This document shows positions 1-64,000 of a stretch of 64,000 nucleotides of DNA, piece by piece; positions within the stretch are counted from its first letter, which is position 1; the number at the start of each line of letters is the position of its first letter. Position numbers and translations under genes: made by a program. The notes beneath the pieces were generated by a model that saw only the letters and a list, made by a program, of their open reading frames with translations, made no database searches and was not told the origin of the DNA. Source of the stretch: Bacteroidota bacterium (lineage in GTDB: Bacteria > Bacteroidota > Ignavibacteria > UBA10030 > UBA6906); assembly GCA_040756745.1 (NCBI GenBank), contig JBFLYO010000007.1, positions 47,621 through 111,620 on the forward strand. The letters run 5' to 3'.

Positions 1-517
1 AGAAATCTCTGCGCGAGACCGGGTCGACTCCCGTCGTCGGCTCATCGAGGAAGATGATTCTGGGACGATGGATGAGCGTGCACGCAAGGGCGAGCTTCTG
101 CTTCATGCCTCCGGAGAGCTGCTCGGCAAGCCGGTGACGGAAGGGGGTCAGCCGGGTGAATTCGAGCAGTTCCTTACGCCGGTCCTTGTAGTCGAACACC
201 TCGTTTGTCTCCGAGAAGAATTCGATGTTCTCGTCCACCGTCAGGTCGCCGTAGAGACTGAAGCGCTGCGAGAGGTATCCAATCTCCTTCTTGATTTCAC
301 CCGATTTTTGTACGAGGTCGTGACCGAGAATGGTTGCCGTACCGGACGTCGGCGTCAGAAGGCCCGTCAGCATGCGGAACGTCGTCGTCTTGCCCGCACC
401 GTCGGGACCGACGATGCCGAACATCTCGCCCCGCCCGATCGTCAGCGTCAACCCGTCCACTGCGGTGAGGTTCCCGAACGTCCGGGTCAGTCGCTCTATT
501 TCTATGATCGGTGTCAT
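1..517 (-). CDS. ABC transporter ATP-binding protein (first ~172 codons; continues past the left edge)
   Basis: My own minus-strand translation from the ATG at 517 gives MTPIIEIERLTRTFGNLTAVDGLTLTIGRGEMFGIVGPDGAGKTT (Walker A), and RIIFLDEPTTGVDPVSRR (Walker B) at the edge. It is not in the ORF track because no stop lies in the window. ATGA overlap with the HlyD gene stop. Confidence 0.85.
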   Translation of the reverse strand, partial: MTPIIEIERLTRTFGNLTAVDGLTLTIGRGEMFGIVGPDGAGKTTTFRMLTGLLTPTSGTATILGHDLVQKSGEIKKEIGYLSQRFSLYGDLTVDENIEFFSETNEVFDYKDRRKELLEFTRLTPFRHRLAEQLSGGMKQKLALACTLIHRPRIIFLDEPTTGVDPVSRRDF

Positions 518-1443
518 GGTGTCCGCGTGCGGATGTCGATTGTCGCATCGGCCGGCATCCCGGGCTTGAGCAGTTGCTCTGGATTCGGGACTTCGATTTT
601 CACTCCGAACACCAGCCTCGTGCGATCGTCTTTGGTTTGCACATTCTTGGGGGTGAATTCCGCCTTGTCCGATATGTAGATGATCGTTCCCAAGAGCGGC
701 TTGTCCCGATACGCGTCGATGTACACTTGTGCCTCCTGGCCCAGCTTTATGGAGGCAAGCTCCACTTCGGAGACGTAGATCATCAGGTGGACTCTGTCCA
801 GGCGAGAGATGCGGAACAGCGAGCCATTCGGCATCACCATGTCCCCCGCTTCGACAGCTTTCTGCGTAACAACCCCTTGCATCGGCGCGACCACATTCGC
901 ATCGGAGAGCTTTTTTCGGGCCCCTTCGACCTGGGCGACGGCAAGGTCGCGCTTGGCGCGCGCCGCTTCGATTTCCTCGACACGCGAGCCGCGCTTCATC
1001 TTCTCGTATGCCTGCTGCGCAACGACGAACCTCGTTTGCGCATCGTCGAATTGCTTCCGTGCAATGCTGTGTGCTTTGTAGAGCTCGTCGGCGCGTTTCA
1101 GATCTTCCTGGGCGTTTCTGAAGGTTGCCTCCGCCTGCAGAATGTCTTCCGCGCGAAAACCCTTCAGGGTCAGCTTGTATTGCGCCTCGAGGGCTGCCGC
1201 GTTGGCCTCTGCCTGCTTGAGCTGGATGACGAGGTCCGTGCGATCGATCAGCGCGAGCGTGTCGTGCTTCCCGACCTCTGCCCCTTCGTCAACAAGCAGT
1301 TGCATGATCTCGCCACCCACCTTGGCGCTGACGGTCACTTCCGTGGTCTCGATGGTGCCGGAGGCTGTGATTTCTCTCTTTTCTTCGGTTGAGCAACCGA
1401 CGATGAGAAATGCGAGAATGAGTGTCGCTCCCAATTTCATCAT
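514..1443 (-). CDS. HlyD-family membrane-fusion (periplasmic adaptor) protein
   Basis: Track ORF 514..1542. Likely true start is MMKLGATLILAFLIVGCS (lipoprotein-like signal, AGAGGA 5 nt upstream). Long coiled-coil stretches and the C-terminal ..TPKNVQTKDDRTRLVFGVKIEV.. are typical of HlyD/EmrA adaptors. Confidence 0.85.
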   Translation of the reverse strand: MMKLGATLILAFLIVGCSTEEKREITASGTIETTEVTVSAKVGGEIMQLLVDEGAEVGKHDTLALIDRTDLVIQLKQAEANAAALEAQYKLTLKGFRAEDILQAEATFRNAQEDLKRADELYKAHSIARKQFDDAQTRFVVAQQAYEKMKRGSRVEEIEAARAKRDLAVAQVEGARKKLSDANVVAPMQGVVTQKAVEAGDMVMPNGSLFRISRLDRVHLMIYVSEVELASIKLGQEAQVYIDAYRDKPLLGTIIYISDKAEFTPKNVQTKDDRTRLVFGVKIEVPNPEQLLKPGMPADATIDIRTRTP

Positions 1444-1456
1444 GATATCCTCTGTG

Positions 1457-1603
1457 TTAGGTATTTGTACGCTTAACGATGGTGCGGCGGTGTTGCTGAC
1501 GATCTTGTTCCTGCTTGCGGTAGGCAAGTTCAGCGCCGGCATATGCCAGAAGAATCAATCCAGCCGTGAGCACCACGGTCCAGAGTATCACTGTACTCCA
1601 CAT
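1457..1603 (-). CDS. 48-aa single-pass membrane peptide, first cistron of the efflux operon
   Basis: Hand translation: MWSTVILWTVVLTAGLILLAYAGAELAYRKQEQDRQQHRRTIVKRTNT, stop TAA. GGAGG lies 8 nt upstream of the ATG. It ends 13 nt before the HlyD start. Below the ORF-track size cut-off. Confidence 0.5.
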   Translation of the reverse strand: MWSTVILWTVVLTAGLILLAYAGAELAYRKQEQDRQQHRRTIVKRTNT

Positions 1604-1640
1604 TGTCGTTTCCCTCCGTTGAATGGAATGTGATTTCCAT

Positions 1641-1660
1641 TAGGTCAAGCACCGTGCCAG
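1641..1660 (-). promoter_or_regulatory. sigma-54-type -24/-12 promoter candidate
   Basis: Minus strand reads CTGGCACGGTGCTTGAC, against the consensus YTGGCACGrNNNTTGCW. GG and spacing are correct, but the -12 element is TTGA instead of TTGC. It sits about 40 nt upstream of the small ORF and directly downstream of a sigma-54 activator gene. Confidence 0.4.
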
Positions 1661-1720
1661 GTCCGTGACTGCGGAAACAGGACGGAATCAACAACCTTGG
1701 GGACAACAAGGGGAGAGAAG

Positions 1721-1739
1721 TGCGAACGAATGGTTCGCA
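1721..1739. promoter_or_regulatory. perfect inverted repeat TGCGAAC-N5-GTTCGCA, candidate enhancer (UAS) site
   Basis: 7-bp perfect arms, centred about 95 nt upstream of the predicted sigma-54 start site, in the 1604-1815 spacer. Confidence 0.4.
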
Positions 1740-1815
1740 GGAGGATTTCCGATTTGGCGGAAAGCTATTGAAGGATCAACGGTTGCGGGGGCGAGCAGAA
1801 GGAACGCAGCACAGC

Positions 1816-3225
1816 TTACCCGGCCGAAAGCAGTTCAGGCGCCTTTAATCCCAGCTCTTTCATCTTGTTCTGCAGCAGTCGCCGGTCCATCCCCAGCGCA
1901 CGTGCAGTATGCGACACGTTCCAGCGATTGTTTCGCAGTCCCTCAAGAACGAAGTTGCGTTCAAGTTCTCTCATGTAGTCGTCCTTGAGCTTCTTCTTTG
2001 CTGAGAGAAAGGCCTGGTATGAGGTCGGGAGCGATTCCGATTCACCCGAGCCCGTGAGATGCAAATCAGAAGGAAGATCATCGATCGTGACGTAGTCCCC
2101 GCCTGCGCCTACCATCGCGCGCACGACGATGTTTTCCAGTTCGCGCACATTGCCCGGCCATCGATGGGATTTCATGTATGTCAGCGCGTTTGGCTCGAAG
2201 CCCTTCAGATCTTTCCCGATTTCGTTCTTATGCTTCACCAGGAAGTGCTGGGCGAGCAACGGGATGTCTTCTGTACGTTCGCGCAACGGCGGGAGCTGAA
2301 CACTGACGACGTTCAACCGGTAATACAGGTCGCTCCGGAAGCGATGAGCTTCGACCTCCGCGCGCAGCGTCCGGTTTGTGGCGGCGACGATGCGTACGTC
2401 GAGCGCAATGGCTTCGCTCCCTCCGACCCGGACGATGACCTGATCTTCCAGTGCGCGCAACAGCTTCACCTGCAGGTCGAGCGGAAGCTCGCCGATTTCG
2501 TCAAGGAAAAGGGTGCCGCCGTGCGCCTGCTCGAACTTGCCGATCCGCCGGGCGGTCGCTCCAGTGAAGGCGCCTTTCTCGTTTCCGAAGAATTCGCTTT
2601 CCAACAATTCGCGCGGGATGGCTCCGCAGTTCACAGCAACAAACGACTGCGATGCGCGCGGGCTTGCGGAATGTATCGCTCGTGCGATAAGCTCTTTCCC
2701 CGTCCCGGTTTCCCCCTCAATCAACACCGTGAATGTTGTCCCCGCGATCTGCTGGACGCTGTCCAGGATCGCCTGCATTCTCGCGCTTGCCGTAACGATT
2801 GCACTGCTGCCCGCGAGGGTCTGCAATTGTATCCGCAGCCGTTCGTTCTCGCGGGCAAGGCGTGCGTGCTGCGCCGCACGCGTGAGCGCAAGGTCGAGCT
2901 GGTCAAGGTTCACCGGCTTCACCACATAGTCAAATGCCCCTTCCTTCATCATGGCAACGGCATTCTCAATCGTTCCGAACGCCGTCATGATGATGACCGG
3001 AACCGGGCGATCCAGCTTCCTCACTTCACGCAACACCGCAGCGCCGTCGATGTCAGGCATTTTCAGATCTGTGACGACGATATCGACGGGGCGCTTCCGC
3101 AGCAGCTCAAGCGCCGCACCTCCGTTTTCGGCAAGGTGGAGTTCGTACGTCTGCTGCAGGTTCACTTCGAGGATACGCCGTGTCTTTTCCTCGTCGTCGG
3201 CAATCAACAGATGCAGTTTGCTCAT
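1816..3225 (-). CDS. sigma-54-dependent two-component response regulator (NtrC/AtoC family)
   Basis: Receiver domain (LLIADDE..VVTDLKMPDIDG), AAA+ core with GETGTGKE and the GAFTGA loop (EKGAFTGATA), and a C-terminal Fis-type HTH. Confidence 0.9.
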   Translation of the reverse strand: MSKLHLLIADDEEKTRRILEVNLQQTYELHLAENGGAALELLRKRPVDIVVTDLKMPDIDGAAVLREVRKLDRPVPVIIMTAFGTIENAVAMMKEGAFDYVVKPVNLDQLDLALTRAAQHARLARENERLRIQLQTLAGSSAIVTASARMQAILDSVQQIAGTTFTVLIEGETGTGKELIARAIHSASPRASQSFVAVNCGAIPRELLESEFFGNEKGAFTGATARRIGKFEQAHGGTLFLDEIGELPLDLQVKLLRALEDQVIVRVGGSEAIALDVRIVAATNRTLRAEVEAHRFRSDLYYRLNVVSVQLPPLRERTEDIPLLAQHFLVKHKNEIGKDLKGFEPNALTYMKSHRWPGNVRELENIVVRAMVGAGGDYVTIDDLPSDLHLTGSGESESLPTSYQAFLSAKKKLKDDYMRELERNFVLEGLRNNRWNVSHTARALGMDRRLLQNKMKELGLKAPELLSAG

Positions 3226-5348
3226 TGGCGAATTCCGGCAATGGGAAGTTCAATGGAGAACGTCGTTCCACCGGTCCCGGACACGAACGAGATCTCCCCT
3301 CCGATGGCGTGGACCATCATGTAGACGATGGGGAGGCCCAGCCCTGTCCCCGCCTGTTTTGTCGTGTAGAACGGGTCGAAGATTTTCGTGTGAAACTCGG
3401 GCGGGATCCCCCCTCCCGTGTCTCGTACCGCGACCACAATGCGTTCGTCCCTGCGGCCGGCCGTGAGCACAAGCTCTCCGCCGCCGGTCATCGCCTCGAC
3501 AGCGTTCAGCCCAAGGTTCATCAAGGCGCGTTCGAGGTGCCGGGGCGACGTGGTAACCGGAGGCAGCGATTCGCAGATCTCTTTCCGGATGCGGACCCCT
3601 GAGGCATCGCCCCGGGGCTGAAGCGCCGCCATGACGTTGTCGATTACTTCGACGAGGTTCACTTCCTCCCACACGGGCGTGTGGGGTTTGGCAAACTGGA
3701 GGAATTCCTCCACGGTGCGGTTGAGTCGATCAGTTTCTTCCAGAATGTATCTCCCTGTTTCCTGATGCAGCTTGCCATTGTCGGGGTTCCTGAGAATCGT
3801 CTGCGCCGAGGTTGCGATGATGTTTAGAGGATTGCGAAATTCATGCGCAATGCCGGCAGTCAGTCTCCCCAGCGCCGCCAGTTTTTCGTTTTGCGCCGCG
3901 CGGAGCTCCTCGGCACGCATCCGTTCTAATAAGCGATTTCGCTCGACACCCAATGCGACTTCGTTGGCAAAGACGGCAAGGAATTCCTCGTCATCGAAGG
4001 TGTATGGCCGGGAGGATTTCTTCGGGCCGACCAGCAGCATTCCGACCGGTCCCTTTTCGCCCAGCAGAGGAACAAGATAGCCGCCGGTAAAGGGCTCAAG
4101 CGTCCCCTTTTGCTCCTCTGCGCATGCCCTTAAGACCTCGGCGACTTCGCGCGGTTTATGGTCGTCGGCCAGGAGCCGCATCAGATCGTCATCGAATCGG
4201 AGGGTCTGATGCGGTGGCAGGACGCCAGGCATTGTCCTCACTTCCTCCCCCGCAACCAGGATGATGCCATCAGAGGCCGAGAGCGTCTCCATCAGAAACT
4301 TCCGTACCGCTGCCGCTAGCTCGGGCAGGCTTGTGATATGGAAGAGAGCCCGGGAGAAACGGATGAACTGCTGGCGGCGGCGGAACATGCTTTGCGAGAA
4401 GAGATTCTCCACCAGTGATTGGATCCGAACGATGAGCGGTCGGAACGCGAGCGCAAGCAGCAGGATCAGCAGAACTTCCAGCACAACCGAATCCACGTCG
4501 AGTTGTTTCCCCAAGGTCTCCGAAATGTTCTTAATGACAATGAGGTAGAACGCGAAGATCAGTCCCGTCACAACGGAATACGCGAGGCCCTGTTTGCCGA
4601 GCCGGCGGAGAACGAGGAGGCGGTTGCCGAGCACAGCGTAGGCGAACGAGACACTGATCAGCAGGAAGAGGATTCTCGAGGCATAGAAATGCACGGCCTC
4701 GTGGTGACGCAGCACATCGAGCAGAATGACGAGCACGGCGAAACCGACCGTGCCGAGCAGGATCGTGCCGATCCGGTATCGTTCCTTTCGTACCTGCGTC
4801 CCCCTGAGTTGAACAACCAAGTTGCCGACCCCCCAGGAAAGATGACCGAGCACCGTTGCAAACATTGCCGCGTCGAGCACACCGCCAGAGGTATTCACAA
4901 CATAACAGTAGACCCCCTGCGCCGTGAAGCGGTGGAGCTCAAGCGGCTGGAAAAGACCAAGACCCGCGAGGATCGAGAACAGGAGCGGGAGGACGAGGAA
5001 GAGGGGCCGGACCGGCAGACGGTCGAACCGGGAGTGAATCGAGCAGGGGAACGAAAACGAAAGGAGGAGGAAGAACGTGGAGGCGAACAGCAGGGCTGCG
5101 ACCATGATCGCGCCCCCGATGGCGGCGGAATCCGGGGTGGAGCTATTCACCACGACAACATCGGCGACCCCCCAAAGAGCGAAGCAGAAGATGAGCAGGG
5201 CGAATAGTCTGTGGGCGCGGCTCCTGAGGTTGTCGAGGAGGACGATGATGACGAGCGAAATGTTGATTCCGATCGTCAGCAACGAAGGCAGTGAATATGA
5301 CGACAAGAGAAGGTCCTCCGCTGGTGCCTCTTGACACAAAGGTACCAA
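3222..5348 (-). CDS. membrane sensor histidine kinase (multi-TM N-terminus, GAF-like middle, HisKA/HATPase_c)
   Basis: H-box AHEFRNPLN and G-boxes DTGGGIP and GTGLGL. About 8 hydrophobic segments at the N-terminus. ATGA overlap with the regulator gene. Confidence 0.85.
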   Translation of the reverse strand: MVPLCQEAPAEDLLLSSYSLPSLLTIGINISLVIIVLLDNLRSRAHRLFALLIFCFALWGVADVVVVNSSTPDSAAIGGAIMVAALLFASTFFLLLSFSFPCSIHSRFDRLPVRPLFLVLPLLFSILAGLGLFQPLELHRFTAQGVYCYVVNTSGGVLDAAMFATVLGHLSWGVGNLVVQLRGTQVRKERYRIGTILLGTVGFAVLVILLDVLRHHEAVHFYASRILFLLISVSFAYAVLGNRLLVLRRLGKQGLAYSVVTGLIFAFYLIVIKNISETLGKQLDVDSVVLEVLLILLLALAFRPLIVRIQSLVENLFSQSMFRRRQQFIRFSRALFHITSLPELAAAVRKFLMETLSASDGIILVAGEEVRTMPGVLPPHQTLRFDDDLMRLLADDHKPREVAEVLRACAEEQKGTLEPFTGGYLVPLLGEKGPVGMLLVGPKKSSRPYTFDDEEFLAVFANEVALGVERNRLLERMRAEELRAAQNEKLAALGRLTAGIAHEFRNPLNIIATSAQTILRNPDNGKLHQETGRYILEETDRLNRTVEEFLQFAKPHTPVWEEVNLVEVIDNVMAALQPRGDASGVRIRKEICESLPPVTTSPRHLERALMNLGLNAVEAMTGGGELVLTAGRRDERIVVAVRDTGGGIPPEFHTKIFDPFYTTKQAGTGLGLPIVYMMVHAIGGEISFVSGTGGTTFSIELPIAGIRQ

Positions 5349-5405
5349 GGGATTCGATGGATATCAAATCGCGAATGGAGCTGCTGTTCTGAGTCATCGG
5401 AGTTC

Positions 5406-5493
5406 AGAAGATAACCGCAAAGGCGCGAAGGGCGCAATGGAAGATTCCCTCTCTGCGTCCTCGGCGCCCACCTGGCGACCTTTGCGTTTATCT
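5406..5493. repeat. hairpin formed by two inverted GATAACCGCAAAGG-type units
   Basis: AGAAGATAACCGCAAAGGCGCGAAGG (5406-5432) and its imperfect reverse complement GCGACCTTTGCGTTTATCT (about 5475-5493). A third unit lies at 9848-9874. Confidence 0.6.
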
Positions 5494-5495
5494 CC

Positions 5496-5603
5496 TACGC
5501 CCGCGCAAAGAGGCCGATCTTCGTGATCGCCGTCTTCAGCAGCTCCTCCCCCGCTCCATCCAGCCGACAAAACTGCCTGATCTCGCGGGTCTGCGTCGAT
5601 TGG
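5496..5603 (-). pseudogene. orphan fragment of the comM/yifB 3' region
   Basis: 74/74 nt with one mismatch to 10689-10762 inside the intact comM. It translates to ..[31 protein letters not shown] then a stop. No flanking comM sequence. Confidence 0.75.
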
Positions 5604-5775
5604 TCAAGGATTGCACGTTGGGAAGGGGGGACTGCAAGTCAGCCCAGAGGCCGGCGGCTCGCCTGGCACTGCTCGTTGACAACTTACATCTTGGAACGGG
5701 ATGCGGCGGCCTGAGCCCGGGTTCAGCCCCAATCGCAGCACTTCAGTCTTTCAACGACGTTTTGTATAATGGGGC

Positions 5776-6459
5776 ATGCACATCCTGATAGTTGAAGATC
5801 AAAGGAAGGTAGCCAACGCTTTGGCAGACGGCCTGCGGCGTGATGGCTTCAAAGTGACGCTCGCAACTGATGGAGAGGAAGGTTTCTTTCTCCTGAACTC
5901 AAGTAGGGTCGATCTTCTCGTTCTGGACCTTGGGCTTCCGAAGCGTGATGGCATCGAGATTCTCCGGACAATGAGACAAAGAAGGATCAACATTCCAGTC
6001 ATGGTACTTACTGCCCGTGACTCCGTCGAAGATCGGGTTCTCGGTCTCGAAAGTGGAGCTGATGACTACCTGGTGAAGCCATTTGCTTTCCCGGAACTGC
6101 TTGCCAGAGTACATGCTCTTCTGAGAAGAACCAAGGAACAGAATGAAACGACGTTGACTATCGGTGATCTTGCATTGGATCTGAAGACTCGCAGAGCAAC
6201 CCGTGGACCGCACCCTCTTTCACTCACAGCCAAGGAACTGGAGCTCTTGGAATACCTCTTGCGAAGCAAGAACAGTGTTGTCTCAAGAGAGATGATTGTT
6301 CGCGATGTGTGGCATGCAACTGAACGGGCTACACCTCTTGACAATGTGATCGATGTTCACATCGCCCATCTCAGAAAGAAGATCGACGGTCCCTTCGAAC
6401 TCAAGCTTCTCCACACCTTGAGGGGAGTAGGATTCATGGTGAGTCTGATGAAACCATGA
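5776..6459 (+). CDS. OmpR-family response regulator, heavy-metal (CusR/CopR/CzcR) type
   Basis: Receiver domain plus winged helix. Contains ..DYLVKPFAFPELLARVHALLRR.. and ..DNVIDVHIAHLRKKID....LHTLRGVGFMV, as in heavy-metal regulators. Confidence 0.85.
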   Translation: MHILIVEDQRKVANALADGLRRDGFKVTLATDGEEGFFLLNSSRVDLLVLDLGLPKRDGIEILRTMRQRRINIPVMVLTARDSVEDRVLGLESGADDYLVKPFAFPELLARVHALLRRTKEQNETTLTIGDLALDLKTRRATRGPHPLSLTAKELELLEYLLRSKNSVVSREMIVRDVWHATERATPLDNVIDVHIAHLRKKIDGPFELKLLHTLRGVGFMVSLMKP

Positions 6460-7856
6460 GACTTGCCGGGCTTCGTCATATCCGTTTCCGATTGGCCCTC
6501 TGGAGCATCCTCGTGTTTGGGGGGATCCTCGTCTTGTATGCATCCGGAACGTCGTGGTTCTTCCTCAAGACTCTGAATGACCAACTGGATGCAAGCCTGA
6601 AGGAAGACTTGGAACTGGTCGACCAAATGCTGGTGCATTCGGTGGAGGGAGGGGCACCCATCGACATTCATGGCGAGAATATCAACGAGCTTGAACGCTT
6701 CCTGGAAATATGGTCGATGGATGGTCAGCTCATCTATCGAAGCAAGACCCTCGGAGCGCATGCGCTAGGTCCCGCGCCTGACACCACGGGTGTGGGCACA
6801 ACCACACGAATCCACTCACACACACTCTCGGACGGAACTCAACTGAGGGTTGCCGAAAAGCTCCATTTCCACGGAGCAGCCCATAGACTGATTCGCCTGG
6901 GGGTGAGCGAAGAGGGACACTTCTCGAATGTCAATCGGTTCGTGAGGCTGATCTTGATTGGTATTCCAGTCGCGCTGCTCCTCGTGAGCGTCAGTGCCTA
7001 CTGGATGGCGCGAGGAGCGCTAAGACCCATTGACGTCATGGCGTCTGCGGCAAGACGCATGGGAACCTCCGACTTGTCCGAGCGGATTCCTGTCAGGAAT
7101 CCCGATGACGAGCTCGGCCGCCTGGCCTCAGCATTTAACGAGCTTCTCGCAAGGATACAGAAGTCGTACGATCAGCTCAAGCGATTCACATCCGATGCCT
7201 CACATCAGCTTCGAACGCCGTTGACTGCGATGAGAAGTGTTGGCGAAGTAGGACTGCAAGTCGGTCGGTCAGCAGAAGAGTACCGTGAAGTCGTGGGCAG
7301 TATGCTTGAAGAGAGCACACGGTTAACCAAGTTGGTCGACAGCCTGCTGTTTCTGACGCGTGCAGATGCCGGAAAGCACCGCCTGAATGTGGATCGACTT
7401 GACCTCCTGGAATACGTGAGGGAGACAACCGACCTGTTGGGCGTCCTCGCCGATGATAAGCATCAGCAGATGAGGGTTGATGGGAAGCCTGGTATCATGA
7501 TCCGTGCGGATCGGTCGTTGCTCTGCCAGGCGCTATTGAACCTCGTCGACAATGCGATCAAGTTCACTCCTGAAGGGGGAAGTATTGCAATTCGTGTCGG
7601 AGTGAATGGCGCCCAACAGGCGTTCGTGGATGTCGTCGATTCCGGTCCAGGGATTTCACCGGAGCACCTCGAGAGCATTTTCGAAAGATTCTTTCGTGCT
7701 GACAAAAGCAACAGTCCGGGGGCAGGTCTTGGGTTAGCTGTCGCCAGATGGGCGGTTGAAGCACATGGCGGCACGATCACCGTAGAGAGTAACCAGGGTT
7801 CTGGCTCCGCATTTCACGTTGTCCTGCCACTCGACCCACGCCTTACGAAACCTTAA
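6456..7856 (+). CDS. heavy-metal-type sensor histidine kinase (CusS/CopS-like)
   Basis: Two TM segments flank a periplasmic domain, followed by HAMP, H-box FTSDASHQLRTPLTAM, DSGPGISPE and GAGLGLAV. ATGA overlap with the regulator gene. Confidence 0.85.
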   Translation: MRLAGLRHIRFRLALWSILVFGGILVLYASGTSWFFLKTLNDQLDASLKEDLELVDQMLVHSVEGGAPIDIHGENINELERFLEIWSMDGQLIYRSKTLGAHALGPAPDTTGVGTTTRIHSHTLSDGTQLRVAEKLHFHGAAHRLIRLGVSEEGHFSNVNRFVRLILIGIPVALLLVSVSAYWMARGALRPIDVMASAARRMGTSDLSERIPVRNPDDELGRLASAFNELLARIQKSYDQLKRFTSDASHQLRTPLTAMRSVGEVGLQVGRSAEEYREVVGSMLEESTRLTKLVDSLLFLTRADAGKHRLNVDRLDLLEYVRETTDLLGVLADDKHQQMRVDGKPGIMIRADRSLLCQALLNLVDNAIKFTPEGGSIAIRVGVNGAQQAFVDVVDSGPGISPEHLESIFERFFRADKSNSPGAGLGLAVARWAVEAHGGTITVESNQGSGSAFHVVLPLDPRLTKP

Positions 7857-8099
7857 GCAAGTCTTCAGGAAGACTTAAGTTGAACTCCTAGACTATTCTC
7901 AGATACCTTCTCTTGGTTGGTGTGGTCCGAGAAGCGTATCGGCAGCACCCACGTCCTACCGCTCTGGCCTCCAGAATATATGTACGCATTGTTGGGGAGC
8001 GAAGGTGGAACAACGCCAATCGGAAGCTCCAACCTCAGCTGCCTTCCTGCTCATTCCATCAATCGCATAACTTCCCAGATCAGACCAAGGAGCAAGCTC

Positions 8100-9650
8100 A
8101 TGCCACAGATGATACGATCACACCTGTTGATTCTCCTGCTGACCCTGCTTGCGACATCTATCATGCATGCTCAGATTACACGTCAGCAATGTTACCTGTG
8201 CCATGCAAACCCCGGCCTCAGCAAGACAATCACCCTTTCGACGGGATCTACCGAAACGATTCCGCTGTATGTAGACACCCTGAAGTTCAATGCGAGCCTC
8301 CACAGTGCTCTCTTGTGTGTCCAATGCCATACCGATATCACTCCTGCAAACTTGTACAACCATTCGGGGTCGAACTCGCTGCCCAAGAGCTACGGTGGCT
8401 GGGCCCGCTTTTCGGCCAAGAATGACACCGTTACTCCGGGGGGCGAGCGGACACGCAACTACTACACAGCAGCCTCCATGTCGTGCAACAAAAGCGGGTG
8501 CCATCCCCAGCAAGCTGCATTTGATTCCTCGACGCATCATGTTACGTGGCGACAAAAGCAGGCACACGTGCATACGGTGAACGGCGAATCGGTTGGCGAG
8601 GCGTATGTGTTCAATGACTGCAATCGCTGCCACACGTCTTGCGCGACGTGCCACTTCAAGTCAAATAAGGTTCAGAAGATCGGCGGCGATGTCCTCGCAA
8701 TATGGGACAGCCTACAGTTCTTTGGAGACGGGGGGTCACTCTCTCGCTCAGGAGGGTTCACCGAGTATGCAATGGACTGGACCGTGAACGTCGAATCCCA
8801 CACCTTCTATACAGGAGACAGCCTCAGGGCAACCAACGCGGTATGTCAATCCTGCCACCTCGGGTACTACAAACCACCGATGTACGGCTTCCTCTCCGAG
8901 GATCCACCATATCCGAAAGCATGGGGAAGCAACATCCGTCGGCATCCACAGACACAGGAGCTGACACTGAGCCAGCAACATTCGTCAAGAAAGTGCGCCC
9001 AATGCCACACGAATGTTCATGCGTATCCCGGCCGCCAGCACAACTGGCAGGAAGAGGGCGACGTCAAGTGCCAGACATGTCATACGATGACAAATCACTA
9101 TCCGCAGCACACAACGGTGGACTGCATCTCGTGCCACTTCACAGGGTTCGGAAGGTCAAAGGGACAAAATGCACATGACGTATGGCGATGGCCTGTCGCG
9201 AGTAACCGCGTACGTCCGCTTGTGATGAAGTACAACGAAGCAATCAACTGGTATCCACACACGATAGTCCGTCCCGACACCAATACCTCCTGTGCGGGCA
9301 AGTGTCATTACGAGGGGAACCTCATCGGGGCATCAACGATTACCAGCGTTCCAATCTCAAAAGAAGTGCCGGGTTCGTTTGCGCTGGAACAGAACTACCC
9401 GAACCCATTCAACCCGAATACGACCATCCGATTCGCCATTCCGACCAAAGAACTCGTGAGAATTGCGGTGTACGATGTACTCGGCAGATTCGTGACCACA
9501 CTGGTGAACGAAACGACGGAGCCCGGGACGTACAAGATTCTGTGGAATGGCATTGATCACGCCGGTATGCAGGTGTCGAGCGGAGTTTACTTCTACAGGA
9601 TTGAAGCAGGTACATTCAGTTCTTCCAGGAAGATGTTGCTGGTGAGGTAG
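8100..9650 (+). CDS. secreted multihaem c-type cytochrome with C-terminal T9SS sorting domain
   Basis: Start reassigned to MPQMIRSHLLILLLTLLATSIMHAQ (signal peptide, AAGGAG upstream). Eight CXXCH motifs (CYLCH, CVQCH, CNRCH, CATCH, CQSCH, CAQCH, CQTCH, CISCH) plus CNKSGCH and CAGKCH variants. The last ~85 aa (LEQNYPNPFNPNTTIRF..SGVYFYRIEAG..KMLLVR) match the Por secretion tail pattern. Confidence 0.85.
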   Translation: MPQMIRSHLLILLLTLLATSIMHAQITRQQCYLCHANPGLSKTITLSTGSTETIPLYVDTLKFNASLHSALLCVQCHTDITPANLYNHSGSNSLPKSYGGWARFSAKNDTVTPGGERTRNYYTAASMSCNKSGCHPQQAAFDSSTHHVTWRQKQAHVHTVNGESVGEAYVFNDCNRCHTSCATCHFKSNKVQKIGGDVLAIWDSLQFFGDGGSLSRSGGFTEYAMDWTVNVESHTFYTGDSLRATNAVCQSCHLGYYKPPMYGFLSEDPPYPKAWGSNIRRHPQTQELTLSQQHSSRKCAQCHTNVHAYPGRQHNWQEEGDVKCQTCHTMTNHYPQHTTVDCISCHFTGFGRSKGQNAHDVWRWPVASNRVRPLVMKYNEAINWYPHTIVRPDTNTSCAGKCHYEGNLIGASTITSVPISKEVPGSFALEQNYPNPFNPNTTIRFAIPTKELVRIAVYDVLGRFVTTLVNETTEPGTYKILWNGIDHAGMQVSSGVYFYRIEAGTFSSSRKMLLVR

Positions 9651-9695
9651 CGTCTCATGTCAGAGCGACCGGCCAGCAGGTCGCTCCCTTTCGGA

Positions 9696-9729
9696 CCCCG
9701 ATCCGATTCTTCGGATCGGGGTCTTTTGT
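9696..9729 (+). terminator. rho-independent terminator after the cytochrome gene
   Basis: CCCCGATCCGA-TTCT-TCGGATCGGGG followed by TCTTTTGTT. Confidence 0.75.
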
Positions 9730-9778
9730 TGGTGTTTCATTCTTGGTTCTTTTTATAGAGGTAGCACGACACAATCCT

Positions 9779-9798
9779 CCCGCCTGCCGGCGGGCAGG
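9779..9798. repeat. loop-less relative of the 50-nt hairpin repeat stem
   Basis: CCCGCCTGCCGGCGGGCAGG equals the stem arms of the 22643/42605 repeat without the CTCTCTGA loop. It is preceded by CACAATCC, the reverse complement of GGATTGTG. Confidence 0.4.
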
Positions 9799-9847
9799 CA
9801 AACAGATCCCAACGCCTTACATCGGAAGGCCGTGAGGAAACATTTCA

Positions 9848-9874
9848 CCTTCGCGTCCTTTGCGGTTATCTTCT
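9848..9874 (-). repeat. third GATAACCGCAAAGG unit (inverted relative to 5406-5432)
   Basis: Reverse complement AGAAGATAACCGCAAAGGACGCGAAGG versus AGAAGATAACCGCAAAGGCGCGAAGG at 5406. Confidence 0.6.
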
Positions 9875-9944
9875 CGCCGGAGTTGCTTGACCGCAACGAC
9901 GCAACGGATGCGCAAGCAGGTCCTACCCGAGAGCTTCTGATGAA

Positions 9945-9992
9945 GCACCAAATCACAAACCCCAAATTCCAAACAAATTCCAATAACCCAAG
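9945..9992 (+). repeat. A/C-rich arm (GCACCAAATCACAAA..) flanking the four-helix-bundle gene
   Basis: 36/43 identical to 10381-10423. Its CCAAACAAATTCCAAT is complementary to about 10478-10493. Confidence 0.6.
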
Positions 9993-10010
9993 AAGAGAAC
10001 GACGAAAATA

Positions 10011-10364
10011 CTAGGGATTGCCTTGTGATGCCTTGAGAATCGCACTGAAGATTTTCAAGAGCTCTTGTGACTCTTTGATCAACCCTTCCTGTTCAGAGCC
10101 CTGTCCGTCCCCCGGTGTAACCAGGCGCAGCCAGTAGCCGCTCTCTTTTACCTCTTTCCTGCTGATTCGTATTCTCATCAGGAAATCTCTTTTGCCAAGT
10201 GCTTCATTTGCCTCAATGTAATTGGCGCCAACAGAGCCGGAAGACCTGATGACCTGTCGACCATACTCACAATTCGAGAGATCCTTTGGAAGGCGCTTCA
10301 CAAAATCGCGCACAGCTCTTGCAAAGCGTTCGGTCCTCTCTTCAAGGTCGTACTGACCGGCCAC
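10011..10364 (-). CDS. four-helix-bundle protein (23S rRNA intervening-sequence protein / bAvd-like family)
   Basis: 117 aa, GTG start with AGGAG 6 nt upstream. ..SSGSVGANYIEANEALGKRDFLMRIRISRKEVKESGYWLRL.. fits the family pattern (ANIAEG-like motif, E..YWL). AT-richer than its surroundings. Confidence 0.75.
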   Translation of the reverse strand: MAGQYDLEERTERFARAVRDFVKRLPKDLSNCEYGRQVIRSSGSVGANYIEANEALGKRDFLMRIRISRKEVKESGYWLRLVTPGDGQGSEQEGLIKESQELLKIFSAILKASQGNP

Positions 10365-10380
10365 GATGACTCCTGAGATA

Positions 10381-10548
10381 GCACCAAATCACAAAACCCA
10401 AATCTCAAACAAGCACCAATTACCGAAATCTGAAATGCTCCAAACAGGCGGCCGTTTCCGTCATTTCGGTCTTGAGAATTGGAATTTGTTTGTGATTTGA
10501 TGCTTGGGATTTGGTGCTTGTTTGTGAATTGGTGCTTGAGATTTGGTC
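10381..10548 (+). repeat. palindromic A/C-rich element, copy E1
   Basis: Arms GCACCAAATCACAAAACCCAAATCTCAAACAAGCACCAAT.. and their complement surround a core CCGAAAT..AAACAGGCGGCCGTTT..ATTTCGG. It ends 5 nt from the comM stop. Confidence 0.7.
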
Positions 10549-10552
10549 ATTC

Positions 10553-12088
10553 CTACATGATGCTTCTATCGAGGCTCCTATACTGAATCGCCTCCCCGAT
10601 ATGTTCCGGCCTGATCTCCGGTGCTGCTGCAAGATCAGCAATGGTTCTCCCCACCTTGAGGATCCTGTCATACGCCCGGGCCGAGAGCCCGATCTTCGTG
10701 ATCGCCATCTTCAGCAGCTCCTCCCCCGCTCCATCCAGCCGACAAAACTGCCTGATCTCGCGCGTCTGCATGTCGGCATTGGCATACATCCCCTTCAGTC
10801 CGCGGAACCGCGCCGCCTGATGATCACGGGCATTCGCGACACGCTCGCGTATGATATCCGACTTTTCGCCGCTGTCATTGCTCGATAACTCCCGGTACCG
10901 CACGGCGGGAACCTCGATGTGAAGATCGATCCGGTCCAGAAGCGGACCGGAGATCTTCGTCATATACTTCTGAATAGCTGTCGCCTGGCAGGTGCATTCC
11001 TTCGTCGGATCAGTAAAGTAGCCGCAGGGGCAGGGGTTCATCGCGCAGACAAGCATGAAATTGGCAGGATACTCAACGGAGAGTTTCGATCGGCTGATCG
11101 TCACACGGCCGTCCTCGAGGGGCTGGCGCAGCACTTCAAGCACATTGCGGGCAAACTCGGGGAGCTCATCCAGAAACAACACCCCGTGGTGTGACAGCGA
11201 GATCTCCCCAGGCCGCGGCACACTCCCTCCCCCTACCAGCGCGGCATCTGAAATCGTGTGATGCGGAGACCGGAACGGGCGGGTCGCCACAAGAGCAGTG
11301 TCTGAGGCAAGAATCCCTGCTACCGAATGGATTTTCGTGGTCTCGAGGGCTTCTTCGAAGGTGAGCGGAGGAAGGATGGTGGGAAGCCGCTTGGCAAGCA
11401 TGGTCTTTCCGGAGCCCGGCGGCCCAATCATGATGATGTTGTGAGCACCGGCGGCAGCAACCTCCAGGGCTCGCTTGACCGCAAGCTGCCCCTTCACATC
11501 GGCGAAATCGGCCTGGTATTTCTGATCGTGTGCGAAGAGCTCCTTCACGTCGACCGAGAGCGGAGCAAGCCGGCGATGGTCTGCTTCCAGAAACTCCACC
11601 ACTTCCTTGAGCGACGACATGGGGTACACTGCCAGCCCCTGCACCATCGCCGCCTCCTTGCCGTTTTCGCGCGGCACAACCATCCCCCGGATTCCTCGCT
11701 TTCGGACCTCGAGGGCGATGGGGAGCGACCCGTGAATCGGCCGCAGCGTGCCGTCCAGGGCAAGCTCCCCAAGCAGCACGAACTCCTGCAAGGCCTCGTG
11801 CATCACCTGCCCGCTCGCCGCCAGGATCCCGACCGCCATCGGCAAGTCGAACGAAGAGCCTTCTTTCCTGATGTCAGCCGGAGCGAGATTCACCGTCAGC
11901 TTGCGGGTCGGAAATTCGTAGCTGCAGTTCCTCACCGCTGCAGTGATCCGCTCGCGGCTCTCGCGGACGGCGTTGTCGGGAAGGCCGACGATCGCAAACC
12001 CCGGGATCATCTTCTCGAGGTGCGTCTCCACCTCGACGATGTACGCATTAATCCCGTACGTCGCCCCGCTCAACACCTTCGAGAGCAT
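10553..12088 (-). CDS. comM: ComM/YifB Mg-chelatase-like AAA+ ATPase
   Basis: Start moved to [21 protein letters not shown]. Lon-like N-domain, Walker [15 protein letters not shown], and C-terminus ..[27 protein letters not shown] typical of YifB/ComM. Confidence 0.9.
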
Positions 12089-12287
12089 CGCCTCCCGCCG
12101 CTCGTGATCCAATTTTCCCCGAACAATAAAGCCGGGCCACACGGGCCATCAGCTCCGTCCCGCCTGTGGTGCGGAGACAACGCCCGTGCAGCACCGACCT
12201 CTCTCTTCACCGGTACCTCAACTATTGATACACATGGGATGGCGGATTTACGAAGCAAAAAGCCCCGGAGGAAGCTCGAAGAACGTA

Positions 12288-12412
12288 AGCACCAAATCTC
12301 AAACAAATCCCAATGATCCAAACCGAAATGACCGAAACGGCCTGCCGTTTGGAGCATTACAGATTCTGGTGATTGGTGCTTGTTTGAGATTTGGGATTTG
12401 TGATTTGGTGCT
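12288..12412 (-). repeat. palindromic A/C-rich element, copy E2 (inverted relative to E1)
   Basis: The reverse complement aligns with 10381-10505 at roughly 85% identity by eye, including the core ..CCAAAC.GC.GGCCGTTTC.GTCATTTCGGT. Confidence 0.7.
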
Positions 12413-12456
12413 TCCTCCCTGCCTTTATCGCGCGGAAGTACTGAGTGCGGAGCAGC

Positions 12457-13206
12457 TTAATGAGGATGGCGGTGCTTCAGGATGTGCGGCTTTTCGAGGC
12501 CGTGGGTGAGCATCAGGGGTTCATTGGAGAGAAGTTCAACGGTCGGGCCGGAGGCGATGACCGTGCCCTCATCCAGTACATACGTGCGCGAGCAGACCTC
12601 TACAATAAGCTCCAGGTCGTGAGAGGCGATAACCTTTGCCGCAGGCAGCCGGCGCAAGAGCTCGACAAGCTCTCTCCTCCCGCGCGGATCGAGATCGCCC
12701 GTTGGCTCGTCAAGAACAAGGATGCGTGAGCTGCAGGCAAGCAACCCGGCAAGACACACCCTCTGCTTTTCCCCGCCGCTCAGGTGATGGGGGGAACGGG
12801 ACTCAAAGCCTGCAAGCCCGACTGTCCCGAGAGCTTCGCGGACGACCTCTCGAAGCGCTTCTTCAGACAGGCCAAGCTGCTGCGGACCGAATGCGACGTC
12901 CTCGAAGACCGTGGGGCAGAACAACTGGTCGTCAGGATCCTGAAACAGGAGCCCCACGTCGCGGTGGATTTCATGGAGGTTTGTCGCATCTACCGGCTGG
13001 CCGAACACATACACTGCGGGCGTGGCCGGGTGCGTTTCGGGCAACAGCCCATTGAGATGAAGAAGCAGCGTGGACTTCCCCGCGCCGTTCGGGCCGACGA
13101 CGCCAACGCACTCCCCTTCCTCCACTTCAAGCGAAACGCCCTTCAGCGCCGACTTCCCGTCGGCGTACGCATACGACAGATCCCGCACCTCAAGAGCCCG
13201 GGTCAC
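12457..13206 (-). CDS. cbiO: ECF (cobalt/nickel-type) transporter ATPase
   Basis: GTG start (VTRALEVRDLSYAY) overlapping the cbiQ stop (GTGA). Contains GPNGAGKSTLL, LSGGEKQRV and LVLDEPT. The longer track ORF is an artefactual N-terminal extension across cbiQ. Confidence 0.85.
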   Translation of the reverse strand: MTRALEVRDLSYAYADGKSALKGVSLEVEEGECVGVVGPNGAGKSTLLLHLNGLLPETHPATPAVYVFGQPVDATNLHEIHRDVGLLFQDPDDQLFCPTVFEDVAFGPQQLGLSEEALREVVREALGTVGLAGFESRSPHHLSGGEKQRVCLAGLLACSSRILVLDEPTGDLDPRGRRELVELLRRLPAAKVIASHDLELIVEVCSRTYVLDEGTVIASGPTVELLSNEPLMLTHGLEKPHILKHRHPH

Positions 13207-13811
13207 CGCCACCCCCGCGCAGTCATTGCCGCGTAGACGCGTTCGGCCCGCTCGACCGAACGGACGAAGAGATGGCCGACGATCCCCGCAGTATGGCGCC
13301 AGGATCGCCGGCCGCGTATGAACATCCTGCTTCTTCGTGCACGGGCCATCCGCTCCGTCTGATCGATGAGCAGAAAAACGTACCGGTACATCAGCGACAG
13401 AATCGTAATGAGGAGGGAGGGCGCGTGAAGCCTGGAGAGCACATCGAGCATGCTGCTGAATCTGGTCGTGTTGGCCAGCAGGATCATGGTCGCCAGGCAG
13501 ATGTTGCTCTTCACGAGCACGCGGGCAGCCATGCTCCACCCTTCGGGTTGCGCGAGGGCAAACAACGCTCCGCCTACGATGAACGGCTGAAGCGTCAGCA
13601 ATCGCCTGAGCATGAATCCCGCCGGTATCCGGGCCATCGCAGCTACGACGCACATCGCCGCCACGAGTCCCCCATAAAACACCATCGGCCATTCCGGGAC
13701 GGCCACAGTAATCACGACGACAGCGAGTGCGCTCCCCATCTTCACCCCGGGGGCGATTCTGTGTATCGCCGAATCCCCCCTCGCATACCGATCAATAAAA
13801 TTGTGCTTCAC
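13203..13811 (-). CDS. cbiQ: ECF transporter transmembrane (T) component
   Basis: GTG start. Multi-TM protein with ..ERMARARRSR.. and ..AERVYAAMTARG.. , the CbiQ/EcfT signature region. Confidence 0.8.
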   Translation of the reverse strand: MKHNFIDRYARGDSAIHRIAPGVKMGSALAVVVITVAVPEWPMVFYGGLVAAMCVVAAMARIPAGFMLRRLLTLQPFIVGGALFALAQPEGWSMAARVLVKSNICLATMILLANTTRFSSMLDVLSRLHAPSLLITILSLMYRYVFLLIDQTERMARARRSRMFIRGRRSWRHTAGIVGHLFVRSVERAERVYAAMTARGWR

Positions 13812-13912
13812 TCTTCGCCTTCAACTCCTTATTCATCACTCTTAACTCCTTCACCTCTCTCCTCTCATCTCTCTTCTCTCTCATCTCTCTTCTCTCCTCC
13901 CTTCTCCTCCCC
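13812..13912. repeat. degenerate heptanucleotide tandem tract (CTCNNNN on plus, GA-rich on the coding strand)
   Basis: ctcttcg|ccttcaa|ctcctta|ttcatca|ctcttaa|ctccttc|acctctc|tcctctc|atctctc|ttctctc.. It fills the cbiM-cbiQ spacer and encodes the CbiM tail GEEKGGEKRDEREER. Confidence 0.6.
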
Positions 13913-14827
13913 CAGCGTCCTCGCCAACACATAGCCCACAACAAACATCAATGCCGTACCCACCACCCCCGCCGCCGCTGTCGCCGCTACGGGTGAGTCC
14001 AGGCCCGGAATCATGTACCCCGCCATGGGCGCAGCGCCGTAATGTTCAGCCCGATCGAGGATGCCGAGTTGCATAACGACGGACTCAAGTCCGTCGGGCA
14101 TGGGTGAAGAGAACGGGGCCACGAACAGCACGAGACACAGCGTGACAACTCCCCCGGCCAACACAAAGAACCCCATCCCCTCCCCCGTCGCTTCACCTGT
14201 CGCCGGCCCGGCCAGGTCCGGACGAGTGCGCATGATGACCGACAGAACCAACAGCGTGATCACCCCTTCGGCGCCGCCAATCAGCAAATGGACGTTCACC
14301 ATCGCTGTCACTCCCACGTCCCATGGAATCGTCCCCGACCAGGCGAGTTCCCCCGCACAGAAAAGCGCACTGAGGATCGTCGCACTCCAACCCCCCATCG
14401 CCGCGGCGACCAGTCGTCCCCTCTCTCCTGGCAGCAGCCTGCACAGGAGACGATACACGGCGTACCCACCCAGGGGGCCCGCGATGCCGATGTTCAGGAT
14501 GTTCGCCCCCAGTGCGAGCAGCCCCCCATCGGCAAACAGAAAGCACTGAACGAGCAAGACCGCAGTGAGAACGGCAATCGCTGCAGCCGGTCCCAGGAGG
14601 ACGGCCGCCAGCATCCCGCCAGTGAGATGTCCGGACGTGCCCCCCACGACGGGGAAGTTGACCATCTGGGCGGCAAAGACAAATGCAGCCGCGAGTCCGA
14701 TCAGCGGGACTCGCCGACGCGGGAGGGAGCGCTTCAGCGTGCGGAGCGAAACGCCGACGGCAACAGCCGAGAGTGCCGCAGTCGTCACAGCGGTCTTGGT
14801 ATCGAGAAAGCCGTCGGGGATATGCAT
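13865..14827 (-). CDS. cbiM: ECF substrate-capture component CbiM/NikM fused to a PDGLE domain
   Basis: Contains the N-terminal MHIPDGFL motif, 6-7 TM segments, then ..FSSPMPDGLESV.. (literal PDGLE) and a final TM. Confidence 0.8.
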   Translation of the reverse strand: MHIPDGFLDTKTAVTTAALSAVAVGVSLRTLKRSLPRRRVPLIGLAAAFVFAAQMVNFPVVGGTSGHLTGGMLAAVLLGPAAAIAVLTAVLLVQCFLFADGGLLALGANILNIGIAGPLGGYAVYRLLCRLLPGERGRLVAAAMGGWSATILSALFCAGELAWSGTIPWDVGVTAMVNVHLLIGGAEGVITLLVLSVIMRTRPDLAGPATGEATGEGMGFFVLAGGVVTLCLVLFVAPFSSPMPDGLESVVMQLGILDRAEHYGAAPMAGYMIPGLDSPVAATAAAGVVGTALMFVVGYVLARTLGEEKGGEKRDEREER

Positions 14828-14848
14828 GATAAAGAAACGTGCGGACTT

Positions 14849-16390
14849 TCAGGCGCGGACGAGTTCTGCAACCCGCTTCTGTGCAAACGGCACGTGAGCC
14901 GCATATTGAACGGGGGGAAGTTCCAGAAACGTCCGGTAGGATGCTGCGGCATCGGCACTCCGGCCGAGACGTTCCTCAACCAATCCCTTGTTGAGCCATG
15001 CCGACTCGTTTCTCGGATCGACGTCGATCGCTCTGATCAGAGCTGCGAGCGCTTCCTGGAACCGGCCGAGTGTGTACAGGCAGTTGCCGCGGTTGCTCCA
15101 GGCGGACGCATTGTGCTTGTCCGCCTCCGTTGCGGCATCGTAGCACGCGAGCGCCTCTTCGAGCTTGCCAAGCTTCCTGAGACAGACCCCCTTGTTGTTC
15201 CAGGCATCGGAATTCTCCAGCTCCAGTTCAAGCACCTTGGTGTAATGCGCCACGGCCTCTTCGAGATGGCCGAGACTGCTGAGCGAGTATGCCTTGTTGT
15301 ACAGCTCCCACGCCTCAAGGCTTCTGGACTTGTGCGCATCAATGGTTTCTCCCGTCATCCGCTTCAGCAGGGTTTCGAGGTCCGCGCGGAGCGCGTAGAA
15401 CGACTGATACCGGGCGCTTGGTTCTTTCTGCAGGCAACGCTGAATGAAGGGAAACACGGGAGACGTCAGCGGCACCACGCCCGCCTCGGTGTGGAGCCGG
15501 TGCATTTCCCGCCATACGGTGGCGGGATCCTTTTTCATGTCCGGGAGCCGGAACGTCGTCTCGTACGGGAGCCGCCCGCGAGACGCCATCTGATACAGAA
15601 CGACGCCGAAGCTGTAAATGTCGCTCCGTTCGTCGCATCGCGATGCGTTCTGAAACTGTTCCGGGGGCATGTACGTTGGCGTACCGAACCCCGAAAACTC
15701 GGGCAGCATGCGCCGTCGTCGCTGGACGGGGTCCATGGCAGCCCGCGCACGGGACATATCGATGACCTCCGCGAAGCCGAAGTCGGTGATTTTCACCACC
15801 TTATCCTTGTCGATCATGATGTTCGCCGGCTTCACGTCGCGGTGGCAGCGGATGCCGCGCGCATGTGCGTGTTCCATGCCGTGGCAGAACTGGACAGACC
15901 AGCGGAGCGTCTGGTTGAGGTCGGGGGGCCTGCGGGCGAGGTACCCTTCGAGCGAATTGAGGCCCTCCTCGTTCGGCTCGATGTATTCCATGCCGATATA
16001 CAGGCGACCGGCAAGCTCTTCGATGAAGTGAGCCCTGACGACGTAGGGATGTCGCTCAAGTTCGACCCAGACCTTTGCTTCCTTCCTGAATTGATCCCGC
16101 GTTTCGCGGTCTTCGAGGTATTCGTCACGCAGAGTCTTGAGGGCGGAGACAGCGCGCGTTTCACGGGAGTACACCAGATACACCACGCTGAAACCCCCGA
16201 GCCCGAGAACACCAAGCACCTGATAGGAAGTGCCGATGACGTCCCCTTTCTTATAGACGGCACCCGGGTGGTCCGCCTTGATGCGAACGACCACGCCGCC
16301 GGGGAGACGCGTGGTGGAGAGGCCGAAGCGGGACGGGGGTGGGGGCGCCCCATGCAGCAGCCCGCCGAGCATCCTTGTCAGCCTGTTCAT
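14849..16390 (-). CDS. Hanks-type Ser/Thr protein kinase with C-terminal TPR repeats
   Basis: Start moved to MNRLTRMLGG, because the track ORF runs into truA. Contains GLGGFSVVY..ALK, HRDVKPANIM, DFG and PEQ, followed by at least 5 TPR-like repeats (AWNNKGVCLRKLGKLEEALACYD..). Confidence 0.85.
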   Translation of the reverse strand: MNRLTRMLGGLLHGAPPPPSRFGLSTTRLPGGVVVRIKADHPGAVYKKGDVIGTSYQVLGVLGLGGFSVVYLVYSRETRAVSALKTLRDEYLEDRETRDQFRKEAKVWVELERHPYVVRAHFIEELAGRLYIGMEYIEPNEEGLNSLEGYLARRPPDLNQTLRWSVQFCHGMEHAHARGIRCHRDVKPANIMIDKDKVVKITDFGFAEVIDMSRARAAMDPVQRRRRMLPEFSGFGTPTYMPPEQFQNASRCDERSDIYSFGVVLYQMASRGRLPYETTFRLPDMKKDPATVWREMHRLHTEAGVVPLTSPVFPFIQRCLQKEPSARYQSFYALRADLETLLKRMTGETIDAHKSRSLEAWELYNKAYSLSSLGHLEEAVAHYTKVLELELENSDAWNNKGVCLRKLGKLEEALACYDAATEADKHNASAWSNRGNCLYTLGRFQEALAALIRAIDVDPRNESAWLNKGLVEERLGRSADAAASYRTFLELPPVQYAAHVPFAQKRVAELVRA

Positions 16391-16433
16391 CGCGCAGTAG
16401 TGTGTGAGGGTTCGCGTCCCGGCAGGCGAGCGC

Positions 16434-17162
16434 TCAGTAGATGACCTCTTGCAGGAAGAGCCCCTGCGGAGGCGCGGCCATCCCCGCCTTGCGCCGATCC
16501 TTCGCCGCCATGATCTCACGGAACGCAGACACCGGGATAAAGCCGCGCCCGACATCCACCATGGTGCCCACGAGGGCACGCACCATGCCGTGCAGGAAGC
16601 GGTTCCCCCGGATTTCGTACTCATACATGCCGGGGGTTTCCTGCCACACCGACTTCGTCACAGTGCAGCGGTAGTGGCGCGCCTCGGGGTCGTTCTTGGC
16701 GAACGACTCAAAATCGTTGTCGCCGATGATCTGCGCCGCTACCGCGTTCATCGAGACGAGATTCAGGTCGTATTTCACGTACCACTGGTAGTGCCGTCCG
16801 ATCGCCGTCGGCTTCATGGAAATGTAGTACTTATACACACGCTCCCTGGCGTCGTACCGCGCATTGAAGCCCTCCGGAACCTCCTCCACGGCATGGACAT
16901 AGATGTCCTCCGGCAGGATTCCATTGAGGCCGCTCTGCATCGAGCCTACCCCCATCAGTGAATTAGTCCGGAAGCTCGCGACCTGGCCCCGCGCATGCAC
17001 GCCCGCATCGGTCCGTCCGGATCCAATCAGATTGATCGGTTCCTGGAGGATCTGATCAAGCACCTTCGTGATCTCCTCCTGGACACTGCGGCCGTTGGTC
17101 TGCGCCTGCCAGCCGACAAAGTTCGTGCCGTCGTATTCAATAAGCAGTTTGATATCGCGCAT
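16434..17162 (-). CDS. truA: tRNA pseudouridine(38-40) synthase
   Basis: MRDIKLLIEYDGTNFVGWQAQ..GSGRTDAGVHARGQVA.. is the TruA signature. Confidence 0.9.
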   Translation of the reverse strand: MRDIKLLIEYDGTNFVGWQAQTNGRSVQEEITKVLDQILQEPINLIGSGRTDAGVHARGQVASFRTNSLMGVGSMQSGLNGILPEDIYVHAVEEVPEGFNARYDARERVYKYYISMKPTAIGRHYQWYVKYDLNLVSMNAVAAQIIGDNDFESFAKNDPEARHYRCTVTKSVWQETPGMYEYEIRGNRFLHGMVRALVGTMVDVGRGFIPVSAFREIMAAKDRRKAGMAAPPQGLFLQEVIY

Positions 17163-17174
17163 GGTCCGTGATGG

Positions 17175-17936
17175 TCAAAAACTCCGTTGCACCGTGAGCA
17201 TGACACCGTGGGGCGCCGCAGGGGATCCCAGGATCTCCGCACCGAGCCGGAGATCACCGAGCGCATCGTCCTGCGCCGCGTTCTGCGCTATCGCCGCCCG
17301 GGCGGCATTGATGGCGCTGGCGACGTGATTGACAAGGATCGCCGCAACGACAAACTTCCGGTTGTTATACATCGTCTCGCCCCGGATCCGCTCTTCGCGG
17401 AATGCGTGCCGGGACGCCTCTGCGTCCCATTGCCATGCATACCCGAGGGCGGGATCGTAGACACGGGAGAGGTCCCTGTCGCGGAGTTTTTTGTCGTTGT
17501 ACTCCGCCAGTGAGTTGAAGTTGCCTACGTCCACGTAGAGCTGGTCGTCCTTTACTGGCGCCATGAGCGACGCATGCGCTGAGGCAAAGACCCGTGCGTC
17601 GTCGCGGAGGGCGTTTCCCGAAATTTCAAACGCCGCGTAGGTGATCCAGAGAACCCCCTCAGCGATCAGAAAATACTTGCCGGAGCCGAAATCTCCCGTA
17701 TACACTTCACCCATGCCGGGAAGGATCAGGGAGTATATGGCTGCAAGCCCCGGCGTTTTCCGGTCGGCGGCTCCGCCCGTCGGCGGCAGCATTCCGTCTC
17801 CGTTGACCGCAACGGCGGCCGGAAGGCCAAACAGGTCGAGACAGATCCCGGCGCGCGTCTGCGCCGGACCCGAGGGGAGATTCTCAGCATGCAGGGGGAG
17901 AGCAAGGAAAGCGCAGCCGGTCAGGATCCATCGCAT
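17175..17936 (-). CDS. hypothetical exported/membrane protein
   Basis: Start moved to MRWILTGCAFLALPLHA (signal-like). No family recognised with confidence. Confidence 0.5.
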   Translation of the reverse strand: MRWILTGCAFLALPLHAENLPSGPAQTRAGICLDLFGLPAAVAVNGDGMLPPTGGAADRKTPGLAAIYSLILPGMGEVYTGDFGSGKYFLIAEGVLWITYAAFEISGNALRDDARVFASAHASLMAPVKDDQLYVDVGNFNSLAEYNDKKLRDRDLSRVYDPALGYAWQWDAEASRHAFREERIRGETMYNNRKFVVAAILVNHVASAINAARAAIAQNAAQDDALGDLRLGAEILGSPAAPHGVMLTVQRSF

Positions 17937-17976
17937 TGTTGCCACTGTCAGACTCCAGGTAGAGAGATGCCGCTGT

Positions 17977-19308
17977 TTAGGTCGTGGACGATGGTAACAA
18001 TCGACGAGAATGCAAGGCTCCTTTCGTTTGTCGCAGACGGGCGAACACGGCATCCCAGCGCCCGTCGAAGACCATGACGGGGGTCTCCAGGCGTTCCTCG
18101 AGACTGGAAATCGTTTCGTCGTCAAGGAGTAAGCCGTCGGCATTCAGGATGTCGGGCGGCAAGAGGACAAGATCACCGCGCATTTTCCCTGCCAACGCAG
18201 AATATAGACATTTCCCCGAAAGAAGTCCAGCCACCGTCACGCTCCGGCCGAAGAGTCTGTTCTGTGCGACTTCGAGCCGGACCTCAAGCCCGCAGACCGC
18301 CGACAGCCGGGGAAGGACCCATGACCGCAGGAATCCTTCCGCAAGTTCTCCCGTTACGAGGGTAAGTACTCGGCGCGAACGAAGTCGGGTGGGAAATGTG
18401 CGAGATTGTCCATCAAATTCTCCAAGGAAGGATCGGACGAGGCCTACGCCGTTTTCGATCTGCGGAAAGCCGTCGTACGCAGAACCGGGCGGAATCTCCC
18501 TCCCCGCGAGGATGTAAAATTCATCTGAAGCGTACACAAAGGCACGGCCGCATTCCTTTCGGAAGCGTTCTTGCCAGCGGTCAAGAGCATCGAGCAGGGC
18601 GACCGCGTATTCGCGATCGACTTTGTTCAATTGCGCCAGCCCGAAACGGTGATCGGTCAGCCCTACGGGGACCAGCGCCAGAGAAATGACATGCCTGCGA
18701 AAGGCGTACAGATCCTCGACGGTCTTCGCCAGCGTCCCCCCATCGTTGATCCCCGGACAGAGGACGATCTGCGTATGCATATCGATGCCGTTGTCATGCA
18801 GCAAGCGGATCTTCTCGAGGATGCGGTCGTCTTTCTTGAGCCCCATCAGCCGCCGGCGGATCTCGAGATCCGTGACGTGCACGGAGATGTACTGCGGCGA
18901 GAGGCGCTGATCGATGATCCGCTGGAGGATGGCGGGACCGGCATTGGTCATCGTAGTGTAGTTGCCGTACATGAAGGAGAGCCGGTAATCGCCGTCGCGA
19001 AAGTAGAGCTGGTTCCGCATCCCCTGGGGGTTCTGGTCGACAAAACAGAATATGCAGTCGTTCCCGCAGGAGAGGATCTTCATCTCCTCGAAGTCGAGTC
19101 CAACCCGCTCCCCTTCCTCCTTTTCGACGTCGTAGATGGTGACTTCGCCGTCGCGTGCGACCTTCAGGGAAAGCTCCGGATCGCTTTCATGGAACCGGTA
19201 GTCGATATGGTCGAGCACCTTCCTGCCGTTCACTTCCAGCAGTTCGTCCCCCACCCTGATGCCGAGCTCATCGGCGATGCTTGCCGGTTCCACAAGAGTG
19301 ATCTTCAC
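17977..19308 (-). CDS. PDZ plus DUF512-type radical-SAM-like protein
   Basis: GTG start overlapping the mtaB stop (GTGA). PDZ-like ..IADELGIRVGDELLEVNG.. followed by CGNDCIFCF..RLSFMYGNYTTMTN typical of DUF512 proteins. Confidence 0.75.
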   Translation of the reverse strand: MKITLVEPASIADELGIRVGDELLEVNGRKVLDHIDYRFHESDPELSLKVARDGEVTIYDVEKEEGERVGLDFEEMKILSCGNDCIFCFVDQNPQGMRNQLYFRDGDYRLSFMYGNYTTMTNAGPAILQRIIDQRLSPQYISVHVTDLEIRRRLMGLKKDDRILEKIRLLHDNGIDMHTQIVLCPGINDGGTLAKTVEDLYAFRRHVISLALVPVGLTDHRFGLAQLNKVDREYAVALLDALDRWQERFRKECGRAFVYASDEFYILAGREIPPGSAYDGFPQIENGVGLVRSFLGEFDGQSRTFPTRLRSRRVLTLVTGELAEGFLRSWVLPRLSAVCGLEVRLEVAQNRLFGRSVTVAGLLSGKCLYSALAGKMRGDLVLLPPDILNADGLLLDDETISSLEERLETPVMVFDGRWDAVFARLRQTKGALHSRRLLPSSTT

Positions 19309-20612
19309 GCCTCCACCTCCTGCACGACACGTCCCGTGCATTGTTCGTCATCCGCACCTGTAATGAAGACGTTGACGACACTGTTGGCACCTGTCGCATC
19401 AGCCGGCACAGCGACACGGGCATAGGTCCCGGTAAAACCCCTGCGGAGGCCTGTCTCGTTGGAGGATTCGAAGAGAACCTGAACGGTTGAATCCACCAAC
19501 CCTTCATGAAAGGCCCGCCTCTTCTTCATCCCCACGAGACGAAGCCGCGTTGTCCGGCGACGCCGGACCGCGGGGGGAACGGGCGAGCCAAACGAGGCGG
19601 CGGGGGTGTGCGGCCGTTCCGAGTAGGTGAACACATGGAGATAGGACACCGGCAAGTTCTGCAGGAACGCAATCGTCTCCGCAAAGTGCGCATCGGTCTC
19701 CCCCGGAAAACCTGTGATGACATCCACGCCGATGCCGCACTCCGGAATTCTCTCCTGCACTGCATGGATGCGTTCGGCATACTGGGCCGCAGTGTAGCGT
19801 CTGCGCATCCGTCGCAAGATGTCATCCGAGCCGCTCTGGAGCGGGATATGGAAATGCCTGCACATAACCGGCTCGGACGCCACGAAGTCGATGATCGCAT
19901 CGGTCAGCAGATTGGGCTCGATTGAGCTGATCCTGAGGCGGTCGAGCCCTTCGACGCGAACAAGTGTGCCGAGCAGGTCCAGGAGCGAGTTCCCATCCTT
20001 CGAACCGTAGTCCCCGACGTTCACGCCGGTCAGGACAATCTCACGATACCCCCGGGCGATGAGCGTCCGTGCCTGGTCGGTGCACGCGTCGATCGACTGG
20101 CTCCGGCTCGCTCCGCGTGCCAGAGGGATTGTGCAGAAGCTGCAGCGATAATCGCACCCGTCCTGCACCTTGAGGAACGCCCGGGTCCGGTCTGCCGCGT
20201 CCGTCGACGCCGCCGGCCCGAAGTTGTCCACCTGGTCGATCGGCGAGACAAAGACGCGCGGGTAGAGAGCGCGCTCGAGGGGCCCGATCAATGAGAAGAG
20301 CGAGGATTTTTCCTTCGCGCCGAAAACGTAATCCACCTCCTTCATCTCGGCAAGGCGGTCGGGGTTGAGCTGGGCATAGCAGCCGGTCACGATGAGCACC
20401 CCGTCAGGTGAAGCACGCCGGGCGCGCCGGATCAACTGGCGGCACTCCCGGTCCGCACGCTCCGTAACGCTACACGTATTAATAACTGCAATGTCCGCGG
20501 GGGTGCCGAACTCCACCAGCCGGTACCCCCGCGTCAGGAATTCCTTTCCGAGCGACGAGGTCTCTGCGGAATTCAGCTTGCACCCGAGCGTTGTCAGTGA
20601 GACCGTGGGCAT
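19305..20612 (-). CDS. mtaB: radical-SAM methylthiotransferase, MtaB-like (MiaB/RimO family)
   Basis: N-terminal cysteines (LGCKLN, NTCSVT), radical-SAM CDYRCSFC motif, and a TRAM-like C-terminus. Confidence 0.8.
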   Translation of the reverse strand: MPTVSLTTLGCKLNSAETSSLGKEFLTRGYRLVEFGTPADIAVINTCSVTERADRECRQLIRRARRASPDGVLIVTGCYAQLNPDRLAEMKEVDYVFGAKEKSSLFSLIGPLERALYPRVFVSPIDQVDNFGPAASTDAADRTRAFLKVQDGCDYRCSFCTIPLARGASRSQSIDACTDQARTLIARGYREIVLTGVNVGDYGSKDGNSLLDLLGTLVRVEGLDRLRISSIEPNLLTDAIIDFVASEPVMCRHFHIPLQSGSDDILRRMRRRYTAAQYAERIHAVQERIPECGIGVDVITGFPGETDAHFAETIAFLQNLPVSYLHVFTYSERPHTPAASFGSPVPPAVRRRRTTRLRLVGMKKRRAFHEGLVDSTVQVLFESSNETGLRRGFTGTYARVAVPADATGANSVVNVFITGADDEQCTGRVVQEVEA

Positions 20613-20622
20613 GAAGTGATAT

Positions 20623-20654
20623 GAAAAAGAGCTGCCCGGGGCGCGGGCAGCTCT
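20623..20654 (-). terminator. rho-independent terminator after rpsA
   Basis: 11-bp perfect stem AGAGCTGCCCG/CGGGCAGCTCT with a 5-nt loop, followed on the minus strand by TTTTT. Confidence 0.75.
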
Positions 20655-20679
20655 TTCCTTTCGCGCGTACGCTGATGAA

Positions 20680-22461
20680 TCAGTTTTCCGTCGGAATCGA
20701 CGTGTCCCCCGCCGGCGGAGCGCCGGTGATCGTCGCAGATTCGGCGAGAGTGGCCGGCGCGAGACGGTGCTGCGCCATGTAGTCCTCCACGATCTTCGAC
20801 TCCTTCCCCTTCAGGTATTCCACGGCCGAGAGGACGATCTTCTTTGTGTCCTTGTCGAATTCCACGACCTTCAAGGGAAGCGTGTCTCCAACTTTGAACT
20901 TGTCGGGGATGTTCTTCACCTGCGTCATCGCAAGCTGGGAGACGGGCACGAAGCCGTCCACGCCGAGCGGGAGCTCCACGATGACTCCCTTTTCGATGAT
21001 GCGGACGATCTTCCCTTCGACTTCCGTGCCGACACGGTACTGCTCGCCAAACTTGTCCCAGGGATTCTCCTCGATCTGCTTGTGGCCGAGGGAGATGCGG
21101 CGTTGAGCCACGTCCACGCCGAGGATGACCACCTCCAGCTCGTCCCCCTTCTTGACGATCTCGCCGGGGTGGCGGACCTTCTTCGTCCAGGAGAGGTCGG
21201 AGATGTGCACGAGCCCGTCGACCCCCTGCTCCAGCTCAACGAACACGCCGAAGTTGGTGAGGTTTCGCACGATCCCCTTGTGCCGCGAGCCCTCGGGGTA
21301 CTTCTGCATGAGGGTCAACCAGGGATCCGGTTCGAGCTGCTTGATGCCGAGCGAAAGCTTCTTGGCATCCTTGTCGAGGCTCAGAATCACGGCGTCCACC
21401 ATCTGTCCCATCGACACGACCTGCGACGGGTGCTTGATGTGCTGCGTCCAGCTCATCTCGGAGATGTGGATGAGTCCTTCAATCCCTTTCTCGATCTCGA
21501 CGAAAGCGCCGTAGTCCGCGAGGGACACGACCTTGCCGACGACCTTGGTGCCGACAGGGTACTTGTCCTGGATGTTCTCCCAGGGGTGCGGCTGAAGCTG
21601 CTTATACCCGAGCGAGATGCGTTTCTTCTCCTGATCGAAGTCGAGCACGACGACGTTGATGGTCTGATCGAGCTTCACGATTTCGGAGGGATGGTTGATC
21701 CGTCCCCACGACAGGTCGGTGATGTGGACGAGCCCGTCCACGCCGCCGAGGTCGACGAACACGCCGAAGTCGGTGATTGCCTTGACCGTTCCTTCGAGGA
21801 TCTGCCCCTTCTCGAGGCTCTCGATGATGGCCTTGCGCTGGCCCGACATTTCCTCTTCGACGAGGATCTTGTGGCTGACGACGACGTTTTCGGATGGATG
21901 GTTGATCTTGACGACACGAAAATCCATGGTCCTCCCGATGAACGCATCGAAGTCGCGCACCGGGCGGACGTCGATCTGGGAACCCGGCAGAAAGGCGTCG
22001 ATGCCGAGGAGATCGACGACGATCCCACCCTTGATCCGTCTGACGCAGCGCCCCTGGAGGACTTCGCCGGTCTCGAATGATTTCGTGACCCGCTCCCAGA
22101 TGCGCATAAAGTCGGCGCGCTTGCGTGACAGCACAAGCTGGCCGTCCTTGTTCTCCACGCTCTCAAGGAAGACTTCGATTTCGTCTCCCGCCTTGAGCTC
22201 GTCCCGGTTCTTGAACTCGGCAAGCGGAACGGTGCCTTCCGATTTGAAGCCGATATCCACCGTGACGTCGGTATCGCCGATGTTAACGATGCGTCCCTTG
22301 ACGATCTCCCCCTCGGAAATCTTCCCAAGGGTTCCCTCGTACATCTTCATCAGGTCCGAGCGCTCGGATTCGTTGTACTCCTGCTCGTCCATCGCCATCC
22401 GGCGTGTCAGACCGCTCATGGACCTCACTGCCTCTCGTGCCGCGCGTACCGTATCAGCCAT
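20680..22461 (-). CDS. rpsA: 30S ribosomal protein S1
   Basis: Six consecutive S1 domains (..GEIVKGRIV.., ..VLQGRCV.., ..ILEGTVK.., ..KVVGKVV.., ..RHKGIVR.., ..EVEGKIV..). GGAGG lies 4 nt upstream of the ATG. Confidence 0.92.
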
Positions 22462-22619
22462 TCATCCTCCTGTTGTGTGACATAACGTCCCGAGGCTGGT
22501 CGGGACCTTACCTTCTCCCGTGCGCCGCCCGTCGCCGCCGTCATCATCCGGCCCCGGTCGCCGTGCGAGAGAAACCTCTGTTGGTTGGTGGAAGTGAGTT
22601 AGTTTGTGATGACGGAATT

Positions 22620-22745
22620 TCTCAATTTCGGATTGTGGAATGCGCCCGCCTGCCTCTCTGAACTCTCTGAGGCGGGCAGGGATTGCGGAATAAGTCTCCC
22701 TTCCTCTCTGATTACTGACTTCTGCCAACTGACTTCTCCTGTTCC
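22620..22745 (+). repeat. hairpin repeat copy R1 embedded in heptad tract
   Basis: Core 22643-22692 is CGCCCGCCTGCCTCTCTGAACTCTCTGAGGCGGGCAGGGATTGCGGAATA (8-bp GC stem, 18-nt loop with CTCTCTGA x2). Flanks are 7-nt periodic. The 3' flank supplies the last ispH codons. Confidence 0.8.
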
Positions 22746-23617
22746 ATCATTGACTCTACCGCCGACTTTACCCGCATCATAAGCCACTGTGGCGTCGACG
22801 TTGCTCCGCTGATCCCCACACGTTCCGCACTGTCGAACCATGCCCTGCGGAGCTCGGTCTCGTCCTCGATGAAATATGTGCGGGCATTCGCCTGCCGGCA
22901 AATCTCAAAGAGCACCTTGCCGTTGGAGGAATTCCGCCCCGCCACAAAGACCATCACGTCGTTCTTCCCGGCAAACTCACGGAGCTTCTTGTCCCGCCCC
23001 GACACCTGCCCGCAGATCGTGTCCTTGGCATGGAAGTCGATCGCCGATTCCTCGAAGGTCCCCACCACGAACTCCCTGATCTTCGTTCGGAGCTCGCTGG
23101 CGATTTGGTAGAAGGTCTCTTTATCCATCGTCGTCTGCGAGAAGAGCACGGTCTTGCGTGAGACGTCCACGCGAACGGCTTCTTCGACGCTCTTGATGAC
23201 GACGGCCTCGTCGTTCGTCTGCCCGAGGAGCCCGATCACCTCAGCATGATCCTTCTTGCCGAAGATGACGACCTGGTATCCCTGGTCGTAGAACTTGCGG
23301 ATCCGCTCCTGCACCTTCGTCACGACCGGACAGGTGGCGTCCACGAGCGTGATGCCGTGCGCGCGGGCGAGAGCATACGTGGAGGGAGGTTCTCCGTGAG
23401 CCCTGATGAGCACCGTGCGCCCTGACAGCCGGGGCAGGTCGGCATGCGTCACGGTCTCGAGTCCCTCCGTGCGGAGCCGCTCAATTTCTCTCGGATTGTG
23501 GATGATCGGTCCAAGGGAGTAGAGTTCCCGCGTCGACTTCAGTTCCTCCTCCGCGATGTCGATCGTGCGCACCACGCCCCAACAGAATCCCGAGTGCTGA
23601 TCCACCGTCACTGTCAT
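22712..23617 (-). CDS. ispH: 4-hydroxy-3-methylbut-2-enyl diphosphate reductase
   Basis: ..GFCWGVVR.., ..IRAHGEPP.., ..ATCPVVTKV.. are the LytB/IspH cysteine motifs. Confidence 0.9.
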   Translation of the reverse strand: MTVTVDQHSGFCWGVVRTIDIAEEELKSTRELYSLGPIIHNPREIERLRTEGLETVTHADLPRLSGRTVLIRAHGEPPSTYALARAHGITLVDATCPVVTKVQERIRKFYDQGYQVVIFGKKDHAEVIGLLGQTNDEAVVIKSVEEAVRVDVSRKTVLFSQTTMDKETFYQIASELRTKIREFVVGTFEESAIDFHAKDTICGQVSGRDKKLREFAGKNDVMVFVAGRNSSNGKVLFEICRQANARTYFIEDETELRRAWFDSAERVGISGATSTPQWLMMRVKSAVESMMEQEKSVGRSQ

Positions 23618-24306
23618 GCCGTTCCCTTCTCCTTCAGCAGCGTCCGCACGCGATCCAGGACCGCCGCCACCTGTTCCTCGATTGTCATGGAGGAGGTGTC
23701 CACTTCGATCGCATCCTCCGCCTTCCGGAGCGGGCTCGCCTCCCGCGTCGAATCGATTCTGTCTCGTTCTCCGATCTCTTCGGTCAGCGTCGCGAGGTCC
23801 GCGTGCTGCCCAGCTGCGCGAAGCTCCTCCAGGCGCCGCCGCGCGCGGGCCTCAATGCTCGCAATGAGAAAGATCTTGACATCCGCATCGGGAAACACGA
23901 CCGTCCCGATGTCGCGTCCTTCCAGCACAATCCCCCCCTGCACTCCCATGCGCCTTTGTTCGCGCACCATCACTGCACGGACGTCCGGGATGCGGCTCAC
24001 CGCGCTGACGGCGCGCGTGACCGCACCGGAACGGATCTCACGCGTAACATCCTCACCGTCGAGCATCACGAGGAGTTTTCCGCTCCTCACGTTCAGCTCG
24101 ATCCTTGTGCGCTCGATCAGCCCTGCTACCTGCATTACATCATCCGGCAGGATACCGTTGCGCAGAACCTTGAGTGTCGCCGCCCGGTACATCGCCCCCG
24201 TGTCCACGTGGAGATACCCCAATCGTTCCGCGACGAGCTTTGCGGTGGTCGTTTTTCCTGACGCGGCGGGGCCGTCGATCGCGATGACCAGCTTTCGGGG
24301 GCTCAA
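23614..24306 (-). CDS. cmk: cytidylate kinase
   Basis: ..VIAIDGPAASGKTT... Start probably the TTG at 24306 (AGGAG upstream), because the track start at 24378 would overlap the divergent methyltransferase gene. Confidence 0.85.
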   Translation of the reverse strand: MSPRKLVIAIDGPAASGKTTTAKLVAERLGYLHVDTGAMYRAATLKVLRNGILPDDVMQVAGLIERTRIELNVRSGKLLVMLDGEDVTREIRSGAVTRAVSAVSRIPDVRAVMVREQRRMGVQGGIVLEGRDIGTVVFPDADVKIFLIASIEARARRRLEELRAAGQHADLATLTEEIGERDRIDSTREASPLRKAEDAIEVDTSSMTIEEQVAAVLDRVRTLLKEKGTA

Positions 24307-24376
24307 GCTCTCCTGCGAACGTAGTCTATAAATATACCCTTTTTCCCCAGATTGCGCAAGGGTTGGACGAGGCGCC

Positions 24377-25009
24377 ATGAATGCCTATATTGGAGCGGAA
24401 TGGCACAAAAAACGGACGGAAACATTGAGAAAACTGACTCTGGAAGAGATCTCTGCAAGGCGCCCTCATCCGCTTGTCACATCCGACAAGCGGTTTCCCA
24501 TTGCCGCATTGCTTGACAACATCAGAAGCCTGTACAATGTCGGCTCCATCTTTCGCACCTCGGACGGCGCCGGCATCCGCCACCTGTATCTCTGCGGGTA
24601 CACGCCGCACCCCCCTCGCAAAGAGATCGAGAAAACCGCCCTCGGCACGGTCGCGACCGTCCCATGGTCTCATCATCGGGATCCCCTCGAAGCAATCAGG
24701 GCGGCACGCGGCGCCGGGATGAGGATCTGCGTGCTTGAACACACCGACGAGAGCATCCCGACCTACGCCCTCACCCCTGCCGACTTCCCCCTCTGCCTCG
24801 TCGTCGGCAACGAGCTGACAGGAGTTGCCGCGGCGATCATGGCCGAGGCGGATCTCGCCGTGGAGATCCCCATGCATGGCGTGAAGCAGTCGCTCAACGC
24901 CGCCGTCGCGTATGGCGTGGCGGTATTCGACCTGGTACGGATACTGAAGGGTGGCGCCGGAGGGAGAACGCCGGCCGACGCTACAGCGCCACGTCGTATG
25001 CGAGCGTGA
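24377..25009 (+). CDS. SpoU/TrmH-family RNA 2'-O-methyltransferase
   Basis: ..NIRSLYNVGSIFRTSDGAG.. , ..LVVGNELTGV.. , ..IPMHGVKQSLNAAVAYGV.. are the SpoU motifs. Confidence 0.8.
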   Translation: MNAYIGAEWHKKRTETLRKLTLEEISARRPHPLVTSDKRFPIAALLDNIRSLYNVGSIFRTSDGAGIRHLYLCGYTPHPPRKEIEKTALGTVATVPWSHHRDPLEAIRAARGAGMRICVLEHTDESIPTYALTPADFPLCLVVGNELTGVAAAIMAEADLAVEIPMHGVKQSLNAAVAYGVAVFDLVRILKGGAGGRTPADATAPRRMRA

Positions 25010-25652
25010 AGAAATCGTTCCGTTCCAGCGTGTGGATGCGCACCACGCCGGCGCGGACGAGGGACACCAGGATGCGGGATGCTCGTTGCTCGGAAATGTT
25101 CACCAGCGCGCTGAACTCTTTCGCCGTGATCCGTTCGTGTTGTTCCAGGTAGCGGAACAGACGCCGCTCGTTCTCCCCGATCTCGATATTCATCGGCGGC
25201 GCGTCAGGCCGCTCGTCGTGCAGGATCTTCACCACCTCCCTGCTGGCCATCATCGTCTTGTCGTTGACGCGGATGAAGACCTTGGTCTCATCTTCACCCT
25301 GTGTAAGCCCGTTGCTGGCTCCGGTGAAGTAGTGAGGCTTGTCACGGCTCTCTTCCACATAGGCAACGATAACGTCCTTCCCGTCAAACGCCACGATATC
25401 GATTTCCGGGTGGATTTCCGGGAGACAGAAATCCGCGGCGGCCTGACGAATGAGGTCCACCTCGCTCTTCTCGCTCTCCACCCCCACGATCGAACCGTCG
25501 TCATCCACCCCGAAGAGAATGTGTCCCCCTTTGGTATTGGCAAAAGCGATCAACGCGCGGGCGATCTTCTCGGGCGTTGACACCTTCCGTTTGAACTCGA
25601 TCTCAAATCCCTCCCCCTGTTCGATCAGGCGGTTCACATCTCTAAAATCCAT
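24981..25652 (-). CDS. AlbA_2 (Schlafen-like divergent AAA) domain protein with C-terminal winged HTH
   Basis: ..EGFEIEFKRKV..IARALIAFANTKGGHILFGVDDDGSIVGV.. is typical of the PF04326-type N-domain. The C-terminus is HTH-like. Confidence 0.6.
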   Translation of the reverse strand: MDFRDVNRLIEQGEGFEIEFKRKVSTPEKIARALIAFANTKGGHILFGVDDDGSIVGVESEKSEVDLIRQAAADFCLPEIHPEIDIVAFDGKDVIVAYVEESRDKPHYFTGASNGLTQGEDETKVFIRVNDKTMMASREVVKILHDERPDAPPMNIEIGENERRLFRYLEQHERITAKEFSALVNISEQRASRILVSLVRAGVVRIHTLERNDFFTLAYDVAL

Positions 25653-26451
25653 TGAGTTCCTCCTCGTCTACCCCCAGGGAATCCACGGGTTCGGCCTCTG
25701 TTGAATCCACCGGCGCACGCTCGCCCGCGGTTGAGTCTACTGTGTGCGGTACCATGTTCCGGGCTGCCATCCGTGCGAGCACGATCGCCTTGCGCCGCAG
25801 GACGTAGCGGCTGTCCTCGTCCGCCCGATGGCGCAGCGGGCTCGGGATCACGGCGGCAAGCCGGGTCGCTTCTTCGAGCGTCAGCGCGTCCGCGCTCTTG
25901 CCAAAATAGGCCTGCGACGCCGCTTCAATGCCGAACACGCCGCGCCCCCATTCAATCACGTTCACGTAGAGTTCAAGGATCCGCGCCTTGCTCAGCGAGC
26001 GCTCGAGGAGCAGCGTGATCGCGAGTTCTTTCACCTTTCGCAGCGGGTCCTTGGATGTCGAGAGATACAGGTTCTTCGCAAGCTGCTGCGTAATCGTGCT
26101 TGCACCTCTCGCTGTACGCCGCTCCCGGATGTTTTTCTCAATCGATTCCTGCACCTCGAACCAGTCGACACCGCCATGCGAGAAAAACGTGCCGTCCTCC
26201 GCCACCACGATGGCATCGATCACCGGGCGCGGGATGCGTGCCAGAGGAATCCACCGGTGGATGATCCGCAGGGGTTTCCCCGCATCGGCCGCTTCGCGCA
26301 GTCGTTGACGCATGAGCGCGGTCTCGCCGGGATTCACCGTCCGAAGCTGAGCAATACCTGCATACGGGATGGTCGCCGCCTCGACCGCGATGAACACGCC
26401 GATCAGCAGCAGCACAGTCTTGTACGGATGTGTCCGCGCCCACCGGAACAA
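25642..26451 (-). CDS. mtgA: monofunctional peptidoglycan glycosyltransferase
   Basis: EDGTFFSHGGVD, GASTITQQLAKN, RKVKEL are the GT51 motifs. TTG start. Confidence 0.85.
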   Translation of the reverse strand: MFRWARTHPYKTVLLLIGVFIAVEAATIPYAGIAQLRTVNPGETALMRQRLREAADAGKPLRIIHRWIPLARIPRPVIDAIVVAEDGTFFSHGGVDWFEVQESIEKNIRERRTARGASTITQQLAKNLYLSTSKDPLRKVKELAITLLLERSLSKARILELYVNVIEWGRGVFGIEAASQAYFGKSADALTLEEATRLAAVIPSPLRHRADEDSRYVLRRKAIVLARMAARNMVPHTVDSTAGERAPVDSTEAEPVDSLGVDEEELNGF

Positions 26452-26539
26452 CCGTTCGGGCAGGGTTTGCCGTGGGGCCGGGGGGGAAGGGGGGTCGAGA
26501 GAGGAATTCCCGACCGCGTGTTCCTCTCCCGTTTCGATT

Positions 26540-26971
26540 TCAGCGATGCGTCGTGCTCTCCAGATATTCCTGCAGCAGAAGGCGGGCGGCCATTTCGTCT
26601 ACGCGCCCTTTCTCCCGCCGCAATTTCTTTTTCATCCCACCGTCGATGAACGCGCGCTGAGCACCGACGGTGGTGAAGCTCTCGTCCCAGGTCTCCACGG
26701 GGACAGGTACGACCGTGCGCAACACGGTCACGAAACGCGTCACTGCCTCTCCTTTGGCGCCCAAACCGCCGTCCGGGGCGTACGGCATGCCGACGACGAT
26801 CAGCACAACCCCCTCGTTCCGGACGACCTCCGCGATGCGCTCGGGCAGATCGGTTGAGTTCTCCAGCGTCCCCGCTCCCCGTGCGATCACACGCAGGGGA
26901 TCACTCACAGCCAGGCCAACCCGGCGGTCGCCGTAGTCGATCCCCATCACCCTCCCGGGAGCGTCCATCAT
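26540..26971 (-). CDS. ruvX: Holliday-junction-resolvase-like nuclease YqgF/RuvX
   Basis: ..MGIDYGDRRVGLAVSD.. and ..GMPYAPDGG.. motifs. Confidence 0.85.
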   Translation of the reverse strand: MMDAPGRVMGIDYGDRRVGLAVSDPLRVIARGAGTLENSTDLPERIAEVVRNEGVVLIVVGMPYAPDGGLGAKGEAVTRFVTVLRTVVPVPVETWDESFTTVGAQRAFIDGGMKKKLRREKGRVDEMAARLLLQEYLESTTHR

Positions 26972-26974
26972 GCC

Positions 26975-29161
26975 CTATTCCTCGAACCGCTCGGCGCGCC
27001 GAACCCCCTTCACCTTGCGGAGACGGTCCAGGACCCGCTCCAGATGATCGGTGTTTTTGACGTAGAGGATGAACGTTCCGTCGAAGAACGAGTCGTGCGA
27101 ATCGATGTTGACGCTCCGGATGTTGGTGTCCATGGTGGTGGAGATCGCGTGCGTCACGTCGTTGAGCAAACCCGGCCGGTCGTCGCCGGAGGTGCGTACA
27201 CCCGCCACGAACATCGTCGAATCGCCTGTCGGCCACTGCACCTGCACGATGCGGTCGCTCTGCATCTGGAGCATCAGACGGATATTCTTGCATGACCGGC
27301 GGTGGATCTTCACCCCCTCGCCGGTCGTTACAAATCCGACCACCTCGTCCCCCGGGATCGGGTGGCAGCACTTGGCGTAGCTGTGCATGAAGTTGTCCTG
27401 GCTCCCGTTCAGGACGATCCCCGAGGCGATGCCGCGCGCCGAGGTGATGAACCGGTTGAAGAGCCCGTCGATCTTTCCCTCTTCTGTCACAACCGCCGAA
27501 GGGTGCTTCTGTTCCTCCACGATCATGGCAATGATCTCGTCGGGGTCCACTTTCCCCTGCCGGATGCCAAGGAAGAATGACCCGACGTTCTCCAGCTTCT
27601 TTTCGTGCAGGAATCGTTCGAGATCGTCATCGTTGATGGCGAGCCGGGCCCTCTTGACCCGCTTCTCCCAGAGGTCCTTCCCCTCCTCGATGGCTTTGCG
27701 CTGCTCTTCCTTGACCCAGCGGCGAATATGAGATTTCGCCTTGTGGGTAATCGCGAATTTCTCCCAGTCGGGGTTGGGAGTCTGGTTCTTGGAGGTGAGG
27801 ATCTCGACCTGGTCGCCGCTCTGGAGGGGGGTGTCCAGGGGGACGATCCTGCCGTTCACCTTTGCGGCAAGGCAATGATCGCCGACCTTGGAGTGGATCT
27901 CGTAAGCGAAATCGACGGGGGTGGACCCTTTCGGGAGGATCTTCAGCTCGCCCTTTGGAGTGAAGACGTAGATCTCGTCCTGATACAGGTTGAGCTTGAA
28001 GCTCTCCATCAGCTGCTGCGCGGGGATCTGCCCCTCCGACGCGTTCTCGAAGATCTCGCGCACCCAGTTCACCCAGTTGTGCAGCTCCTCGTCGATCGCC
28101 GCCGTGCTTTCCTTGTACATCCAGTGGGCCGCGACCCCCTTCTCCGCCACCTCGTGCATTGCGCGTGTCCGAATCTGCACCTCCACCATTTTCCCCTCGG
28201 GCCCCACGACCGTCGTGTGGATCGACTGGTACCCGTTCTTCTTCGGCACCGAGATGTAGTTTTTGAAGCGTTCCGGGTTTGGGATATAGATGTCGGAGAC
28301 AAGCCCGTACACGCGGAAGCAGTCGTTGTTGTCCTGCGTGTCCAGAATGATCCTCACCGCAAACAGATCGTAGATCTCATCCAGCGGCTTGTTCCTCTTG
28401 ATCATCTTGTTATAGATGCTGTAGAGGTGCTTGGGGCGGCCGGAGACCTCGAACCTGAACCCTTCCTCCTTCAAGCGCTTCTCGAGGGGCGTGGCAAACT
28501 TCTTGATGTAATGCTCTCGTTCGCGCCGGCGCGACTTCAGATCGCGCGCCACGGCGTCGTACGATTCACGGTACATGTACTTGAACGCCAGGTCCTCCAG
28601 CTCCCACTTGATGTTCGCGAGTCCGAACCGGTGAGCGAAGGGGGCATAGATGTCGAGGGTTTCGCGCGCCATGCGCTTCTGTTTGTCCGGCGGGAGATAC
28701 TCCAGCGTGCGCATGTTGTGGAGGCGGTCGGCAAACTTCACGAGCATCACACGGATGTCGTTCACCATGGACAGGAGCATCTTGCGGTAGCTCTCCGCCT
28801 GGGTGACGTCGTGGCTCTTGAAGATGTCGGAGATCTTTGTGGCGCCGTCCACGATTTCGGCGATGGTGTCGCCGAACTCCTCCCGGATGTCCTTGATGGT
28901 GTATTCGGTGTCCTCGGCGACGTCGTGCATCAGCGCGGCGGCAACGGACACATCGTCCAGCGGGATCTCTTTGGCGACGATCCGGGCGACCTCATAGGGA
29001 TGGTCGAAGAACGGTTCGCCCGAGGCCCGAAGGTCGTGCCGATGTGCATTGAATCCGAATTCGAACGCGCGCCGGATCAGGCTCTCGTCCATCTTCGGAA
29101 GGTTCTTCTGGCAAACGGCCAGGAGGTCTTCCAGCTTCTTCTTGTACTTAAGATTTGTCAT
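26975..29161 (-). CDS. bifunctional (p)ppGpp synthetase/hydrolase (RelA/SpoT homologue)
   Basis: HD domain (AALMHDVAEDT), RelA_SpoT synthetase core (..YQSIHTTV..), then TGS and ACT regions. Confidence 0.9.
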   Translation of the reverse strand: MTNLKYKKKLEDLLAVCQKNLPKMDESLIRRAFEFGFNAHRHDLRASGEPFFDHPYEVARIVAKEIPLDDVSVAAALMHDVAEDTEYTIKDIREEFGDTIAEIVDGATKISDIFKSHDVTQAESYRKMLLSMVNDIRVMLVKFADRLHNMRTLEYLPPDKQKRMARETLDIYAPFAHRFGLANIKWELEDLAFKYMYRESYDAVARDLKSRRREREHYIKKFATPLEKRLKEEGFRFEVSGRPKHLYSIYNKMIKRNKPLDEIYDLFAVRIILDTQDNNDCFRVYGLVSDIYIPNPERFKNYISVPKKNGYQSIHTTVVGPEGKMVEVQIRTRAMHEVAEKGVAAHWMYKESTAAIDEELHNWVNWVREIFENASEGQIPAQQLMESFKLNLYQDEIYVFTPKGELKILPKGSTPVDFAYEIHSKVGDHCLAAKVNGRIVPLDTPLQSGDQVEILTSKNQTPNPDWEKFAITHKAKSHIRRWVKEEQRKAIEEGKDLWEKRVKRARLAINDDDLERFLHEKKLENVGSFFLGIRQGKVDPDEIIAMIVEEQKHPSAVVTEEGKIDGLFNRFITSARGIASGIVLNGSQDNFMHSYAKCCHPIPGDEVVGFVTTGEGVKIHRRSCKNIRLMLQMQSDRIVQVQWPTGDSTMFVAGVRTSGDDRPGLLNDVTHAISTTMDTNIRSVNIDSHDSFFDGTFILYVKNTDHLERVLDRLRKVKGVRRAERFEE

Positions 29162-29251
29162 CGTCGGAGGGGATTGTCCCCCTCTTCTTCAAACGGCGCG
29201 GCTCTCCTACATGTTCCGTGCCGTACAGACGTGAGTCCCCCAACCTAAAAA

Positions 29252-29280
29252 AATATATCCTGTTACTGCCGGAATGTCAA
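29252..29280 (-). promoter_or_regulatory. sigma-70-type promoter candidate upstream of the RelA/SpoT gene
   Basis: Minus strand reads TTGACA-N17-TATATT, about 90 nt upstream of the ATG at 29161. Confidence 0.45.
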
Positions 29281-29302
29281 GGAATCTGTCAGGGGAGCGG
29301 CG

Positions 29303-29929
29303 TTATTCCGTGCCAAAAATGCGGTCGCCGGCGTCGCCGAGACCCGGAAGGATATACCCCCGGGCATTGAGGCGGCGATCCAGAACGCACGAGAAGATGC
29401 GGACATCGGGGTGGTCGCTACTCACCCGCCGGACCCCCTCAGGGGCGGCGAGGAGAGTGACGAATCGGATCCGCCGCGCCCCCTTGCGCTTCAGGAATTC
29501 GATCGCTGCACTGCCGCTCCCTCCTGTGGCAAGCATGGGGTCGAGGAGGAGCACGAGACTGCGGGAGAGCGAGCGGGGAAACTTGGAGTAATAGTCGACG
29601 GGCTCAAGTGTCTGCTCGTTCCGGTAAAGGCCGACATGACCGACGCGCGCTTCGGGAAGAAGATCAAGGAACCCTTCGACCAGACCGAGCCCTGCGCGGA
29701 GCACGGGAACGATGACGATGTCGTCAGCCAGCGCAAATCCCGTCGTCACTTCCAGCGGCGTGCGTACCCGGCCGCGCTCGATGCGGAGATCGTGCGTAAC
29801 GGCAAACGCCATCACCGAGGCAATCCGCCGCAGGGTGGTGCGGAAGAGGTGGTTATCCGTCTTCCGGCTGCGCAGGATCGTGAGGTCCCGCTTGATCAGG
29901 GGATGGTCGATGATGGTCAGGTTTTTCAT
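29303..29929 (-). CDS. upp: uracil phosphoribosyltransferase
   Basis: ..VLLLDPMLATGGSGSAAI.. is the PRPP motif, and the C-terminus is ..GYILPGLGDAGDRIFGT. Confidence 0.9.
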   Translation of the reverse strand: MKNLTIIDHPLIKRDLTILRSRKTDNHLFRTTLRRIASVMAFAVTHDLRIERGRVRTPLEVTTGFALADDIVIVPVLRAGLGLVEGFLDLLPEARVGHVGLYRNEQTLEPVDYYSKFPRSLSRSLVLLLDPMLATGGSGSAAIEFLKRKGARRIRFVTLLAAPEGVRRVSSDHPDVRIFSCVLDRRLNARGYILPGLGDAGDRIFGTE

Positions 29930-29933
29930 CGGC

Positions 29934-31286
29934 TCAGAGTCTTTTCCTCAATGCGTTCGCTGCGACAAGCAGGGGATCCCACAGTGGGGTGTATGGAGGT
30001 GAGTAGGCCAGGTCCCACTGCTGCATGTCGTCGAGCGTGATGCGCTGTTGGATCGCGACCGCAAGCGTATTCGCGCGGAGCACCGCACCCTCCGGCCCAA
30101 TAACGTTCGCACCCAGAATGCGCCGCGACTTCCTGTCAGCGATTGCCGTTACGGAAATTCTGGCGGCTCCCGGCATAGCGGCGACCCGCGACCAGGCGGT
30201 GATCGTTTCCGTCACGGGGTCGAGCCCTGCTCCGCGCGCTTCCTCTGTGCTTATACCAACGTTCGCCACCTCAAGCCCGAACACTTTCACGGCTATCGCC
30301 CGGATCGCGCCGCGGAATTCCGCCCTCCCTCCTGCCGCGTTTTCGCCGGCGGTCCACCCCGCCTTGCTGGCAACCGTTGCAAGAGGGATGTACATCGGCT
30401 TGCCCGTGACGACATTCTTCACCTCGCAACAGTCTCCCGCGGCGTACACGTTGTCGGCTGATGTCAGCTGCCTCTGGTCGGTGGCAATTGCGCCGGACAT
30501 GCCGAGGCGGAGTCCGGCCCCGGCGGCCAGCTCAGCAGTCGGCTCGATGCCGATGGCCACGATAACGCACTCGGCCGGAAACGATCCCTGATCTGTCACC
30601 ACGTGAGTCACGCGCGCATCGTTGCCGGCGATGAACCCTTCAGTTCGTGCCTGGCCGATGAACGTCACCCCGTTTCGTTCAAGCTCCTCACGAACCTTTT
30701 CGCGCGACTGCCGCTCGAGGCCCTTCATGGGAAGGCTGGCATTGTGCAGGAGCGTCACCTCCAGCCCCCGCCCCCTCAGCGTATCGGCCATCTCCATCCC
30801 GATGTAGCCCCCCCCGATGACGACGGCCTCCCGCGGTTTCTCCTCGTCAAGGAACTTCTTCAGCGCCAACCCCTCATCCAGGGCACGCATCCGGAAGACG
30901 TTTCTGCGGTCCTCCCCTTCCAGTCCGAGCTTCCGGGGTCGGGCGCCGGTCGCAATAATCAGCCGGTCGAACGGTTCCTCGGATGTCTGGCCGTTCCGGA
31001 GATCGCGCACCGCGATCGTCCTCCGTTGGAGCCGGATGTCTTCCACCCGGTGCAGGATGCGCGCGTCGACCCGCTTTTGTGATCGCAGTGTCTCCGGTGT
31101 GTACGAGACCAGACCTTCGGGCCTCAGTTCTCCTGCAACGTAGTACGGAAGCTCGCAGATGCCGTAGGAGACCGCGTCACCCTGCTCAAAGAGGACGACC
31201 TCCGCGCCCGGATTCACCCTCGCCGCCTTGCTCGCCGCGCTCGGGCCGGCCGCCACGCCGCCGATCACCAGGATGCGACGCCGCAT
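29934..31286 (-). CDS. FAD-dependent pyridine nucleotide-disulfide oxidoreductase (CoA-disulfide reductase/NADH oxidase type)
   Basis: VIGGVAAGPSAASKA dinucleotide fold, single redox Cys in SYGICELPYY, and a second GGGYIG NAD fold. Confidence 0.75.
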   Translation of the reverse strand: MRRRILVIGGVAAGPSAASKAARVNPGAEVVLFEQGDAVSYGICELPYYVAGELRPEGLVSYTPETLRSQKRVDARILHRVEDIRLQRRTIAVRDLRNGQTSEEPFDRLIIATGARPRKLGLEGEDRRNVFRMRALDEGLALKKFLDEEKPREAVVIGGGYIGMEMADTLRGRGLEVTLLHNASLPMKGLERQSREKVREELERNGVTFIGQARTEGFIAGNDARVTHVVTDQGSFPAECVIVAIGIEPTAELAAGAGLRLGMSGAIATDQRQLTSADNVYAAGDCCEVKNVVTGKPMYIPLATVASKAGWTAGENAAGGRAEFRGAIRAIAVKVFGLEVANVGISTEEARGAGLDPVTETITAWSRVAAMPGAARISVTAIADRKSRRILGANVIGPEGAVLRANTLAVAIQQRITLDDMQQWDLAYSPPYTPLWDPLLVAANALRKRL

Positions 31287-31288
31287 GA

Positions 31289-32596
31289 CTATTTCTGTTT
31301 GAACGAGAGAACGACGGGAACGCCCGCAAAGGTGAAATGCGAACGGATGGAGTTCTCGAGATACCGGCGGTAATTGTCGTCGATCATCGTCGGCTCATTG
31401 CAGAAGAACGCGAACACGGGGGGACGGGTATTCACCTGCGCGATGTACTTGATCTTGATCTCCTTTCCAGATCTGCTCCGGGGAGGAAACGCCTTGATGT
31501 CCGAGCCCAACACGTCGTTCAGCTCGTTGGTCGGGATCCTCTTATTCTGTTCAGCATCGGCTGCCTTCGCCATGTCGAGCACTCTCCCGATGCGCTGTCG
31601 GGTGAGGGCTGAGACAAAGACGAGAGGAACAAAATCATACATGCGGAGCCGGTCCTTCAGGGCGCGTTCAAAGACGCCCGCGGTCCTGTCGTCCTTCTCA
31701 ATGAGATCCCATTTGTTGACTGCAATAACGGTGGCACGTTTCCGCTCGAGGGCCGTTTCGACGATGCGGAGGTCCTGATGTTCGGGCCCCTGGGTTGCGT
31801 CGAGGATGACGACCGCGACGTCGCACCGTTCGATGCTTTTGAGCGTTCGGACGGCGCTGAAGAACTCGATGCTCTCCCTGATCTTCGCCTTGCGCCGCAG
31901 TCCCGCCGTGTCGATCAGCAGCAGCTCCTCTCCCTGGTAGCGGAGGACGGCGTCGACGGGATCGCGGGTAGTGCCAGGGATCGGCGTGACAATGTGCCTT
32001 TCCTCGCGGAGCAGGGCGTTCACCAGGGAGGACTTGCCGACGTTGGGTTTCCCAATGATGGCGATCTTCAGCCGGGGATCCGGCCGTTCTCCCCCGGGAG
32101 GCGGCATGTCGCGGACGACCAGGTCGAGGAGATCGCCGATCCGCCTTCCGACCAGCGCCGACACAGGGATCGGTTCCCCCAAACCGAGCGTGTAGAACTC
32201 AGCGACGGCTCCTTCCGTCGAATCGCCGTCCACTTTATTGACGATCAGAAGGACCTTTTTCTTTGCCTTCCGCAGGATTGCCGCAAGTTCCGCGTCCGCC
32301 GGGACGCGGCCTGCCTTTCCATCGACGACGAACAGAATCAGGTCAGCCTCTTCAATGGCGATCTGCGCCTGCTCGCGCACCGCGGCCTCGATCACATCTT
32401 CCGACGCCGGGACGAAGCCGCCGGTATCGACGATGGTGAATTCACGCCCCGCCCAGTCGGCCGCCGCATAGTTCCGGTCCCGCGTCACCCCCGGAAGATC
32501 GTGTACGATGGCATCGCGGTGTCCGAGAATCCTGTTGAACAACGTAGATTTGCCGACGTTGGGACGCCCGACAATCGCGACGAGCCGATGGGACAT
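31289..32596 (-). CDS. der: ribosome-associated GTPase Der/EngA
   Basis: Start moved to MSHRLVAIVGRPNVGKSTLFN. A second G domain carries GKPNVGKSSLVN, followed by a KH-like C-terminus. Confidence 0.9.
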   Translation of the reverse strand: MSHRLVAIVGRPNVGKSTLFNRILGHRDAIVHDLPGVTRDRNYAAADWAGREFTIVDTGGFVPASEDVIEAAVREQAQIAIEEADLILFVVDGKAGRVPADAELAAILRKAKKKVLLIVNKVDGDSTEGAVAEFYTLGLGEPIPVSALVGRRIGDLLDLVVRDMPPPGGERPDPRLKIAIIGKPNVGKSSLVNALLREERHIVTPIPGTTRDPVDAVLRYQGEELLLIDTAGLRRKAKIRESIEFFSAVRTLKSIERCDVAVVILDATQGPEHQDLRIVETALERKRATVIAVNKWDLIEKDDRTAGVFERALKDRLRMYDFVPLVFVSALTRQRIGRVLDMAKAADAEQNKRIPTNELNDVLGSDIKAFPPRSRSGKEIKIKYIAQVNTRPPVFAFFCNEPTMIDDNYRRYLENSIRSHFTFAGVPVVLSFKQK

Positions 32597-32706
32597 GAGA
32601 ACGGGAACTGTGGAACGGACGAAGCTGTGCAAAAGTACGACAATCGGGGGCGAGGTGCAAGGAGAAGGACGAAGCGCGCTCGAAGCAGGACGCCCGGGCG
32701 GAGAGG

Positions 32707-33135
32707 TCAGGCCTTCTTCTTTCTGACGAGAGCGTGAACGCTGGCCAGAGCTTCGCTGAGCTTTTCGAAGCCGGATGACTTGGAGATATAAGCCGTTGCT
32801 CCTGCTGCACGGGCGAATGCAATATCTTCCTGCCGGTTCGAGGAGCTGACCACGACAACCGGGATGTCACGGAGGGCGATGTCGTTCTTGATCAGCTTCA
32901 GTATCTGTTTGCCGTCCACCCGCGGAATGTTGAGGTCAAGCAGCACGAGCCCCGGGCGGGGCGCCTTCGAGGCGTCGGCAAACTTGTTCCGCCGGTACAG
33001 ATAGTCGATCGCTTCCTGGCCGTCGCGGACGATATGAATCTCCCCCGGAACTCTGTTCTTCTTCAGCAGGTAGGTGGTGAGCCTCAGATGCTCGTGATTA
33101 TCCTCAACGAGCAATATGTCGAAGGGGGTCTGCAT
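32707..33135 (-). CDS. stand-alone response-regulator receiver protein
   Basis: ..ILLVEDN.., ..LVLLDLNIPRVDG.., ..VVVVSSS.., ..AYISKS.. are the CheY-like motifs. No output domain. Confidence 0.8.
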   Translation of the reverse strand: MQTPFDILLVEDNHEHLRLTTYLLKKNRVPGEIHIVRDGQEAIDYLYRRNKFADASKAPRPGLVLLDLNIPRVDGKQILKLIKNDIALRDIPVVVVSSSNRQEDIAFARAAGATAYISKSSGFEKLSEALASVHALVRKKKA

Positions 33136-33221
33136 AGCGATGAGCAGTGAAAAAGCTCACGAAAGGATACAAAAATTTTTGGACGTAGTCTCTGACGCAC
33201 GTCACATTTCCCAGGGTAGAA

Positions 33222-33238
33222 CTGTGAGTTTGTCACAG
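33222..33238. promoter_or_regulatory. perfect inverted repeat CTGTGA-N5-TCACAG in a divergent promoter region
   Basis: Located between the divergent genes at 33135 and 33359. Arms are CRP/FNR-like, but the spacer is 5 nt rather than 6. Confidence 0.25.
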
Positions 33239-33358
33239 TGGCAGAGAACGGTCATTTTACCCGGCCTGTCTCTGGCCCGGTTATGATCTGCTCAATTCAT
33301 TGCCAATTCCCAGGAAAATCCGTACCTAATTCTTCCAATTGGAAAACCAGGTGCAGTC

Positions 33359-33979
33359 ATGCGTGTGTCCATCCATCCCAAAAACCCCGAACCCCGTCTT
33401 ATCCGAAAGGCCGCCGATATCCTCCGCGGGGGAGGGGTCATCGTCTATCCGACCGACACGGTGTACGGGCTGGGGTGCAGCACCGACAACAAGGCTGCCA
33501 TCGAGAAGATTCACCTGATCAAGCGGCAGCGGTCCGACAAGCCGTTCAGCTTTGTCTGCTCAGACTTGACCCATATCAGCGAGTTCGCTCATGTCTCGAA
33601 TATGGCCTTCAGGACGATGAAGCACCTCATCCCTGGCCCATACACCTTCATCCTCCCCGCCGCAAAGATGAAGCATCTGCCGAAGATCCTGATTTCGAAG
33701 CGGAAAACGGTGGGGATCCGCGTTCCCGACAGTCCCATCACGCAAGCGATCGTCAAAGAGCTTGGCCATCCGATCCTGAGCACCAGCGTAACAACAGAGG
33801 AGGGTGAGCTGCTCAATGATCCTCAACAGATCGCCGACCGGTTCAACAGTCAGGTAGACATGATCATTGATGGCGGGACGCTGCATTCCCCGCCTTCGAC
33901 GGTGGTCGACCTCACAGGGGACGAGCCGGAGGTCGTCCGCCACGGCGCGGGCGATGCGGGATTGGTGCGCGGTAGGTAA
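33359..33979 (+). CDS. tsaC: L-threonylcarbamoyladenylate synthase (YrdC/TsaC type)
   Basis: ..VIVYPTDTVYGLGC.. , ..KPFSFVCSDL.. , ..GIRVPDSPI.. , ..STS.. are the YrdC-domain motifs. Confidence 0.8.
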   Translation: MRVSIHPKNPEPRLIRKAADILRGGGVIVYPTDTVYGLGCSTDNKAAIEKIHLIKRQRSDKPFSFVCSDLTHISEFAHVSNMAFRTMKHLIPGPYTFILPAAKMKHLPKILISKRKTVGIRVPDSPITQAIVKELGHPILSTSVTTEEGELLNDPQQIADRFNSQVDMIIDGGTLHSPPSTVVDLTGDEPEVVRHGAGDAGLVRGR

Positions 33980-34002
33980 AGAAACGGCATGCCACGCGCG
34001 CC

Positions 34003-34024
34003 CCGCCGGTGACATGACCGGCGG
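34003..34024. terminator. hairpin between convergent genes (possible bidirectional terminator, no U-tract)
   Basis: CCGCCGGT-GACATG-ACCGGCGG, an 8-bp stem. Confidence 0.35.
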
Positions 34025-34046
34025 AGCGACGCACAGGCACCTTGAC

Positions 34047-34283
34047 TCACTTCGGGCGCTTGAACAGGAAGTAGTGATCGCCTCCGTATGAGACCACTGC
34101 GGCGAGCTCCCACCCCTCGGCACCGAAATCATTGATCTCTTTCAGCTGCATGTTTGCGCCGTCGCGGTATTCCCATACGACGCGCGGAGGCGCCTTCTGG
34201 ATTTCAGCGAATGTGGTCAGAGCAACGATGATGACCAGTACAGCGGCTGCAACGACAAGTGTAACCGGAGCTTTGAGTTTCAT
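34047..34283 (-). CDS. 78-aa membrane-anchored small protein (DUF4177-like GWEL motif, tentative)
   Basis: Start moved to MKLKAPVTLVVAAAVLVIIVAL (GAGGAG upstream). C-terminus reads ..FGAEGWELAAVVSYGGDHYFLFKRPK. Confidence 0.5.
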   Translation of the reverse strand: MKLKAPVTLVVAAAVLVIIVALTTFAEIQKAPPRVVWEYRDGANMQLKEINDFGAEGWELAAVVSYGGDHYFLFKRPK

Positions 34284-34356
34284 GAGTGGGGATCTCCTCA
34301 CTGGGTCCTGGATTGAACCGAATATACGCGAATCTGAGCGACGGTGCAACTGAAAT

Positions 34357-34384
34357 GCGGATTGCGGAATGCGGATTGCGGAAT
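34357..34384. repeat. four perfect alternating heptads GCGGATT GCGGAAT GCGGATT GCGGAAT
   Basis: Read directly from the sequence. It matches the flanks of the R1/R2 hairpin repeat without the hairpin. Confidence 0.8.
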
Positions 34385-34409
34385 ACGCTCAAGCCAATCT
34401 GCAACGTTG

Positions 34410-34484
34410 TCGGGGCGCCGGGATTTGAACCCGGGACCTCTTGGTCCCGAACCAAGCGCGCTAGCCGGACTGCGCCACACCCCG
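34410..34484 (-). tRNA. tRNA-Pro (anticodon CGG)
   Basis: Minus strand CGGGGTGTGGCGCAGTCCGGCTAGCGCGCTTGGTTCGGGACCAAGAGGTCCCGGGTTCAAATCCCGGCGCCCCGA folds as a cloverleaf (7/4/5/5-bp stems, loop TTCGGGA, T-loop GGTTCAAATCC). CCA is not encoded. Confidence 0.9.
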
Positions 34485-34597
34485 ATGGCAAATCGATCTA
34501 ATTTACCAACTTTCAGGTGGAGAAGCAAGGACGCGCAGAGCAGTGCAAGCAGCCGCTGGGTGTGACAAATAGCCGCCTCCGTGGGATCCGTTGTCCG

Positions 34598-34684
34598 TCA
34601 CTCTCACTCACAGTCCGCCTTCCATCTTCTTCCCTCTTTTCTCTCTTCTCTGCTTCTCAAACTCTTCACTCATCACTCCTAACT
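34598..34684. repeat. degenerate heptanucleotide tandem tract (ACTCNNN/CTCNNNN)
   Basis: ..cttcttc|cctcttt|tctctct|tctctgc|ttctcaa|actcttc|actcatc|actccta|actcta. It shares TCATCACTC(C/T)TAACTC with 13812-13912. Confidence 0.6.
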
Positions 34685-36034
34685 CTATTCTGCGCTCTTC
34701 GCCAGCCACGACTCCAGCGCCATCAACGGTGCGGTCGGCATGAGCAGGGCGTGATCGTTGTACAGACGGGCGTCGAAGCGGTACCCCTTCATAAATCCCC
34801 CGGTCGATGAGCCGATCGGCAGGCTTCCTGAACCCACTCCGCGCCGGTATTTCTGCGTAATGCTACCGTAAATATCGAGGATCTGCCTCTTGCGGGTCAC
34901 GTTATCCGCCGCGGCAAGGCCGCCGGTTAGCGCAACAATCGATGCCTCGATCCGAAACCGGTTCGAGCCGCTGTTGGTCGCATTATCGTTCATCGTGTTC
35001 GCGATAATAACGTTTTTGTACGCGAGCAGGCCGATAAAATCCCTGGAGTTCGGGTTGGATCGCGGACTGGTCCTGCAGAGTAAATCATTCGTGACGAAGA
35101 TATTTCCCCCCCTCCCGGCGGCATCAGGGACCGTGAGCACCGACACCTTTCCCTGAATGGTCCCTTCCACGAACACGTCGACCCCCGGCTCGTAGATAAT
35201 CCCGCTCGGTGGCACCGTCATGACCGTGTCGGTCGAACGAAATGCACCATAGCCGTTGTTGCTTGTTCGTTTGAAGTCCCGGAAGTAGCGGACCATCTGC
35301 TGGCCGCTGGCATCGACAAAGAACTGGAGGTGTAGTTCCTTCTTCGTGGCGACCGTGATGAGACCGTTACCCGCCGTGAACGACGAGTTGAAGTCCCCCC
35401 CGCCTGCAAGCATCGGGGGCACGGGCACGGGATCAAACGCCGTAGGGAACTCCACCAGGACACCCGACTCGGGCCTCTGCGTAAAAACCGGCACCGTCCC
35501 TGCGGTGATCGTCACAGGTCTCAGAGTCGTCACGCGTCCGTTGAAGACCGGCATGATCGTCGATCCGGAATAGTGGTCCATCCGGAGCGTATTGTTGCTG
35601 TGGAGAGCACCATATGCGGTGTCGTATGTCGTCCAGGGGACGGACCCGTCATCATTGTCCGTCAGGACAACGTACCGGTCGAAATACCCAGGCTGGAGAT
35701 AGAACACGACCTGTTGCACCTGGCGGTCCCCTCCCGTGGCAGGAAAGGCGCCCGTGGAGGTCACCTGGATCTTGGGTCCTGCGTTCTCGATCGTCACATC
35801 GAGCGTCCCCCCGTTGAAGTCCACATTGTCGCGCCAGTGGCCCCTGAAAAACTTGTTGAAGTACATCGCATCCGCCGCCATGTTCGCTCCGCTCAGGGCA
35901 ATATCGAACGCGCTGGCGCGGTTGAAATACATCGCGAAATTGTCCACCGCGTCACCGGTGTTCATGGTGGCGTTCACGACGATCATTGCCGCAGTCATCG
36001 CTGCCACGAGCAGGAGCGCAAGCCGCCCGGTCAT
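34685..36034 (-). CDS. PilX-like protein: N-terminal hydrophobic helix plus large beta-rich domain
   Basis: MTGRLALLLVAAMTAAMIVVNAT.. resembles PilX_N-type anchors. The remainder has no recognisable catalytic motif. Confidence 0.55.
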   Translation of the reverse strand: MTGRLALLLVAAMTAAMIVVNATMNTGDAVDNFAMYFNRASAFDIALSGANMAADAMYFNKFFRGHWRDNVDFNGGTLDVTIENAGPKIQVTSTGAFPATGGDRQVQQVVFYLQPGYFDRYVVLTDNDDGSVPWTTYDTAYGALHSNNTLRMDHYSGSTIMPVFNGRVTTLRPVTITAGTVPVFTQRPESGVLVEFPTAFDPVPVPPMLAGGGDFNSSFTAGNGLITVATKKELHLQFFVDASGQQMVRYFRDFKRTSNNGYGAFRSTDTVMTVPPSGIIYEPGVDVFVEGTIQGKVSVLTVPDAAGRGGNIFVTNDLLCRTSPRSNPNSRDFIGLLAYKNVIIANTMNDNATNSGSNRFRIEASIVALTGGLAAADNVTRKRQILDIYGSITQKYRRGVGSGSLPIGSSTGGFMKGYRFDARLYNDHALLMPTAPLMALESWLAKSAE

Positions 36035-36047
36035 TGGCGCGCCTCCA

Positions 36048-36686
36048 CTAAATGGCTCCCTTCCCGAAGTTCCTGATCTCGAACCGCATCTGCTTCCAGT
36101 TGACCATCACTGTGGCGGAGGAATCGAGGCCTGTCACGGAGGTGTAGGGACTCACGTTTTCCACGCGCAGGCTCACCTCGACGGCGAGAATTTCCTTCAA
36201 CCGGTCGTACGGGACAGGCGTCGGAAGGGTGTCCCCGGTGTATCTCAGGTAACGTAGCCGGAACTGCGTGATCCCCATCGAGCTCCCCCCGTATTCCCCG
36301 ACATTCTCCCTGCGATAGAGCATCCGGTCGCGCGGGTTCGTCGTCGACGTCACCGGCGGGCCCAGGGCGTATGTCACGTAGTCGACAATCCCGTCCCCCT
36401 CGTTGGAGGATCCGGTGGGGAGATCCGTCTTGAAGCGTATCGAGTCCGCTGCTGCGATCGTAACGACCGGGACCGCCATGTTGCTCCGGATCTGGCAATA
36501 CCCGATCCGCCGGAGGTCCTCTTCGAGCACGGAAACCACCTCAACGAGGTTCTTCTGGGCGATAATTTCATCACGGTACAGCTGTTTGCTCTCAAGGTTC
36601 TGCGCGTTGAAATTCAGAAGCGTGAGGAGAAGGAGGCCCCCCGTGATCGCAGCGCCGATGATATCCAGGATAACCTGATACCCCAT
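36048..36686 (-). CDS. minor-pilin/pseudopilin-like protein (PilW/GspJ-like architecture)
   Basis: MGYQVILDIIGAAITGGLLLLTLL.. N-terminal helix followed by a beta-rich domain. GGGGAGGG RBS. 15 nt downstream of the previous gene. Confidence 0.5.
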   Translation of the reverse strand: MGYQVILDIIGAAITGGLLLLTLLNFNAQNLESKQLYRDEIIAQKNLVEVVSVLEEDLRRIGYCQIRSNMAVPVVTIAAADSIRFKTDLPTGSSNEGDGIVDYVTYALGPPVTSTTNPRDRMLYRRENVGEYGGSSMGITQFRLRYLRYTGDTLPTPVPYDRLKEILAVEVSLRVENVSPYTSVTGLDSSATVMVNWKQMRFEIRNFGKGAI

Positions 36687-36701
36687 ACGGGTCCCTCCCC
36701 G

Positions 36702-37259
36702 TCACTGAAGGAACTTGAAGTAGCTTACGACGCACCGCCTGGTCAGGTCGGCCCGCTGGCCGTCGAACTGGAAATAGTGGGTCGTGCTCCCCGGGACGGT
36801 GTCGCAGACGGTCACCTGGACAAGCTTGAACCAGCGCGGGCTGAAGACTGCCGAGGCGGTTGGAGGGTCGTAGTAGCGGACGACGCACCGGATACGGAAG
36901 TTCCCCACGCCGTTCACTGTCACCATAGTGTCGAGCCCGTTGAAGTCGTCCACGTCGTCGTACTGGGACTGGGAGACCTCACCCGTCTCACGCCCCATGA
37001 TGGTCGTCAGGAGCGGGAGTTTCGCTGCTGAATCAGCGCTCGTGGGCTTTGCAGCGTTGGAGAGGAGGTATTCGTCAAAGGCGAGCGCGGGACTGGTGAT
37101 ACGGTCGATGGTGGCATTTGCGACGGCGTTGGCGTTGATGCCGAGCTGGCTGACCGTGAGCGTTTCCGACGTGGACATGTTCGTCGTGTTTTCGTTCAGG
37201 ATCAGCGTCCCGAGAAAGACGCCGGCCACAATGACGAAGATCATTTCGAAGCGGATCAT
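36702..37259 (-). CDS. pilin-like protein with leaderless MIRFE N-terminus
   Basis: MIRFEMIFVIVAGVFLGTLIL.. has Glu at position 5 and a hydrophobic helix, like a mature type IV pilin. GGAAGGA RBS. In-frame TGA 9 codons upstream. Confidence 0.55.
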   Translation of the reverse strand: MIRFEMIFVIVAGVFLGTLILNENTTNMSTSETLTVSQLGINANAVANATIDRITSPALAFDEYLLSNAAKPTSADSAAKLPLLTTIMGRETGEVSQSQYDDVDDFNGLDTMVTVNGVGNFRIRCVVRYYDPPTASAVFSPRWFKLVQVTVCDTVPGSTTHYFQFDGQRADLTRRCVVSYFKFLQ

Positions 37260-37383
37260 CCCGAATTCCTTCCTTCTGTGTGTTCACTGGTGAGCGTGCC
37301 CGAAGGAGTCCCGGGGGTGTGGAGCCGCATCGTCGCGGATGCAGCCACATGGTACAAGGTTCTCCGATGAATCGCAAGCCGGA

Positions 37384-38337
37384 TCAACGGGAGCCGTGTG
37401 CTTCGAGAAACCGCCTCTCGATCTCCGCCGCCAGCCGGTCGGGGGTGTCCGCAGCCGCCACATGCACCCATTGCACCCGGGGATCTGCGCGGAACCACGT
37501 AAGCTGGCGCTTCGCATACCGCCGGCTGTTCTGCTGGAAGAGGCGGAGCATCTCCGCGACATCGATCTCACCACGGAGACAGGCATACGCCTCCCGGTAG
37601 CCGACGGTATTGAGCGCATTGAGCGAAGAAGAGTACCCGCGCCGTTGAAGATCCGCCACCTCTGTGAGGAGTCCGTCCTCGACGATGCGCCTGCACCGTT
37701 CGTTGATGCGCGTGTACAATTCCTTCCGGTCGCGGAGCAGCCCGAAGATACAGGGGACAAAGGAGAGAGGAGGACGGGGGGTGCGATGCAGCGCAGAGAG
37801 AGGGGTGCCTGTTGCGTGAAAGACTTCCAGTGCACGAATGAGGCGGCGCGGCTTCGTATGATCGATGCGCTCTGCCGACACGGGGTCGACGCGCCGGAGC
37901 TCTTCCAGAAGTGCTTCCGTACCTCCCAGGCGGAGCCGCGATTCCGTTGCGTCGCGGAACTCCGGATCGGCCCCCGGTCCCTCGAACAACCCGTCAATCA
38001 GCGAGCGGATATACAGGCCGGAGCCCCCCACCACGATTGGCAGGCGCAATCGGGCAAAAATCTCGTCGATGATCGTCCTGCCTGCGGCGCCGAACTCGGC
38101 CGCGTTGAACACCTGGTCCGGCGTCAGGGCATCGATGCAGTGGTGGGGCACGGACTCTCGTTCTTCGGGCGTCGGCTTTGCGGTACCGATGTCCATGAAT
38201 CGGTAGACCTGGCGTGCATCGGCCGAGATGATCTCTCCGCCGAGGCGCTGCGCCAGAGCGATGCCCACCGCCGTCTTCCCCGATGCCGTTGGGCCAACGA
38301 GCACAAGCACCGAACGATCATTGCTTCCCCATACCAT
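37384..38337 (-). CDS. miaA: tRNA dimethylallyltransferase
   Basis: ..VLVGPTASGKT.. P-loop, ..ISADARQVYR..DIGTAKP... ATG at 38337 is preferred to the track TTG at 38343. Confidence 0.9.
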   Translation of the reverse strand: MVWGSNDRSVLVLVGPTASGKTAVGIALAQRLGGEIISADARQVYRFMDIGTAKPTPEERESVPHHCIDALTPDQVFNAAEFGAAGRTIIDEIFARLRLPIVVGGSGLYIRSLIDGLFEGPGADPEFRDATESRLRLGGTEALLEELRRVDPVSAERIDHTKPRRLIRALEVFHATGTPLSALHRTPRPPLSFVPCIFGLLRDRKELYTRINERCRRIVEDGLLTEVADLQRRGYSSSLNALNTVGYREAYACLRGEIDVAEMLRLFQQNSRRYAKRQLTWFRADPRVQWVHVAAADTPDRLAAEIERRFLEAHGSR

Positions 38338-38365
38338 CCTCAATCCTCAATTCTCAATCCTCAAT
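38338..38365. repeat. four tandem heptads CCTCAAT CCTCAAT TCTCAAT CCTCAAT
   Basis: Read directly from the sequence. It occupies most of the 40-nt pcm-miaA spacer. On the coding strand it reads GATTGAG repeats ending in GAGG just before the miaA ATG. Confidence 0.8.
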
Positions 38366-38377
38366 CAGTCTCTTTCT

Positions 38378-39010
38378 TCACCATCCCATCTTCCCGATCA
38401 GCGGCACAAACTTGAAACCCTCCACCTCTTTCCGCTCAAACTGTTCGCCGTGCCGGGTGATAACCACGAGCGTCTGCACGGCGCGCGTGCCGACGGGAAT
38501 GACAAGCCTGGCCCCATCGGAAAGCTGCTGCATGAGCGGCGCGGGGACATCGGGGGCGCCGGCAGTGACGATGACGCCGTCGAACGGTGCGAACTCATTC
38601 CACCCGACCGTGCCGTCCCCCCCCTTGGAGGCGATGCGGTAGTTCAGCCGGTCGAGCACCTTCCGTGCGGCGCTGAGCAGGTCCGGGTTACGTTCGATGG
38701 TGAAGACGCGCGCACCCATCGCCGCAAGGATTGCGGCCTGGTACCCTGAGCCGGTACCCACCTCAAGGATCTTGTCTCCCGGTTCGAGGCACAGCTCCTG
38801 CGTCATGAATGCGACGGTGTAGGGCTGGGAGATGGTCTGGCCGTGACCGATGGGAAGCGCGGAGTCTTCGTAGGCCCTATTGATGAACGCTTCCATGACG
38901 AACGCGTGCCGGTCCACCGTTTCCATGGCACGCAGCAAACGCTCGTCGGTGATCCCTCGTTCCTTGAGGAGAGCGATCATCTCCGCCCGTTCTTCGTCAA
39001 ACCGTCCCAT
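38378..39010 (-). CDS. pcm: protein-L-isoaspartate O-methyltransferase
   Basis: ..QTISQPYTVAFM.. and the SAM motif ..ILEVGTGSGYQAAILA.. Confidence 0.9.
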   Translation of the reverse strand: MGRFDEERAEMIALLKERGITDERLLRAMETVDRHAFVMEAFINRAYEDSALPIGHGQTISQPYTVAFMTQELCLEPGDKILEVGTGSGYQAAILAAMGARVFTIERNPDLLSAARKVLDRLNYRIASKGGDGTVGWNEFAPFDGVIVTAGAPDVPAPLMQQLSDGARLVIPVGTRAVQTLVVITRHGEQFERKEVEGFKFVPLIGKMGW

Positions 39011-39042
39011 GTCGGCCCCCTGCCCTTGGGTATGTCATCATG

Positions 39043-39858
39043 TCAGGCGCCGGCCTTGACGATCCGCCAGACTGCCGCGGGCGAACGGTCCGTCTCCACG
39101 TTGAATCGGGACTTGAGCTCTTTTCGCAGCAGGGCAGGGGTCATCCCCCGGTAGAGCGTGCCGTTCTCCGCGATCGACACCATGCCGGTCTCTTCCGACA
39201 CAATCACGACGATCACGTCGGCCTGTTCCGAAATGCCCAGCCCCGCTCTGTGCCGCGTGCCGAGAAGCTGTCCCTCCCATGAGGTGAGATTGGAGAGCGG
39301 CAGTGTGCATCGTGCGGCCTCGATCACTTTGTCCTTGACCACCACGGCGCCGTCGTGCAGGGGGGAACGGGGATTAAAGATCGAGAGCAGAAGCGAACGG
39401 CTGAGCTGGGCGTCGAGCTTGGTGCCGGTCTCGACTGCCATCCGGATACCCGAAGCGCGGACGAACACGATCAATGCACCTATCTTTTTCTTCGACAGCT
39501 CCGTCACCGCGGCGACCACCTCATCGATCGATTCGTCGACGTTCACCTTCAGGAAGAGCCGGATGAACGGGCTCCGGCTCACCAGCACCAGCAGCCGCCG
39601 CAGCTCGGGCTGGAAGAGGATGATGAACGCAATGACCCAGATATCGGTAAGCGTGCGGAGGAACCAGCTCATCGCCTTGAGGTTCGTGGCCTGGGCGACG
39701 AACGAAAAGGCAAGAATCAGGAGGAGTCCCGCAAAGATCTGGATCGCAATGGTCCCCCGCATCGCGACGTAGAGGCGATAAAAGATGAAGGAGACCAGGA
39801 GGATGTCGATGATGTCGGAGACGCCGACGGTAATGAAGCCGATCCTGAACAATTCCAT
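39043..39858 (-). CDS. cdaA: diadenylate cyclase (membrane-anchored CdaA type)
   Basis: Three N-terminal TM helices, then a DisA_N domain with ..PLHDGAVVV.. and ..LGTRHRAGLGISE.. Confidence 0.85.
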   Translation of the reverse strand: MELFRIGFITVGVSDIIDILLVSFIFYRLYVAMRGTIAIQIFAGLLLILAFSFVAQATNLKAMSWFLRTLTDIWVIAFIILFQPELRRLLVLVSRSPFIRLFLKVNVDESIDEVVAAVTELSKKKIGALIVFVRASGIRMAVETGTKLDAQLSRSLLLSIFNPRSPLHDGAVVVKDKVIEAARCTLPLSNLTSWEGQLLGTRHRAGLGISEQADVIVVIVSEETGMVSIAENGTLYRGMTPALLRKELKSRFNVETDRSPAAVWRIVKAGA

Positions 39859-39885
39859 AGTCCGTCCTGGTGGTGAGAGAGTGAA

Positions 39886-40752
39886 TCACACCGGGGGGCG
39901 GCGAATCGCATCGGCGACCTGTGCCGCGCGGCGCGCCTCCCTGACGTCATGCACGCGAACGATGTTGGCGCCGTTGAGAATGCAGGCAGTTACGGCCGCC
40001 AGCGTCCCTTCCAGCCGTTCCCCGACGGGGAGATTGGTCACGGCGCCGATGAACCACTTGCGCGACGGGCCGACCAGCACCGGAACGCCAAGCGCAGCGA
40101 ACCGTGACAGACCTCCGAGGAGGCGGTAATTGTCCGTTACCGTTTTCCCGAAGCCGATCCCCGGATCCACCATCATCTGCCGCACCCCCTGTGCCCGTCC
40201 CCTGGCGAGTGCATCGGAGAGGTACCCGACAATCTCGCCGAAAAGATCTTCATAGACGGGATCCCTCTGCATCGTTTGAGGTGTCCCCTTGATGTGCATG
40301 ACGACGGCGCTCGCGCCTGCTTCACCGACGACGGTTGGCATGGCGGGATCGAACCCAAATCCGCTGATGTCATTGACGATCGCTGCGCCGGCGGCAAGGG
40401 CCCGTCGGGCCACGACCGACTTGTACGTATCGATGGAGACCGGGACATCCGTGCGGCGCACGATCTCTTCGATCACGGGAATGACGCGCGCAAGCTCGTC
40501 CTCCTCGCTCACCGGGGTCGCACCCCCCCCATACGTGGAGCCCCGCGGCCGGGTCGATTCGCCCCCGACGTCAATGAAATCCGCCCCTTCTTCAACCATC
40601 GCGAGCGCACGATCCACCGCCGTCGTCGACGTCGCGTAGCGCCCGCCGTCAGAAAAGGAGTCGGGGGTCACGTTGAGAATTCCCATGATGTGCGTTCGGG
40701 AGGCCAGGTCGTAGGTACGCGCACCGAACCCGTATGTCAGGGAGCCGTGCAT
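39886..40752 (-). CDS. folP: dihydropteroate synthase
   Basis: ..IMGILNVTPDSFSDGG.., ..DVGGESTRPG-like.., ..VSIDT.., ..NDISG.. are the pterin-binding motifs. Confidence 0.9.
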   Translation of the reverse strand: MHGSLTYGFGARTYDLASRTHIMGILNVTPDSFSDGGRYATSTTAVDRALAMVEEGADFIDVGGESTRPRGSTYGGGATPVSEEDELARVIPVIEEIVRRTDVPVSIDTYKSVVARRALAAGAAIVNDISGFGFDPAMPTVVGEAGASAVVMHIKGTPQTMQRDPVYEDLFGEIVGYLSDALARGRAQGVRQMMVDPGIGFGKTVTDNYRLLGGLSRFAALGVPVLVGPSRKWFIGAVTNLPVGERLEGTLAAVTACILNGANIVRVHDVREARRAAQVADAIRRPPV

Positions 40753-40816
40753 CCGCGCGTCGTTCGCAGAGGGGTGAAACGCAACGAGGCAACCGTCCGG
40801 TCACCTCGTGCGCGTA

Positions 40817-40915
40817 TCATGTCTTCTTCTTGGCAAGCAGCGCTTTGCGTTTTGCCTTGGCCCGTTCGATTGCCTTCTTGTGCTTCTTACGAACGTTCAT
40901 GGCCTTCTTGTTCAT
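40817..40915 (-). CDS. 32-aa highly basic peptide (MNKKAMNVRKKHKKAIERAKAKRKALLAKKKT)
   Basis: GGGAGG lies 6 nt upstream of the ATG. It is the 3' part of track ORF 40817..41035. About 50% Lys/Arg. No family assigned. Confidence 0.4.
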   Translation of the reverse strand: MNKKAMNVRKKHKKAIERAKAKRKALLAKKKT

Positions 40916-41156
40916 CCTGCCTCCCTCAGTGTATAAATGGCCCTCCCCCCTGCGCAAGGCACTCGTTGATGAGCGTCTGGTATCGTTCCTCAAAGATGTG
41001 CAGTGGGAGCGACGACGTCGGGAAGAGAACAACATTCAGTGGAAAAATTGGATACCAGGCCCGGTGCATCGGTGTTCGCGCCCCAACATCCGCATGATAC
41101 TCAATCCCCGGGTGAACTTCAAGGAAAGACGCGAGCCGGCGCCGACTGCAGCGGCG

Positions 41157-41360
41157 TCAGCCCGCGCATTCGTCATACCAGGCGGACTGGATCGCTTCCA
41201 GGATTTCGTCCGTCCCCGCCTCCGGCTCATCACCGAAAGCGGGGAGTCCGATCACCAGCGCACGGAGCTGGGGAAGCTCCAGTGCAAGAGGCTCAGTCTC
41301 GGGGTACTGCGCCGCAAGATCGCGGGCGATCTCCTCGACGTCACGCCACGTGCGCTTCAC
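41157..41360 (-). CDS. iscX: IscX (YfhJ)-like Fe-S assembly protein
   Basis: GTG start (AGGAG upstream). VKRTWRDVEEIARDLAAQYPETEPL..GDEPEAGTDEILEAIQSAWYDE aligns along its length with E. coli IscX (..[35 protein letters not shown]..W..) as recalled from memory. Confidence 0.65.
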   Translation of the reverse strand: MKRTWRDVEEIARDLAAQYPETEPLALELPQLRALVIGLPAFGDEPEAGTDEILEAIQSAWYDECAG

Positions 41361-41376
41361 GCGCGGTGCTCCTGGC

Positions 41377-42123
41377 TCAGCGTGCGTAGCGCGTGTAGCG
41401 CTCGTTGATCCGCCCCCAGTGGAGGTGGGCGATGAAATTGTCAACGTACGCTGCCCGCTTCGGTCCGTCCTTGTGGTAGTAGGCATGTTCGAACACATCG
41501 ACCGGGACGAGCGGGATTCCTCCCCAGATCGCGCCGTAGTGGTGCTCGTCCACCAGCACATTGAGCAGTCGGCGCGAGTAGAGCTGGTCAAAGACGAGCA
41601 CGCCCCATCCGCTCAACTTGGCGGACACAGCCGCGGCCTTGAAATCCGCCTTCCATGCGTCAATGGAGCCAAATTCCTTCATGATCGCGGCACTGACCTC
41701 CGGCGCTTTGGCCGGGTCGCCGTCACCACCCATGACCTCCCAGTAGATGTCGTGTAACACCGTCCCGGCGTGGTTCCAGGTCATCCTCCGTTTCAGCTCG
41801 CCGACCTGGCTGTAATTCCCGTTCGCGGCGGAGCGATCCGCCGTTTCGAGGCCCTTCTCGATGGTGTTGAGGGCAGTGACATATCCCTTATGGTGCGTGT
41901 TGTAGTGCCAATCCGACGTCTCCGCATCGATGACAGGAGCGAGGAGCTTCTTCGCTTCTTCGTCCGAGTAGGGGCGGGGATTGAATTTCCATTCGTACGG
42001 CATTGTGTGTTTTTCCTCCTGTGATAGGAATGTGTTCAACAACTTTCCTGGCTGGCCCACGCCGGGGACGACGCCCACTGCCCCCGAGGCCGCTATCGTT
42101 TTCACAAACGTTCGTCGCTTCAT
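41377..42123 (-). CDS. Fe/Mn-family superoxide dismutase with twin-arginine signal peptide
   Basis: MKRRTFVKTIAASGAVGVV is Tat-like. Metal ligand contexts are HYNTHH, WNHAG and DVFEHAYY. Confidence 0.85.
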   Translation of the reverse strand: MKRRTFVKTIAASGAVGVVPGVGQPGKLLNTFLSQEEKHTMPYEWKFNPRPYSDEEAKKLLAPVIDAETSDWHYNTHHKGYVTALNTIEKGLETADRSAANGNYSQVGELKRRMTWNHAGTVLHDIYWEVMGGDGDPAKAPEVSAAIMKEFGSIDAWKADFKAAAVSAKLSGWGVLVFDQLYSRRLLNVLVDEHHYGAIWGGIPLVPVDVFEHAYYHKDGPKRAAYVDNFIAHLHWGRINERYTRYAR

Positions 42124-42165
42124 CGGCGTTCCACCGTGACGGTCATGGATGCGGGCCGTGCGAGA

Positions 42166-42534
42166 TCAGACGCCGAAGGAGCTGCCGCAGCCGCAGGTCC
42201 GTGACGCCTGCGGGTTGTTGAACACGAACCCTTTCCCGTTCAGGCCGTCGCTGAAATCCAGGACCGTGCCGCTGAGGTAGAACAGGCTTTTCGGATCGAT
42301 GAACACCGTCACGCCGTGGGCGGTGAACACTTTGTCCTTCTCCCCGGGCTTCTCGTCGAACCCAAGCACATATGTGAGCCCGGAGCATCCGCCCCCCTTT
42401 ACCCCCACCCGTAGCCCATGAGACTCCGGGACGCTGTTGTCCGCTTTGAGCTTGCGCACCTGGTTCGCGGCTTTCTCGGTAAGGGAGATCTCTTCAGCGA
42501 GCACAGGCGAGTTGAGCGTGGTTGATTCCTCCAT
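42166..42534 (-). CDS. A-type Fe-S carrier (IscA/SufA/ErpA, HesB family)
   Basis: Start moved to MEESTTLNSPV. Contains ..GLRVGVKGGGCSGLTY.. and C-terminus ..CGCGSSFGV. Confidence 0.85.
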   Translation of the reverse strand: MEESTTLNSPVLAEEISLTEKAANQVRKLKADNSVPESHGLRVGVKGGGCSGLTYVLGFDEKPGEKDKVFTAHGVTVFIDPKSLFYLSGTVLDFSDGLNGKGFVFNNPQASRTCGCGSSFGV

Positions 42535-42554
42535 ATGAGACTCCGTTGTGCTGT

Positions 42555-42672
42555 GTGATACGTGAGAAGTCAGTAGTCGGAAGTCAGAAATCAGAGAGAA
42601 ATCGTATTCCGCAATCCCTGCCCGCCTCAGAGAGTTCAGAGAGGCAGGCGGGCGCAATCCACATTCCGCGAT
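42555..42672 (-). repeat. hairpin repeat copy R2 (inverted relative to R1)
   Basis: 42605-42654 is the exact reverse complement of 22643-22692 (50/50, checked base by base). The flanks are heptad-periodic (gaagtca|gtagtcg|gaagtca|gaaatca). Confidence 0.85.
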
Positions 42673-42675
42673 GCT

Positions 42676-43014
42676 TCACATCATCCCGAGCTCCAGCTTC
42701 GCCGCCTCCGTCATCATCGACGGATTCCACGGCGGATCCCAGACGATGTTCACCTTGACGGCAGTGACGCCAGCAACGCTACGCGCCTTCGTCTCCACCT
42801 CGCGCGGCAGGGTTTGCGCCGCCGGACAGTATGGGGTCGTAAGCGTCATGGTAATCAACACGCCGCCGTCCAGCGCGACGCGGACGTCGTAGATCAGTCC
42901 GAGCTCGTAGATATTCACCGGAATCTCCGGGTCGTAACAGGTCCGCAGCATTTCGATGACCTGTCCTTCAATCAGTTTCTGCTCGATCGTGCTGATCTGC
43001 TTCGGTTCTTCCAT
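42676..43014 (-). CDS. sufT: SufT-like DUF59 (MIP18 family) Fe-S assembly protein
   Basis: Start moved to MEEPKQ. Contains ..CYDPEIPVNIYELGLIYDV.. and ..TPYCPAA.. Confidence 0.8.
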   Translation of the reverse strand: MEEPKQISTIEQKLIEGQVIEMLRTCYDPEIPVNIYELGLIYDVRVALDGGVLITMTLTTPYCPAAQTLPREVETKARSVAGVTAVKVNIVWDPPWNPSMMTEAAKLELGMM

Positions 43015-43019
43015 TCCAT

Positions 43020-43472
43020 TTACTCCGTTGACACGGCCGACGCATCTCCCTCGAGAGCCGCCCGGAGCGTGTGCCAGGCCAGACTTGCGCACTTGACGCG
43101 CGCAGGGTACTCGCTGACGCCAGCGAAGGCGGCAAGCTTGCCGAGCCGCTCGACCTGGCCGTTGCCCGTCGTCCCACCGGTCACGAGCGTGTGGAAATCA
43201 TGGAAGAGCGCCTCCGCCTCGGCGCGCGTCTTTCCCTTCACCATGGAGCTCATCACTGAGGCGGACGCTTTCGAGATCGCGCAACCGGCACCGGTGAAGC
43301 TGACATCCTGAATGAATTCCCCGATCAATTTCAGGAAGACGGTGTAGTGATCACCGCACAGTGGGTTATACCCTTCCACGTGCCGCGTCGCATCCTCCAT
43401 GGCATGAAAGTTCCGCGGGCTTTTGTTGTGGTCGAGTATCACTTGCTGGTAAAGTTCCCGGACGGACGACAT
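43020..43472 (-). CDS. sufU: SufU/IscU-type sulfur acceptor/scaffold
   Basis: ..YNPLCGD.., ..GAGCAIS.., ..RVKCASLAW.. are the three Cys motifs. Confidence 0.85.
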   Translation of the reverse strand: MSSVRELYQQVILDHNKSPRNFHAMEDATRHVEGYNPLCGDHYTVFLKLIGEFIQDVSFTGAGCAISKASASVMSSMVKGKTRAEAEALFHDFHTLVTGGTTGNGQVERLGKLAAFAGVSEYPARVKCASLAWHTLRAALEGDASAVSTE

Positions 43473-44737
43473 CAGCTGAGCACCTCACGCACCTTCTGAA
43501 GCGCGGACACCAGGACGTCGACCTCCTCGCGGGTATTATAGAAGGCGAACGACGCACGCGCCGTTGCCGGAACGCCGAACCGCTGCATGACCGGCTGTGC
43601 GCAGTGGTGCCCCGTGCGGATGGCGATCCCCTCGTCGTCGAGGATCGTCCCGATGTCGTGAGGATGAATCCCCTCCATGACAAACGAGAGCACGGCGGCC
43701 TTTTCCTTTGCAGTCCCGATGATGCGGAGTCCCGGCACCTGCAAGACCGCGTCGGTCGCGTAGCGCAGCAGATCGTGTTCGAACGCGGCGATACCGTCCA
43801 CGTCGAGTGTATTAATGTAATCGATGGCAGCGCCGAGGCCGATCGTCCCTTCGATGTTCGGCGTCCCTGCTTCGAACTTGTAGGGAAGGTCGTTGTAGAG
43901 GGTCTTCTCGAACGTCACAGACTTGATCATGTCCCCCCCACCCTGGTAGGGGGGCATCGCTTCGAGGAGGGCCTCCTTGCCATACAACACCCCGATCCCC
44001 GTCGGGCCGAAGACCTTGTGGGCCGAGAACGCGTAGAAATCGGCGTCGAGGTCGCGCACATCCACCCGCATGTGAGGGACTGCCTGCGCACCATCGATCA
44101 GCACGGGGATATTCTTCGCATGCGCCATGCTGATCAACCTCTTCACAGGGTTGACTGTGCCCAGAGCGTTCGAGACGTGGACGAGCGCCACGATTTTCGT
44201 CCGGGGTGTCAGCATGCGGGCATAATCATTCATCACGAGCTCACCTGCATCGTTGATCGGGATGACGCGCAATGCGGCTCCCCGCTCCTCACACAGGATC
44301 TGCCACGGCACGATATTGGAATGGTGCTCCATGGCCGAGATCAGGACCTCATCCCCCGGGCCGACGTGACGCCTGCCATAGCTGTGGGCGACGAGATTGA
44401 TCCCTTCCGTCGTCCCCCGCACGAAGATGATCTCCCGCTGTTCCCCGGCGTTCAGGAACCGCTGCACTTTCGTCCGCGCCCCCTCGTAGGCCTGTGTTGC
44501 CCGCTCGCTCAGGAAATGCACCCCGCGGTGAATGTTTGAGTTCTCCTCCTCGTAGTATCGCATGACCGCATCGATCACCACCTGGGGCTTCTGACTCGTA
44601 GCCGCGTTATCGAGATAGACGAGCGGTTTCCCGTTGACCCTCTGCCGGAGAAGCGGGAAATGGTGCCTGCACGCCTTCACGGCGTTGAACCTGTCCAGCA
44701 TCTCCTGCACGGCAAGCTGTTCAAGCGTTTGCATCAC
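43472..44737 (-). CDS. sufS: cysteine desulfurase SufS (class II)
   Basis: PLP Lys in ..[12 protein letters not shown].. and active-site Cys in ..RTGHHCAQP.. Confidence 0.9.
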
Positions 44738-46086
44738 CTGCCTCCTGCACCCCGCCCCTGGTGGAGGCGGTCATGTACCATGGCGGCCACCGGCGCATGG
44801 AGGGCATCGACGTGGACGCGCTGGATCACGTCGCTGGCAAAGGCGAACGTCAGCAGGTCGCGCGCCGCGGACTCGTCGATCCCTCGCGAGCGCAGGTAGA
44901 ACACCTGGTCCTCATCGAGCTGACCTACCGTCGCTCCGTGCGTGCACTTCACGTCGTCGGCAAAAATCTCCAGCTGCGGCTTGGTGTTCATGGTAGCGTC
45001 ATCCGACAACAGGAGCGTCTTGTTGGTCTGCTTCGCATCGGTCTTCTGCGCGTCCTTGCGCACGTAAATCTTCCCGTTGAACACGCCCCTGGACTTTCCA
45101 TCCAGGATCGTCTTGTACAGTTCGTGGCTGGCACACTCCGACGACGCATGGTCGATGGCAGTATGATTGTCGATGTGCTGTGTGCCGGTGGTCAGCGAGA
45201 GTCCGTTCAGGGTGCACTCGCCATGCCGCCCCTCGAGCACTGCCGTCACGGTGTTTCGCACAAGGGCGCCGCCGAGGGCGATGCTGTTCGAGGTCAGCGT
45301 GGCTCCCGCGCCAAGCCGGAAGTGCGTCGTGGCAGTGTGAAATGCCGTAGAGCTTTCGATCTGAATCTTGTCATGCTCGACCGTCGCCCCATCGCCAAGC
45401 CACGCCTCGGTCACAGCGTTCGTCCAGTATTCGTCCCCTCCGACCCCGGCGTACGTTTCGATGATCTCAAGCCGGGCATCCTTGCCCGCAACGATCAGGG
45501 TACGAGGGTTCCCCAGGGTCGGTTCGTTCCTCCCGGTGCCGATGAACAATAACTGCACCGGCTCGTCCAGAACAACCCCGTCCTCCAGCATGACGCACCC
45601 ACCGTCCTGCAGGAAGGCTGTGCCGAGCGCCGTAAAACCGTTTTCATCACACCTGACCTGCCTGCCGATATGGCGCTCCACCAGGGTCGGGTCTCCGGCA
45701 ACGAGCGACGCCAGACTTCCCGCCTTGACACCACGCGGAAGGTCAGTGATCACAGAGAGATCGCGGGAGAAATGTCCGTTGACGAACACCAGCCGGAGCG
45801 CCCCTTCCACTGCAAGTCCGGCAACCTCCTGTGGTCCAACTCCGTCGGTTCTGTACGTCAGGGCCGGGACGAACCGGATGCGTGCGATCGGCGCGACGTT
45901 CGTGAAGCGCCACTCTTCTTCCGAAGTGGTAGGGAAGCCGGCAGAGGAGAACCGCGCCAGTCCCTCCCGCCGGAGGGCGTGCAGGGCTGTCTTTGACGCG
46001 CCGTTCAGCGTCTTCTCAAATTGATCGAATCTCGCCGCGTACCACGCAACGGAGGGCGCTTGAGCACCGTTCATTTTTGGATCCAT
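44734..46086 (-). CDS. sufD: Fe-S cluster assembly protein SufD
   Basis: SufB/D beta-helix C-terminus (..[36 protein letters not shown]..). Start set just after the sufC stop. Confidence 0.85.
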
Positions 46087-46087
46087 T

Positions 46088-46891
46088 TCAGGCACCTGCA
46101 GGAACCTGGCCGGCCTCCGATTTGATCCAGTCGTACCCTCGCTCTTCAAGCATGAGGGCGAGGTCCTTCCCTCCCGACCGGACGATCCTGCCGTCCATCA
46201 GGACATGGACAACGTCGGGGACGATATAGTTGAGAAGGCGCTGATAATGCGTGACCACGACCACCGCCCGTTCGGGGGAGTGCAGCTTGTTCACTCCTTC
46301 CGCGACGATCCGCAACGCGTCGATGTCGAGGCCGGAATCCGTTTCGTCGAGAATCGCCAGCGTCGGCTCGAGCACCGCCATCTGGAAGATCTCGTTCCGC
46401 TTCTTCTCGCCGCCTGAGAACCCTTCATTCACCGGTCTGGTCAGCAGGTCCTCGTCCATATCGATTAGTTTCATCTTCTGTCTGACGAGCGCGAGGAAAT
46501 CCATGGCGTCCAGCTCTTCCTGGCCGCGATGTTTCCGGATCGCGTTGAGCGCCGCTTTCAGAAAATAGGTGTTGGTGACGCCGGGAATCTCCACGGGGTA
46601 CTGAAACGCCATAAAGACTCCCTCTCGCGCCCGTTCCTCGGGATCCATTTCAAGCAGATTATGTCCCAAGTAGTGCACCGCTCCCCCTGTCACCTCGTAC
46701 GTCTCCCGCCCCGCCAGGACGCCCGCAAGCGTGCTTTTCCCCGACCCGTTCGGGCCCATGATGGCATGGACTTCCCCCGCCCGAACCGTCAGGCTGATCC
46801 CCGAGAGGATTTCGTTCCCCTTGATCCCCGCGTGAAGGTCTTGTACCTCAAGCAGAAGCGGTCGTTCTCCGTTTGTTCCCTTTGCACCCAT
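46088..46891 (-). CDS. sufC: Fe-S cluster assembly ATPase SufC
   Basis: GPNGSGKSTL, ..FSGGEKKRNEI.., ..AILDETDSGLD.. Confidence 0.92.
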   Translation of the reverse strand: MGAKGTNGERPLLLEVQDLHAGIKGNEILSGISLTVRAGEVHAIMGPNGSGKSTLAGVLAGRETYEVTGGAVHYLGHNLLEMDPEERAREGVFMAFQYPVEIPGVTNTYFLKAALNAIRKHRGQEELDAMDFLALVRQKMKLIDMDEDLLTRPVNEGFSGGEKKRNEIFQMAVLEPTLAILDETDSGLDIDALRIVAEGVNKLHSPERAVVVVTHYQRLLNYIVPDVVHVLMDGRIVRSGGKDLALMLEERGYDWIKSEAGQVPAGA

Positions 46892-46941
46892 CGTTGTCCG
46901 TTGTCTGAGTGGTGACTATCGCTGATAGAGGGCCCGACGCA

Positions 46942-48387
46942 TCACCCCACGCTCCCTTCGAGGCTAACGCCCAGCAGTTTCTGTGCCTCGACCGCAAACT
47001 CCATCGGAAGCTCGCGGAACACCTCCTTGCAGAATCCGTTTACGATCATGTTGACCGCGTCTTCCGTGGAAAGCCCCCGCTGTTTGCAGTAAAAGATCTG
47101 ATCCTCCCCGATTTTCGATGTGGAGGCCTCATGTTCCACCCTTGCGCTGTCGTTGCGGACCTCGATGTACGGGAAGGTGTGCGCCCCGCACTTGTCGCCG
47201 AGGAGGAGCGAGTCGCACTGGGAGAAATTCCTCGCATTGAGCGCGCTCTTCTTGACTTCCACGAGCCCGCGGTAGGAGTTCTGTCCGAACCCCGCGGAGA
47301 TCCCCTTGGAGACGACGGTGCTCCGGGTGTTCTTCCCGATGTGGATCATCTTCGTCCCCGTGTCGGCCTGCTGATGGTTGTTGGTGACAGCGACCGAGTA
47401 AAATTCTCCTATTGCATTGTCCCCGATCAGCAGACAGCTGGGATACTTCCACGTGATCGCCGATCCCGTTTCGACCTGTGTCCACGAAATGCGGGAGTTC
47501 ACGCCGGCACACTTTCCCCGCTTCGTGACGAAATTGTAAATGCCTCCCTTTCCGTCCTTGTCGCCGGGGTACCAGTTCTGCACCGTCGAGTACTTGATCT
47601 GCGCGTTGTCCAGGGCAACGAGTTCCACCACCGCCGCATGGAGCTGGTTCTCGTCGCGCATCGGCGCCGTGCACCCCTCCAGGTAACTCACGTAGCTTCC
47701 CACATCCGCCACGATCAACGTCCGCTCGAACTGCCCCGTCTCGGCCGCGTTGATGCGGAAATACGTCGAGAGCTCCATCGGGCACCGCACGCCCGGAGGG
47801 ATGTAACAGAAGGAGCCGTCACTGAAGACTGCGGAGTTGAGTGCCGCGAAGAAGTTATCTCCTGAGGGAACCACGGAACCGAGATATTTCTTTACCAGGT
47901 CCGGATGTTCGCGGACCGCTTCGGAGAAGGAGCAGAACACGATGCCGAGCTCGCTCAGTTTCTCCTTGAACGTCGTCGCTACCGACACGCTGTCGAACAC
48001 GGCGTCCACCGCCACCCCCGTCAGGCGCTCCTGCTCCGCCAGCGAGATCCCCAGCTTCTGGTAGGTCCTGAGGAGTTCGGGGTCGACCTCATCGAGGCTC
48101 TCCGGCTTCGCGCGCTGCTTCGGCGCCGCGTAGTAGATGATCTCCTGGTAGTCGATCGGCGGATGGTGGATATTAGGCCACGCGGGCTCCTTCATCGTGA
48201 GCCAGTGCCGGTACGCCTTCAACCGCCAGTCCAGGAGCCACGCGGGCTCATTCTTCTTCGCGGAGATAAACCGGATTATCTCCTCGCTCAACCCGCGCGG
48301 AGCCGTTTCCGCCTCGATGTCGGTGACGAACCCGTACTTATATTCGCGGTTCGCCAGTTCCTCGATCGTGTGCTGTTCCGTGCTCAT
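46942..48387 (-). CDS. sufB: Fe-S cluster assembly scaffold SufB
   Basis: Start moved to [20 protein letters not shown]. Contains ..[23 protein letters not shown].. and ..CDSLLLGD.. Confidence 0.92.
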
Positions 48388-48791
48388 GATGGTGTTTGTT
48401 CTCCCGTCGGTGACGGCGGAGCCGCGGGAACCGCGGCCGGAGGCGTTTTCGGGGCCGCCGCTGCCGGTTTCGGCGCAGCCGGAGGAGCCGGCCGTGCAGC
48501 AGGCGCCGCCGGCTTGACCGGTGGTTTCCTGTACTGGGGATAGTTCACAACCCACGTTTGTCTATCGATCGGGAGAAACGTCCCCTCCTTTTCCAACTTC
48601 GCCGTAAACTCACGCGCGATCCGCTCAGCGTCAGTATAGCCGACACGCATTCCTTTGCGCTCAAGATAGGTCAGGATCCCGTACTGGATGTCGCGGAAGA
48701 AGATGTTGGACTGGTGGTAGATCGGGAACCGTGTCCTCAAAAATGCGAGGACCTCGGCATGATGTTCAAGAATGTATGCTTGCTCTTTCAT
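48384..48791 (-). CDS. hypothetical protein with Pro/Ala-rich tail, translationally coupled to sufB
   Basis: A globular ~85 aa ([38 protein letters not shown]..) is followed by [44 protein letters not shown] overlap with the sufB start. Confidence 0.6.
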
Positions 48792-48811
48792 TGTCCGGTA
48801 TGGTATGTGTA

Positions 48812-49987
48812 TTACAGAGCGGGGACATCAAGCCGCCTCCTGTTCATCAGCGCGCGCGCCGTCTCGGTGACCCGGTCGATCGCATAGTCGATCTCCCCGG
48901 CATTGGTAAACCGGCTGAGGCCGAACCGGAGCGAGGAGAGGGCATCTTCCCTGCTCAGTCCGATCGCCCGAAGCACGTGCGACGGTTCGGGCGACGCTGT
49001 GCTGCAGGCCGAGCCCGACGACACGGCGATGTCCTTCATGGCCATCATCATCGCATCTGCCTGAATCCCCGGGAATGTGATGTTCGCGTTATGCGGCAGA
49101 CGCTCGACGGGGTGTCCGTTCACCCTGATGCCCGGGACACCCGCCAGCAGGCCGGCAACGAGCCGGTCGCGAAGCGCACGTACCCGGGCTGAGTCTTTGT
49201 CCATCTCTTTCCGCACGATTTCCGCCGCCATGCCGAATCCTGCAATAGCGGGTACGTTCAACGTCCCCGACCGCAACCCCCGTTCGTGCCCTCCCCCGTC
49301 GATCAGCGGAACAAGCCGCACCCGAGGCCGGGCTCCGCGCAGATACAATGCGCCGGCCCCTTTCGGCCCGTGCATCTTGTGCGCGCTGAACGACATCATG
49401 TCAACGTTCCAGGCTGAAACATCGACGGGGATCTTCCCGACTGCCTGCGTCGCATCCGTGTGAAAGAGAACGCCCCGCTCCCGGCACACGGCGCCAATCT
49501 CCATTACCGGGTGAAGGGTGCCGATCTCGTTGTTCGCCGCCATCAGGCAGACGAGAATCGTCTCCGGCGTGATGGATGCGGCCACCGCGTCCGGTTCGAC
49601 CCTCCCGGTGCCGTCCACGCTAAGCGTGGCCACAGTGAAACCATACCGCGTCAGGCGTGCCGCTGTATCCAGCACCGCACGGTGTTCGGTCGCCGCGATG
49701 ACGATGTGGTTCCCTCGCCCCTGCCCGCTTTCTGCAATTCCTTTCATGGCGAGGTTGATCGATTCGGTTGCACCGCTGGTGAAGACAACCTCTTCGGGGC
49801 GTGCCCCGATCAACGCTGCAACACGCTTGCGCGCGAGCTCGACGGCGGCTTCCGCCTCCCAGCCGAAGACATGCTGCCTGCTGGCGGCGTTCCCGTATCC
49901 CTCCGTCATCAGCGGGAGCATCACATCCACAACCCGCGGATCGACTCGCGTCGTTGCGTGATTGTCGAGGTACACGGGGGTGGTCAT
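48812..49987 (-). CDS. iscS: cysteine desulfurase, IscS/NifS type (class I)
   Basis: ..SAHKMHGPKGAG.. PLP Lys and the ..SSGSACST.. active-site loop. Confidence 0.88.
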   Translation of the reverse strand: MTTPVYLDNHATTRVDPRVVDVMLPLMTEGYGNAASRQHVFGWEAEAAVELARKRVAALIGARPEEVVFTSGATESINLAMKGIAESGQGRGNHIVIAATEHRAVLDTAARLTRYGFTVATLSVDGTGRVEPDAVAASITPETILVCLMAANNEIGTLHPVMEIGAVCRERGVLFHTDATQAVGKIPVDVSAWNVDMMSFSAHKMHGPKGAGALYLRGARPRVRLVPLIDGGGHERGLRSGTLNVPAIAGFGMAAEIVRKEMDKDSARVRALRDRLVAGLLAGVPGIRVNGHPVERLPHNANITFPGIQADAMMMAMKDIAVSSGSACSTASPEPSHVLRAIGLSREDALSSLRFGLSRFTNAGEIDYAIDRVTETARALMNRRRLDVPAL

Positions 49988-49991
49988 GGCA

Positions 49992-50396
49992 TCACACGAT
50001 CTCCGACAGCGTCATTGTGTTGAACGCCCGTTCGATGTTGGCCTGCACTCGGGTCAACGGTGTCTTGATCGTGCAGACGGTAAACACATCGCAGCTCTCC
50101 GGTCCTTCCACCATGCACTGTGCGATCATCGGCTGCGTCCCTTCGATGGCATGGATGATCATCGACACGGGGATCTCCCCCGGTCTCATCGCAAGCTCAT
50201 ACCCTCCGTGGACCCCCTGGTGTGAGTTGATCAGCCCGGACTTCGTCAGCTTCTGCAGCACCTTCGCCAGAAGCTCGTACGGAATCCTGTAGGTGTCCGC
50301 GATCTCCTTTGCTGTCACGATCTCGCCGAAGGGCTTCGTGGCAATATGCCTGATCGCAATCAGCCCGTATTCCACTTTCTTCGATAAGCGTACCAT
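49992..50396 (-). CDS. Rrf2-family transcriptional regulator (IscR/SufR-like, three Cys)
   Basis: MVRLSKKVEYGLIAIRHIA.. wHTH, and Cys cluster CMVEGPESCDVFTVC. Confidence 0.85.
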   Translation of the reverse strand: MVRLSKKVEYGLIAIRHIATKPFGEIVTAKEIADTYRIPYELLAKVLQKLTKSGLINSHQGVHGGYELAMRPGEIPVSMIIHAIEGTQPMIAQCMVEGPESCDVFTVCTIKTPLTRVQANIERAFNTMTLSEIV

Positions 50397-50424
50397 GGGG
50401 GCTGTCCGATCTTCCGTGAATGAA

Positions 50425-50449
50425 ATATCCGACTGAACAAGTCCGGTTT
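50425..50449. promoter_or_regulatory. IscR type-1-like operator
   Basis: ATATCCGACTGAACAAGTCCGGTTT versus the consensus ATASYYGACTRWWWYAGTCRRSTAT. The GACT-N5-AGTC core is exact. It lies 30-55 nt upstream of the Rrf2 gene start. Confidence 0.45.
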
Positions 50450-50648
50450 CAGGTCAAAAAAATGAGGAGCTCCTTCGCTCCACAGATCCGAACGTCTCTC
50501 CAAGCCTCAAAGTTCCGAATCCACTAAAATATAGCCAAAACTCCCCTGTATGTCAACTCCCGCTGGTTCTGTGCTCCATCAGACAAGTGGGCTGCATTGA
50601 TTCACCTGCGACATTTCAGTATGTTCGTTGACCAGCACCCAATCTGCC

Positions 50649-51587
50649 ATGGTAGCGATCGAGGCATCCTCCCTTTCAAAGACCTATAGCAACGGCATAT
50701 CCCGCAAAAGGAGGGTCGAGGCTCTTTCCGGGTTCTCTCTCTGCGTGGAGAGCGGACAGATCTTCAGCCTTCTCGGCCCGAACGGGGCCGGCAAAACGAC
50801 ATTCATCAAGATCCTTCTCTCGCTGACCCGGCCGACATCGGGCTCCGCCTCCATTCTCAACGTCCCGCTGCCGGACGACGCCGTTAAGGGGCGTGTCGGC
50901 TATCTGCCAGAAAACCACCGCTACCCCGGCTATTTCACCGGCCCACAGGTCCTCAGGTTCTTCGGGGGCCTCAGCGGGGTGCAGCGCCCGCGGCTTGAGG
51001 AGCGTCTCTCCCCCCTTCTGGAACTCGTCGGGATGGCCCAGTGGCGGGACATGAAGGTGAAGAAGTATTCCAAGGGAATGCTGCAGCGTCTCGGTCTCGC
51101 GCAGGCGCTCATCAATGATCCGGAGGTTCTTTTCCTTGACGAACCGACCGACGGCGTTGACCCTGTCGGACGGAAGGAGATCAGGGAGATCCTCAGAGAC
51201 CTCAAGCGGCAGGGGAAAACCATATTTCTCAACTCACATCTCCTCTCCGAAGTGGAACTCATCTCGGACCGTGTGGCAATCCTTGACAAGGGAAAACTGC
51301 TGAGGGTCGGAACGGTGGACGAACTGACGGGGGCGGGCGGATCACGCTACCTCATCGGCATCAGCGGCCATCTCCCCGAAGAGGCGCAGACTGAGGCGCA
51401 GGCGACGGTGATTCGACTGGAAACGGCTGGCGAAACCGTGACCGCCGAGTGCTCGACACCGACCGAGCTGAACCGTGTCATCGATCTTTTGCGCCGGCAT
51501 GGGGTTGAGATCACGTCGATCGCCCGTCAGCGGAGTACCCTTGAAGACTCGTTCCTATCGCTGATCAAGCGGGAAGTTGCCCAGTGA
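50649..51587 (+). CDS. ABC transporter ATP-binding protein
   Basis: ATG at 50649 (MVAIEASSLSKTY) is preferred to the track TTG. Contains GPNGAGKTTFI, YSKGMLQRL and LFLDEPTDG. Confidence 0.88.
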   Translation: MVAIEASSLSKTYSNGISRKRRVEALSGFSLCVESGQIFSLLGPNGAGKTTFIKILLSLTRPTSGSASILNVPLPDDAVKGRVGYLPENHRYPGYFTGPQVLRFFGGLSGVQRPRLEERLSPLLELVGMAQWRDMKVKKYSKGMLQRLGLAQALINDPEVLFLDEPTDGVDPVGRKEIREILRDLKRQGKTIFLNSHLLSEVELISDRVAILDKGKLLRVGTVDELTGAGGSRYLIGISGHLPEEAQTEAQATVIRLETAGETVTAECSTPTELNRVIDLLRRHGVEITSIARQRSTLEDSFLSLIKREVAQ

Positions 51588-52414
51588 AGATATTCCTACT
51601 TATTCTCGGGACGTCGCGCGAACTCGCTGCCAAGGCAACGCTCTATGTGCTGGCGGGGATATCGACGCTGGTATTGCTGTTCGCCGGACTCGCCCTTTCC
51701 AGCGCCACGTCTGACGAGGGGACCACCCTGCTCCTGTTCGGGAATCCTGTCTCCCCCCCGGCAACCGCCGGGGCGTTTGGGGACCTCGTGGCAAAGATGG
51801 AGACAGGTTTTGCCGCGGGGCTGTTTGCAGGGGTCGTGCTGTTCGGGATGTTCGGAACGGCCGGCGTCATTCCCGATGCCCTGGATCGCGGGACGGTCGA
51901 CCTCTACCTTTCCAAGCCGATATCGCGGTGGGAACTGCTCGCGGGGAAGTACCTGGGAAGCGTGACCGCAGTTTTCGCGAACATCCTGTATTTCATCGGG
52001 GGACTCTGGCTTATCATCGGGCTCAAAGTCGGCGCATGGAACCCGGCATTGCTGGCCACTGCGTTCCTTATGACGTTTGCCTTTGCATGTCTGTATGCGA
52101 TCGTCGTCCTGTTCGGTGTTCTCACGCGCAACATGGCCATCGCGATCATCGCAGGCTTCCTCTACATTTTCCTGGTCGGTGAGGCGCTCCAGAATCGCGA
52201 GTTCGGCCTCTACCGCATCAGCACAAACGAAGTGTACCGCGCGATCGTGGATGGGTCCTATTACCTCTTCCCCCAGATCTCTGCTATGCAGTCGAACGCC
52301 ATGAAGTTCCTTTCGGGCGTTGATATGGACTGGAGACCATTTGCGCAGTCGTTCCTCTCCTCCGGGGCCATCCTTGGTCTGGCCGCATGGACTCTGAGAC
52401 AAAAGGACTTCTGA
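51584..52414 (+). CDS. ABC-2-type transporter permease
   Basis: 6 TM segments and ..LYLSKPISRWELLAGKYLG.. typical of ABC-2 permeases. 4-nt overlap with the ATPase gene. Confidence 0.75.
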   Translation: MKIFLLILGTSRELAAKATLYVLAGISTLVLLFAGLALSSATSDEGTTLLLFGNPVSPPATAGAFGDLVAKMETGFAAGLFAGVVLFGMFGTAGVIPDALDRGTVDLYLSKPISRWELLAGKYLGSVTAVFANILYFIGGLWLIIGLKVGAWNPALLATAFLMTFAFACLYAIVVLFGVLTRNMAIAIIAGFLYIFLVGEALQNREFGLYRISTNEVYRAIVDGSYYLFPQISAMQSNAMKFLSGVDMDWRPFAQSFLSSGAILGLAAWTLRQKDF

Positions 52415-52881
52415 CCCGCTGGGTGGGACGCGCTGCGATTGCCGCGCTTGTCATCATCGGCCTGGTACTCATGCGTCCGACGCGGGAGGCGCCGGCCGCT
52501 CCCGACCTTCGGTCGGACAGTCTGGCCGCCCAGTATCTCAGAGCGGTGCGATCACAGAAGCCACCGGAACTGCTCAAGAGAACCGCCGATCGTCGCCGCG
52601 TGCAAAGGATCGGCTACATATTAACGCTCGACGGCGTCATGCGCCAGCACGCTCTCGACGCCCTCCTCCCGTATCTTCGCATGCGACTTCACCTCGAGTT
52701 CTGGCTGCCGCAGGATCAACTCGTGGCGTACATCCCCATCATCCAACCCGAACGGCGAGATCTGGGATTCCCGGAGTTCTTCACATACGGCAGCAAGTCT
52801 GCGGCCATCCCCCTCTATGAAGACAGGACTTTTCCGGCCGACCCGTGGGCTGCGCCCGGTGATTCGTTGATGGTGAAATGA
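52387..52881 (+). CDS. hypothetical single-pass membrane protein
   Basis: One TM (AAIAALVIIGLVLM), no recognisable family. 28-nt overlap with the permease gene. Confidence 0.5.
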   Translation: MDSETKGLLTRWVGRAAIAALVIIGLVLMRPTREAPAAPDLRSDSLAAQYLRAVRSQKPPELLKRTADRRRVQRIGYILTLDGVMRQHALDALLPYLRMRLHLEFWLPQDQLVAYIPIIQPERRDLGFPEFFTYGSKSAAIPLYEDRTFPADPWAAPGDSLMVK

Positions 52882-52882
52882 G

Positions 52883-53596
52883 ATGCAGAACACGAGGCAG
52901 ACCCGATTGCTGCTCTCCGTCGATGCATCCCGGAGATACCGCGAGGGAGAATTTGCCCGCGTCATCCCCCCTGCAGCCGGGATTGCAAACCTGCTCCTCT
53001 GTGCGACGTTGGAACCCGCGTTGAGAAGCGATTCCGCGGGGGGGGCGCATCTGCTGTTTGTCTTTCTTGAATCGGGCCTCATTGCGGCGTTGAACATTGT
53101 CTACTTCGCTGGACTTACGTCGGACATACTCGACAGGACGCGCATTTTCCCCCTCCGTCCCATCGACCGGTACACCTGTACGCTCGTTGCCGAACTGCGG
53201 CGGCATCTTACGCTGGGAGTTGTTCTTTCGGCGGCGGCTTTTTGTGTCGTCCTTCATGGGGCAACGATCCTTTCCGGCTTTATCGCTGCAGGGATATTCC
53301 TTCTTGTCGCTGTTGTCGTCGAACTTTCCGTTTCCTCTTGTGCGCTCCTTGTGCGACGGATGCGCCAGCCGTCGGCGGCAGCGCTTGGCATCGCCGCGGC
53401 GGTGCTCGCAGCGGCCTGTGTCGGCCTGCTGGTTTTCGACATTCCGGCCTTGCTGGCATCCCTCCCGCCGGTCCGTTGGGGAGCTCAAGGCTTACTGGCC
53501 GCCGGGCGCGGAGAGGCGGGAGACGCGCTTCTGAACGCCCTGTATCTCACTGCGTGGGGCGGATGCGCAGCGATCATTGGGACGAGGTATTCCTGA
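52883..53596 (+). CDS. hypothetical polytopic membrane protein
   Basis: About 6 hydrophobic segments. No family recognised. Confidence 0.55.
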   Translation: MQNTRQTRLLLSVDASRRYREGEFARVIPPAAGIANLLLCATLEPALRSDSAGGAHLLFVFLESGLIAALNIVYFAGLTSDILDRTRIFPLRPIDRYTCTLVAELRRHLTLGVVLSAAAFCVVLHGATILSGFIAAGIFLLVAVVVELSVSSCALLVRRMRQPSAAALGIAAAVLAAACVGLLVFDIPALLASLPPVRWGAQGLLAAGRGEAGDALLNALYLTAWGGCAAIIGTRYS

Positions 53597-54252
53597 TGCC
53601 CCGATGGAAAGAGCTGGCGTTATTCCAGACCGACATGAGACAATGCTTTTCCCTCCGTCGCGTACCTGTGTATGCCACCTTTACCGTCGCAGGGATCATG
53701 CTGGTGGCGCAGCGGGGGGATCTCCCCCCCCTGGGTGCGATCTGCCTCGTCACGCTCAGCGCGCTTGAGGCCCAGTTCAATAATATCCTGTACCATTCGC
53801 ACGCAGAGCTGGACGCATTGACGATTCTCCCGCTCGACTGGCAACGAGTCATCATAGCCAAGAACCTCTCCACCGCCGTGGCAACCGGGCTTCTTGGCGG
53901 AATGATGGCAACAAGCATACTCTACTTTTCTCCCGCTCATATCGGTGATCGAGAAGTAAGCGATGCGGCTCTCTTCCTCTGGTCGATTTTCTTCCCCCTT
54001 CTGATAATCGGAAACCTGCGGTCAGTCCAGGAGCCCCGCAGCCAAAGGGATCACACCCGGGAAGCGCTGGTGCAGACCGCAGGAATGGCCCTCCTTGTGG
54101 TCATTCTCTCAATCCCCTACGTTCTTCTGAATACACTCGTGGCTTCCCCGGTCGTGACATTCTGCTATTGCGCGGCTACCACATTTGCGTGGATACGCTG
54201 GTCCGTGCCGCACACTGCCGCACGCGCTGCGCATCTCCTGGGAGGGCCATGA
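53596..54252 (+). CDS. hypothetical polytopic membrane protein
   Basis: Start at MPRWKELALFQ (TGATG junction with the preceding gene). About 6 hydrophobic segments. Confidence 0.55.
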   Translation: MPRWKELALFQTDMRQCFSLRRVPVYATFTVAGIMLVAQRGDLPPLGAICLVTLSALEAQFNNILYHSHAELDALTILPLDWQRVIIAKNLSTAVATGLLGGMMATSILYFSPAHIGDREVSDAALFLWSIFFPLLIIGNLRSVQEPRSQRDHTREALVQTAGMALLVVILSIPYVLLNTLVASPVVTFCYCAATTFAWIRWSVPHTAARAAHLLGGP

Positions 54253-55037
54253 CCGCGCGACACCCTGTGCTGGAAATCGATGGCCTTGTCAAAACCTACG
54301 GGGACGGTCCGCGGGCAGTCGACGGGCTCTCCCTTCGGGTTCCTGAGGGCTGCGTCTTCGGATGCATCGGGCTGAACGGTGCAGGAAAGACGACGACCAT
54401 CCGCATCATCGCCGGGCTCCTTGCACGCGACGAAGGCACCATCCGGATATGCGGGCGCGAGCTCACGCCGGGGAATGCAGCTCTGAAACGCCAGCTGGGG
54501 TTCGTGCTGGACGAGCCCTTGTATTTCGACTGGATGGCGGCCGGCGAATACCTCGCGTTCGTTGGAGCCATGTACGGCCTTGAGATGGCGACGGCACGCA
54601 GACGGGCGGAAGAACTGCTCGAGTTCTTCGATCTCTCCGCGAAAGGTGAAGACCCGATCGCGACCTTCTCGACCGGGATGAAGAAGAAGGTTTCCCTTGC
54701 CGCCGCGGTGATCCATTCGCCTGCGCTGATCGTGCTCGACGAACCGCTGGAGGGGATCGACGCACTTGCCGCAAGCGCCATCAAGGAAACGCTGACCCTG
54801 ATGGCCGCGAAGGGGACGACCGTGTTCATTACCTCGCATGTGCTAGACACCGTGGAACGGCTTTGTTCCGATATTGCCATCGTCCATTACGGCAAGGTGG
54901 TGTTGCAGTGTCGTACCGACGAAATCCGGGCCCGGGCAAGAAAACGGCTGAAGGGGGGGACGTTTGAGTCGCTCGAAGAGCTCTTCGTCGAGACCGTGTC
55001 CGACAAGACAAAGCGTCGCGGGCTTTCGTTTCTCTGA
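54249..55037 (+). CDS. ABC transporter ATP-binding protein (second NBD of the cluster)
   Basis: Start at MTARHPVLEIDGLVKTYG (ATGA overlap). Contains GLNGAGKTTTI, FSTGMKKKV and IVLDEPLEG. Confidence 0.88.
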   Translation: MTARHPVLEIDGLVKTYGDGPRAVDGLSLRVPEGCVFGCIGLNGAGKTTTIRIIAGLLARDEGTIRICGRELTPGNAALKRQLGFVLDEPLYFDWMAAGEYLAFVGAMYGLEMATARRRAEELLEFFDLSAKGEDPIATFSTGMKKKVSLAAAVIHSPALIVLDEPLEGIDALAASAIKETLTLMAAKGTTVFITSHVLDTVERLCSDIAIVHYGKVVLQCRTDEIRARARKRLKGGTFESLEELFVETVSDKTKRRGLSFL

Positions 55038-55041
55038 TACC

Positions 55042-55725
55042 ATGGTGCTGCTCGACTTTCTGGTGCGTCCTCCGCGCGGCGCGCGGCTCCTTGCAGAGCG
55101 GCCGCGGTGGCTCGCACCGTTTCTAATCCTTGCGGCCATCCACGTGGCGTTGTCGCTGGTCGCCGACCGGCAGCAGACAGACGCCGTGCTCGCGCATCTT
55201 CCCGCGACGGCTGGCAACGCAGGCCGGTCAGAGGCGGCGGAATTCATTGTTGCAGGAATCATCACTCGCGCTCTTGTGCAGCCGGTCCGACTCCTCGCCG
55301 GGTGGAGTGCTTTTGCGGGCGTTATGTACCTGCTTGCTCGGTCGCTCGCCCCGCGCCAGCCGCTCTCCTACATGAAGTTGTTCGCCCTCGAGGTCCACGC
55401 GGAAGGGATCCTGGCTCTGGGCATGGCGGTTGCGCTTGCACGTTCGCTCGCCGCAGGATCTCCGGATCTTGGTCCGTTCACGCCCGCATTCAGCATGGCG
55501 ATTCTGAGTCCGGCGGATGCCCCAAACAGCGTCCGCGCATTGCTTGCCTCCCTGAATCTCTTTACATTATGGTACGCGGCCGTTCTCGCCGCTGGTACCC
55601 GTGTTCTCTGTGGTGTACGTGTGCGTGTTGCGGTCGTTGTTGCGGCCGGCTCCTGGGCGCTTTCCGTCCTCTTCGACATCGGAATCCTCACTCTCCTCAT
55701 CAGTGCGCTGCACCTGCGGGTGTGA
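55042..55725 (+). CDS. polytopic membrane protein (Yip1/DUF1282-like, tentative)
   Basis: Start at MVLLDFLVRPPRGARLLAERPRWLAPFLI. 5 TM segments. Confidence 0.5.
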   Translation: MVLLDFLVRPPRGARLLAERPRWLAPFLILAAIHVALSLVADRQQTDAVLAHLPATAGNAGRSEAAEFIVAGIITRALVQPVRLLAGWSAFAGVMYLLARSLAPRQPLSYMKLFALEVHAEGILALGMAVALARSLAAGSPDLGPFTPAFSMAILSPADAPNSVRALLASLNLFTLWYAAVLAAGTRVLCGVRVRVAVVVAAGSWALSVLFDIGILTLLISALHLRV

Positions 55726-55778
55726 GGCAGGTACCCCTCCGCGCACGGCTGTCCTGTAACTGACAAAGGAATGTTCAC

Positions 55779-56711
55779 ATGGCTCAAAAGTTGAAATTTG
55801 AGGATTTGCAGTCTCCGCTGGCGGCGAAGCGTAAAGGGGACGACAAGTTCCAGATCGTGGGGGTGATCGGGCTCGGCGTCATGGGCCAGGGAATTGCCGA
55901 AACGGTCGGCGGCGCCGGTATCGAGGTGATCGGCGTCGAGAAGAATGAGAAGACGCTCAAGGCCGGCCTGGAAGGCTTATCGAAGGCGATGGACCTCGAA
56001 ATCAAACGATGGGGAAAGACCGCCTCGGAGAAGCGCGCGGTCCTGAGCCGGGTCAAAGGGACCACCAATCTGGCGGGCCTGAAGGGATGCGACATCATCA
56101 TCGAGGCGGTGGATGAGAACTTCGAGATGAAGCGACAACTCATCGAGGCGTTCTATTCGATCGGCAAGGAGGAGGCGGTGTTCATTTCCAACACCGCAAC
56201 GCTGAGTCTGACCAAGCTCGCCCAGTCGAGCAGGCGCCCGGACCGGATCATCGGCATGCACTTCCTCAACCCCGTGCCGCAGGTCCCCCTGGTGGAGATC
56301 GTGCGCGGCATGAAAACGTCGGACGAAACCTTTGAGCTAGTCAAAGCGTTCGCGCGGCGGATCGGTAAGACCCCGGTCGAAGTTTTCGAATACCCGGGGT
56401 TCATCACCACGCGGATCATCCTGCCAATCCTCAACGAGGCAATGCATGTCCTGATGGAAGGGATCGCCAAAGCGGAAGACATCGACACCGCCATGAAACT
56501 CGGCTACGGCATGCAGGCAGGTCCGCTCGAGATGGCAGACTCCATGGGGCTGGATGAAGTCCTCATGTGGATGGAAACGCTCTTCCACGAGCTGGGTGAG
56601 CCCCGCTACCGCCCTTGCCCCCTGCTCCGGCGGATGGTGCGGGAACGCAAATTGGGCAAGAAGGCGGGAGAAGGCTTCTTCCGGTATAACGAGGATGGGA
56701 AGCGCCTATGA
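55779..56711 (+). CDS. hbd: 3-hydroxyacyl/3-hydroxybutyryl-CoA dehydrogenase
   Basis: VGVIGLGVMGQGIA NAD fold, ..GMHFLNPVPQVPLVEIVRG.. and ..GFITTRI.. Confidence 0.88.
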   Translation: MAQKLKFEDLQSPLAAKRKGDDKFQIVGVIGLGVMGQGIAETVGGAGIEVIGVEKNEKTLKAGLEGLSKAMDLEIKRWGKTASEKRAVLSRVKGTTNLAGLKGCDIIIEAVDENFEMKRQLIEAFYSIGKEEAVFISNTATLSLTKLAQSSRRPDRIIGMHFLNPVPQVPLVEIVRGMKTSDETFELVKAFARRIGKTPVEVFEYPGFITTRIILPILNEAMHVLMEGIAKAEDIDTAMKLGYGMQAGPLEMADSMGLDEVLMWMETLFHELGEPRYRPCPLLRRMVRERKLGKKAGEGFFRYNEDGKRL

Positions 56712-57955
56712 ACATCCTCGTCCTGAACTGCGGAAGCTCGTCGGTCAAATACCAGCTCATCGAAGCCGAGAACAGGAAGACCCTCACACGCGGTTCCGTG
56801 GAGCGGATCGGCATGAGCGGGGCCACGCTGACCAACGTTCGTCACGACGGCGACGAGATCCGGATCGCCGGAGAGATCGTTGACCACACCAGCGCCATCG
56901 AGTACATCCTGGCGGTCCTGCTCAGCCGGAACCACGGCGTCATCAGCGACAAATCCGACATCCATGCCATCGGCCATCGGGTCGTCCATGGGGGCGAAAC
57001 GTTCTCCGACTCCGTCCTGATCACCGAGGAGGTCATCAAGACTCTTCGGGATAACATCGAAATCGCGCCCCTGCATAACCCGCACAACCTGCGCGGCATT
57101 GCCGCATGCGACGTCAATCTCCCCGGCGTGCCTCAGGTAGGCGTGTTCGACACCTCCTTCCATCAGAAGATGCCGAAGAAGGCATATCTGTACGGCATCC
57201 CGTACTCGTTGTACTCGCAGTACAGGATCCGGCGCTACGGGTTCCACGGGACATCGCACCGGTACGTTGCTGCGCGTGCCGCAACGCTGCTCGGGAAGGA
57301 CCTGTCGCAACTCAAGCTCGTGACCTGCCACCTCGGCAACGGGTGCAGCATGGCGGCGGTGGACAGGGGCGTCTCGGTTGATACGACGATGGGTTTCACC
57401 CCGCTTGAAGGGCTCCTTATGGGGACACGCTCAGGAGATATTGACCCGTCCGTGATCCTGTTCGTGATGGGGAAGGAAGGGCTGTCGCTCGGCGAAGCAA
57501 ACACCCTTCTGAACAAGCACAGCGGTCTTCAGGGGATCTCCGGCATCAGCAGCGACATGCGGGAAATTGTGTCCGAGATGAAGAACGGCGACAAGAAAGC
57601 CACATATGCCTTTGATGTCTTCACCTACCGGGTCAAAAAATATATCGGCGCGTACGCGGCCGCTATGGGAGGGCTCGACGCCGTCGTTTTTACGGGCGGG
57701 ATCGGCGAGAACAGCGTCGACGTCCGCGCGGCGAGCTGCGCAGGGTTGGAATTCCTGGGGATCACGGTCGACGAGGCGCGCAACGCGTCGGAGGAAAAAG
57801 AAAAGAACATCTCCCGGCCGGGGTCACGGACCGCAGTCCTGGTGATCCCGACGAACGAAGAGATGGTGATCGCGATGGACACCATGGAGATCGTGCGCGC
57901 GCGGCAGCGAGAAGCAGAGGCGCGCACGCAGGAGGCGGAGGGGGGCAGACGTTGA
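56708..57955 (+). CDS. ackA: acetate kinase
   Basis: MNILVLNCGSSSVKYQL.., ..GHRVVHGG.., ..HLGNGCS.. ATGA overlap with hbd. Confidence 0.92.
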   Translation: MNILVLNCGSSSVKYQLIEAENRKTLTRGSVERIGMSGATLTNVRHDGDEIRIAGEIVDHTSAIEYILAVLLSRNHGVISDKSDIHAIGHRVVHGGETFSDSVLITEEVIKTLRDNIEIAPLHNPHNLRGIAACDVNLPGVPQVGVFDTSFHQKMPKKAYLYGIPYSLYSQYRIRRYGFHGTSHRYVAARAATLLGKDLSQLKLVTCHLGNGCSMAAVDRGVSVDTTMGFTPLEGLLMGTRSGDIDPSVILFVMGKEGLSLGEANTLLNKHSGLQGISGISSDMREIVSEMKNGDKKATYAFDVFTYRVKKYIGAYAAAMGGLDAVVFTGGIGENSVDVRAASCAGLEFLGITVDEARNASEEKEKNISRPGSRTAVLVIPTNEEMVIAMDTMEIVRARQREAEARTQEAEGGRR

Positions 57956-57983
57956 CCGTCCCCCCACGGGAGGCTGCACCGTA

Positions 57984-58595
57984 TTACGGGATAAACGTTA
58001 CTCTCCCCCCCGTCCGGTCAGCGAGGGCGCCGCGGAGTTGCCCGGCCCGCGACGCCCGAACCTCCAGGCGCATGACCACCTGGTCGTGGTACGTTGTTTC
58101 GACCGTGCGTGCCCCGGTCTTCGCGATGGCGTGCATGACACCCCCCATCTGATCGTGGGCGAAGGAGATCGTCATCTGTTCCATTACATAGGTGGTCTCC
58201 CGCTGCGCGGACGCGAGAGCGCGCGCCGCGGCGCCACCATACGCCCGGTGTAGCCCGCCGACACCCAGCTTTGTCCCGCCGAAATACCGGATCACCACAA
58301 CAAGAACATTCCTGAGACCCTCCCTGTCAATAGCGTGCAGGATAGGCTTCCCCGCCGATCCCGCCGGCTCGCCGTCATCATGCGCGCGATGCTGCTCACC
58401 CGAGGAACCGAGCCGGTATGCGTAACAGTGATGCGTCGCATCGTGGAACTCCCCGCGCAGAGCGTTCAGCACCACCTCCACCTCATCCCGCTTCCGAACG
58501 TGGTGCACAACTGCGATAAACCTGGAGTCCCGCACTTTCATTTCAATGCGAGCACCGCCGCGAACTGTCTCGAAGGCATCTGCCTCGGCATCCAT
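57984..58595 (-). CDS. YigZ/IMPACT-family (UPF0029) protein
   Basis: Start moved to MDAEADAFETV. Contains ..ATHHCYAYRL.., ..DDGEPAGSAGKPIL.. and ..VVVIRYFGGTKLG.. Confidence 0.8.
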   Translation of the reverse strand: MDAEADAFETVRGGARIEMKVRDSRFIAVVHHVRKRDEVEVVLNALRGEFHDATHHCYAYRLGSSGEQHRAHDDGEPAGSAGKPILHAIDREGLRNVLVVVIRYFGGTKLGVGGLHRAYGGAAARALASAQRETTYVMEQMTISFAHDQMGGVMHAIAKTGARTVETTYHDQVVMRLEVRASRAGQLRGALADRTGGRVTFIP

Positions 58596-58690
58596 CGATG
58601 CCACAGTACCAAAAAGCGGAGGTTTTTGCAAGGACGCTTGCGTGTCGATTCTCCCTGTTGTATCTTCATCGGGACAAATTCCATGAAGGC

Positions 58691-59806
58691 ATGAAAATAG
58701 GCATTGTATGTTATCCGACCTACGGCGGGAGCGGCGTCGTTGCGACCGAACTTGGAAAAGCACTGGCGGCACGGGGACATCAGATCCATTTCATCAGCTA
58801 CGCCATGCCGCAGCGCCTCGACGGGTTTGTCGGGAATGTGTACTACCACGAAGTGGAGATGGCGAGTTATCCGCTCTTTGAGTTCCCCCTGTACACACCG
58901 GCCCTGGCAAGTAAGATCGTCGAGGTAGCCCGTTTCGAACGGCTGGATCTCGTCCACGTCCACTACGCCATCCCGCACGCGCTCAGCGCATACCTGGCGC
59001 GGGAGATGCTGGCCACCGACATGAAGGTAATCACGACACTCCATGGAACCGACATCACTCTGGTGGGCCTGGAGCCGAGCTTCCTGCCGGTCATGAAGTT
59101 CAGCATCGAGCAGAGTGACGGGGTAACCGCGGTATCGCGCTTCCTCCGGGAGAAGACTACCACGAACTATGGGATCGACAAAGACATCCGCGTCATCCCG
59201 AACTTCGTCGATACCGAAAAGTACCGCCGCATCGAAGCGGAAACGATCCGGTCGAAATTTGCGCCTCCCGGCGAGCGGCTGCTCATCCATATCTCAAACT
59301 TCCGGTCCGTGAAACGGGTCCCGGACGTGATCAGGATTTTCGATGAAGTCCGCAAGAAAGTGCCGTCTCATCTCCTGCTCGTCGGCGACGGCCCCGACCG
59401 CTCGGCCTGCGAGATCCTTGTCCGGGAGCTTGGACTGCATGAGCGAGTCCGATTCCTCGGAAAACAGCTGGAAATCGTCCCCATCCTCTCCGCCTCCGAC
59501 CTGATGCTCATGCCGAGCCAGTCGGAGAGCTTCGGCCTCTCTGCGCTCGAAGCGATGGCCTGTGAAGTCCCCGTTGTATCCTCGAGCGTGGGAGGATTGC
59601 CGGAACTGCAGGTGCACGGGGAAACGGGCTATATTGCGGAGATCGGCGACATCGACAGGATGGCGCGTTACGCGGTGGATCTCCTCACCAACGATGCCAA
59701 ACGAGGAATGTTTGGGGAGGCATGCCGGAAGCGGGCGGTGAGCTGCTTCGACATGCGCCCGATCGTGACCATGTATGAGGAATACTACGGAGAGTGTCTG
59801 CAATGA
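58691..59806 (+). CDS. bshA: N-acetyl-alpha-D-glucosaminyl L-malate synthase (bacillithiol biosynthesis GT4)
   Basis: Start at MKIGIVCYPTYGGSGVVATELGKALAARGHQIHFISY, the characteristic BshA N-terminus. GT4 E-X7-E region ..ESFGLSALEAMACEVP.. Confidence 0.85.
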   Translation: MKIGIVCYPTYGGSGVVATELGKALAARGHQIHFISYAMPQRLDGFVGNVYYHEVEMASYPLFEFPLYTPALASKIVEVARFERLDLVHVHYAIPHALSAYLAREMLATDMKVITTLHGTDITLVGLEPSFLPVMKFSIEQSDGVTAVSRFLREKTTTNYGIDKDIRVIPNFVDTEKYRRIEAETIRSKFAPPGERLLIHISNFRSVKRVPDVIRIFDEVRKKVPSHLLLVGDGPDRSACEILVRELGLHERVRFLGKQLEIVPILSASDLMLMPSQSESFGLSALEAMACEVPVVSSSVGGLPELQVHGETGYIAEIGDIDRMARYAVDLLTNDAKRGMFGEACRKRAVSCFDMRPIVTMYEEYYGECLQ

Positions 59807-60105
59807 TGGATGTCGCTCGGTGGACGAAATCGAAGAAGCCGGAATTGGAGGAGCTGAAGAAGCTGCTGGAAAAAGAGGGTCTCGCGTCAGAACTCTATTC
59901 GGATCCGCCGGGTATGAAGTATGGCCGGCACAAGCATGACTTCGACGACTTCATCGTGATCGTCTCCGGAAGAATGAAGCTGGCCACTGACGAGCACGAA
60001 TGGGTGCTGAAGCCGGGGGACCGCATCGACATCCCGGCGAACACCCCACACCGGGCGGAGATGATGGGAAAGGAAGAAGTGCGGTATCTCTCCGCCGCAA
60101 AGTGA
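59803..60105 (+). CDS. small cupin-domain protein
   Basis: ..GRHKHDFDDFIVIVSG..GDRIDIPANTPHRAE.. are the cupin motifs. ATGA overlap with the bshA stop. Confidence 0.7.
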   Translation: MMDVARWTKSKKPELEELKKLLEKEGLASELYSDPPGMKYGRHKHDFDDFIVIVSGRMKLATDEHEWVLKPGDRIDIPANTPHRAEMMGKEEVRYLSAAK

Positions 60106-60126
60106 GGCCGCGCCGGAGGTTCCGGT

Positions 60127-60687
60127 TCAACGGCGCATCGAGCGACGACTGAACAGCAGGTCCATAGCACCGAGAAGCGCGGCCACAGCTGCGGTGAAGG
60201 TCAGGATGGCCAGCGCGCCCTGCTGGGATAGGAAGGGAAAGTGTCTCGCAACGACCGCGCCAAGACCGCTCGCCGCCTGTGTCAGCGCATTCCATGGTTC
60301 AGTGACCCATCGTCCCGCCCCCTCACCTCCTGGCGCAAGCCCACCCAGATCTATGACGCCGGTGACAGCACATACGGCGATCAGCGTCGCTGCGACAATC
60401 AGGAACGCGAACCCCGCTCCGACCCTGGCAAGAACGCGCAGGGCCGCATCGTGAGGCATGCCAATGTGAAGGCGCTCCAGGACAGTCCCAGAGAGATGCA
60501 CAGAGGCGCGTTCGAGAGGGATCTGTCGCAATATCTGGTCGACACGTTTGAATTCCTGCAGTTCGCTCCGGCACCGCGTGCAGGCGGTGAGGTGGTCGGC
60601 AACGGAGCGCAGTTCGGCTACCGTCAGCGTGCCGTCGACGTACCCCTGCAGCATATCCCCCGGGTGGCCGATGGTCCGATCGTTCAT
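60127..60687 (-). CDS. anti-sigma factor (zf-HC2) with C-terminal TM segments
   Basis: ..HLTACTRCRSELQEF.. is the zinc-finger motif. ATGA overlap with the sigma gene stop. Confidence 0.75.
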   Translation of the reverse strand: MNDRTIGHPGDMLQGYVDGTLTVAELRSVADHLTACTRCRSELQEFKRVDQILRQIPLERASVHLSGTVLERLHIGMPHDAALRVLARVGAGFAFLIVAATLIAVCAVTGVIDLGGLAPGGEGAGRWVTEPWNALTQAASGLGAVVARHFPFLSQQGALAILTFTAAVAALLGAMDLLFSRRSMRR

Positions 60688-61274
60688 GTGACGTTCACCT
60701 CCTTGTCGCAACGACCCTTTATCCGCTCCCGCAGGCGCGACCGACCCCGGAAGAGCAATGTCTTTACCGTGCCGATCGGGATCTGCATGACCGACGCCAT
60801 CGCACTGTACGACAGCCCTTCGACGTAGAAGAGCAGGACGGCCGTCCGCATTTGTGCCGGAAGCCGCGCGATCTCCTCGCCGATACGATGCTGAAGCTCC
60901 TCCTCTTCGATCTGTTCGAGAGGGGTGGGGTTCCGCTCACCCGCGGAATCCGCGGAGGCATCGAGCTCGTCGGAGATCTCGACAGTGAGGACACGCTTCC
61001 CCTCCCGTGAGATCCTGCTCATGCAGAGGTTATACACGATCCTGTACAACCAGGTCCCGAATGAGGCCTCCCCCCTGAACCTGTCCAGACTCCGGTATGC
61101 CCGCACGAAAGCGTCCTGGACCAGCTCCTCGGCCGCTTCCCGGTCCTCCACAAGCCGAAACGCAAGCGTGAAGGCGCGGTCCTTGTAGCGGTTGACCAGT
61201 ATTGCATAGTCGCGATGGCCCCCCGCGAGGATTCGGGCGATCACGTCCTGTTCGCTATGGGGGGAAGGGATCAT
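60684..61274 (-). CDS. ECF-type RNA polymerase sigma factor
   Basis: Region 2 (..AEELVQDAFVRAY..FGTWLYRIVYN..) and region 4 (..LSYSAMASVMQIPIGTVKTLLFRGR..). ATG at 61274 is preferred to the track GTG at 61280. Confidence 0.88.
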   Translation of the reverse strand: MIPSPHSEQDVIARILAGGHRDYAILVNRYKDRAFTLAFRLVEDREAAEELVQDAFVRAYRSLDRFRGEASFGTWLYRIVYNLCMSRISREGKRVLTVEISDELDASADSAGERNPTPLEQIEEEELQHRIGEEIARLPAQMRTAVLLFYVEGLSYSAMASVMQIPIGTVKTLLFRGRSRLRERIKGRCDKEVNVT

Positions 61275-61284
61275 CGACACACTG

Positions 61285-61314
61285 TTAGACTCCTCACGGC
61301 ACTTCAGGGTTTCA
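61285..61314 (-). promoter_or_regulatory. ECF-type promoter TGAAAC-N18-GTCTAA (sigma/anti-sigma operon)
   Basis: Read on the minus strand. The identical motif pair and spacing occur on the opposite strand at 61326-61355. Confidence 0.5.
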
Positions 61315-61325
61315 CCCGGGGCATA

Positions 61326-61355
61326 TGAAACATCCGGCGCCGGCGTGCAGTCTAA
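61326..61355 (+). promoter_or_regulatory. ECF-type promoter TGAAAC-N18-GTCTAA (divergent membrane-protein gene)
   Basis: TGAAAC 61326-61331 and GTCTAA 61350-61355, about 40 nt upstream of the ATG at 61398. Confidence 0.5.
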
Positions 61356-61397
61356 ATCATCGACACAATCTCACTCAGCCATCACGCGGAGGGCACC

Positions 61398-61754
61398 ATG
61401 CAAGCTGTCGAAGTACTGATACCCATAATCTTCTTTCTCTCCACAGCGGCCGTGTTGGCCGTCTATCTGTTCACACGGCACCGGGAGCGGGTGTTGATGA
61501 TCGACAAAGGCATGCAATCCGATGAGATTAAGGCCATGTACGCACGGCGATGGTTCAAGGCCAACCCGCTCGGCTCGTTGAAATGGGGGATGCTGTTTGT
61601 GGGCATCGGACTCGCCGCCCTTCTCGGCATCTGGCTGCGGGAGAATTACGTGTTCAACGACGGCGTGATTCCCGGGATGATGACGCTCTTCGGAGGGATA
61701 GCTCTGATCCTGTTCTACGTGGTTGCCAGGCGAAAGGAAGGGGATGGTGATTAA
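61398..61754 (+). CDS. small 3-4 TM membrane protein (DUF6249-like, tentative)
   Basis: GGAGGG RBS. MQAVEVLIPIIFFLSTAAVLAVYLFTRHRERVLMIDKG.. pattern, next to an ECF sigma gene. Confidence 0.6.
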   Translation: MQAVEVLIPIIFFLSTAAVLAVYLFTRHRERVLMIDKGMQSDEIKAMYARRWFKANPLGSLKWGMLFVGIGLAALLGIWLRENYVFNDGVIPGMMTLFGGIALILFYVVARRKEGDGD

Positions 61755-61788
61755 CGGGATGTCCGGGGGCTCTCCCACCCGGGAGGGA

Positions 61789-62019
61789 TCACCTCTCCCG
61801 GGGGGGTCCGCCCTCCGCCCCCACCCGCCGCTGTTGACGGTCCTGGCGCGCGAGGATCAGCCGAAGCGTCACACGAATCAGGAAGAGTGCCGCGGCGACG
61901 AGAAACAGAGGCAAGGTCATCGACCGGGGGACTGCCCCCGCCCAGAGGAGCACGAGCATCACGGCCATAAGCACGATGGCCACAACGCCGTAGCGATCGA
62001 CAGACTTCTGGGTGAGCAT
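61789..62019 (-). CDS. possible 76-aa two-TM protein
   Basis: Track ORF with two clear hydrophobic helices. No family and no strong RBS checked. Confidence 0.3.
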   Translation of the reverse strand: MLTQKSVDRYGVVAIVLMAVMLVLLWAGAVPRSMTLPLFLVAAALFLIRVTLRLILARQDRQQRRVGAEGGPPRER

Positions 62020-62090
62020 GGATCTCCGCAGGTTGTTGCAATCAATATAGCGATGGCGAGGCCGAAGAGCAACCTCCGCCCGCGCGGACC

Positions 62091-64000
62091 TCAGGGCGCG
62101 GGACGCGCAAATTCATGGCCGAGGAGGTCATAGATCTCCTCTGCCGTCGTTGCATGCCTCACATGATCCAGGACCCCCGGGGTCTGCAACGTCCGCGCCA
62201 GCAATGAAAGGGTCTGGAGGTAGAGCTGATCGTCGCCCGCAGCAGCGATCATGAAGACGAGATCGACCTGCGACCCGTCGAGTGTCTCATACGCGATGGG
62301 TTGAGCAAGCCGCGCCGCTATGATGACCATTCTACCCGCCGACCCCGATCGTGCATGCGGCAAAGCCACCCCGTGCTGTAGTCCGGTCGGCGCCGATTCT
62401 TCCCGCTCCCAGAGGTCTGCCAGGAATGATGCCCTGTTGCGGACATAACCCTTCCGATAGGCGCGGTCGACCATCTTCTCGAACAGCTCCCGCTTCGTCC
62501 TGGCCTTCACCGCCGTCATGATCAGCTCGGGTTTGAGGAATTCCCCCAGGTGCATGCTCGCCGTCTCCCCGCTGGCCCACCGCACCGCATACTGCAGCGC
62601 ATGGGGAAGGTCGACCGCAAAATTCCCGACGCCGATTTTGGCCGTAATTCCCAGCCGGTGGAGAACCGCGCGGACCTCCTTTCGCATCCCTGCAAAGATG
62701 ATCTTCTTTTTGTCCTTGTTGAGACGGTCGACGATGTCCTCGATGGCAAGCGCGCCGGTCGTGTCGATCACCGGCACGCTCTCCATATTGATGACAATGA
62801 CTTTGTAGTCGAATTCCTCTTCGATCTCCTTCACGAAATTCTTGGCTGCGCCAAAGAAGAGGGGCCCTTCGATGTCATACGCCACGATCCGGTGCGCTCG
62901 GAGTTTCGCCTCCTCGTCCTCCGGGATCCGTATGCGATGCGTCTCCTCCAGAAGATTCGTCACTCCCAGCTCGCTCATCCGGTACACGAACAAGAACCCC
63001 GCCAGCGCGAACCCGACGAGCACGGCAGTAATCAGGTCGGAGATGACGGTGATGGCCATCGTCGCAACCATGACCACGGCGTCCGGGGCCGGCGTCTTCG
63101 GAAGCAGCTTGAGGGGTTCCCACTCAAACATGCCCACAGCGGTCATCATCAGCACGCCGGCCAGCACGACAAGCGGGATGGCACCCACCAGAGGAGCGAG
63201 CACGAGCATGACGGCCAGCAGGACGACGCCGTGAAACATGCCGGAGATCTTCGTAACGCCACCGGCCCGGATATTCACATTTGTCCGGACGATCGCGCCC
63301 GTGCCTGCGATGCCGCCGAAGAGCCCGGCAGTGAAGTTCGCCAGCCCCTGCCCCATGAGCTCCCTGTTGCTGTTGTGCCTGTCCCCCGTCAGGCTGTCCG
63401 CAACCACCGAAGCGAGGAGGGTTTCCAGCGCTCCGAGCAACGAGATCGTTAGACCCGCCGGAAACAATCGGGACCAGGTCCCCCACTCCATTGCAGGAAG
63501 CCGTGGGAACGCGAACGACTGAGGGATCTCTCCGATCAGGTCGAGGGCAGGACGCACGGCGAACGTCCCCGCAGCGGGCTCGAACGCTGCACGCAACCAG
63601 TCCCAACCTCCCGCAAGAAACGTAGCGGCAAGCGTTCCCACGATCAGGCCGAGGAGAGCCCGGGGGAGTCCCCGGTGGATAAATGGCGCTGCGACGATCG
63701 TGGCCACGGTGATCAGGCCGACAACGGGTGCTCCGAGAAAAAGGTGGACCTGCTGTGAGAAAATCAGGATCGCGATGCCGTTGGTGAAACCGACGATGAC
63801 AGGGTACGGAATGAACGATATGAAACGGCCGGCCTTGATCAGTCCGTAGCCGATCTGGAGAAGACCGGCGATGAGACAGGCACCGAGGAGTGCATCGGCG
63901 CCGCCGTACTGCATGTAGACAGTTGTCAGGATCACCGTCATGCCCCCTGTCGGCCCCGTGATCTGCCGCGGTGTTCCGCCAAACAGTGGGGCGAGGATTC
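62091..64000 (-). CDS. SulP-family anion transporter fused to STAS and PTS-EIIA(Ntr/Fru)-type domains (N-terminus beyond right edge)
   Basis: The reading frame stays open upstream of the track Met to 64000 (..ILAPLFGGTPRQITGPTGG-MTVIL..). SulP TM core, then STAS (..IVAYDIEGPLFFGAAKNF..VIDTTGALAIEDI..), then EIIA-2 with ..LQHGVALPHARS.. Confidence 0.8.
   Translation of the reverse strand, partial: ILAPLFGGTPRQITGPTGGMTVILTTVYMQYGGADALLGACLIAGLLQIGYGLIKAGRFISFIPYPVIVGFTNGIAILIFSQQVHLFLGAPVVGLITVATIVAAPFIHRGLPRALLGLIVGTLAATFLAGGWDWLRAAFEPAAGTFAVRPALDLIGEIPQSFAFPRLPAMEWGTWSRLFPAGLTISLLGALETLLASVVADSLTGDRHNSNRELMGQGLANFTAGLFGGIAGTGAIVRTNVNIRAGGVTKISGMFHGVVLLAVMLVLAPLVGAIPLVVLAGVLMMTAVGMFEWEPLKLLPKTPAPDAVVMVATMAITVISDLITAVLVGFALAGFLFVYRMSELGVTNLLEETHRIRIPEDEEAKLRAHRIVAYDIEGPLFFGAAKNFVKEIEEEFDYKVIVINMESVPVIDTTGALAIEDIVDRLNKDKKKIIFAGMRKEVRAVLHRLGITAKIGVGNFAVDLPHALQYAVRWASGETASMHLGEFLKPELIMTAVKARTKRELFEKMVDRAYRKGYVRNRASFLADLWEREESAPTGLQHGVALPHARSGSAGRMVIIAARLAQPIAYETLDGSQVDLVFMIAAAGDDQLYLQTLSLLARTLQTPGVLDHVRHATTAEEIYDLLGHEFARPAP

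Follow-up and report, generated by a model that had tools for sequence, protein, structure and literature searches.

We analyzed a 64-kb stretch of DNA (hereafter, the window) in which a segment of the comM gene recurs, in the same orientation, on the far side of an AT-richer block of 5 kb that was probably inserted at the 3′ end of comM. The locus represents the scar of an ordinary genomic island that can no longer move, and not a new kind of element. It is somewhat probable, in our judgment, that foreign DNA recombined into the 3′ region of comM, that comM stayed whole, and that truncation of the displaced end followed.

The comM gene and the stray fragment

The comM/yifB gene (10553–12088, minus strand) encodes an intact Mg-chelatase-like AAA+ ATPase of 511 amino acids. 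The protein matched the comM profile TIGR00368 with 655 bits (cutoff, 362), the Mg_chelatase_C domain was matched over positions 1–94 of 94, and the protein aligns with its relatives up to the last residues. The resident copy of the repeat (10645–10776, minus strand) is located within this gene, with its core at 10689–10762; the copy encodes residues 441–473, to which a weakly matching YDRILKVGR is added. The stray fragment (5470–5601, minus strand) corresponds approximately to codons 441–482, and base-by-base comparison showed that its core at 5514–5587 is identical to that of comM at 73 of 74 nt. A repeat finder reported the pair as 5478–5594 and 10653–10769 (117 nt, 88% identity, direct, spacing of 5175). 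Exactly two matches to the central 55-mer exist in the window, each on the minus strand, against none expected from 100 shuffles. The stray fragment is read in frame up to a TAG after GLFARA, lacks comM-like sequence on both sides, and occupies a 428-nt divergent gap between a 7TM-GAF kinase operon and an OmpR-type regulator.

These results agree with an earlier sequence-only reading, which described 74 nt repeated with one mismatch in the same orientation, a right copy inside an intact comM, and an isolated left copy ending in a stop codon. The weaker similarity that it reported around the core is real, but the homology as a whole is approximately 130 nt long and not 108 nt. Only two copies are present in the window, one of them inside comM.

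The identity between the two copies is mosaic and not uniform, since the 44 nt on the 3′ side of the core contain 17 mismatches compared with 1 in the 74 nt of the core (Fisher P = 7e-8). Weak homology extends to approximately position 5470 (15/27 matches, P = 0.0016); beyond this point no sequence resembling the comM tail was found, the best local alignment being at the level of shuffles (P = 0.3–0.55). This mosaic fits two diverged comM alleles joined via a crossover or a conversion tract, not a clean recent copy. The GC3 of the repeated segment is 0.89 in both copies, which is typical of the host and unlike the block, and the codon-position pattern of the differences between the copies gave P = 0.18, with only about six informative differences.

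The mosaic bears on a local rearrangement, in which illegitimate recombination or template switching would have produced the block, or the junction of the comM block with the kinase block, and copied approximately 100 nt of the resident comM as junction filler, with neither a comM-targeting element nor a replacement 3′ end. Such an event would agree with the closeness of the core to the comM of the same genome (the comM genes of relatives match the stray copy at just 72–77%), with the internal nature of the fragment and its location right where the gene order breaks, and with the lack of mobility genes in the block and the ORFs screened. However, a fresh copy would be expected to have uniform identity and sharp ends, whereas the identity declines from 99% to 75–80% and then to approximately 55% on the 3′ side. 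The rearrangement also leaves unexplained the coincidence of the repeats with a composition step, as well as three other comM loci with displaced, mostly synonymous 3′ ends (both described below). We therefore regard it as unlikely.

A function of the fragment, be it that of a regulatory RNA (sense or antisense to comM) or that of a recombination site still active in excision or mobilization in trans, could account for the near-perfect 74-nt core beside diverged flanks through selection on the core, and the fragment does sit in a divergent promoter region. However, no Rfam match and no sigma-70-like promoter were found in the region of the stray fragment, and a terminator-like site at 5415–5428 is no more than shuffles give. 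TATAAT is located directly before the start codon of the OmpR-type regulator, and thus the fragment is probably outside the regulator transcript. Furthermore, the fragment is conserved in no relative. If the block were excised through the repeats, ComM would be cut short at residue 472, and the block is therefore in effect fixed. Together, these observations make a function very improbable.

Composition and gene content of the block

The block between the repeats (5604–10552) has a G+C content of 53.2%, compared with 60.0% for the window, and is the only low-G+C stretch in the 64 kb; all 1-kb sliding windows below 54% fall in 5501–11000. Maximum-likelihood GC change points were placed at 5730 (5670–5750) and 10590 (10530–10790) with a log-likelihood ratio of 37; each is at most approximately 130 nt away from the inner edge of a repeat. 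The tetranucleotide distance is highest at 5501–10500, approximately 4 SD above the mean. The GC3 values of the four block genes are 0.52–0.65 and those of four of the six measured flanking genes, comM among them, are 0.71–0.75; a flanking ABC gene (0.63) is an exception to the high flanking values.

The block contains four intact genes separated by non-coding gaps of at most 360 nt. The OmpR-family response regulator (5776–6459, plus strand) has the heavy-metal cztR/silR/copR regulators as its best family, at 225 bits and below the cutoff of 279, and the HAMP-HisKA sensor kinase (6456–7856, plus strand) has the heavy-metal cztS/silS/copS kinases, at 287.2 bits against a cutoff of 292.6. These are followed by a multihaem c-type cytochrome (8100–9650, plus strand) with eight CxxCH motifs, a signal peptide-like N-terminus, and a type IX secretion C-terminal sorting domain. 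Its closest homologues (76–79% amino acid identity) are found in other contexts on contigs of 44% and 55% G+C, and the pairing of a metal-type two-component system with a secreted multihaem cytochrome is also present in a relative. The fourth gene (10011–10364, minus strand) encodes a four-helix-bundle protein of the 23S rRNA intervening-sequence protein family (TIGR02436/PF05635). A palindromic AT-rich repeat element (10370–10559) lies between this gene and comM, with further copies at 9934–9991 and 12287–12421. Beyond the stray copy, the operon of the 7TM-GAF histidine kinase and a sigma-54 response regulator (1816–5306, minus strand) has the composition of the host.

No recombinase was found among the block genes, and no recombinase or transposition gene was found elsewhere in the window among the ORFs screened (most ORFs of at least 200 amino acids). 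The sequence-only reading had thus correctly described the enclosed 5.1 kb as AT-richer and free of integrase, transposase, and recombinase ORFs, and the GC and tetranucleotide scans located a composition step near both repeats. A diversity-generating retroelement, considered on account of the Avd-like PF05635 gene and of a gene whose 3′ end contains a repeat, was rejected; no reverse transcriptase was present among the ORFs screened, and the repeat mismatches (T/C, G/C, and C/T) are not adenine-specific.

The last 40 codons of comM, past the repeat (10553–10672, minus strand), are the candidate replacement 3′ end. Their GC3 is 0.625 compared with 0.75 for the whole gene, which is inside the spread of comM itself, and their identity to relatives is 0.77 compared with 0.79 for the body of the gene. 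Neither GC3 nor identity to relatives gave a significant foreign signal in the present tail.

Gene order in related genomes

In searches for ComM relatives, the best identities were at most 68% in genomes, at most 77% in metagenomes (where the matches were swamped by a generic motif), and approximately 83% among proteins. The comM gene closes a block of genes that are arranged in the same order in relatives. The order on its 5′ side is conserved in five relatives, and in L081, L082, L083, and L171 it is kept out to approximately position 24 kb of the window; the neighbors on the 3′ side are different in every relative. None of the relatives has the block after comM, but the nearest of them in the collections have only 83–84% ComM identity and L083 shares the four-helix-bundle gene; at this distance neither an empty site nor a comM directly followed by the kinase operon was found. 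The kinase operon is syntenic with those of L164 and L168, yet does not adjoin comM there; in L168, the only relative with both on a single contig, the kinase block and comM are 61 kb apart and in the other relative order. The possibility that the stray fragment is native to the kinase operon was rejected, because the kinase relatives L164–L168 have no comM-like sequence upstream.

A gene 69% identical to the four-helix-bundle gene follows comM in L083. This relative shares the palindromic repeat and the four-helix-bundle gene next to comM without the cargo, and no stray comM copy was found within 2.8 kb past the gene. In L084, the four-helix-bundle module is absent and an isocitrate-dehydrogenase-family gene is located directly after comM; in L083, the latter comes after the module. 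Because L083 shares the comM-proximal part without the cargo or the stray copy, the block may not be one single insertion, and part of it is perhaps older than the cargo or a separate small insertion.

An alternative history involves multiple events at a hotspot, the 3′ end of comM. In this history, the stray fragment would be an attR-like remnant of an older, lost element, the four-helix-bundle module and the two-component system–cytochrome module would have arrived separately, and occasional gene conversion from comM would have kept the center of the fragment identical. The presence of the module in L083 and its absence from L084, the variable 3′ neighbors of comM, and the mosaic identity, which fits a conversion tract inside an older diverged fragment, are consistent with such a history. 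However, a single low-G+C tract with two change points is explained more simply by one event (although the L083 four-helix-bundle gene likewise has a low GC content), and an independent trace of a second element is absent. We consider this history doubtful, and it overlaps largely with the recombination into comM favored here.

In the collections searched, the window proteins occur nowhere but on one contig of 128 kb. This, the change in composition at the repeats, and the finding that, in several assemblies, contigs of a kinase relative end at one and the same position upstream of the kinase would be compatible with a metagenomic assembly chimera joining two strains or organisms via the shared 74-mer. 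However, both copies are carried colinearly on one contig, separated and flanked by unique sequence, whereas mis-joining of an assembly graph at a repeat normally leaves a single copy. The differences in the flanks would also need a real stray fragment in some genome, and the same footprint occurs in independent assemblies. A chimera is accordingly scarcely plausible.

Displaced comM 3′ ends in other bacteria

A direct, downstream partial comM copy running to the gene end was found at 3 of 163 other comM loci, the three being from unrelated bacteria: L142 (Ga0068856_100000036), L022 (JAQUKH010000006.1), and L144 (WNGJ01045286.1). In L142, a 7.1-kb insert encoding a TraG/TrwB-like ATPase and an HTH regulator is followed by displaced comM codons 352–511 with 90% amino acid identity; 78 codons differ synonymously and 15 non-synonymously, and 84 of the 111 differences are at third positions. 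In L022, codons 383–422 are fused to codons 490–513 (11 synonymous and 1 non-synonymous differences), and the insert has 28% G+C inside a locus of 38.5%. The copy in L144 (codons 461–520) is decayed, with stops and a frameshift, and starts five codons from the starting point of the window copy. No hidden integrase was detected in the L142 and L022 inserts using Pfam or PHROGs.

As in the window, these loci have a partial direct comM copy 1.4–7 kb downstream of an intact comM, foreign-looking DNA between the two, and no recognizable integrase. Their cargo differs from that of the window, and their copies reach the comM end (with an internal deletion in L022 and decay in L144), whereas the window copy stops at approximately codon 482. 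These loci range from a displaced end that is still intact down to a truncated remnant. Many proviral contigs also carry comM cut at recurrent codons; a search of viral contigs with an exact 33-mer gave no match. It is conceivable, albeit rather improbable, that foreign DNA is loaded recurrently at the 3′ third of comM across several bacterial groups, entering without an element-borne integrase and leaving displaced 3′ ends that then decay, the window, L022, L142, and L144 being four stages of one process. A possible route would be a RecA-dependent single crossover of circularized DNA of a relative carrying a comM 3′ end.

Comparison with known integrative elements

GIsul2 in guaA and ICESt3 in fda are genomic islands or integrative mobilizable elements that target the 3′ end of a protein gene and restore the gene on insertion. 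Cis-mobilizable elements (CIMEs) are decayed, recombinase-less derivatives flanked by att sites, and the window block resembles them in having flanking att-like repeats and no integration or transfer module. SGI1 inserts in the 3′ end of trmE (PMC8409611). In common with SGI1, GIsul2, and ICESt3, direct repeats of the target gene bracket compositionally distinct cargo in the window, the comM frame is kept, and a partial copy lies at the far border. Unlike the SGI1/ICESt3 type, no tyrosine or serine recombinase was found in the block or among the ORFs screened elsewhere in the window, the repeat is long (74 nt near-identical, approximately 130 nt in total) and mosaic, and the far border has codons ~441–482 only, not a full displaced 3′ end.

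The comM gene is a documented integration target (PMC10322971; PMC11014353). The AbaR/AbGRI islands (Tn6022/Tn6019) of Acinetobacter are Tn7-like, encode TnsABC, TniQ, and TnsF, and interrupt comM with a 5-bp target duplication (PMC11014353). The comparison with AbaR/Tn6022 drawn in the sequence-only reading therefore stands in regard to the target gene and not the mode of insertion; in the window, comM is intact, the repeat is approximately 100 nt, and no transposition genes were found among the ORFs screened. The iMGE6 island of Acidithiobacillus ferrooxidans ATCC 23270 is a 95-kb island at comM with an integrase and a 14-bp direct repeat (PMC10322971). It shares the target and the flanking direct repeats with the window block; it differs in having an integrase, in its 14-bp repeat, and in being approximately 20 times larger.

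Proposed history of the locus

We propose that a lower-G+C relative was the source of approximately 5 kb of DNA, which entered the 3′ part of comM through a crossover somewhere in codons ~441–475. The incoming DNA would have brought its own comM-like 3′ end, the present tail, and the gene would thereby have stayed whole. The old 3′ end would thus have come to lie at the far edge of the inserted DNA, where the stray fragment is its putative remnant. The displaced copy ends approximately 29 codons short of the predicted comM stop, and hence an additional, later deletion step is needed. This deletion would have removed the distal ~29 codons, and probably also the DNA beyond, and would have given rise to the junction now seen with the sigma-54 kinase operon. 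In favor of this history are the two-copy repeat with its mosaic identity, the composition step, the low G+C of the contigs with the closest cytochrome homologues, the break in gene order, and the parallel cases at other comM genes. Besides the additional deletion step, the lack of a recombinase in the block and among the ORFs screened and the host-like GC3 of the repeated segment count against it. The crossover may have been the work of a site-specific integrase that acted in trans or has since been lost; alternatively, it may have been a homologous (Campbell-type) recombination of a circular fragment.

The integration into comM proposed in the sequence-only reading is thus retained in part. 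The repeats bracket a distinct block, comM is intact, and the footprint recurs at L142, L022, and L144; against it, the displaced copy is too short, the tail lacks a significant foreign signal, the comM-proximal part is shared with L083, and no empty site was found among relatives of at most 83–84% ComM identity.

Taken alone, the window is an ordinary island scar. It is a dated-looking example of how an Ignavibacteria-like genome can acquire, at a conserved gene, a metal-sensing regulator pair together with a secreted multihaem cytochrome, and it shows how an island becomes locked in after truncation of its far repeat. Since comM is an established hotspot of resistance islands and prophages, the four independent comM loci with displaced 3′ ends and no recognizable integrase would merit a systematic survey.

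A direct repeat derived from comM

The repeat finder reported a single long direct pair in the window, at 5478–5594 and 10653–10769 (117 nt, 88% identity, 5175 nt spacing). The central 55-mer occurs exactly twice in the window, where shuffles gave an expectation of 0, and base-by-base comparison of the 74-nt core (5514–5587 and 10689–10762) revealed one mismatch. These results confirm the repeat described in the earlier, sequence-only reading. The 20 nt beyond the core on the comM-stop side contain five mismatches, and identity drops to about 55% in the stretch after them (1/74 mismatches in the core versus 17/44 in the 3′ flank, P = 7e-8). The weak homology reaches its limit near 5470 (15/27 matches, P = 0.0016), and likeness to the comM tail was sought past this point and was not found (P = 0.3–0.55). 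On the opposite side of the stray copy, the similarity ends within a few bases of 5601. Judged from the sequences, this mosaic pattern agrees with two comM alleles that had diverged and may have been joined via a crossover or a conversion tract.

The right copy corresponds to residues 441–473 of the intact 511-aa YifB/ComM ATPase (10553–12088, minus strand). The left copy translates into 32 residues followed by a stop and is located in the divergent gap between the operon of the 7TM-GAF kinase and sigma-54 regulator and the gene of an OmpR-type regulator. Recombination between the repeats is predicted to yield a ComM truncated to 472 residues; the block between them would thus in effect be fixed. 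That the stray copy is instead a functional RNA or a live recombination site is highly improbable.

Composition and gene content of the inter-repeat block

The G+C content of the inter-repeat block (5604–10552) was 53.2% versus 60.0% for the window, in the direction of the hand counts that had called the block AT-richer, and all of the 1-kb windows below 54% G+C lie inside it. A two-change-point fit placed the borders at 5730 (5670–5750) and 10590 (10530–10790) with a log-likelihood gain of 37, and the tetranucleotide distance peaked on the block at about 4 SD above the mean. The GC3 values of the four block genes were 0.52–0.65, and those of comM and three more of the six flanking genes that were measured were 0.71–0.75; an ABC gene (0.63) is an exception.

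The block contains four intact genes and has no space for a decayed gene. No recombinase or transposase was found between the repeats, as had been noted previously, or in the rest of the window among the ORFs screened (most of those of at least 200 aa), and the only tRNA gene is far from the repeats. The best families for the response regulator and the HAMP sensor kinase were the heavy-metal cztR/silR/copR and cztS/silS/copS types, respectively, both just below the curated cutoff. The cytochrome carries eight CxxCH motifs together with a sorting domain for type IX secretion, and the fourth gene (10011–10364) encodes a four-helix-bundle protein (TIGR02436/PF05635). The closest homologues of the cytochrome (76–79%) are found on contigs of 44% and 55% G+C in different contexts, and one close homologue adjoins a related regulator-kinase pair. 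The G+C contents and contexts of these homologues are consistent with a lower-G+C relative as the possible origin.

Gene order in relatives

The host was placed in the Ignavibacteria/Bacteroidota neighbourhood, and the closest ComM among 5.8 billion proteins shares 83% identity, or 84% when the C-terminal part is left out. The genes on the 5′ side of comM, for an S1 protein, two radical-SAM proteins, a pseudouridine synthase, a protein kinase, and cobalt transporters, keep this order in four related loci (L081, L082, L083, and L171) to about position 24 kb of the window, whereas the 3′ side is different in every relative. The kinase block to the left of the stray copy (1816–5306, minus strand) is syntenic with loci L164 and L168, and the sole relative with comM and the kinase block on a single contig carries them 61 kb apart in another relative order. 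Because the kinase loci of the syntenic relatives have no comM fragment, the stray copy lies at precisely the junction that is specific to this lineage. An alternative account of the fragment, a filler copy templated locally at a rearrangement junction, is in our view unlikely, and an assembly chimera is very improbable.

For a relative of the kinase (67% aa; L164–L167, position 1), four or more independent Logan assemblies yield contigs that stop at an identical base located 181 nt upstream of that gene. Such a shared end points to a repeat, or to a junction that varies among strains, at the place corresponding to the stray copy; the 181 nt are without comM likeness. The start candidates of the 7TM-GAF kinase, whose operon adjoins the stray copy, are a TTG at 5348 (mechanical ORF) and the gene call of the collection at 5306 (694 aa), and an ATG at 5397 opens a different frame (region 5143–5397).

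The comM-proximal end of the block

The window and L083 have in common the first ~25 nt past the comM stop and the four-helix-bundle gene (69% aa; 4546–4902 in L083, after comM), and L083 contains neither the cargo nor the stray copy. The comM-proximal end of the block may therefore predate the rest, or may have come as a small insertion of its own. In another comM locus, L084, an isocitrate-dehydrogenase-family gene directly follows comM (region 1734–1900), whereas in L083 a gene of this kind lies beyond the four-helix-bundle gene, which indicates that the latter, low in G+C in L083 too, behaves as an inserted module. A hotspot that underwent multiple events, together with gene conversion, appears improbable as the overall history.

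An AT-rich palindromic repeat family with units such as AGCACCAAATCACAAA was observed at 9934–9991, 10370–10559, and 12287–12421; within the 64 kb it is confined to the surroundings of comM and the four-helix-bundle gene. Two ~131-nt copies on either side of comM form inverted repeats (86% complementary), and 58-nt direct copies lie on either side of the four-helix-bundle gene. For the copy downstream of comM, a long hairpin is predicted (−58 kcal/mol, z = −3.9). BLAST detected no such repeat in the fetched relative loci, although L083 is similar in the first ~25 nt past the comM stop. A second pair (22629–22692 and 42605–42668; 64-nt inverted, 97% complementary, 19.9 kb apart) lies in or beside intergenic gaps. 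Each copy is a GC-rich hairpin (CCCGCCTGCC..GGCAGGCGGG-like) with GGATTGCGGAAT on the flanks, and by sequence the pair appears to represent another family, of REP-like or terminator-like elements.

Displaced comM ends at other loci

For 163 other comM loci, we looked in the flanks of each for a second, partial match to the comM of that locus. Such a copy was found in four loci, three of which (L142, L022, and L144, from unrelated bacteria) carry it downstream in direct orientation, with an intact comM upstream and foreign-looking DNA between. In L142 (11540–19098), the copy comprises codons 352–511, to the gene end, beyond a 7.1-kb insert encoding a TraG/TrwB-like ATPase and an HTH regulator; 84 of the 111 differences from the resident gene are at third positions (78 synonymous and 15 non-synonymous codons). 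In L022 (11543–13700), codons 383–422 are fused to codons 490–513 (11 synonymous and 1 non-synonymous), and the insert of about 2 kb has 28% G+C versus 38.5% for the locus. In L144 (3953–5570; insert 1.4 kb), the copy of codons 461–520 is decayed, with stops and a frameshift, and starts five codons from the start point of the window copy. No integrase was found in the inserts of L142 and L022 by Pfam or PHROGs, or in that of L144 by Pfam. These sequences show that displaced comM ends decay by deletion, and the window fragment can be placed in this series as a more heavily shortened member.

Many proviral contigs have comM cut at recurrent codons. In one (L176, 205–1698), a prophage interrupts the gene at about codon 482, which coincides with the end of the stray fragment of the window, and genes for a phage amidase and LPD38 come next. 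Others (L184, 10001–14375) have the cut at codon ~351, beyond which lie the defence genes AbiU2 and an XhoI-type restriction-modification pair. Truncation to residues 1–351 recurs in about 14 IMG/VR contigs and matches the start of the L142 copy at codon 352. Tn7-like Tn6022 elements also target comM, but they interrupt the gene and leave a 5-bp duplication (PMC11014353), whereas the window comM is intact. A comM island with an integrase and a 14-bp repeat is on record (PMC10322971).

We somewhat favor a three-step history of recombination into comM, displacement of its 3′ end, and later deletion. DNA of a lower-G+C relative would have recombined into comM at codons ~441–475, through an integrase or homologous recombination; comM would have been kept whole and its old 3′ end displaced; and a later deletion would have taken the rest of the displaced end together with whatever adjoined it. 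The sequence-only reading had proposed integration into the 3′ part of comM with the displaced copy at the far border. This interpretation is supported in part: the footprint does occur at other comM genes, as L142, L022, and L144 demonstrate, and a foreign origin of the present tail and a single insertion for the whole block are putative. We read the window locus as the scar of an island that lacks a recombinase and is now locked in at the 3′ end of a conserved gene, of a kind already known. The only feature that would justify a broader survey is that displaced comM ends with no integrase recur in bacteria unrelated to one another.

Follow-up and report, generated by a model that had tools for sequence, protein, structure and literature searches.

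In Shewanella, the multihaem cytochromes MtrC, OmcA and MtrF are lipoproteins exported by the type II secretion system (T2SS) and docked on the MtrAB porin-cytochrome complex, and in the monoderm bacterium Thermincola a multihaem cytochrome, OcwA, occupies the cell surface. The cytochrome described here, encoded within the 64-kb stretch of DNA from an uncultured Bacteroidota bacterium that we analysed (the window), likewise carries ten c-type haem motifs, a predicted cell-surface location and a presumed function in extracellular electron transfer, and the conduit association of the Shewanella proteins is paralleled by an MtrB/PioB porin among its relatives. It differs from MtrC, OmcA and MtrF in its smaller size (a core of ~405 aa), in two variant haem motifs (CX3CH and CX4CH), in having no significant match to Pfam PF22113 and no fold match, and in the absence of a lipobox, export being predicted to proceed through a C-terminal domain (CTD) of the type IX secretion system (T9SS) instead of T2SS. 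This CTD also takes the place of the anchors of SLH- or wall-anchored cytochromes of monoderms, and OcwA was not recovered by a profile search of the PDB at E values up to 10. As in type-A T9SS cargo such as gingipains and the Flavobacterium chitinase (TIGR04183), an N-terminal Sec signal is combined with a C-terminal beta-sandwich of ~80 aa; unlike that cargo, the passenger is predicted to be a decahaem cytochrome matured in the periplasm. The original prediction noted no known case of a CusRS-type system sitting with a surface multihaem cytochrome exported by T9SS, and our literature searches pairing T9SS or type IX secretion with multihaem cytochromes, in the forms used, returned no description of a T9SS-exported multihaem cytochrome.

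It appears rather likely that the three genes of the locus make up a cassette complete in itself, in which a protein for extracellular electron transfer comes together with its own regulators. The elements originally described are present at or near the positions then assigned to them. On the forward strand, genes for an OmpR/PhoB-family response regulator (227 aa, 5776..6459; Response_reg and Trans_reg_C) and a sensor histidine kinase (466 aa, 6456..7856; two transmembrane (TM) segments, HAMP, HisKA with H250, and HATPase_c) overlap by 4 nt (ATGA), and are followed after a gap of 243 nt by the gene for the decahaem c-type cytochrome precursor (516 aa, 8100..9650, forward strand). The clean terminator that had been noted is an intrinsic one on the same strand (9693..9724), with a 14-bp stem containing nine G-C pairs, a 4-nt loop and a T-rich tail. 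The cassette is bracketed by an 18-nt perfect inverted repeat, the left arm of which (CCTTTGCGGTTATCTTCT) lies on the reverse strand at 5406..5423 and the right arm on the forward strand at 9857..9874, with a degenerate third copy at 5479-5496 (forward strand); similarity between copies reaches ~26 nt, and three copies in 64 kb compare with 0.01 expected. These flanking repeats, together with low GC3 and a synteny break, are consistent with acquisition of the cassette as a unit, as had been proposed. The ~53 open reading frames (ORFs) scanned in the window include none for a Cyc2-like protein, a porin-cytochrome, Ccm or T9SS, and no CTD or multihaem ORF besides the cytochrome; partners in electron transfer and T9SS export are therefore assumed to be encoded elsewhere in the genome.

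The mechanically called ORF of the cytochrome begins at TTG 7917. We place the real start at ATG 8100, which has AAGGAG 7 nt in front of it, leads into a signal peptide and coincides with the start of the homologues. The signal peptide spans residues 1-24 (8100-8171), the core 26-430 (8175-9389) and the T9SS type-A CTD 433-513 (9396-9638). The haem motifs agree with the original prediction, comprising eight CXXCH, one CX4CH (C129-H135) and one CX3CH (C398-H403); all 20 cysteines fall within these ten motifs, which are invariant across 87 homologues, and for the ten haems there are eleven invariant histidines outside the motifs in Ignavibacteria-type homologues. The CTD carries the signature YPNPFNP, GxYFY and a K-hydrophobic tail, and clears the cut-off of TIGR04183, the HMM proposed for checking it (40.8 bits against 23), as well as that of PF18962 (30.9 bits against 27); among the CTD matches are many further multihaem proteins with T9SS tails (P0106-P0119). 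More distant members of the cytochrome family (33-40% identity) occur without a CTD in MAGs labelled Chloroflexi and Thermoleophilia, and since some bear SLH (PF00395) or collagen-like (PF01391) domains, the core is displayed via lineage-specific anchors. Structure prediction, which had also been suggested, yielded an AF2 model of the core (pLDDT 89.3, pTM 0.87) with no fold match in the PDB; as there is no detectable structural relative, the proposed role of electron conduit is judged from the numbers of haems and histidines and from context.

The pho box, through which PhoB activates transcription, consists of direct repeats with an 11-bp period that replace the -35 element. The predicted regulator operator and promoter of the present locus (7841..7885, forward strand) is similar in that four in-phase hexamers with an 11-bp period (CCTTACG, CCTTAAG, TCTTCAG and ACTTAAG) are followed by TTGAAC, such that a TTG(A) -35/-33-like element directly adjoins repeats of 10-11-bp period, and spacing to a downstream ATTCTC/CAAnTT block is conserved. 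It departs from the pho box in that the CTTAAG hexamer is itself palindromic and present in three to four units. The second hexamer includes the stop codon of the kinase. The window has a single triple TTAAG repeat with at least 14 of 15 matches, and 50 shuffles gave none. With a position weight matrix derived from relatives, the score at 7852 is 23.3 bits and that of the runner-up site in the window 4.2, and no operator was found upstream of the regulator gene. From the element to the start codon of the cytochrome is ~215 nt, an unusually long distance, and no convincing -10/-7 element was seen. CTTAAG-type elements also precede the cytochrome orthologue in three related loci (L008, L009 and L014), Cyc2-like genes in L008 and L014, and an operon for 228-aa and 675-aa T9SS multihaem proteins in L009. 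Regulators of a second lineage, class B, go with another operator, ATGAAAA-N3-TTTTCAT, before the same two targets, the decahaem cytochrome and the Cyc2-like gene; this operator is kept in L005 and L017 though no two-component system is nearby. In L018 no operator was detected and no two-component system lies close. Recognition helices of the regulators (NVIDVHIAHLRKK in the window) vary in step with the operators. Because the repeat element is conserved and unique in the window, the cytochrome is probably served by a separate promoter that depends on the regulator, and is probably not simply co-transcribed with the two-component system.

Comparison of related loci extends this picture. Of 15 informative loci, 12 encode an OmpR-type regulator and a kinase no more than 6 kb from the cytochrome, all from Ignavibacteria or uncultured Bacteroidota. 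The arrangements vary from co-directional to divergent to those with other genes between, a diversity that speaks for selection and against inheritance of a single layout from a common ancestor. Such linkage, with a conserved repeat operator before the cytochrome, supports the earlier view that the system and the cytochrome form one functional unit. In seven of the 15 loci the decahaem gene has as its partner a gene for a Cyc2-like protein of 424-467 aa, which shows a signal peptide, one CXXCH only, the motif ATSQWARKTGxxCxxCHxxxPxL and a C-terminal ...VMF, and which stands behind the same operator as the decahaem gene in L003, L006, L008, L013, L014 and L015. This partner matches most of the motif of the fused cytochrome-porin Cyc2 (Keffer et al., 2021; PMC8406198), the consensus of which has P and F where the partner has S and W, and it has no match in Pfam or NCBIfam. 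In addition, an MtrB/PioB porin and a Paired_CXXCH cytochrome adjoin the orthologue in L009, Ccm genes adjoin in L003 and L006, and Ignavibacteriales MAGs are known to encode Cyc2 and outer-surface multihaem cytochromes (PMC8478452, PMC6344600, PMC7399161). The surface electron-transfer setting first proposed is supported by relatives that place the cytochrome with Cyc2-like and MtrB/PioB-type conduits, and the cytochrome is likely part of an extracellular electron-transfer regulon.

The Cyc2 likeness of this co-regulated partner also feeds a narrower alternative, in which the kinase senses Fe(II) or Fe(III) in the periplasm or outside the cell and the regulon, made up of the surface decahaem cytochrome and, in relatives, a Cyc2-like oxidase, oxidises or detoxifies Fe(II) rather than serving metal-oxide respiration. 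Cyc2 oxidises Fe(II), and expression of its gene may be Fe(II)-responsive. The kinases have a conserved acidic motif directly after TM1 (KEDLE, KEELE or KHESLE; RHEIEH in class B) and, in class A, an (S/N)E(E/D)xH motif before TM2, and their sensor domain lacks the conserved Met or Cys expected for Cu(I)/Ag(I) sites. These motifs may resemble the iron-sensing ExxE and RExxE motifs of PmrB and BqsS, but the likeness is short. Given also that the window is without a Cyc2-like gene, and that the Ignavibacteria in culture have been described as heterotrophs and Fe(III) reducers, we consider this version somewhat unlikely.

Sensing of Cu, Ag, Zn or Cd, with a CusS/CopS-type sensor inducing a surface cytochrome that alters the redox state of toxic metals, was the reading suggested by the CusR/CusS-like appearance of the gene pair, and has an analogy in the multicopper oxidases of cop/pco systems. 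Like the CusRS/CopRS/CzcRS/HprRS group (TIGR01386/TIGR01387), the present system has an OmpR-type regulator (phospho-acceptor D51, plus T79 and K101; 61-64% identity to its orthologues in L008 and L014), overlapping genes, and a kinase with two TM segments (TM1 about 9-37, TM2 158-185), a ~120-aa periplasmic sensor (about 38-157), HAMP, HisKA and HATPase domains. These families score best in NCBIfam, yet both curated cut-offs are missed, by the regulator with TIGR01387 (225.2 bits, cut-off 279.2) and by the kinase with TIGR01386 (287.2 bits, cut-off 292.55); the pair and its overlap stand, whereas the 'heavy-metal-type' label is, on these sequence scores, not established. The same families are the top NCBIfam matches for every linked kinase tested, with the L008 orthologue clearing the cut-off (294.2 bits). 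In L002 the system has a ZnuABC cluster as its neighbour, and in L006 an HMA P-type ATPase is encoded at a distance of ~7 kb. The window itself has a CusB/HlyD-type membrane-fusion gene (514-1542), but between it and the cassette lies another two-component system, on the opposite strand. Moreover, the nearest solved structure to the cytoplasmic core of the kinase is HprS (9epn, 2e-35), part of an HOCl-responsive system (bioRxiv 10.1101/2021.09.09.459708), and the periplasmic sensor has no sequence relative in the PDB, the solved CusS sensor among those compared, and is not detectably similar to solved sensors. The operator of three to four CTTAAG repeats is unlike the CusR/HprR box, a palindrome (CATTACAAAATTGTAATG), and the target is a multihaem cytochrome where those of the group are an efflux pump, a copper oxidase or MsrPQ. 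Recurrent partners across loci are Cyc2-like, ferredoxin, ccm and MtrB/PioB genes, not efflux pumps or copper oxidases. Heavy-metal sensing is accordingly not demonstrated, and metal defence seems to us quite unlikely.

Rather than a passive conduit, the cytochrome could be a secreted enzyme, an NrfA- or octahaem-like reductase or oxidase with a soluble N or S compound as its substrate. The family profile gives weak local matches to the pentahaem nitrite reductase NrfA (8bcx, E 9.6e-8), an RHPQxxE segment aligns with the HPEYE region of NrfA, the sulfur-related genes SQR-like, DsrE, Redoxin and TauE adjoin family members in L001, L003 and L027, and at least one T9SS-tagged protein of Ignavibacteria is annotated as NrfA (P0109). 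However, the NrfA similarity consists of two short stretches only, with no fold match, a motif scan of the cytochrome found no CXXCK or other open-site motif, and the eleven invariant histidines suffice for bis-His ligation of all ten haems, such that an enzyme is very unlikely. Incidental adjacency, with the two-component system controlling something else and the cytochrome expressed independently, might be read from the 243-nt gap, the lack of an operator upstream of the regulator gene and the three related loci without a nearby system, but is extremely improbable given that 12 of 15 loci show linkage, in a variety of arrangements, that lineage-specific operators lie before the cytochrome even where the system is distant, and that recognition helix and operator co-vary.

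Under the favoured reading of a regulated electron-transfer cassette, a periplasmic or extracellular cue, at best guess a redox-active metal such as iron or a redox/oxidant signal, would act on the membrane kinase via its ~120-aa sensor domain, and the kinase would phosphorylate the regulator at D51. The phosphorylated regulator would then bind the CTTAAG-like repeats that start at the kinase stop codon and abut the -35/-33-like element, switching on a promoter dedicated to the cytochrome, ~215 nt before its start codon. The precursor would be exported by Sec, receive ten covalent haems in the periplasm by cytochrome c maturation, and fold there, before T9SS reads its type-A CTD and carries it across the outer membrane, to be surface-anchored or released. 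Outside the cell, a mostly bis-His haem chain may then connect an outer-membrane conduit, by electron transfer, with redox partners that are insoluble or extracellular, candidates for which are Fe or Mn minerals, humics and Fe(II). The conduit, which in relatives would be the Cyc2-like cytochrome-porin or an MtrB/PioB-type porin-cytochrome complex, must here sit outside the window. The combination of a sensor with a predicted T9SS-exported ten-haem cytochrome, of which we found no description in the literature, recurs across Ignavibacteria.

The regulatory link between the decahaem cytochrome gene at 8100-9650 (+ strand) and the two-component system that precedes it is well supported by comparison among relatives. 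The response regulator (5776-6459, +; 227 aa) is of the OmpR/PhoB type, with Response_reg and Trans_reg_C domains and residues D51, T79 and K101. Its gene overlaps, by ATGA, that of a histidine kinase (6456-7856, +; 466 aa) with HAMP, HisKA (H250) and HATPase_c domains, transmembrane segments at residues ~9-37 and 158-185, and a periplasmic domain of ~120 aa between them. The original prediction paired this system with the cytochrome, and the DNA surrounding other members of the cytochrome family, in which relatives of the window genes were located by tblastn, bears this out: an OmpR-type regulator and a kinase lie within 6 kb of the cytochrome gene in 12 of the 15 distinct loci with enough flanking sequence, and conserved repeats precede the cytochrome gene. 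The arrangement is co-directional, as in the window, in locus L014, and divergent in L002, L006, L008, L012 and L019; a single gene intervenes in L003, L013, L015 and L021, and a five-gene sulfur/redox cluster in L001. The latter (L001 4604-7781) encodes an ArsR-type regulator, an SQR/FCSD-like flavoprotein, a Redoxin, a 201-aa protein and DsrE; in L003 and L027, family members have TauE-family genes beside them, and a link between this cytochrome family and sulfur chemistry is possible.

The predicted operator lies directly 3' of the kinase stop, at 7841-7885, where four in-phase hexamers recur with an 11-bp period (CCTTACGaaaCCTTAAGcaagTCTTCAGgaagACTTAAGTTGAAC), the second containing the stop codon itself; the operator reads CCTTAAG-N4-TCTTCAG-N4-ACTTAAGTTG. 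Triplets of TTAAG-like units spaced 10-11 bp apart and matching at 14 or more of 15 positions occur at exactly one site in the 64 kb and in none of 50 shuffles, and a weight matrix built from relatives scores the operator at 23.3 bits, against 4.2 for the next best site in the window. The same element is found 5' of the orthologous cytochrome gene in L008, L009 and, more weakly, L014, of a gene for a Cyc2-like protein in L008 and L014, and of a T9SS multihaem operon (228-aa and 675-aa products) in L009, while a two-repeat form precedes the regulator gene in L014. In the window and its relatives alike, the element is always followed by TTG and, ~14 nt on, by a conserved ATTCTC...CAAnTT block, and L009 retains it though no two-component system is present within 8 kb. 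Other lineages of the system have other elements. Class A comprises the systems of the window, L008 and L014 (the regulators of the latter two being 61-64%, and their kinases 40-44%, identical to those of the window). L001 is intermediate (regulator 45%, kinase 33%) and carries ATGAAG-N4-CTTCAT ahead of both its regulator and cytochrome genes. Class B (regulators 32-37%) has ATGAAAA-N3-TTTTCAT(T)ATTGTT 5' of the cytochrome and Cyc2-like genes, an element just as well conserved and present also in L005 and L017 (Stygiobacter), with no two-component system nearby. The regulators' recognition helices vary together with their elements: class A has NVIDVHIxHLRKK, L001 has NLVDVHVKNLRHK and class B has NxVExxVKNLRKK. 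Uniqueness in the window, conservation among relatives and helix co-change together provide good comparative evidence that the repeats are the regulator's predicted binding site, that the cytochrome gene has its own predicted regulator-dependent promoter, and that it is the only predicted target within the window.

The box recognized by E. coli CusR and HprR, CATTACAAAATTGTAATG (PMC9302797), differs from the CTTAAG-like repeats described here. A weight-matrix scan found nothing above 4.2 bits 5' of the window regulator gene that would suggest an autoregulatory operator; no riboswitch or structured RNA was found in the 215-nt leader (no Rfam match at E up to 1; folding z-score -0.16), and a sigma-70 consensus scan of the + strand from 5300 to 10100 returned no promoter, which says little, as this lineage may use promoters of another type. 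A perfect 8-bp palindrome within the operator (AAGTCTTC-AG-GAAGACTT, 7860-7877) could be mistaken for a terminator 3' of the kinase gene; having no T-run and falling within the conserved repeats, it is read here as part of the operator. The hairpin is specific to the window, the repeats of L008, L009 and L014 being without it.

The pair had been described as CusR/CusS-like. The overlapping genes are indeed present, and the heavy-metal subfamilies are the top NCBIfam matches of both products, but neither reaches the curated cut-off that, applied to the whole-protein HMM score, defines membership: the kinase scores 287.2 bits against TIGR01386 (cztS_silS_copS; cut-off 292.55), just under, and the regulator 225.2 bits against TIGR01387 (cztR_silR_copR; cut-off 279.2), with the PmrA, CusR and HprR models scoring almost equally on the latter protein. 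TIGR01386 is likewise the top NCBIfam match of every linked kinase tested, of which that of L008 passes (294.2) and those of L001 (288.1), L014 (261) and class B (169-183) score lower. The nearest solved structure to the cytoplasmic core of the kinase is E. coli HprS (9epn, E 2e-35), a paralogue of CusS, and for sensor residues 35-165 no sequence relative, not even the CusS sensor, exists in the PDB at E up to 10. With both scores under cut-off and no PDB relative of the sensor, the 'heavy-metal type' label therefore denotes family resemblance, not demonstrated specificity. The surroundings also differ from those of CusRS and CopRS, whose metal efflux or copper-oxidase targets are adjacent, whereas in these 64 kb the cytochrome is the sole predicted target. 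A CusB/HlyD-like gene (514-1542) lies beyond a different two-component system on the opposite strand. That unrelated, divergent signalling unit (514-5348, - strand) includes a 7TM-GAF histidine kinase (3222-5348) and a sigma-54 NtrC-type regulator (1816-3225), and the membrane-fusion gene probably begins an efflux operon that runs off the window.

The sensor domains of classes A and B are homologous, and their conserved residues are acidic, together with one histidine. An acidic motif directly follows the first transmembrane segment (KEDLE, KEELE or KHESLE in class A and L001; RHEIEH in class B), and the class A kinases (window, L008 and L014) share (S/N)E(E/D)xH ahead of the second. ExxE and RExxE motifs bind iron in PmrB and BqsS, and the likeness offers a lead, by analogy, that would fit a regulon containing a Cyc2-like protein; we rate iron or another redox-active metal as the most likely signal. 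An oxidant or redox cue, as for HprS (YedV), the kinase of an HOCl-responsive system (bioRxiv 10.1101/2021.09.09.459708), is a real alternative. The solved CusS sensor, with its His, Met and Phe metal ligands, shows no similarity to the window sensor at E up to 10. A Cu(I)/Ag(I) site would require Met or Cys, and the sensor alignment contains no conserved residue of either kind.

The haem motifs and terminator of the original prediction are present: the 516-aa cytochrome carries eight CXXCH, one CX4CH (C129-H135) and one CX3CH (C398-H403), and its gene is followed by a terminator (9693-9724; 14-bp stem with T-run). All 20 of its cysteines fall within the ten haem motifs. Only the start of the gene needed revision, to ATG 8100, 243 nt behind the kinase gene: AAGGAG lies 7 nt 5' of this codon, the product opens with a hydrophobic signal sequence, and every homologue starts here, while TTG 7917, the start of the mechanical ORF, has no ribosome-binding site. 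The protein thus has the features of a c-type multihaem cytochrome, with haem attachment predicted. In its predicted signal peptide the hydrophobic stretch spans residues 4-27, and A/S-Q is conserved where cleavage is expected. Cleavage there would leave an N-terminal glutamine on the mature protein (…MHA|QIT…; 8169-8174), a residue kept in at least 90% of 29 close homologues and matching the 'Q-rule' described for Bacteroidetes signal-peptidase-I substrates (PMC5837995). Residues 433-513 form a C-terminal sorting domain (CTD) of the type IX secretion system (T9SS; TIGR04183 40.8 bits, cut-off 23; PF18962 30.9 bits, cut-off 27), in agreement with the Por-secretion tail originally proposed. The window protein bears both marks of type A T9SS cargo, a predicted Sec signal and a CTD.

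Homologues of 51-79% identity all have a T9SS tail, and those with names derive from Ignavibacteria or uncultured Bacteroidota MAGs, the isolate Stygiobacter electus 09-Me being among the sources. In 29 of these tail-bearing homologues the ten haem motifs never vary, nor do eleven additional histidines, and the haem motifs are kept across a wider set of 87 sequences. Distant members (33-45% identity, ~450 aa) lack the tail, which SLH or collagen-like domains replace in some; few have a named source, and those that do belong to MAGs labelled Chloroflexi and Thermoleophilia. Lineages thus seem to display one and the same core on the surface anchor that each has in use. An fn3 domain occurs in one distant member, collagen-like repeats in several and SLH domains in two, and three tailed homologues (P0018, P0027 and P0030; 592-615 aa) have an extra domain of ~100 aa between core and tail (alignment columns 460-560). 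The family is small, with 34 cluster representatives at E up to 1e-3 and 27 at E up to 1e-10 in an exhaustive search of 1.84 billion representatives (clusters at 50% identity), and its members are labelled 'hypothetical' or 'T9SS type A sorting domain-containing protein' in databases.

It is also structurally uncharacterised. An initial AF2 model of the full-length protein with the 29 close homologues had a poor core (pLDDT 48.5), the CTD being its sole confident part (beta-sandwich, pLDDT 78-90), and was superseded by a core model from the 87-sequence alignment (pLDDT 89.3, pTM 0.87). Foldseek of the latter against the PDB gave no match at E up to 0.001, the best (E 2.5) being noise, and phmmer of the cytochrome against the PDB gave nothing meaningful. 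The family profile makes only short local matches to NrfA, Geobacter dodecahaem GSU1996 and NrfB, the NrfA similarity (8bcx) amounting to two such matches. MtrC and OmcA are absent from the profile matches, and PF22113 (MtrC-MtrF domains II/IV) does not match the window cytochrome, in which neither this domain nor the staggered-cross decahaem fold of MtrC, OmcA and MtrF was detected. A catalytic role is the less favored reading: NrfA and octahaem reductases have a catalytic haem with CXXCK or another open-coordination motif, whereas CXXCK does not occur in the window cytochrome, and we infer that an electron carrier is to be favored over an enzyme because eleven conserved histidines accompany the ten haems and CXXCK is lacking.

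None of the T9SS components sprA, porK/L/M/N or porU/V was found among ~53 ORFs scanned in these 64 kb, which are mostly housekeeping genes (S1, IspH, Cmk, RelA/SpoT, Der, MiaA, CdaA, FolP, the Suf system, acetate kinase). Three observations speak indirectly for a T9SS elsewhere in the genome. The host lineage is Bacteroidota, ribosomal protein S1 of the window being 93% identical to that of a 'Bacteroidota bacterium' MAG; related loci encode many other CTD proteins; and matches to the CTD alone include at least six further T9SS-tailed multihaem cytochromes (P0106, P0108-P0110, P0112 and P0119), so that cytochrome cargo seems routine in this group.

The company kept by the cytochrome in relatives points to extracellular electron transfer. 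A Cyc2-like protein (424-467 aa, with signal peptide, a single haem motif and a C-terminal ...VMF) is encoded in 7 of the 15 loci, its haem lying in the context ATSQWARKTGxxCxxCHxxxPxL. Published criteria for Cyc2 comprise a signal peptide, AxPxFAR[QK][TY] ~3-5 residues before a single CXXCH, PxL four residues past it, a length of at least 365 aa and a porin domain (Keffer et al., PMC8406198); by sequence motif, ATSQWARKTGLSCNSCHTVFPRL matches at 7 of 9 positions, with S for P and W for F, and PxL is present. Five loci encode a 204-aa membrane protein and a small 2x[4Fe-4S] ferredoxin, a pair which may constitute an inner-membrane electron entry point. The pair occurs at L006 5006-5620 and 4732-5019, and in L001, L003, L013 and L019; the 204-aa protein is polytopic, with no Pfam or NCBIfam match, and the ferredoxin has ~90 aa. 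Cytochrome c maturation genes adjoin in L003 and L006, and L009 encodes an MtrB/PioB porin, a Paired_CXXCH multihaem cytochrome and a second T9SS multihaem cytochrome. This last locus (L009 1042-15284) has the form of an extracellular electron-transfer island around a 77%-identical orthologue, with the porin (844 aa), the Paired_CXXCH cytochrome (300 aa), a Fer4_5 membrane protein, PadR and the decahaem gene, and ending in a second operator that would drive the 228-aa protein and 675-aa T9SS multihaem cytochrome; PadR genes are likewise neighbours of the distant homologues in L026 and L027. Metagenomic surveys report Cyc2, porin-cytochrome complexes and outer-surface multihaem cytochromes in Ignavibacteriales (PMC8478452, PMC6344600, PMC7399161). 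The simplest interpretation makes the decahaem protein the cell-surface terminus of a chain for extracellular electron transfer. The 64-kb window holds none of the regulon partners of the relatives and no other multihaem ORF or T9SS tail; its cassette consists of no more than a sensor, a regulator and a single cargo, the function and signal of which we infer.

That the cassette was acquired as a unit, as first suggested, fits the evidence without being proven. GC3 is 0.52 in the regulator, 0.61 in the kinase and 0.65 in the cytochrome gene, against 0.71-0.75 in immediate neighbours and 0.75-0.86 in housekeeping genes, and the nearest homologues of the cytochrome belong to bins that, to judge by their names, represent genomes of lower GC. 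Cassette and terminator are bracketed by an 18-nt perfect inverted repeat (5406-5423 and 9857-9874), which can be extended to ~26 nt and whose motif occurs only three times in the window, against 0.01 expected. In the two closest relatives reached (L109 and L110), synteny from S1 to YifB is kept and is lost exactly at YifB, and the cassette is absent; a metagenome scan with YifB gave matches all at or below 75% identity, none carrying the module. Because synteny ends at YifB, however, the empty insertion site cannot be reconstructed from L109 and L110, and no transposase accompanies the cassette. An adjacent gene (10011-10364, - strand; GC3 0.55) encodes a 23S-rRNA-intervening-sequence-type protein (PF05635) and is framed (9934-10550) by 42-58-nt repeats of CCAAAT/CACAAA-like units, direct at 9934-9991 and 10370-10427 with inverted partners at 10478-10547; this region looks like a small mobile or repeat-flanked insert. 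Elsewhere in the window, ORFs at 17175-18143, 34685-36034, 36048-36686 and 52883-54252 (322, 449, 212 and 237/336 aa) have no Pfam match at E up to 1e-5, and 62091-63941 (- strand) encodes an unusual fusion of a SulP-family permease to STAS and PTS EIIA-2 domains.

OmpR-type two-component systems, multihaem cytochromes and T9SS tails are each of known kinds. What appears to be new, on the comparisons presented, is the putative use of T9SS as the export route of matured multihaem cytochromes, the predicted control of these cytochromes by a dedicated CusS/HprS-related system that has operators of its own, and a small cytochrome family that seems to be without structural relatives. Literature searches combining type IX secretion with multihaem or Ignavibacteria cytochrome terms found, in the forms tried, no T9SS-exported multihaem cytochrome, in keeping with the original view that none had been described alongside such a system. 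To our knowledge, the surface placement of multihaem cytochromes outside Proteobacteria, and its control, are largely unknown. We tentatively propose, at somewhat short of an even chance, that T9SS is the route by which Ignavibacteria and related Bacteroidota export and display extracellular electron-transfer cytochromes, and that a dedicated CusS/HprS-related system, with its own undescribed operators, is the master switch of a regulon of surface decahaem protein, Cyc2-like porin-cytochrome and other T9SS multihaem cytochromes, sensing extracellular iron or redox state, not copper or silver. T9SS would then be a third display solution, besides the T2SS-exported lipoproteins of Proteobacteria and the wall or S-layer anchoring of monoderms. 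As a model the locus is compact and open to testing, consisting of one sensor, one defined DNA element and one cargo protein, and in the cultured relative Stygiobacter electus 09-Me (L017) a family member carries the class B element. Iron-rich aquifers, anode biofilms and hot springs are habitats in which Ignavibacteria are found repeatedly. If confirmed, these findings would show that T9SS carries fully matured ten-haem proteins, define a small and structurally uncharacterised cytochrome family, and give metagenome annotators a regulatory marker of extracellular electron-transfer regulons in Bacteroidota.
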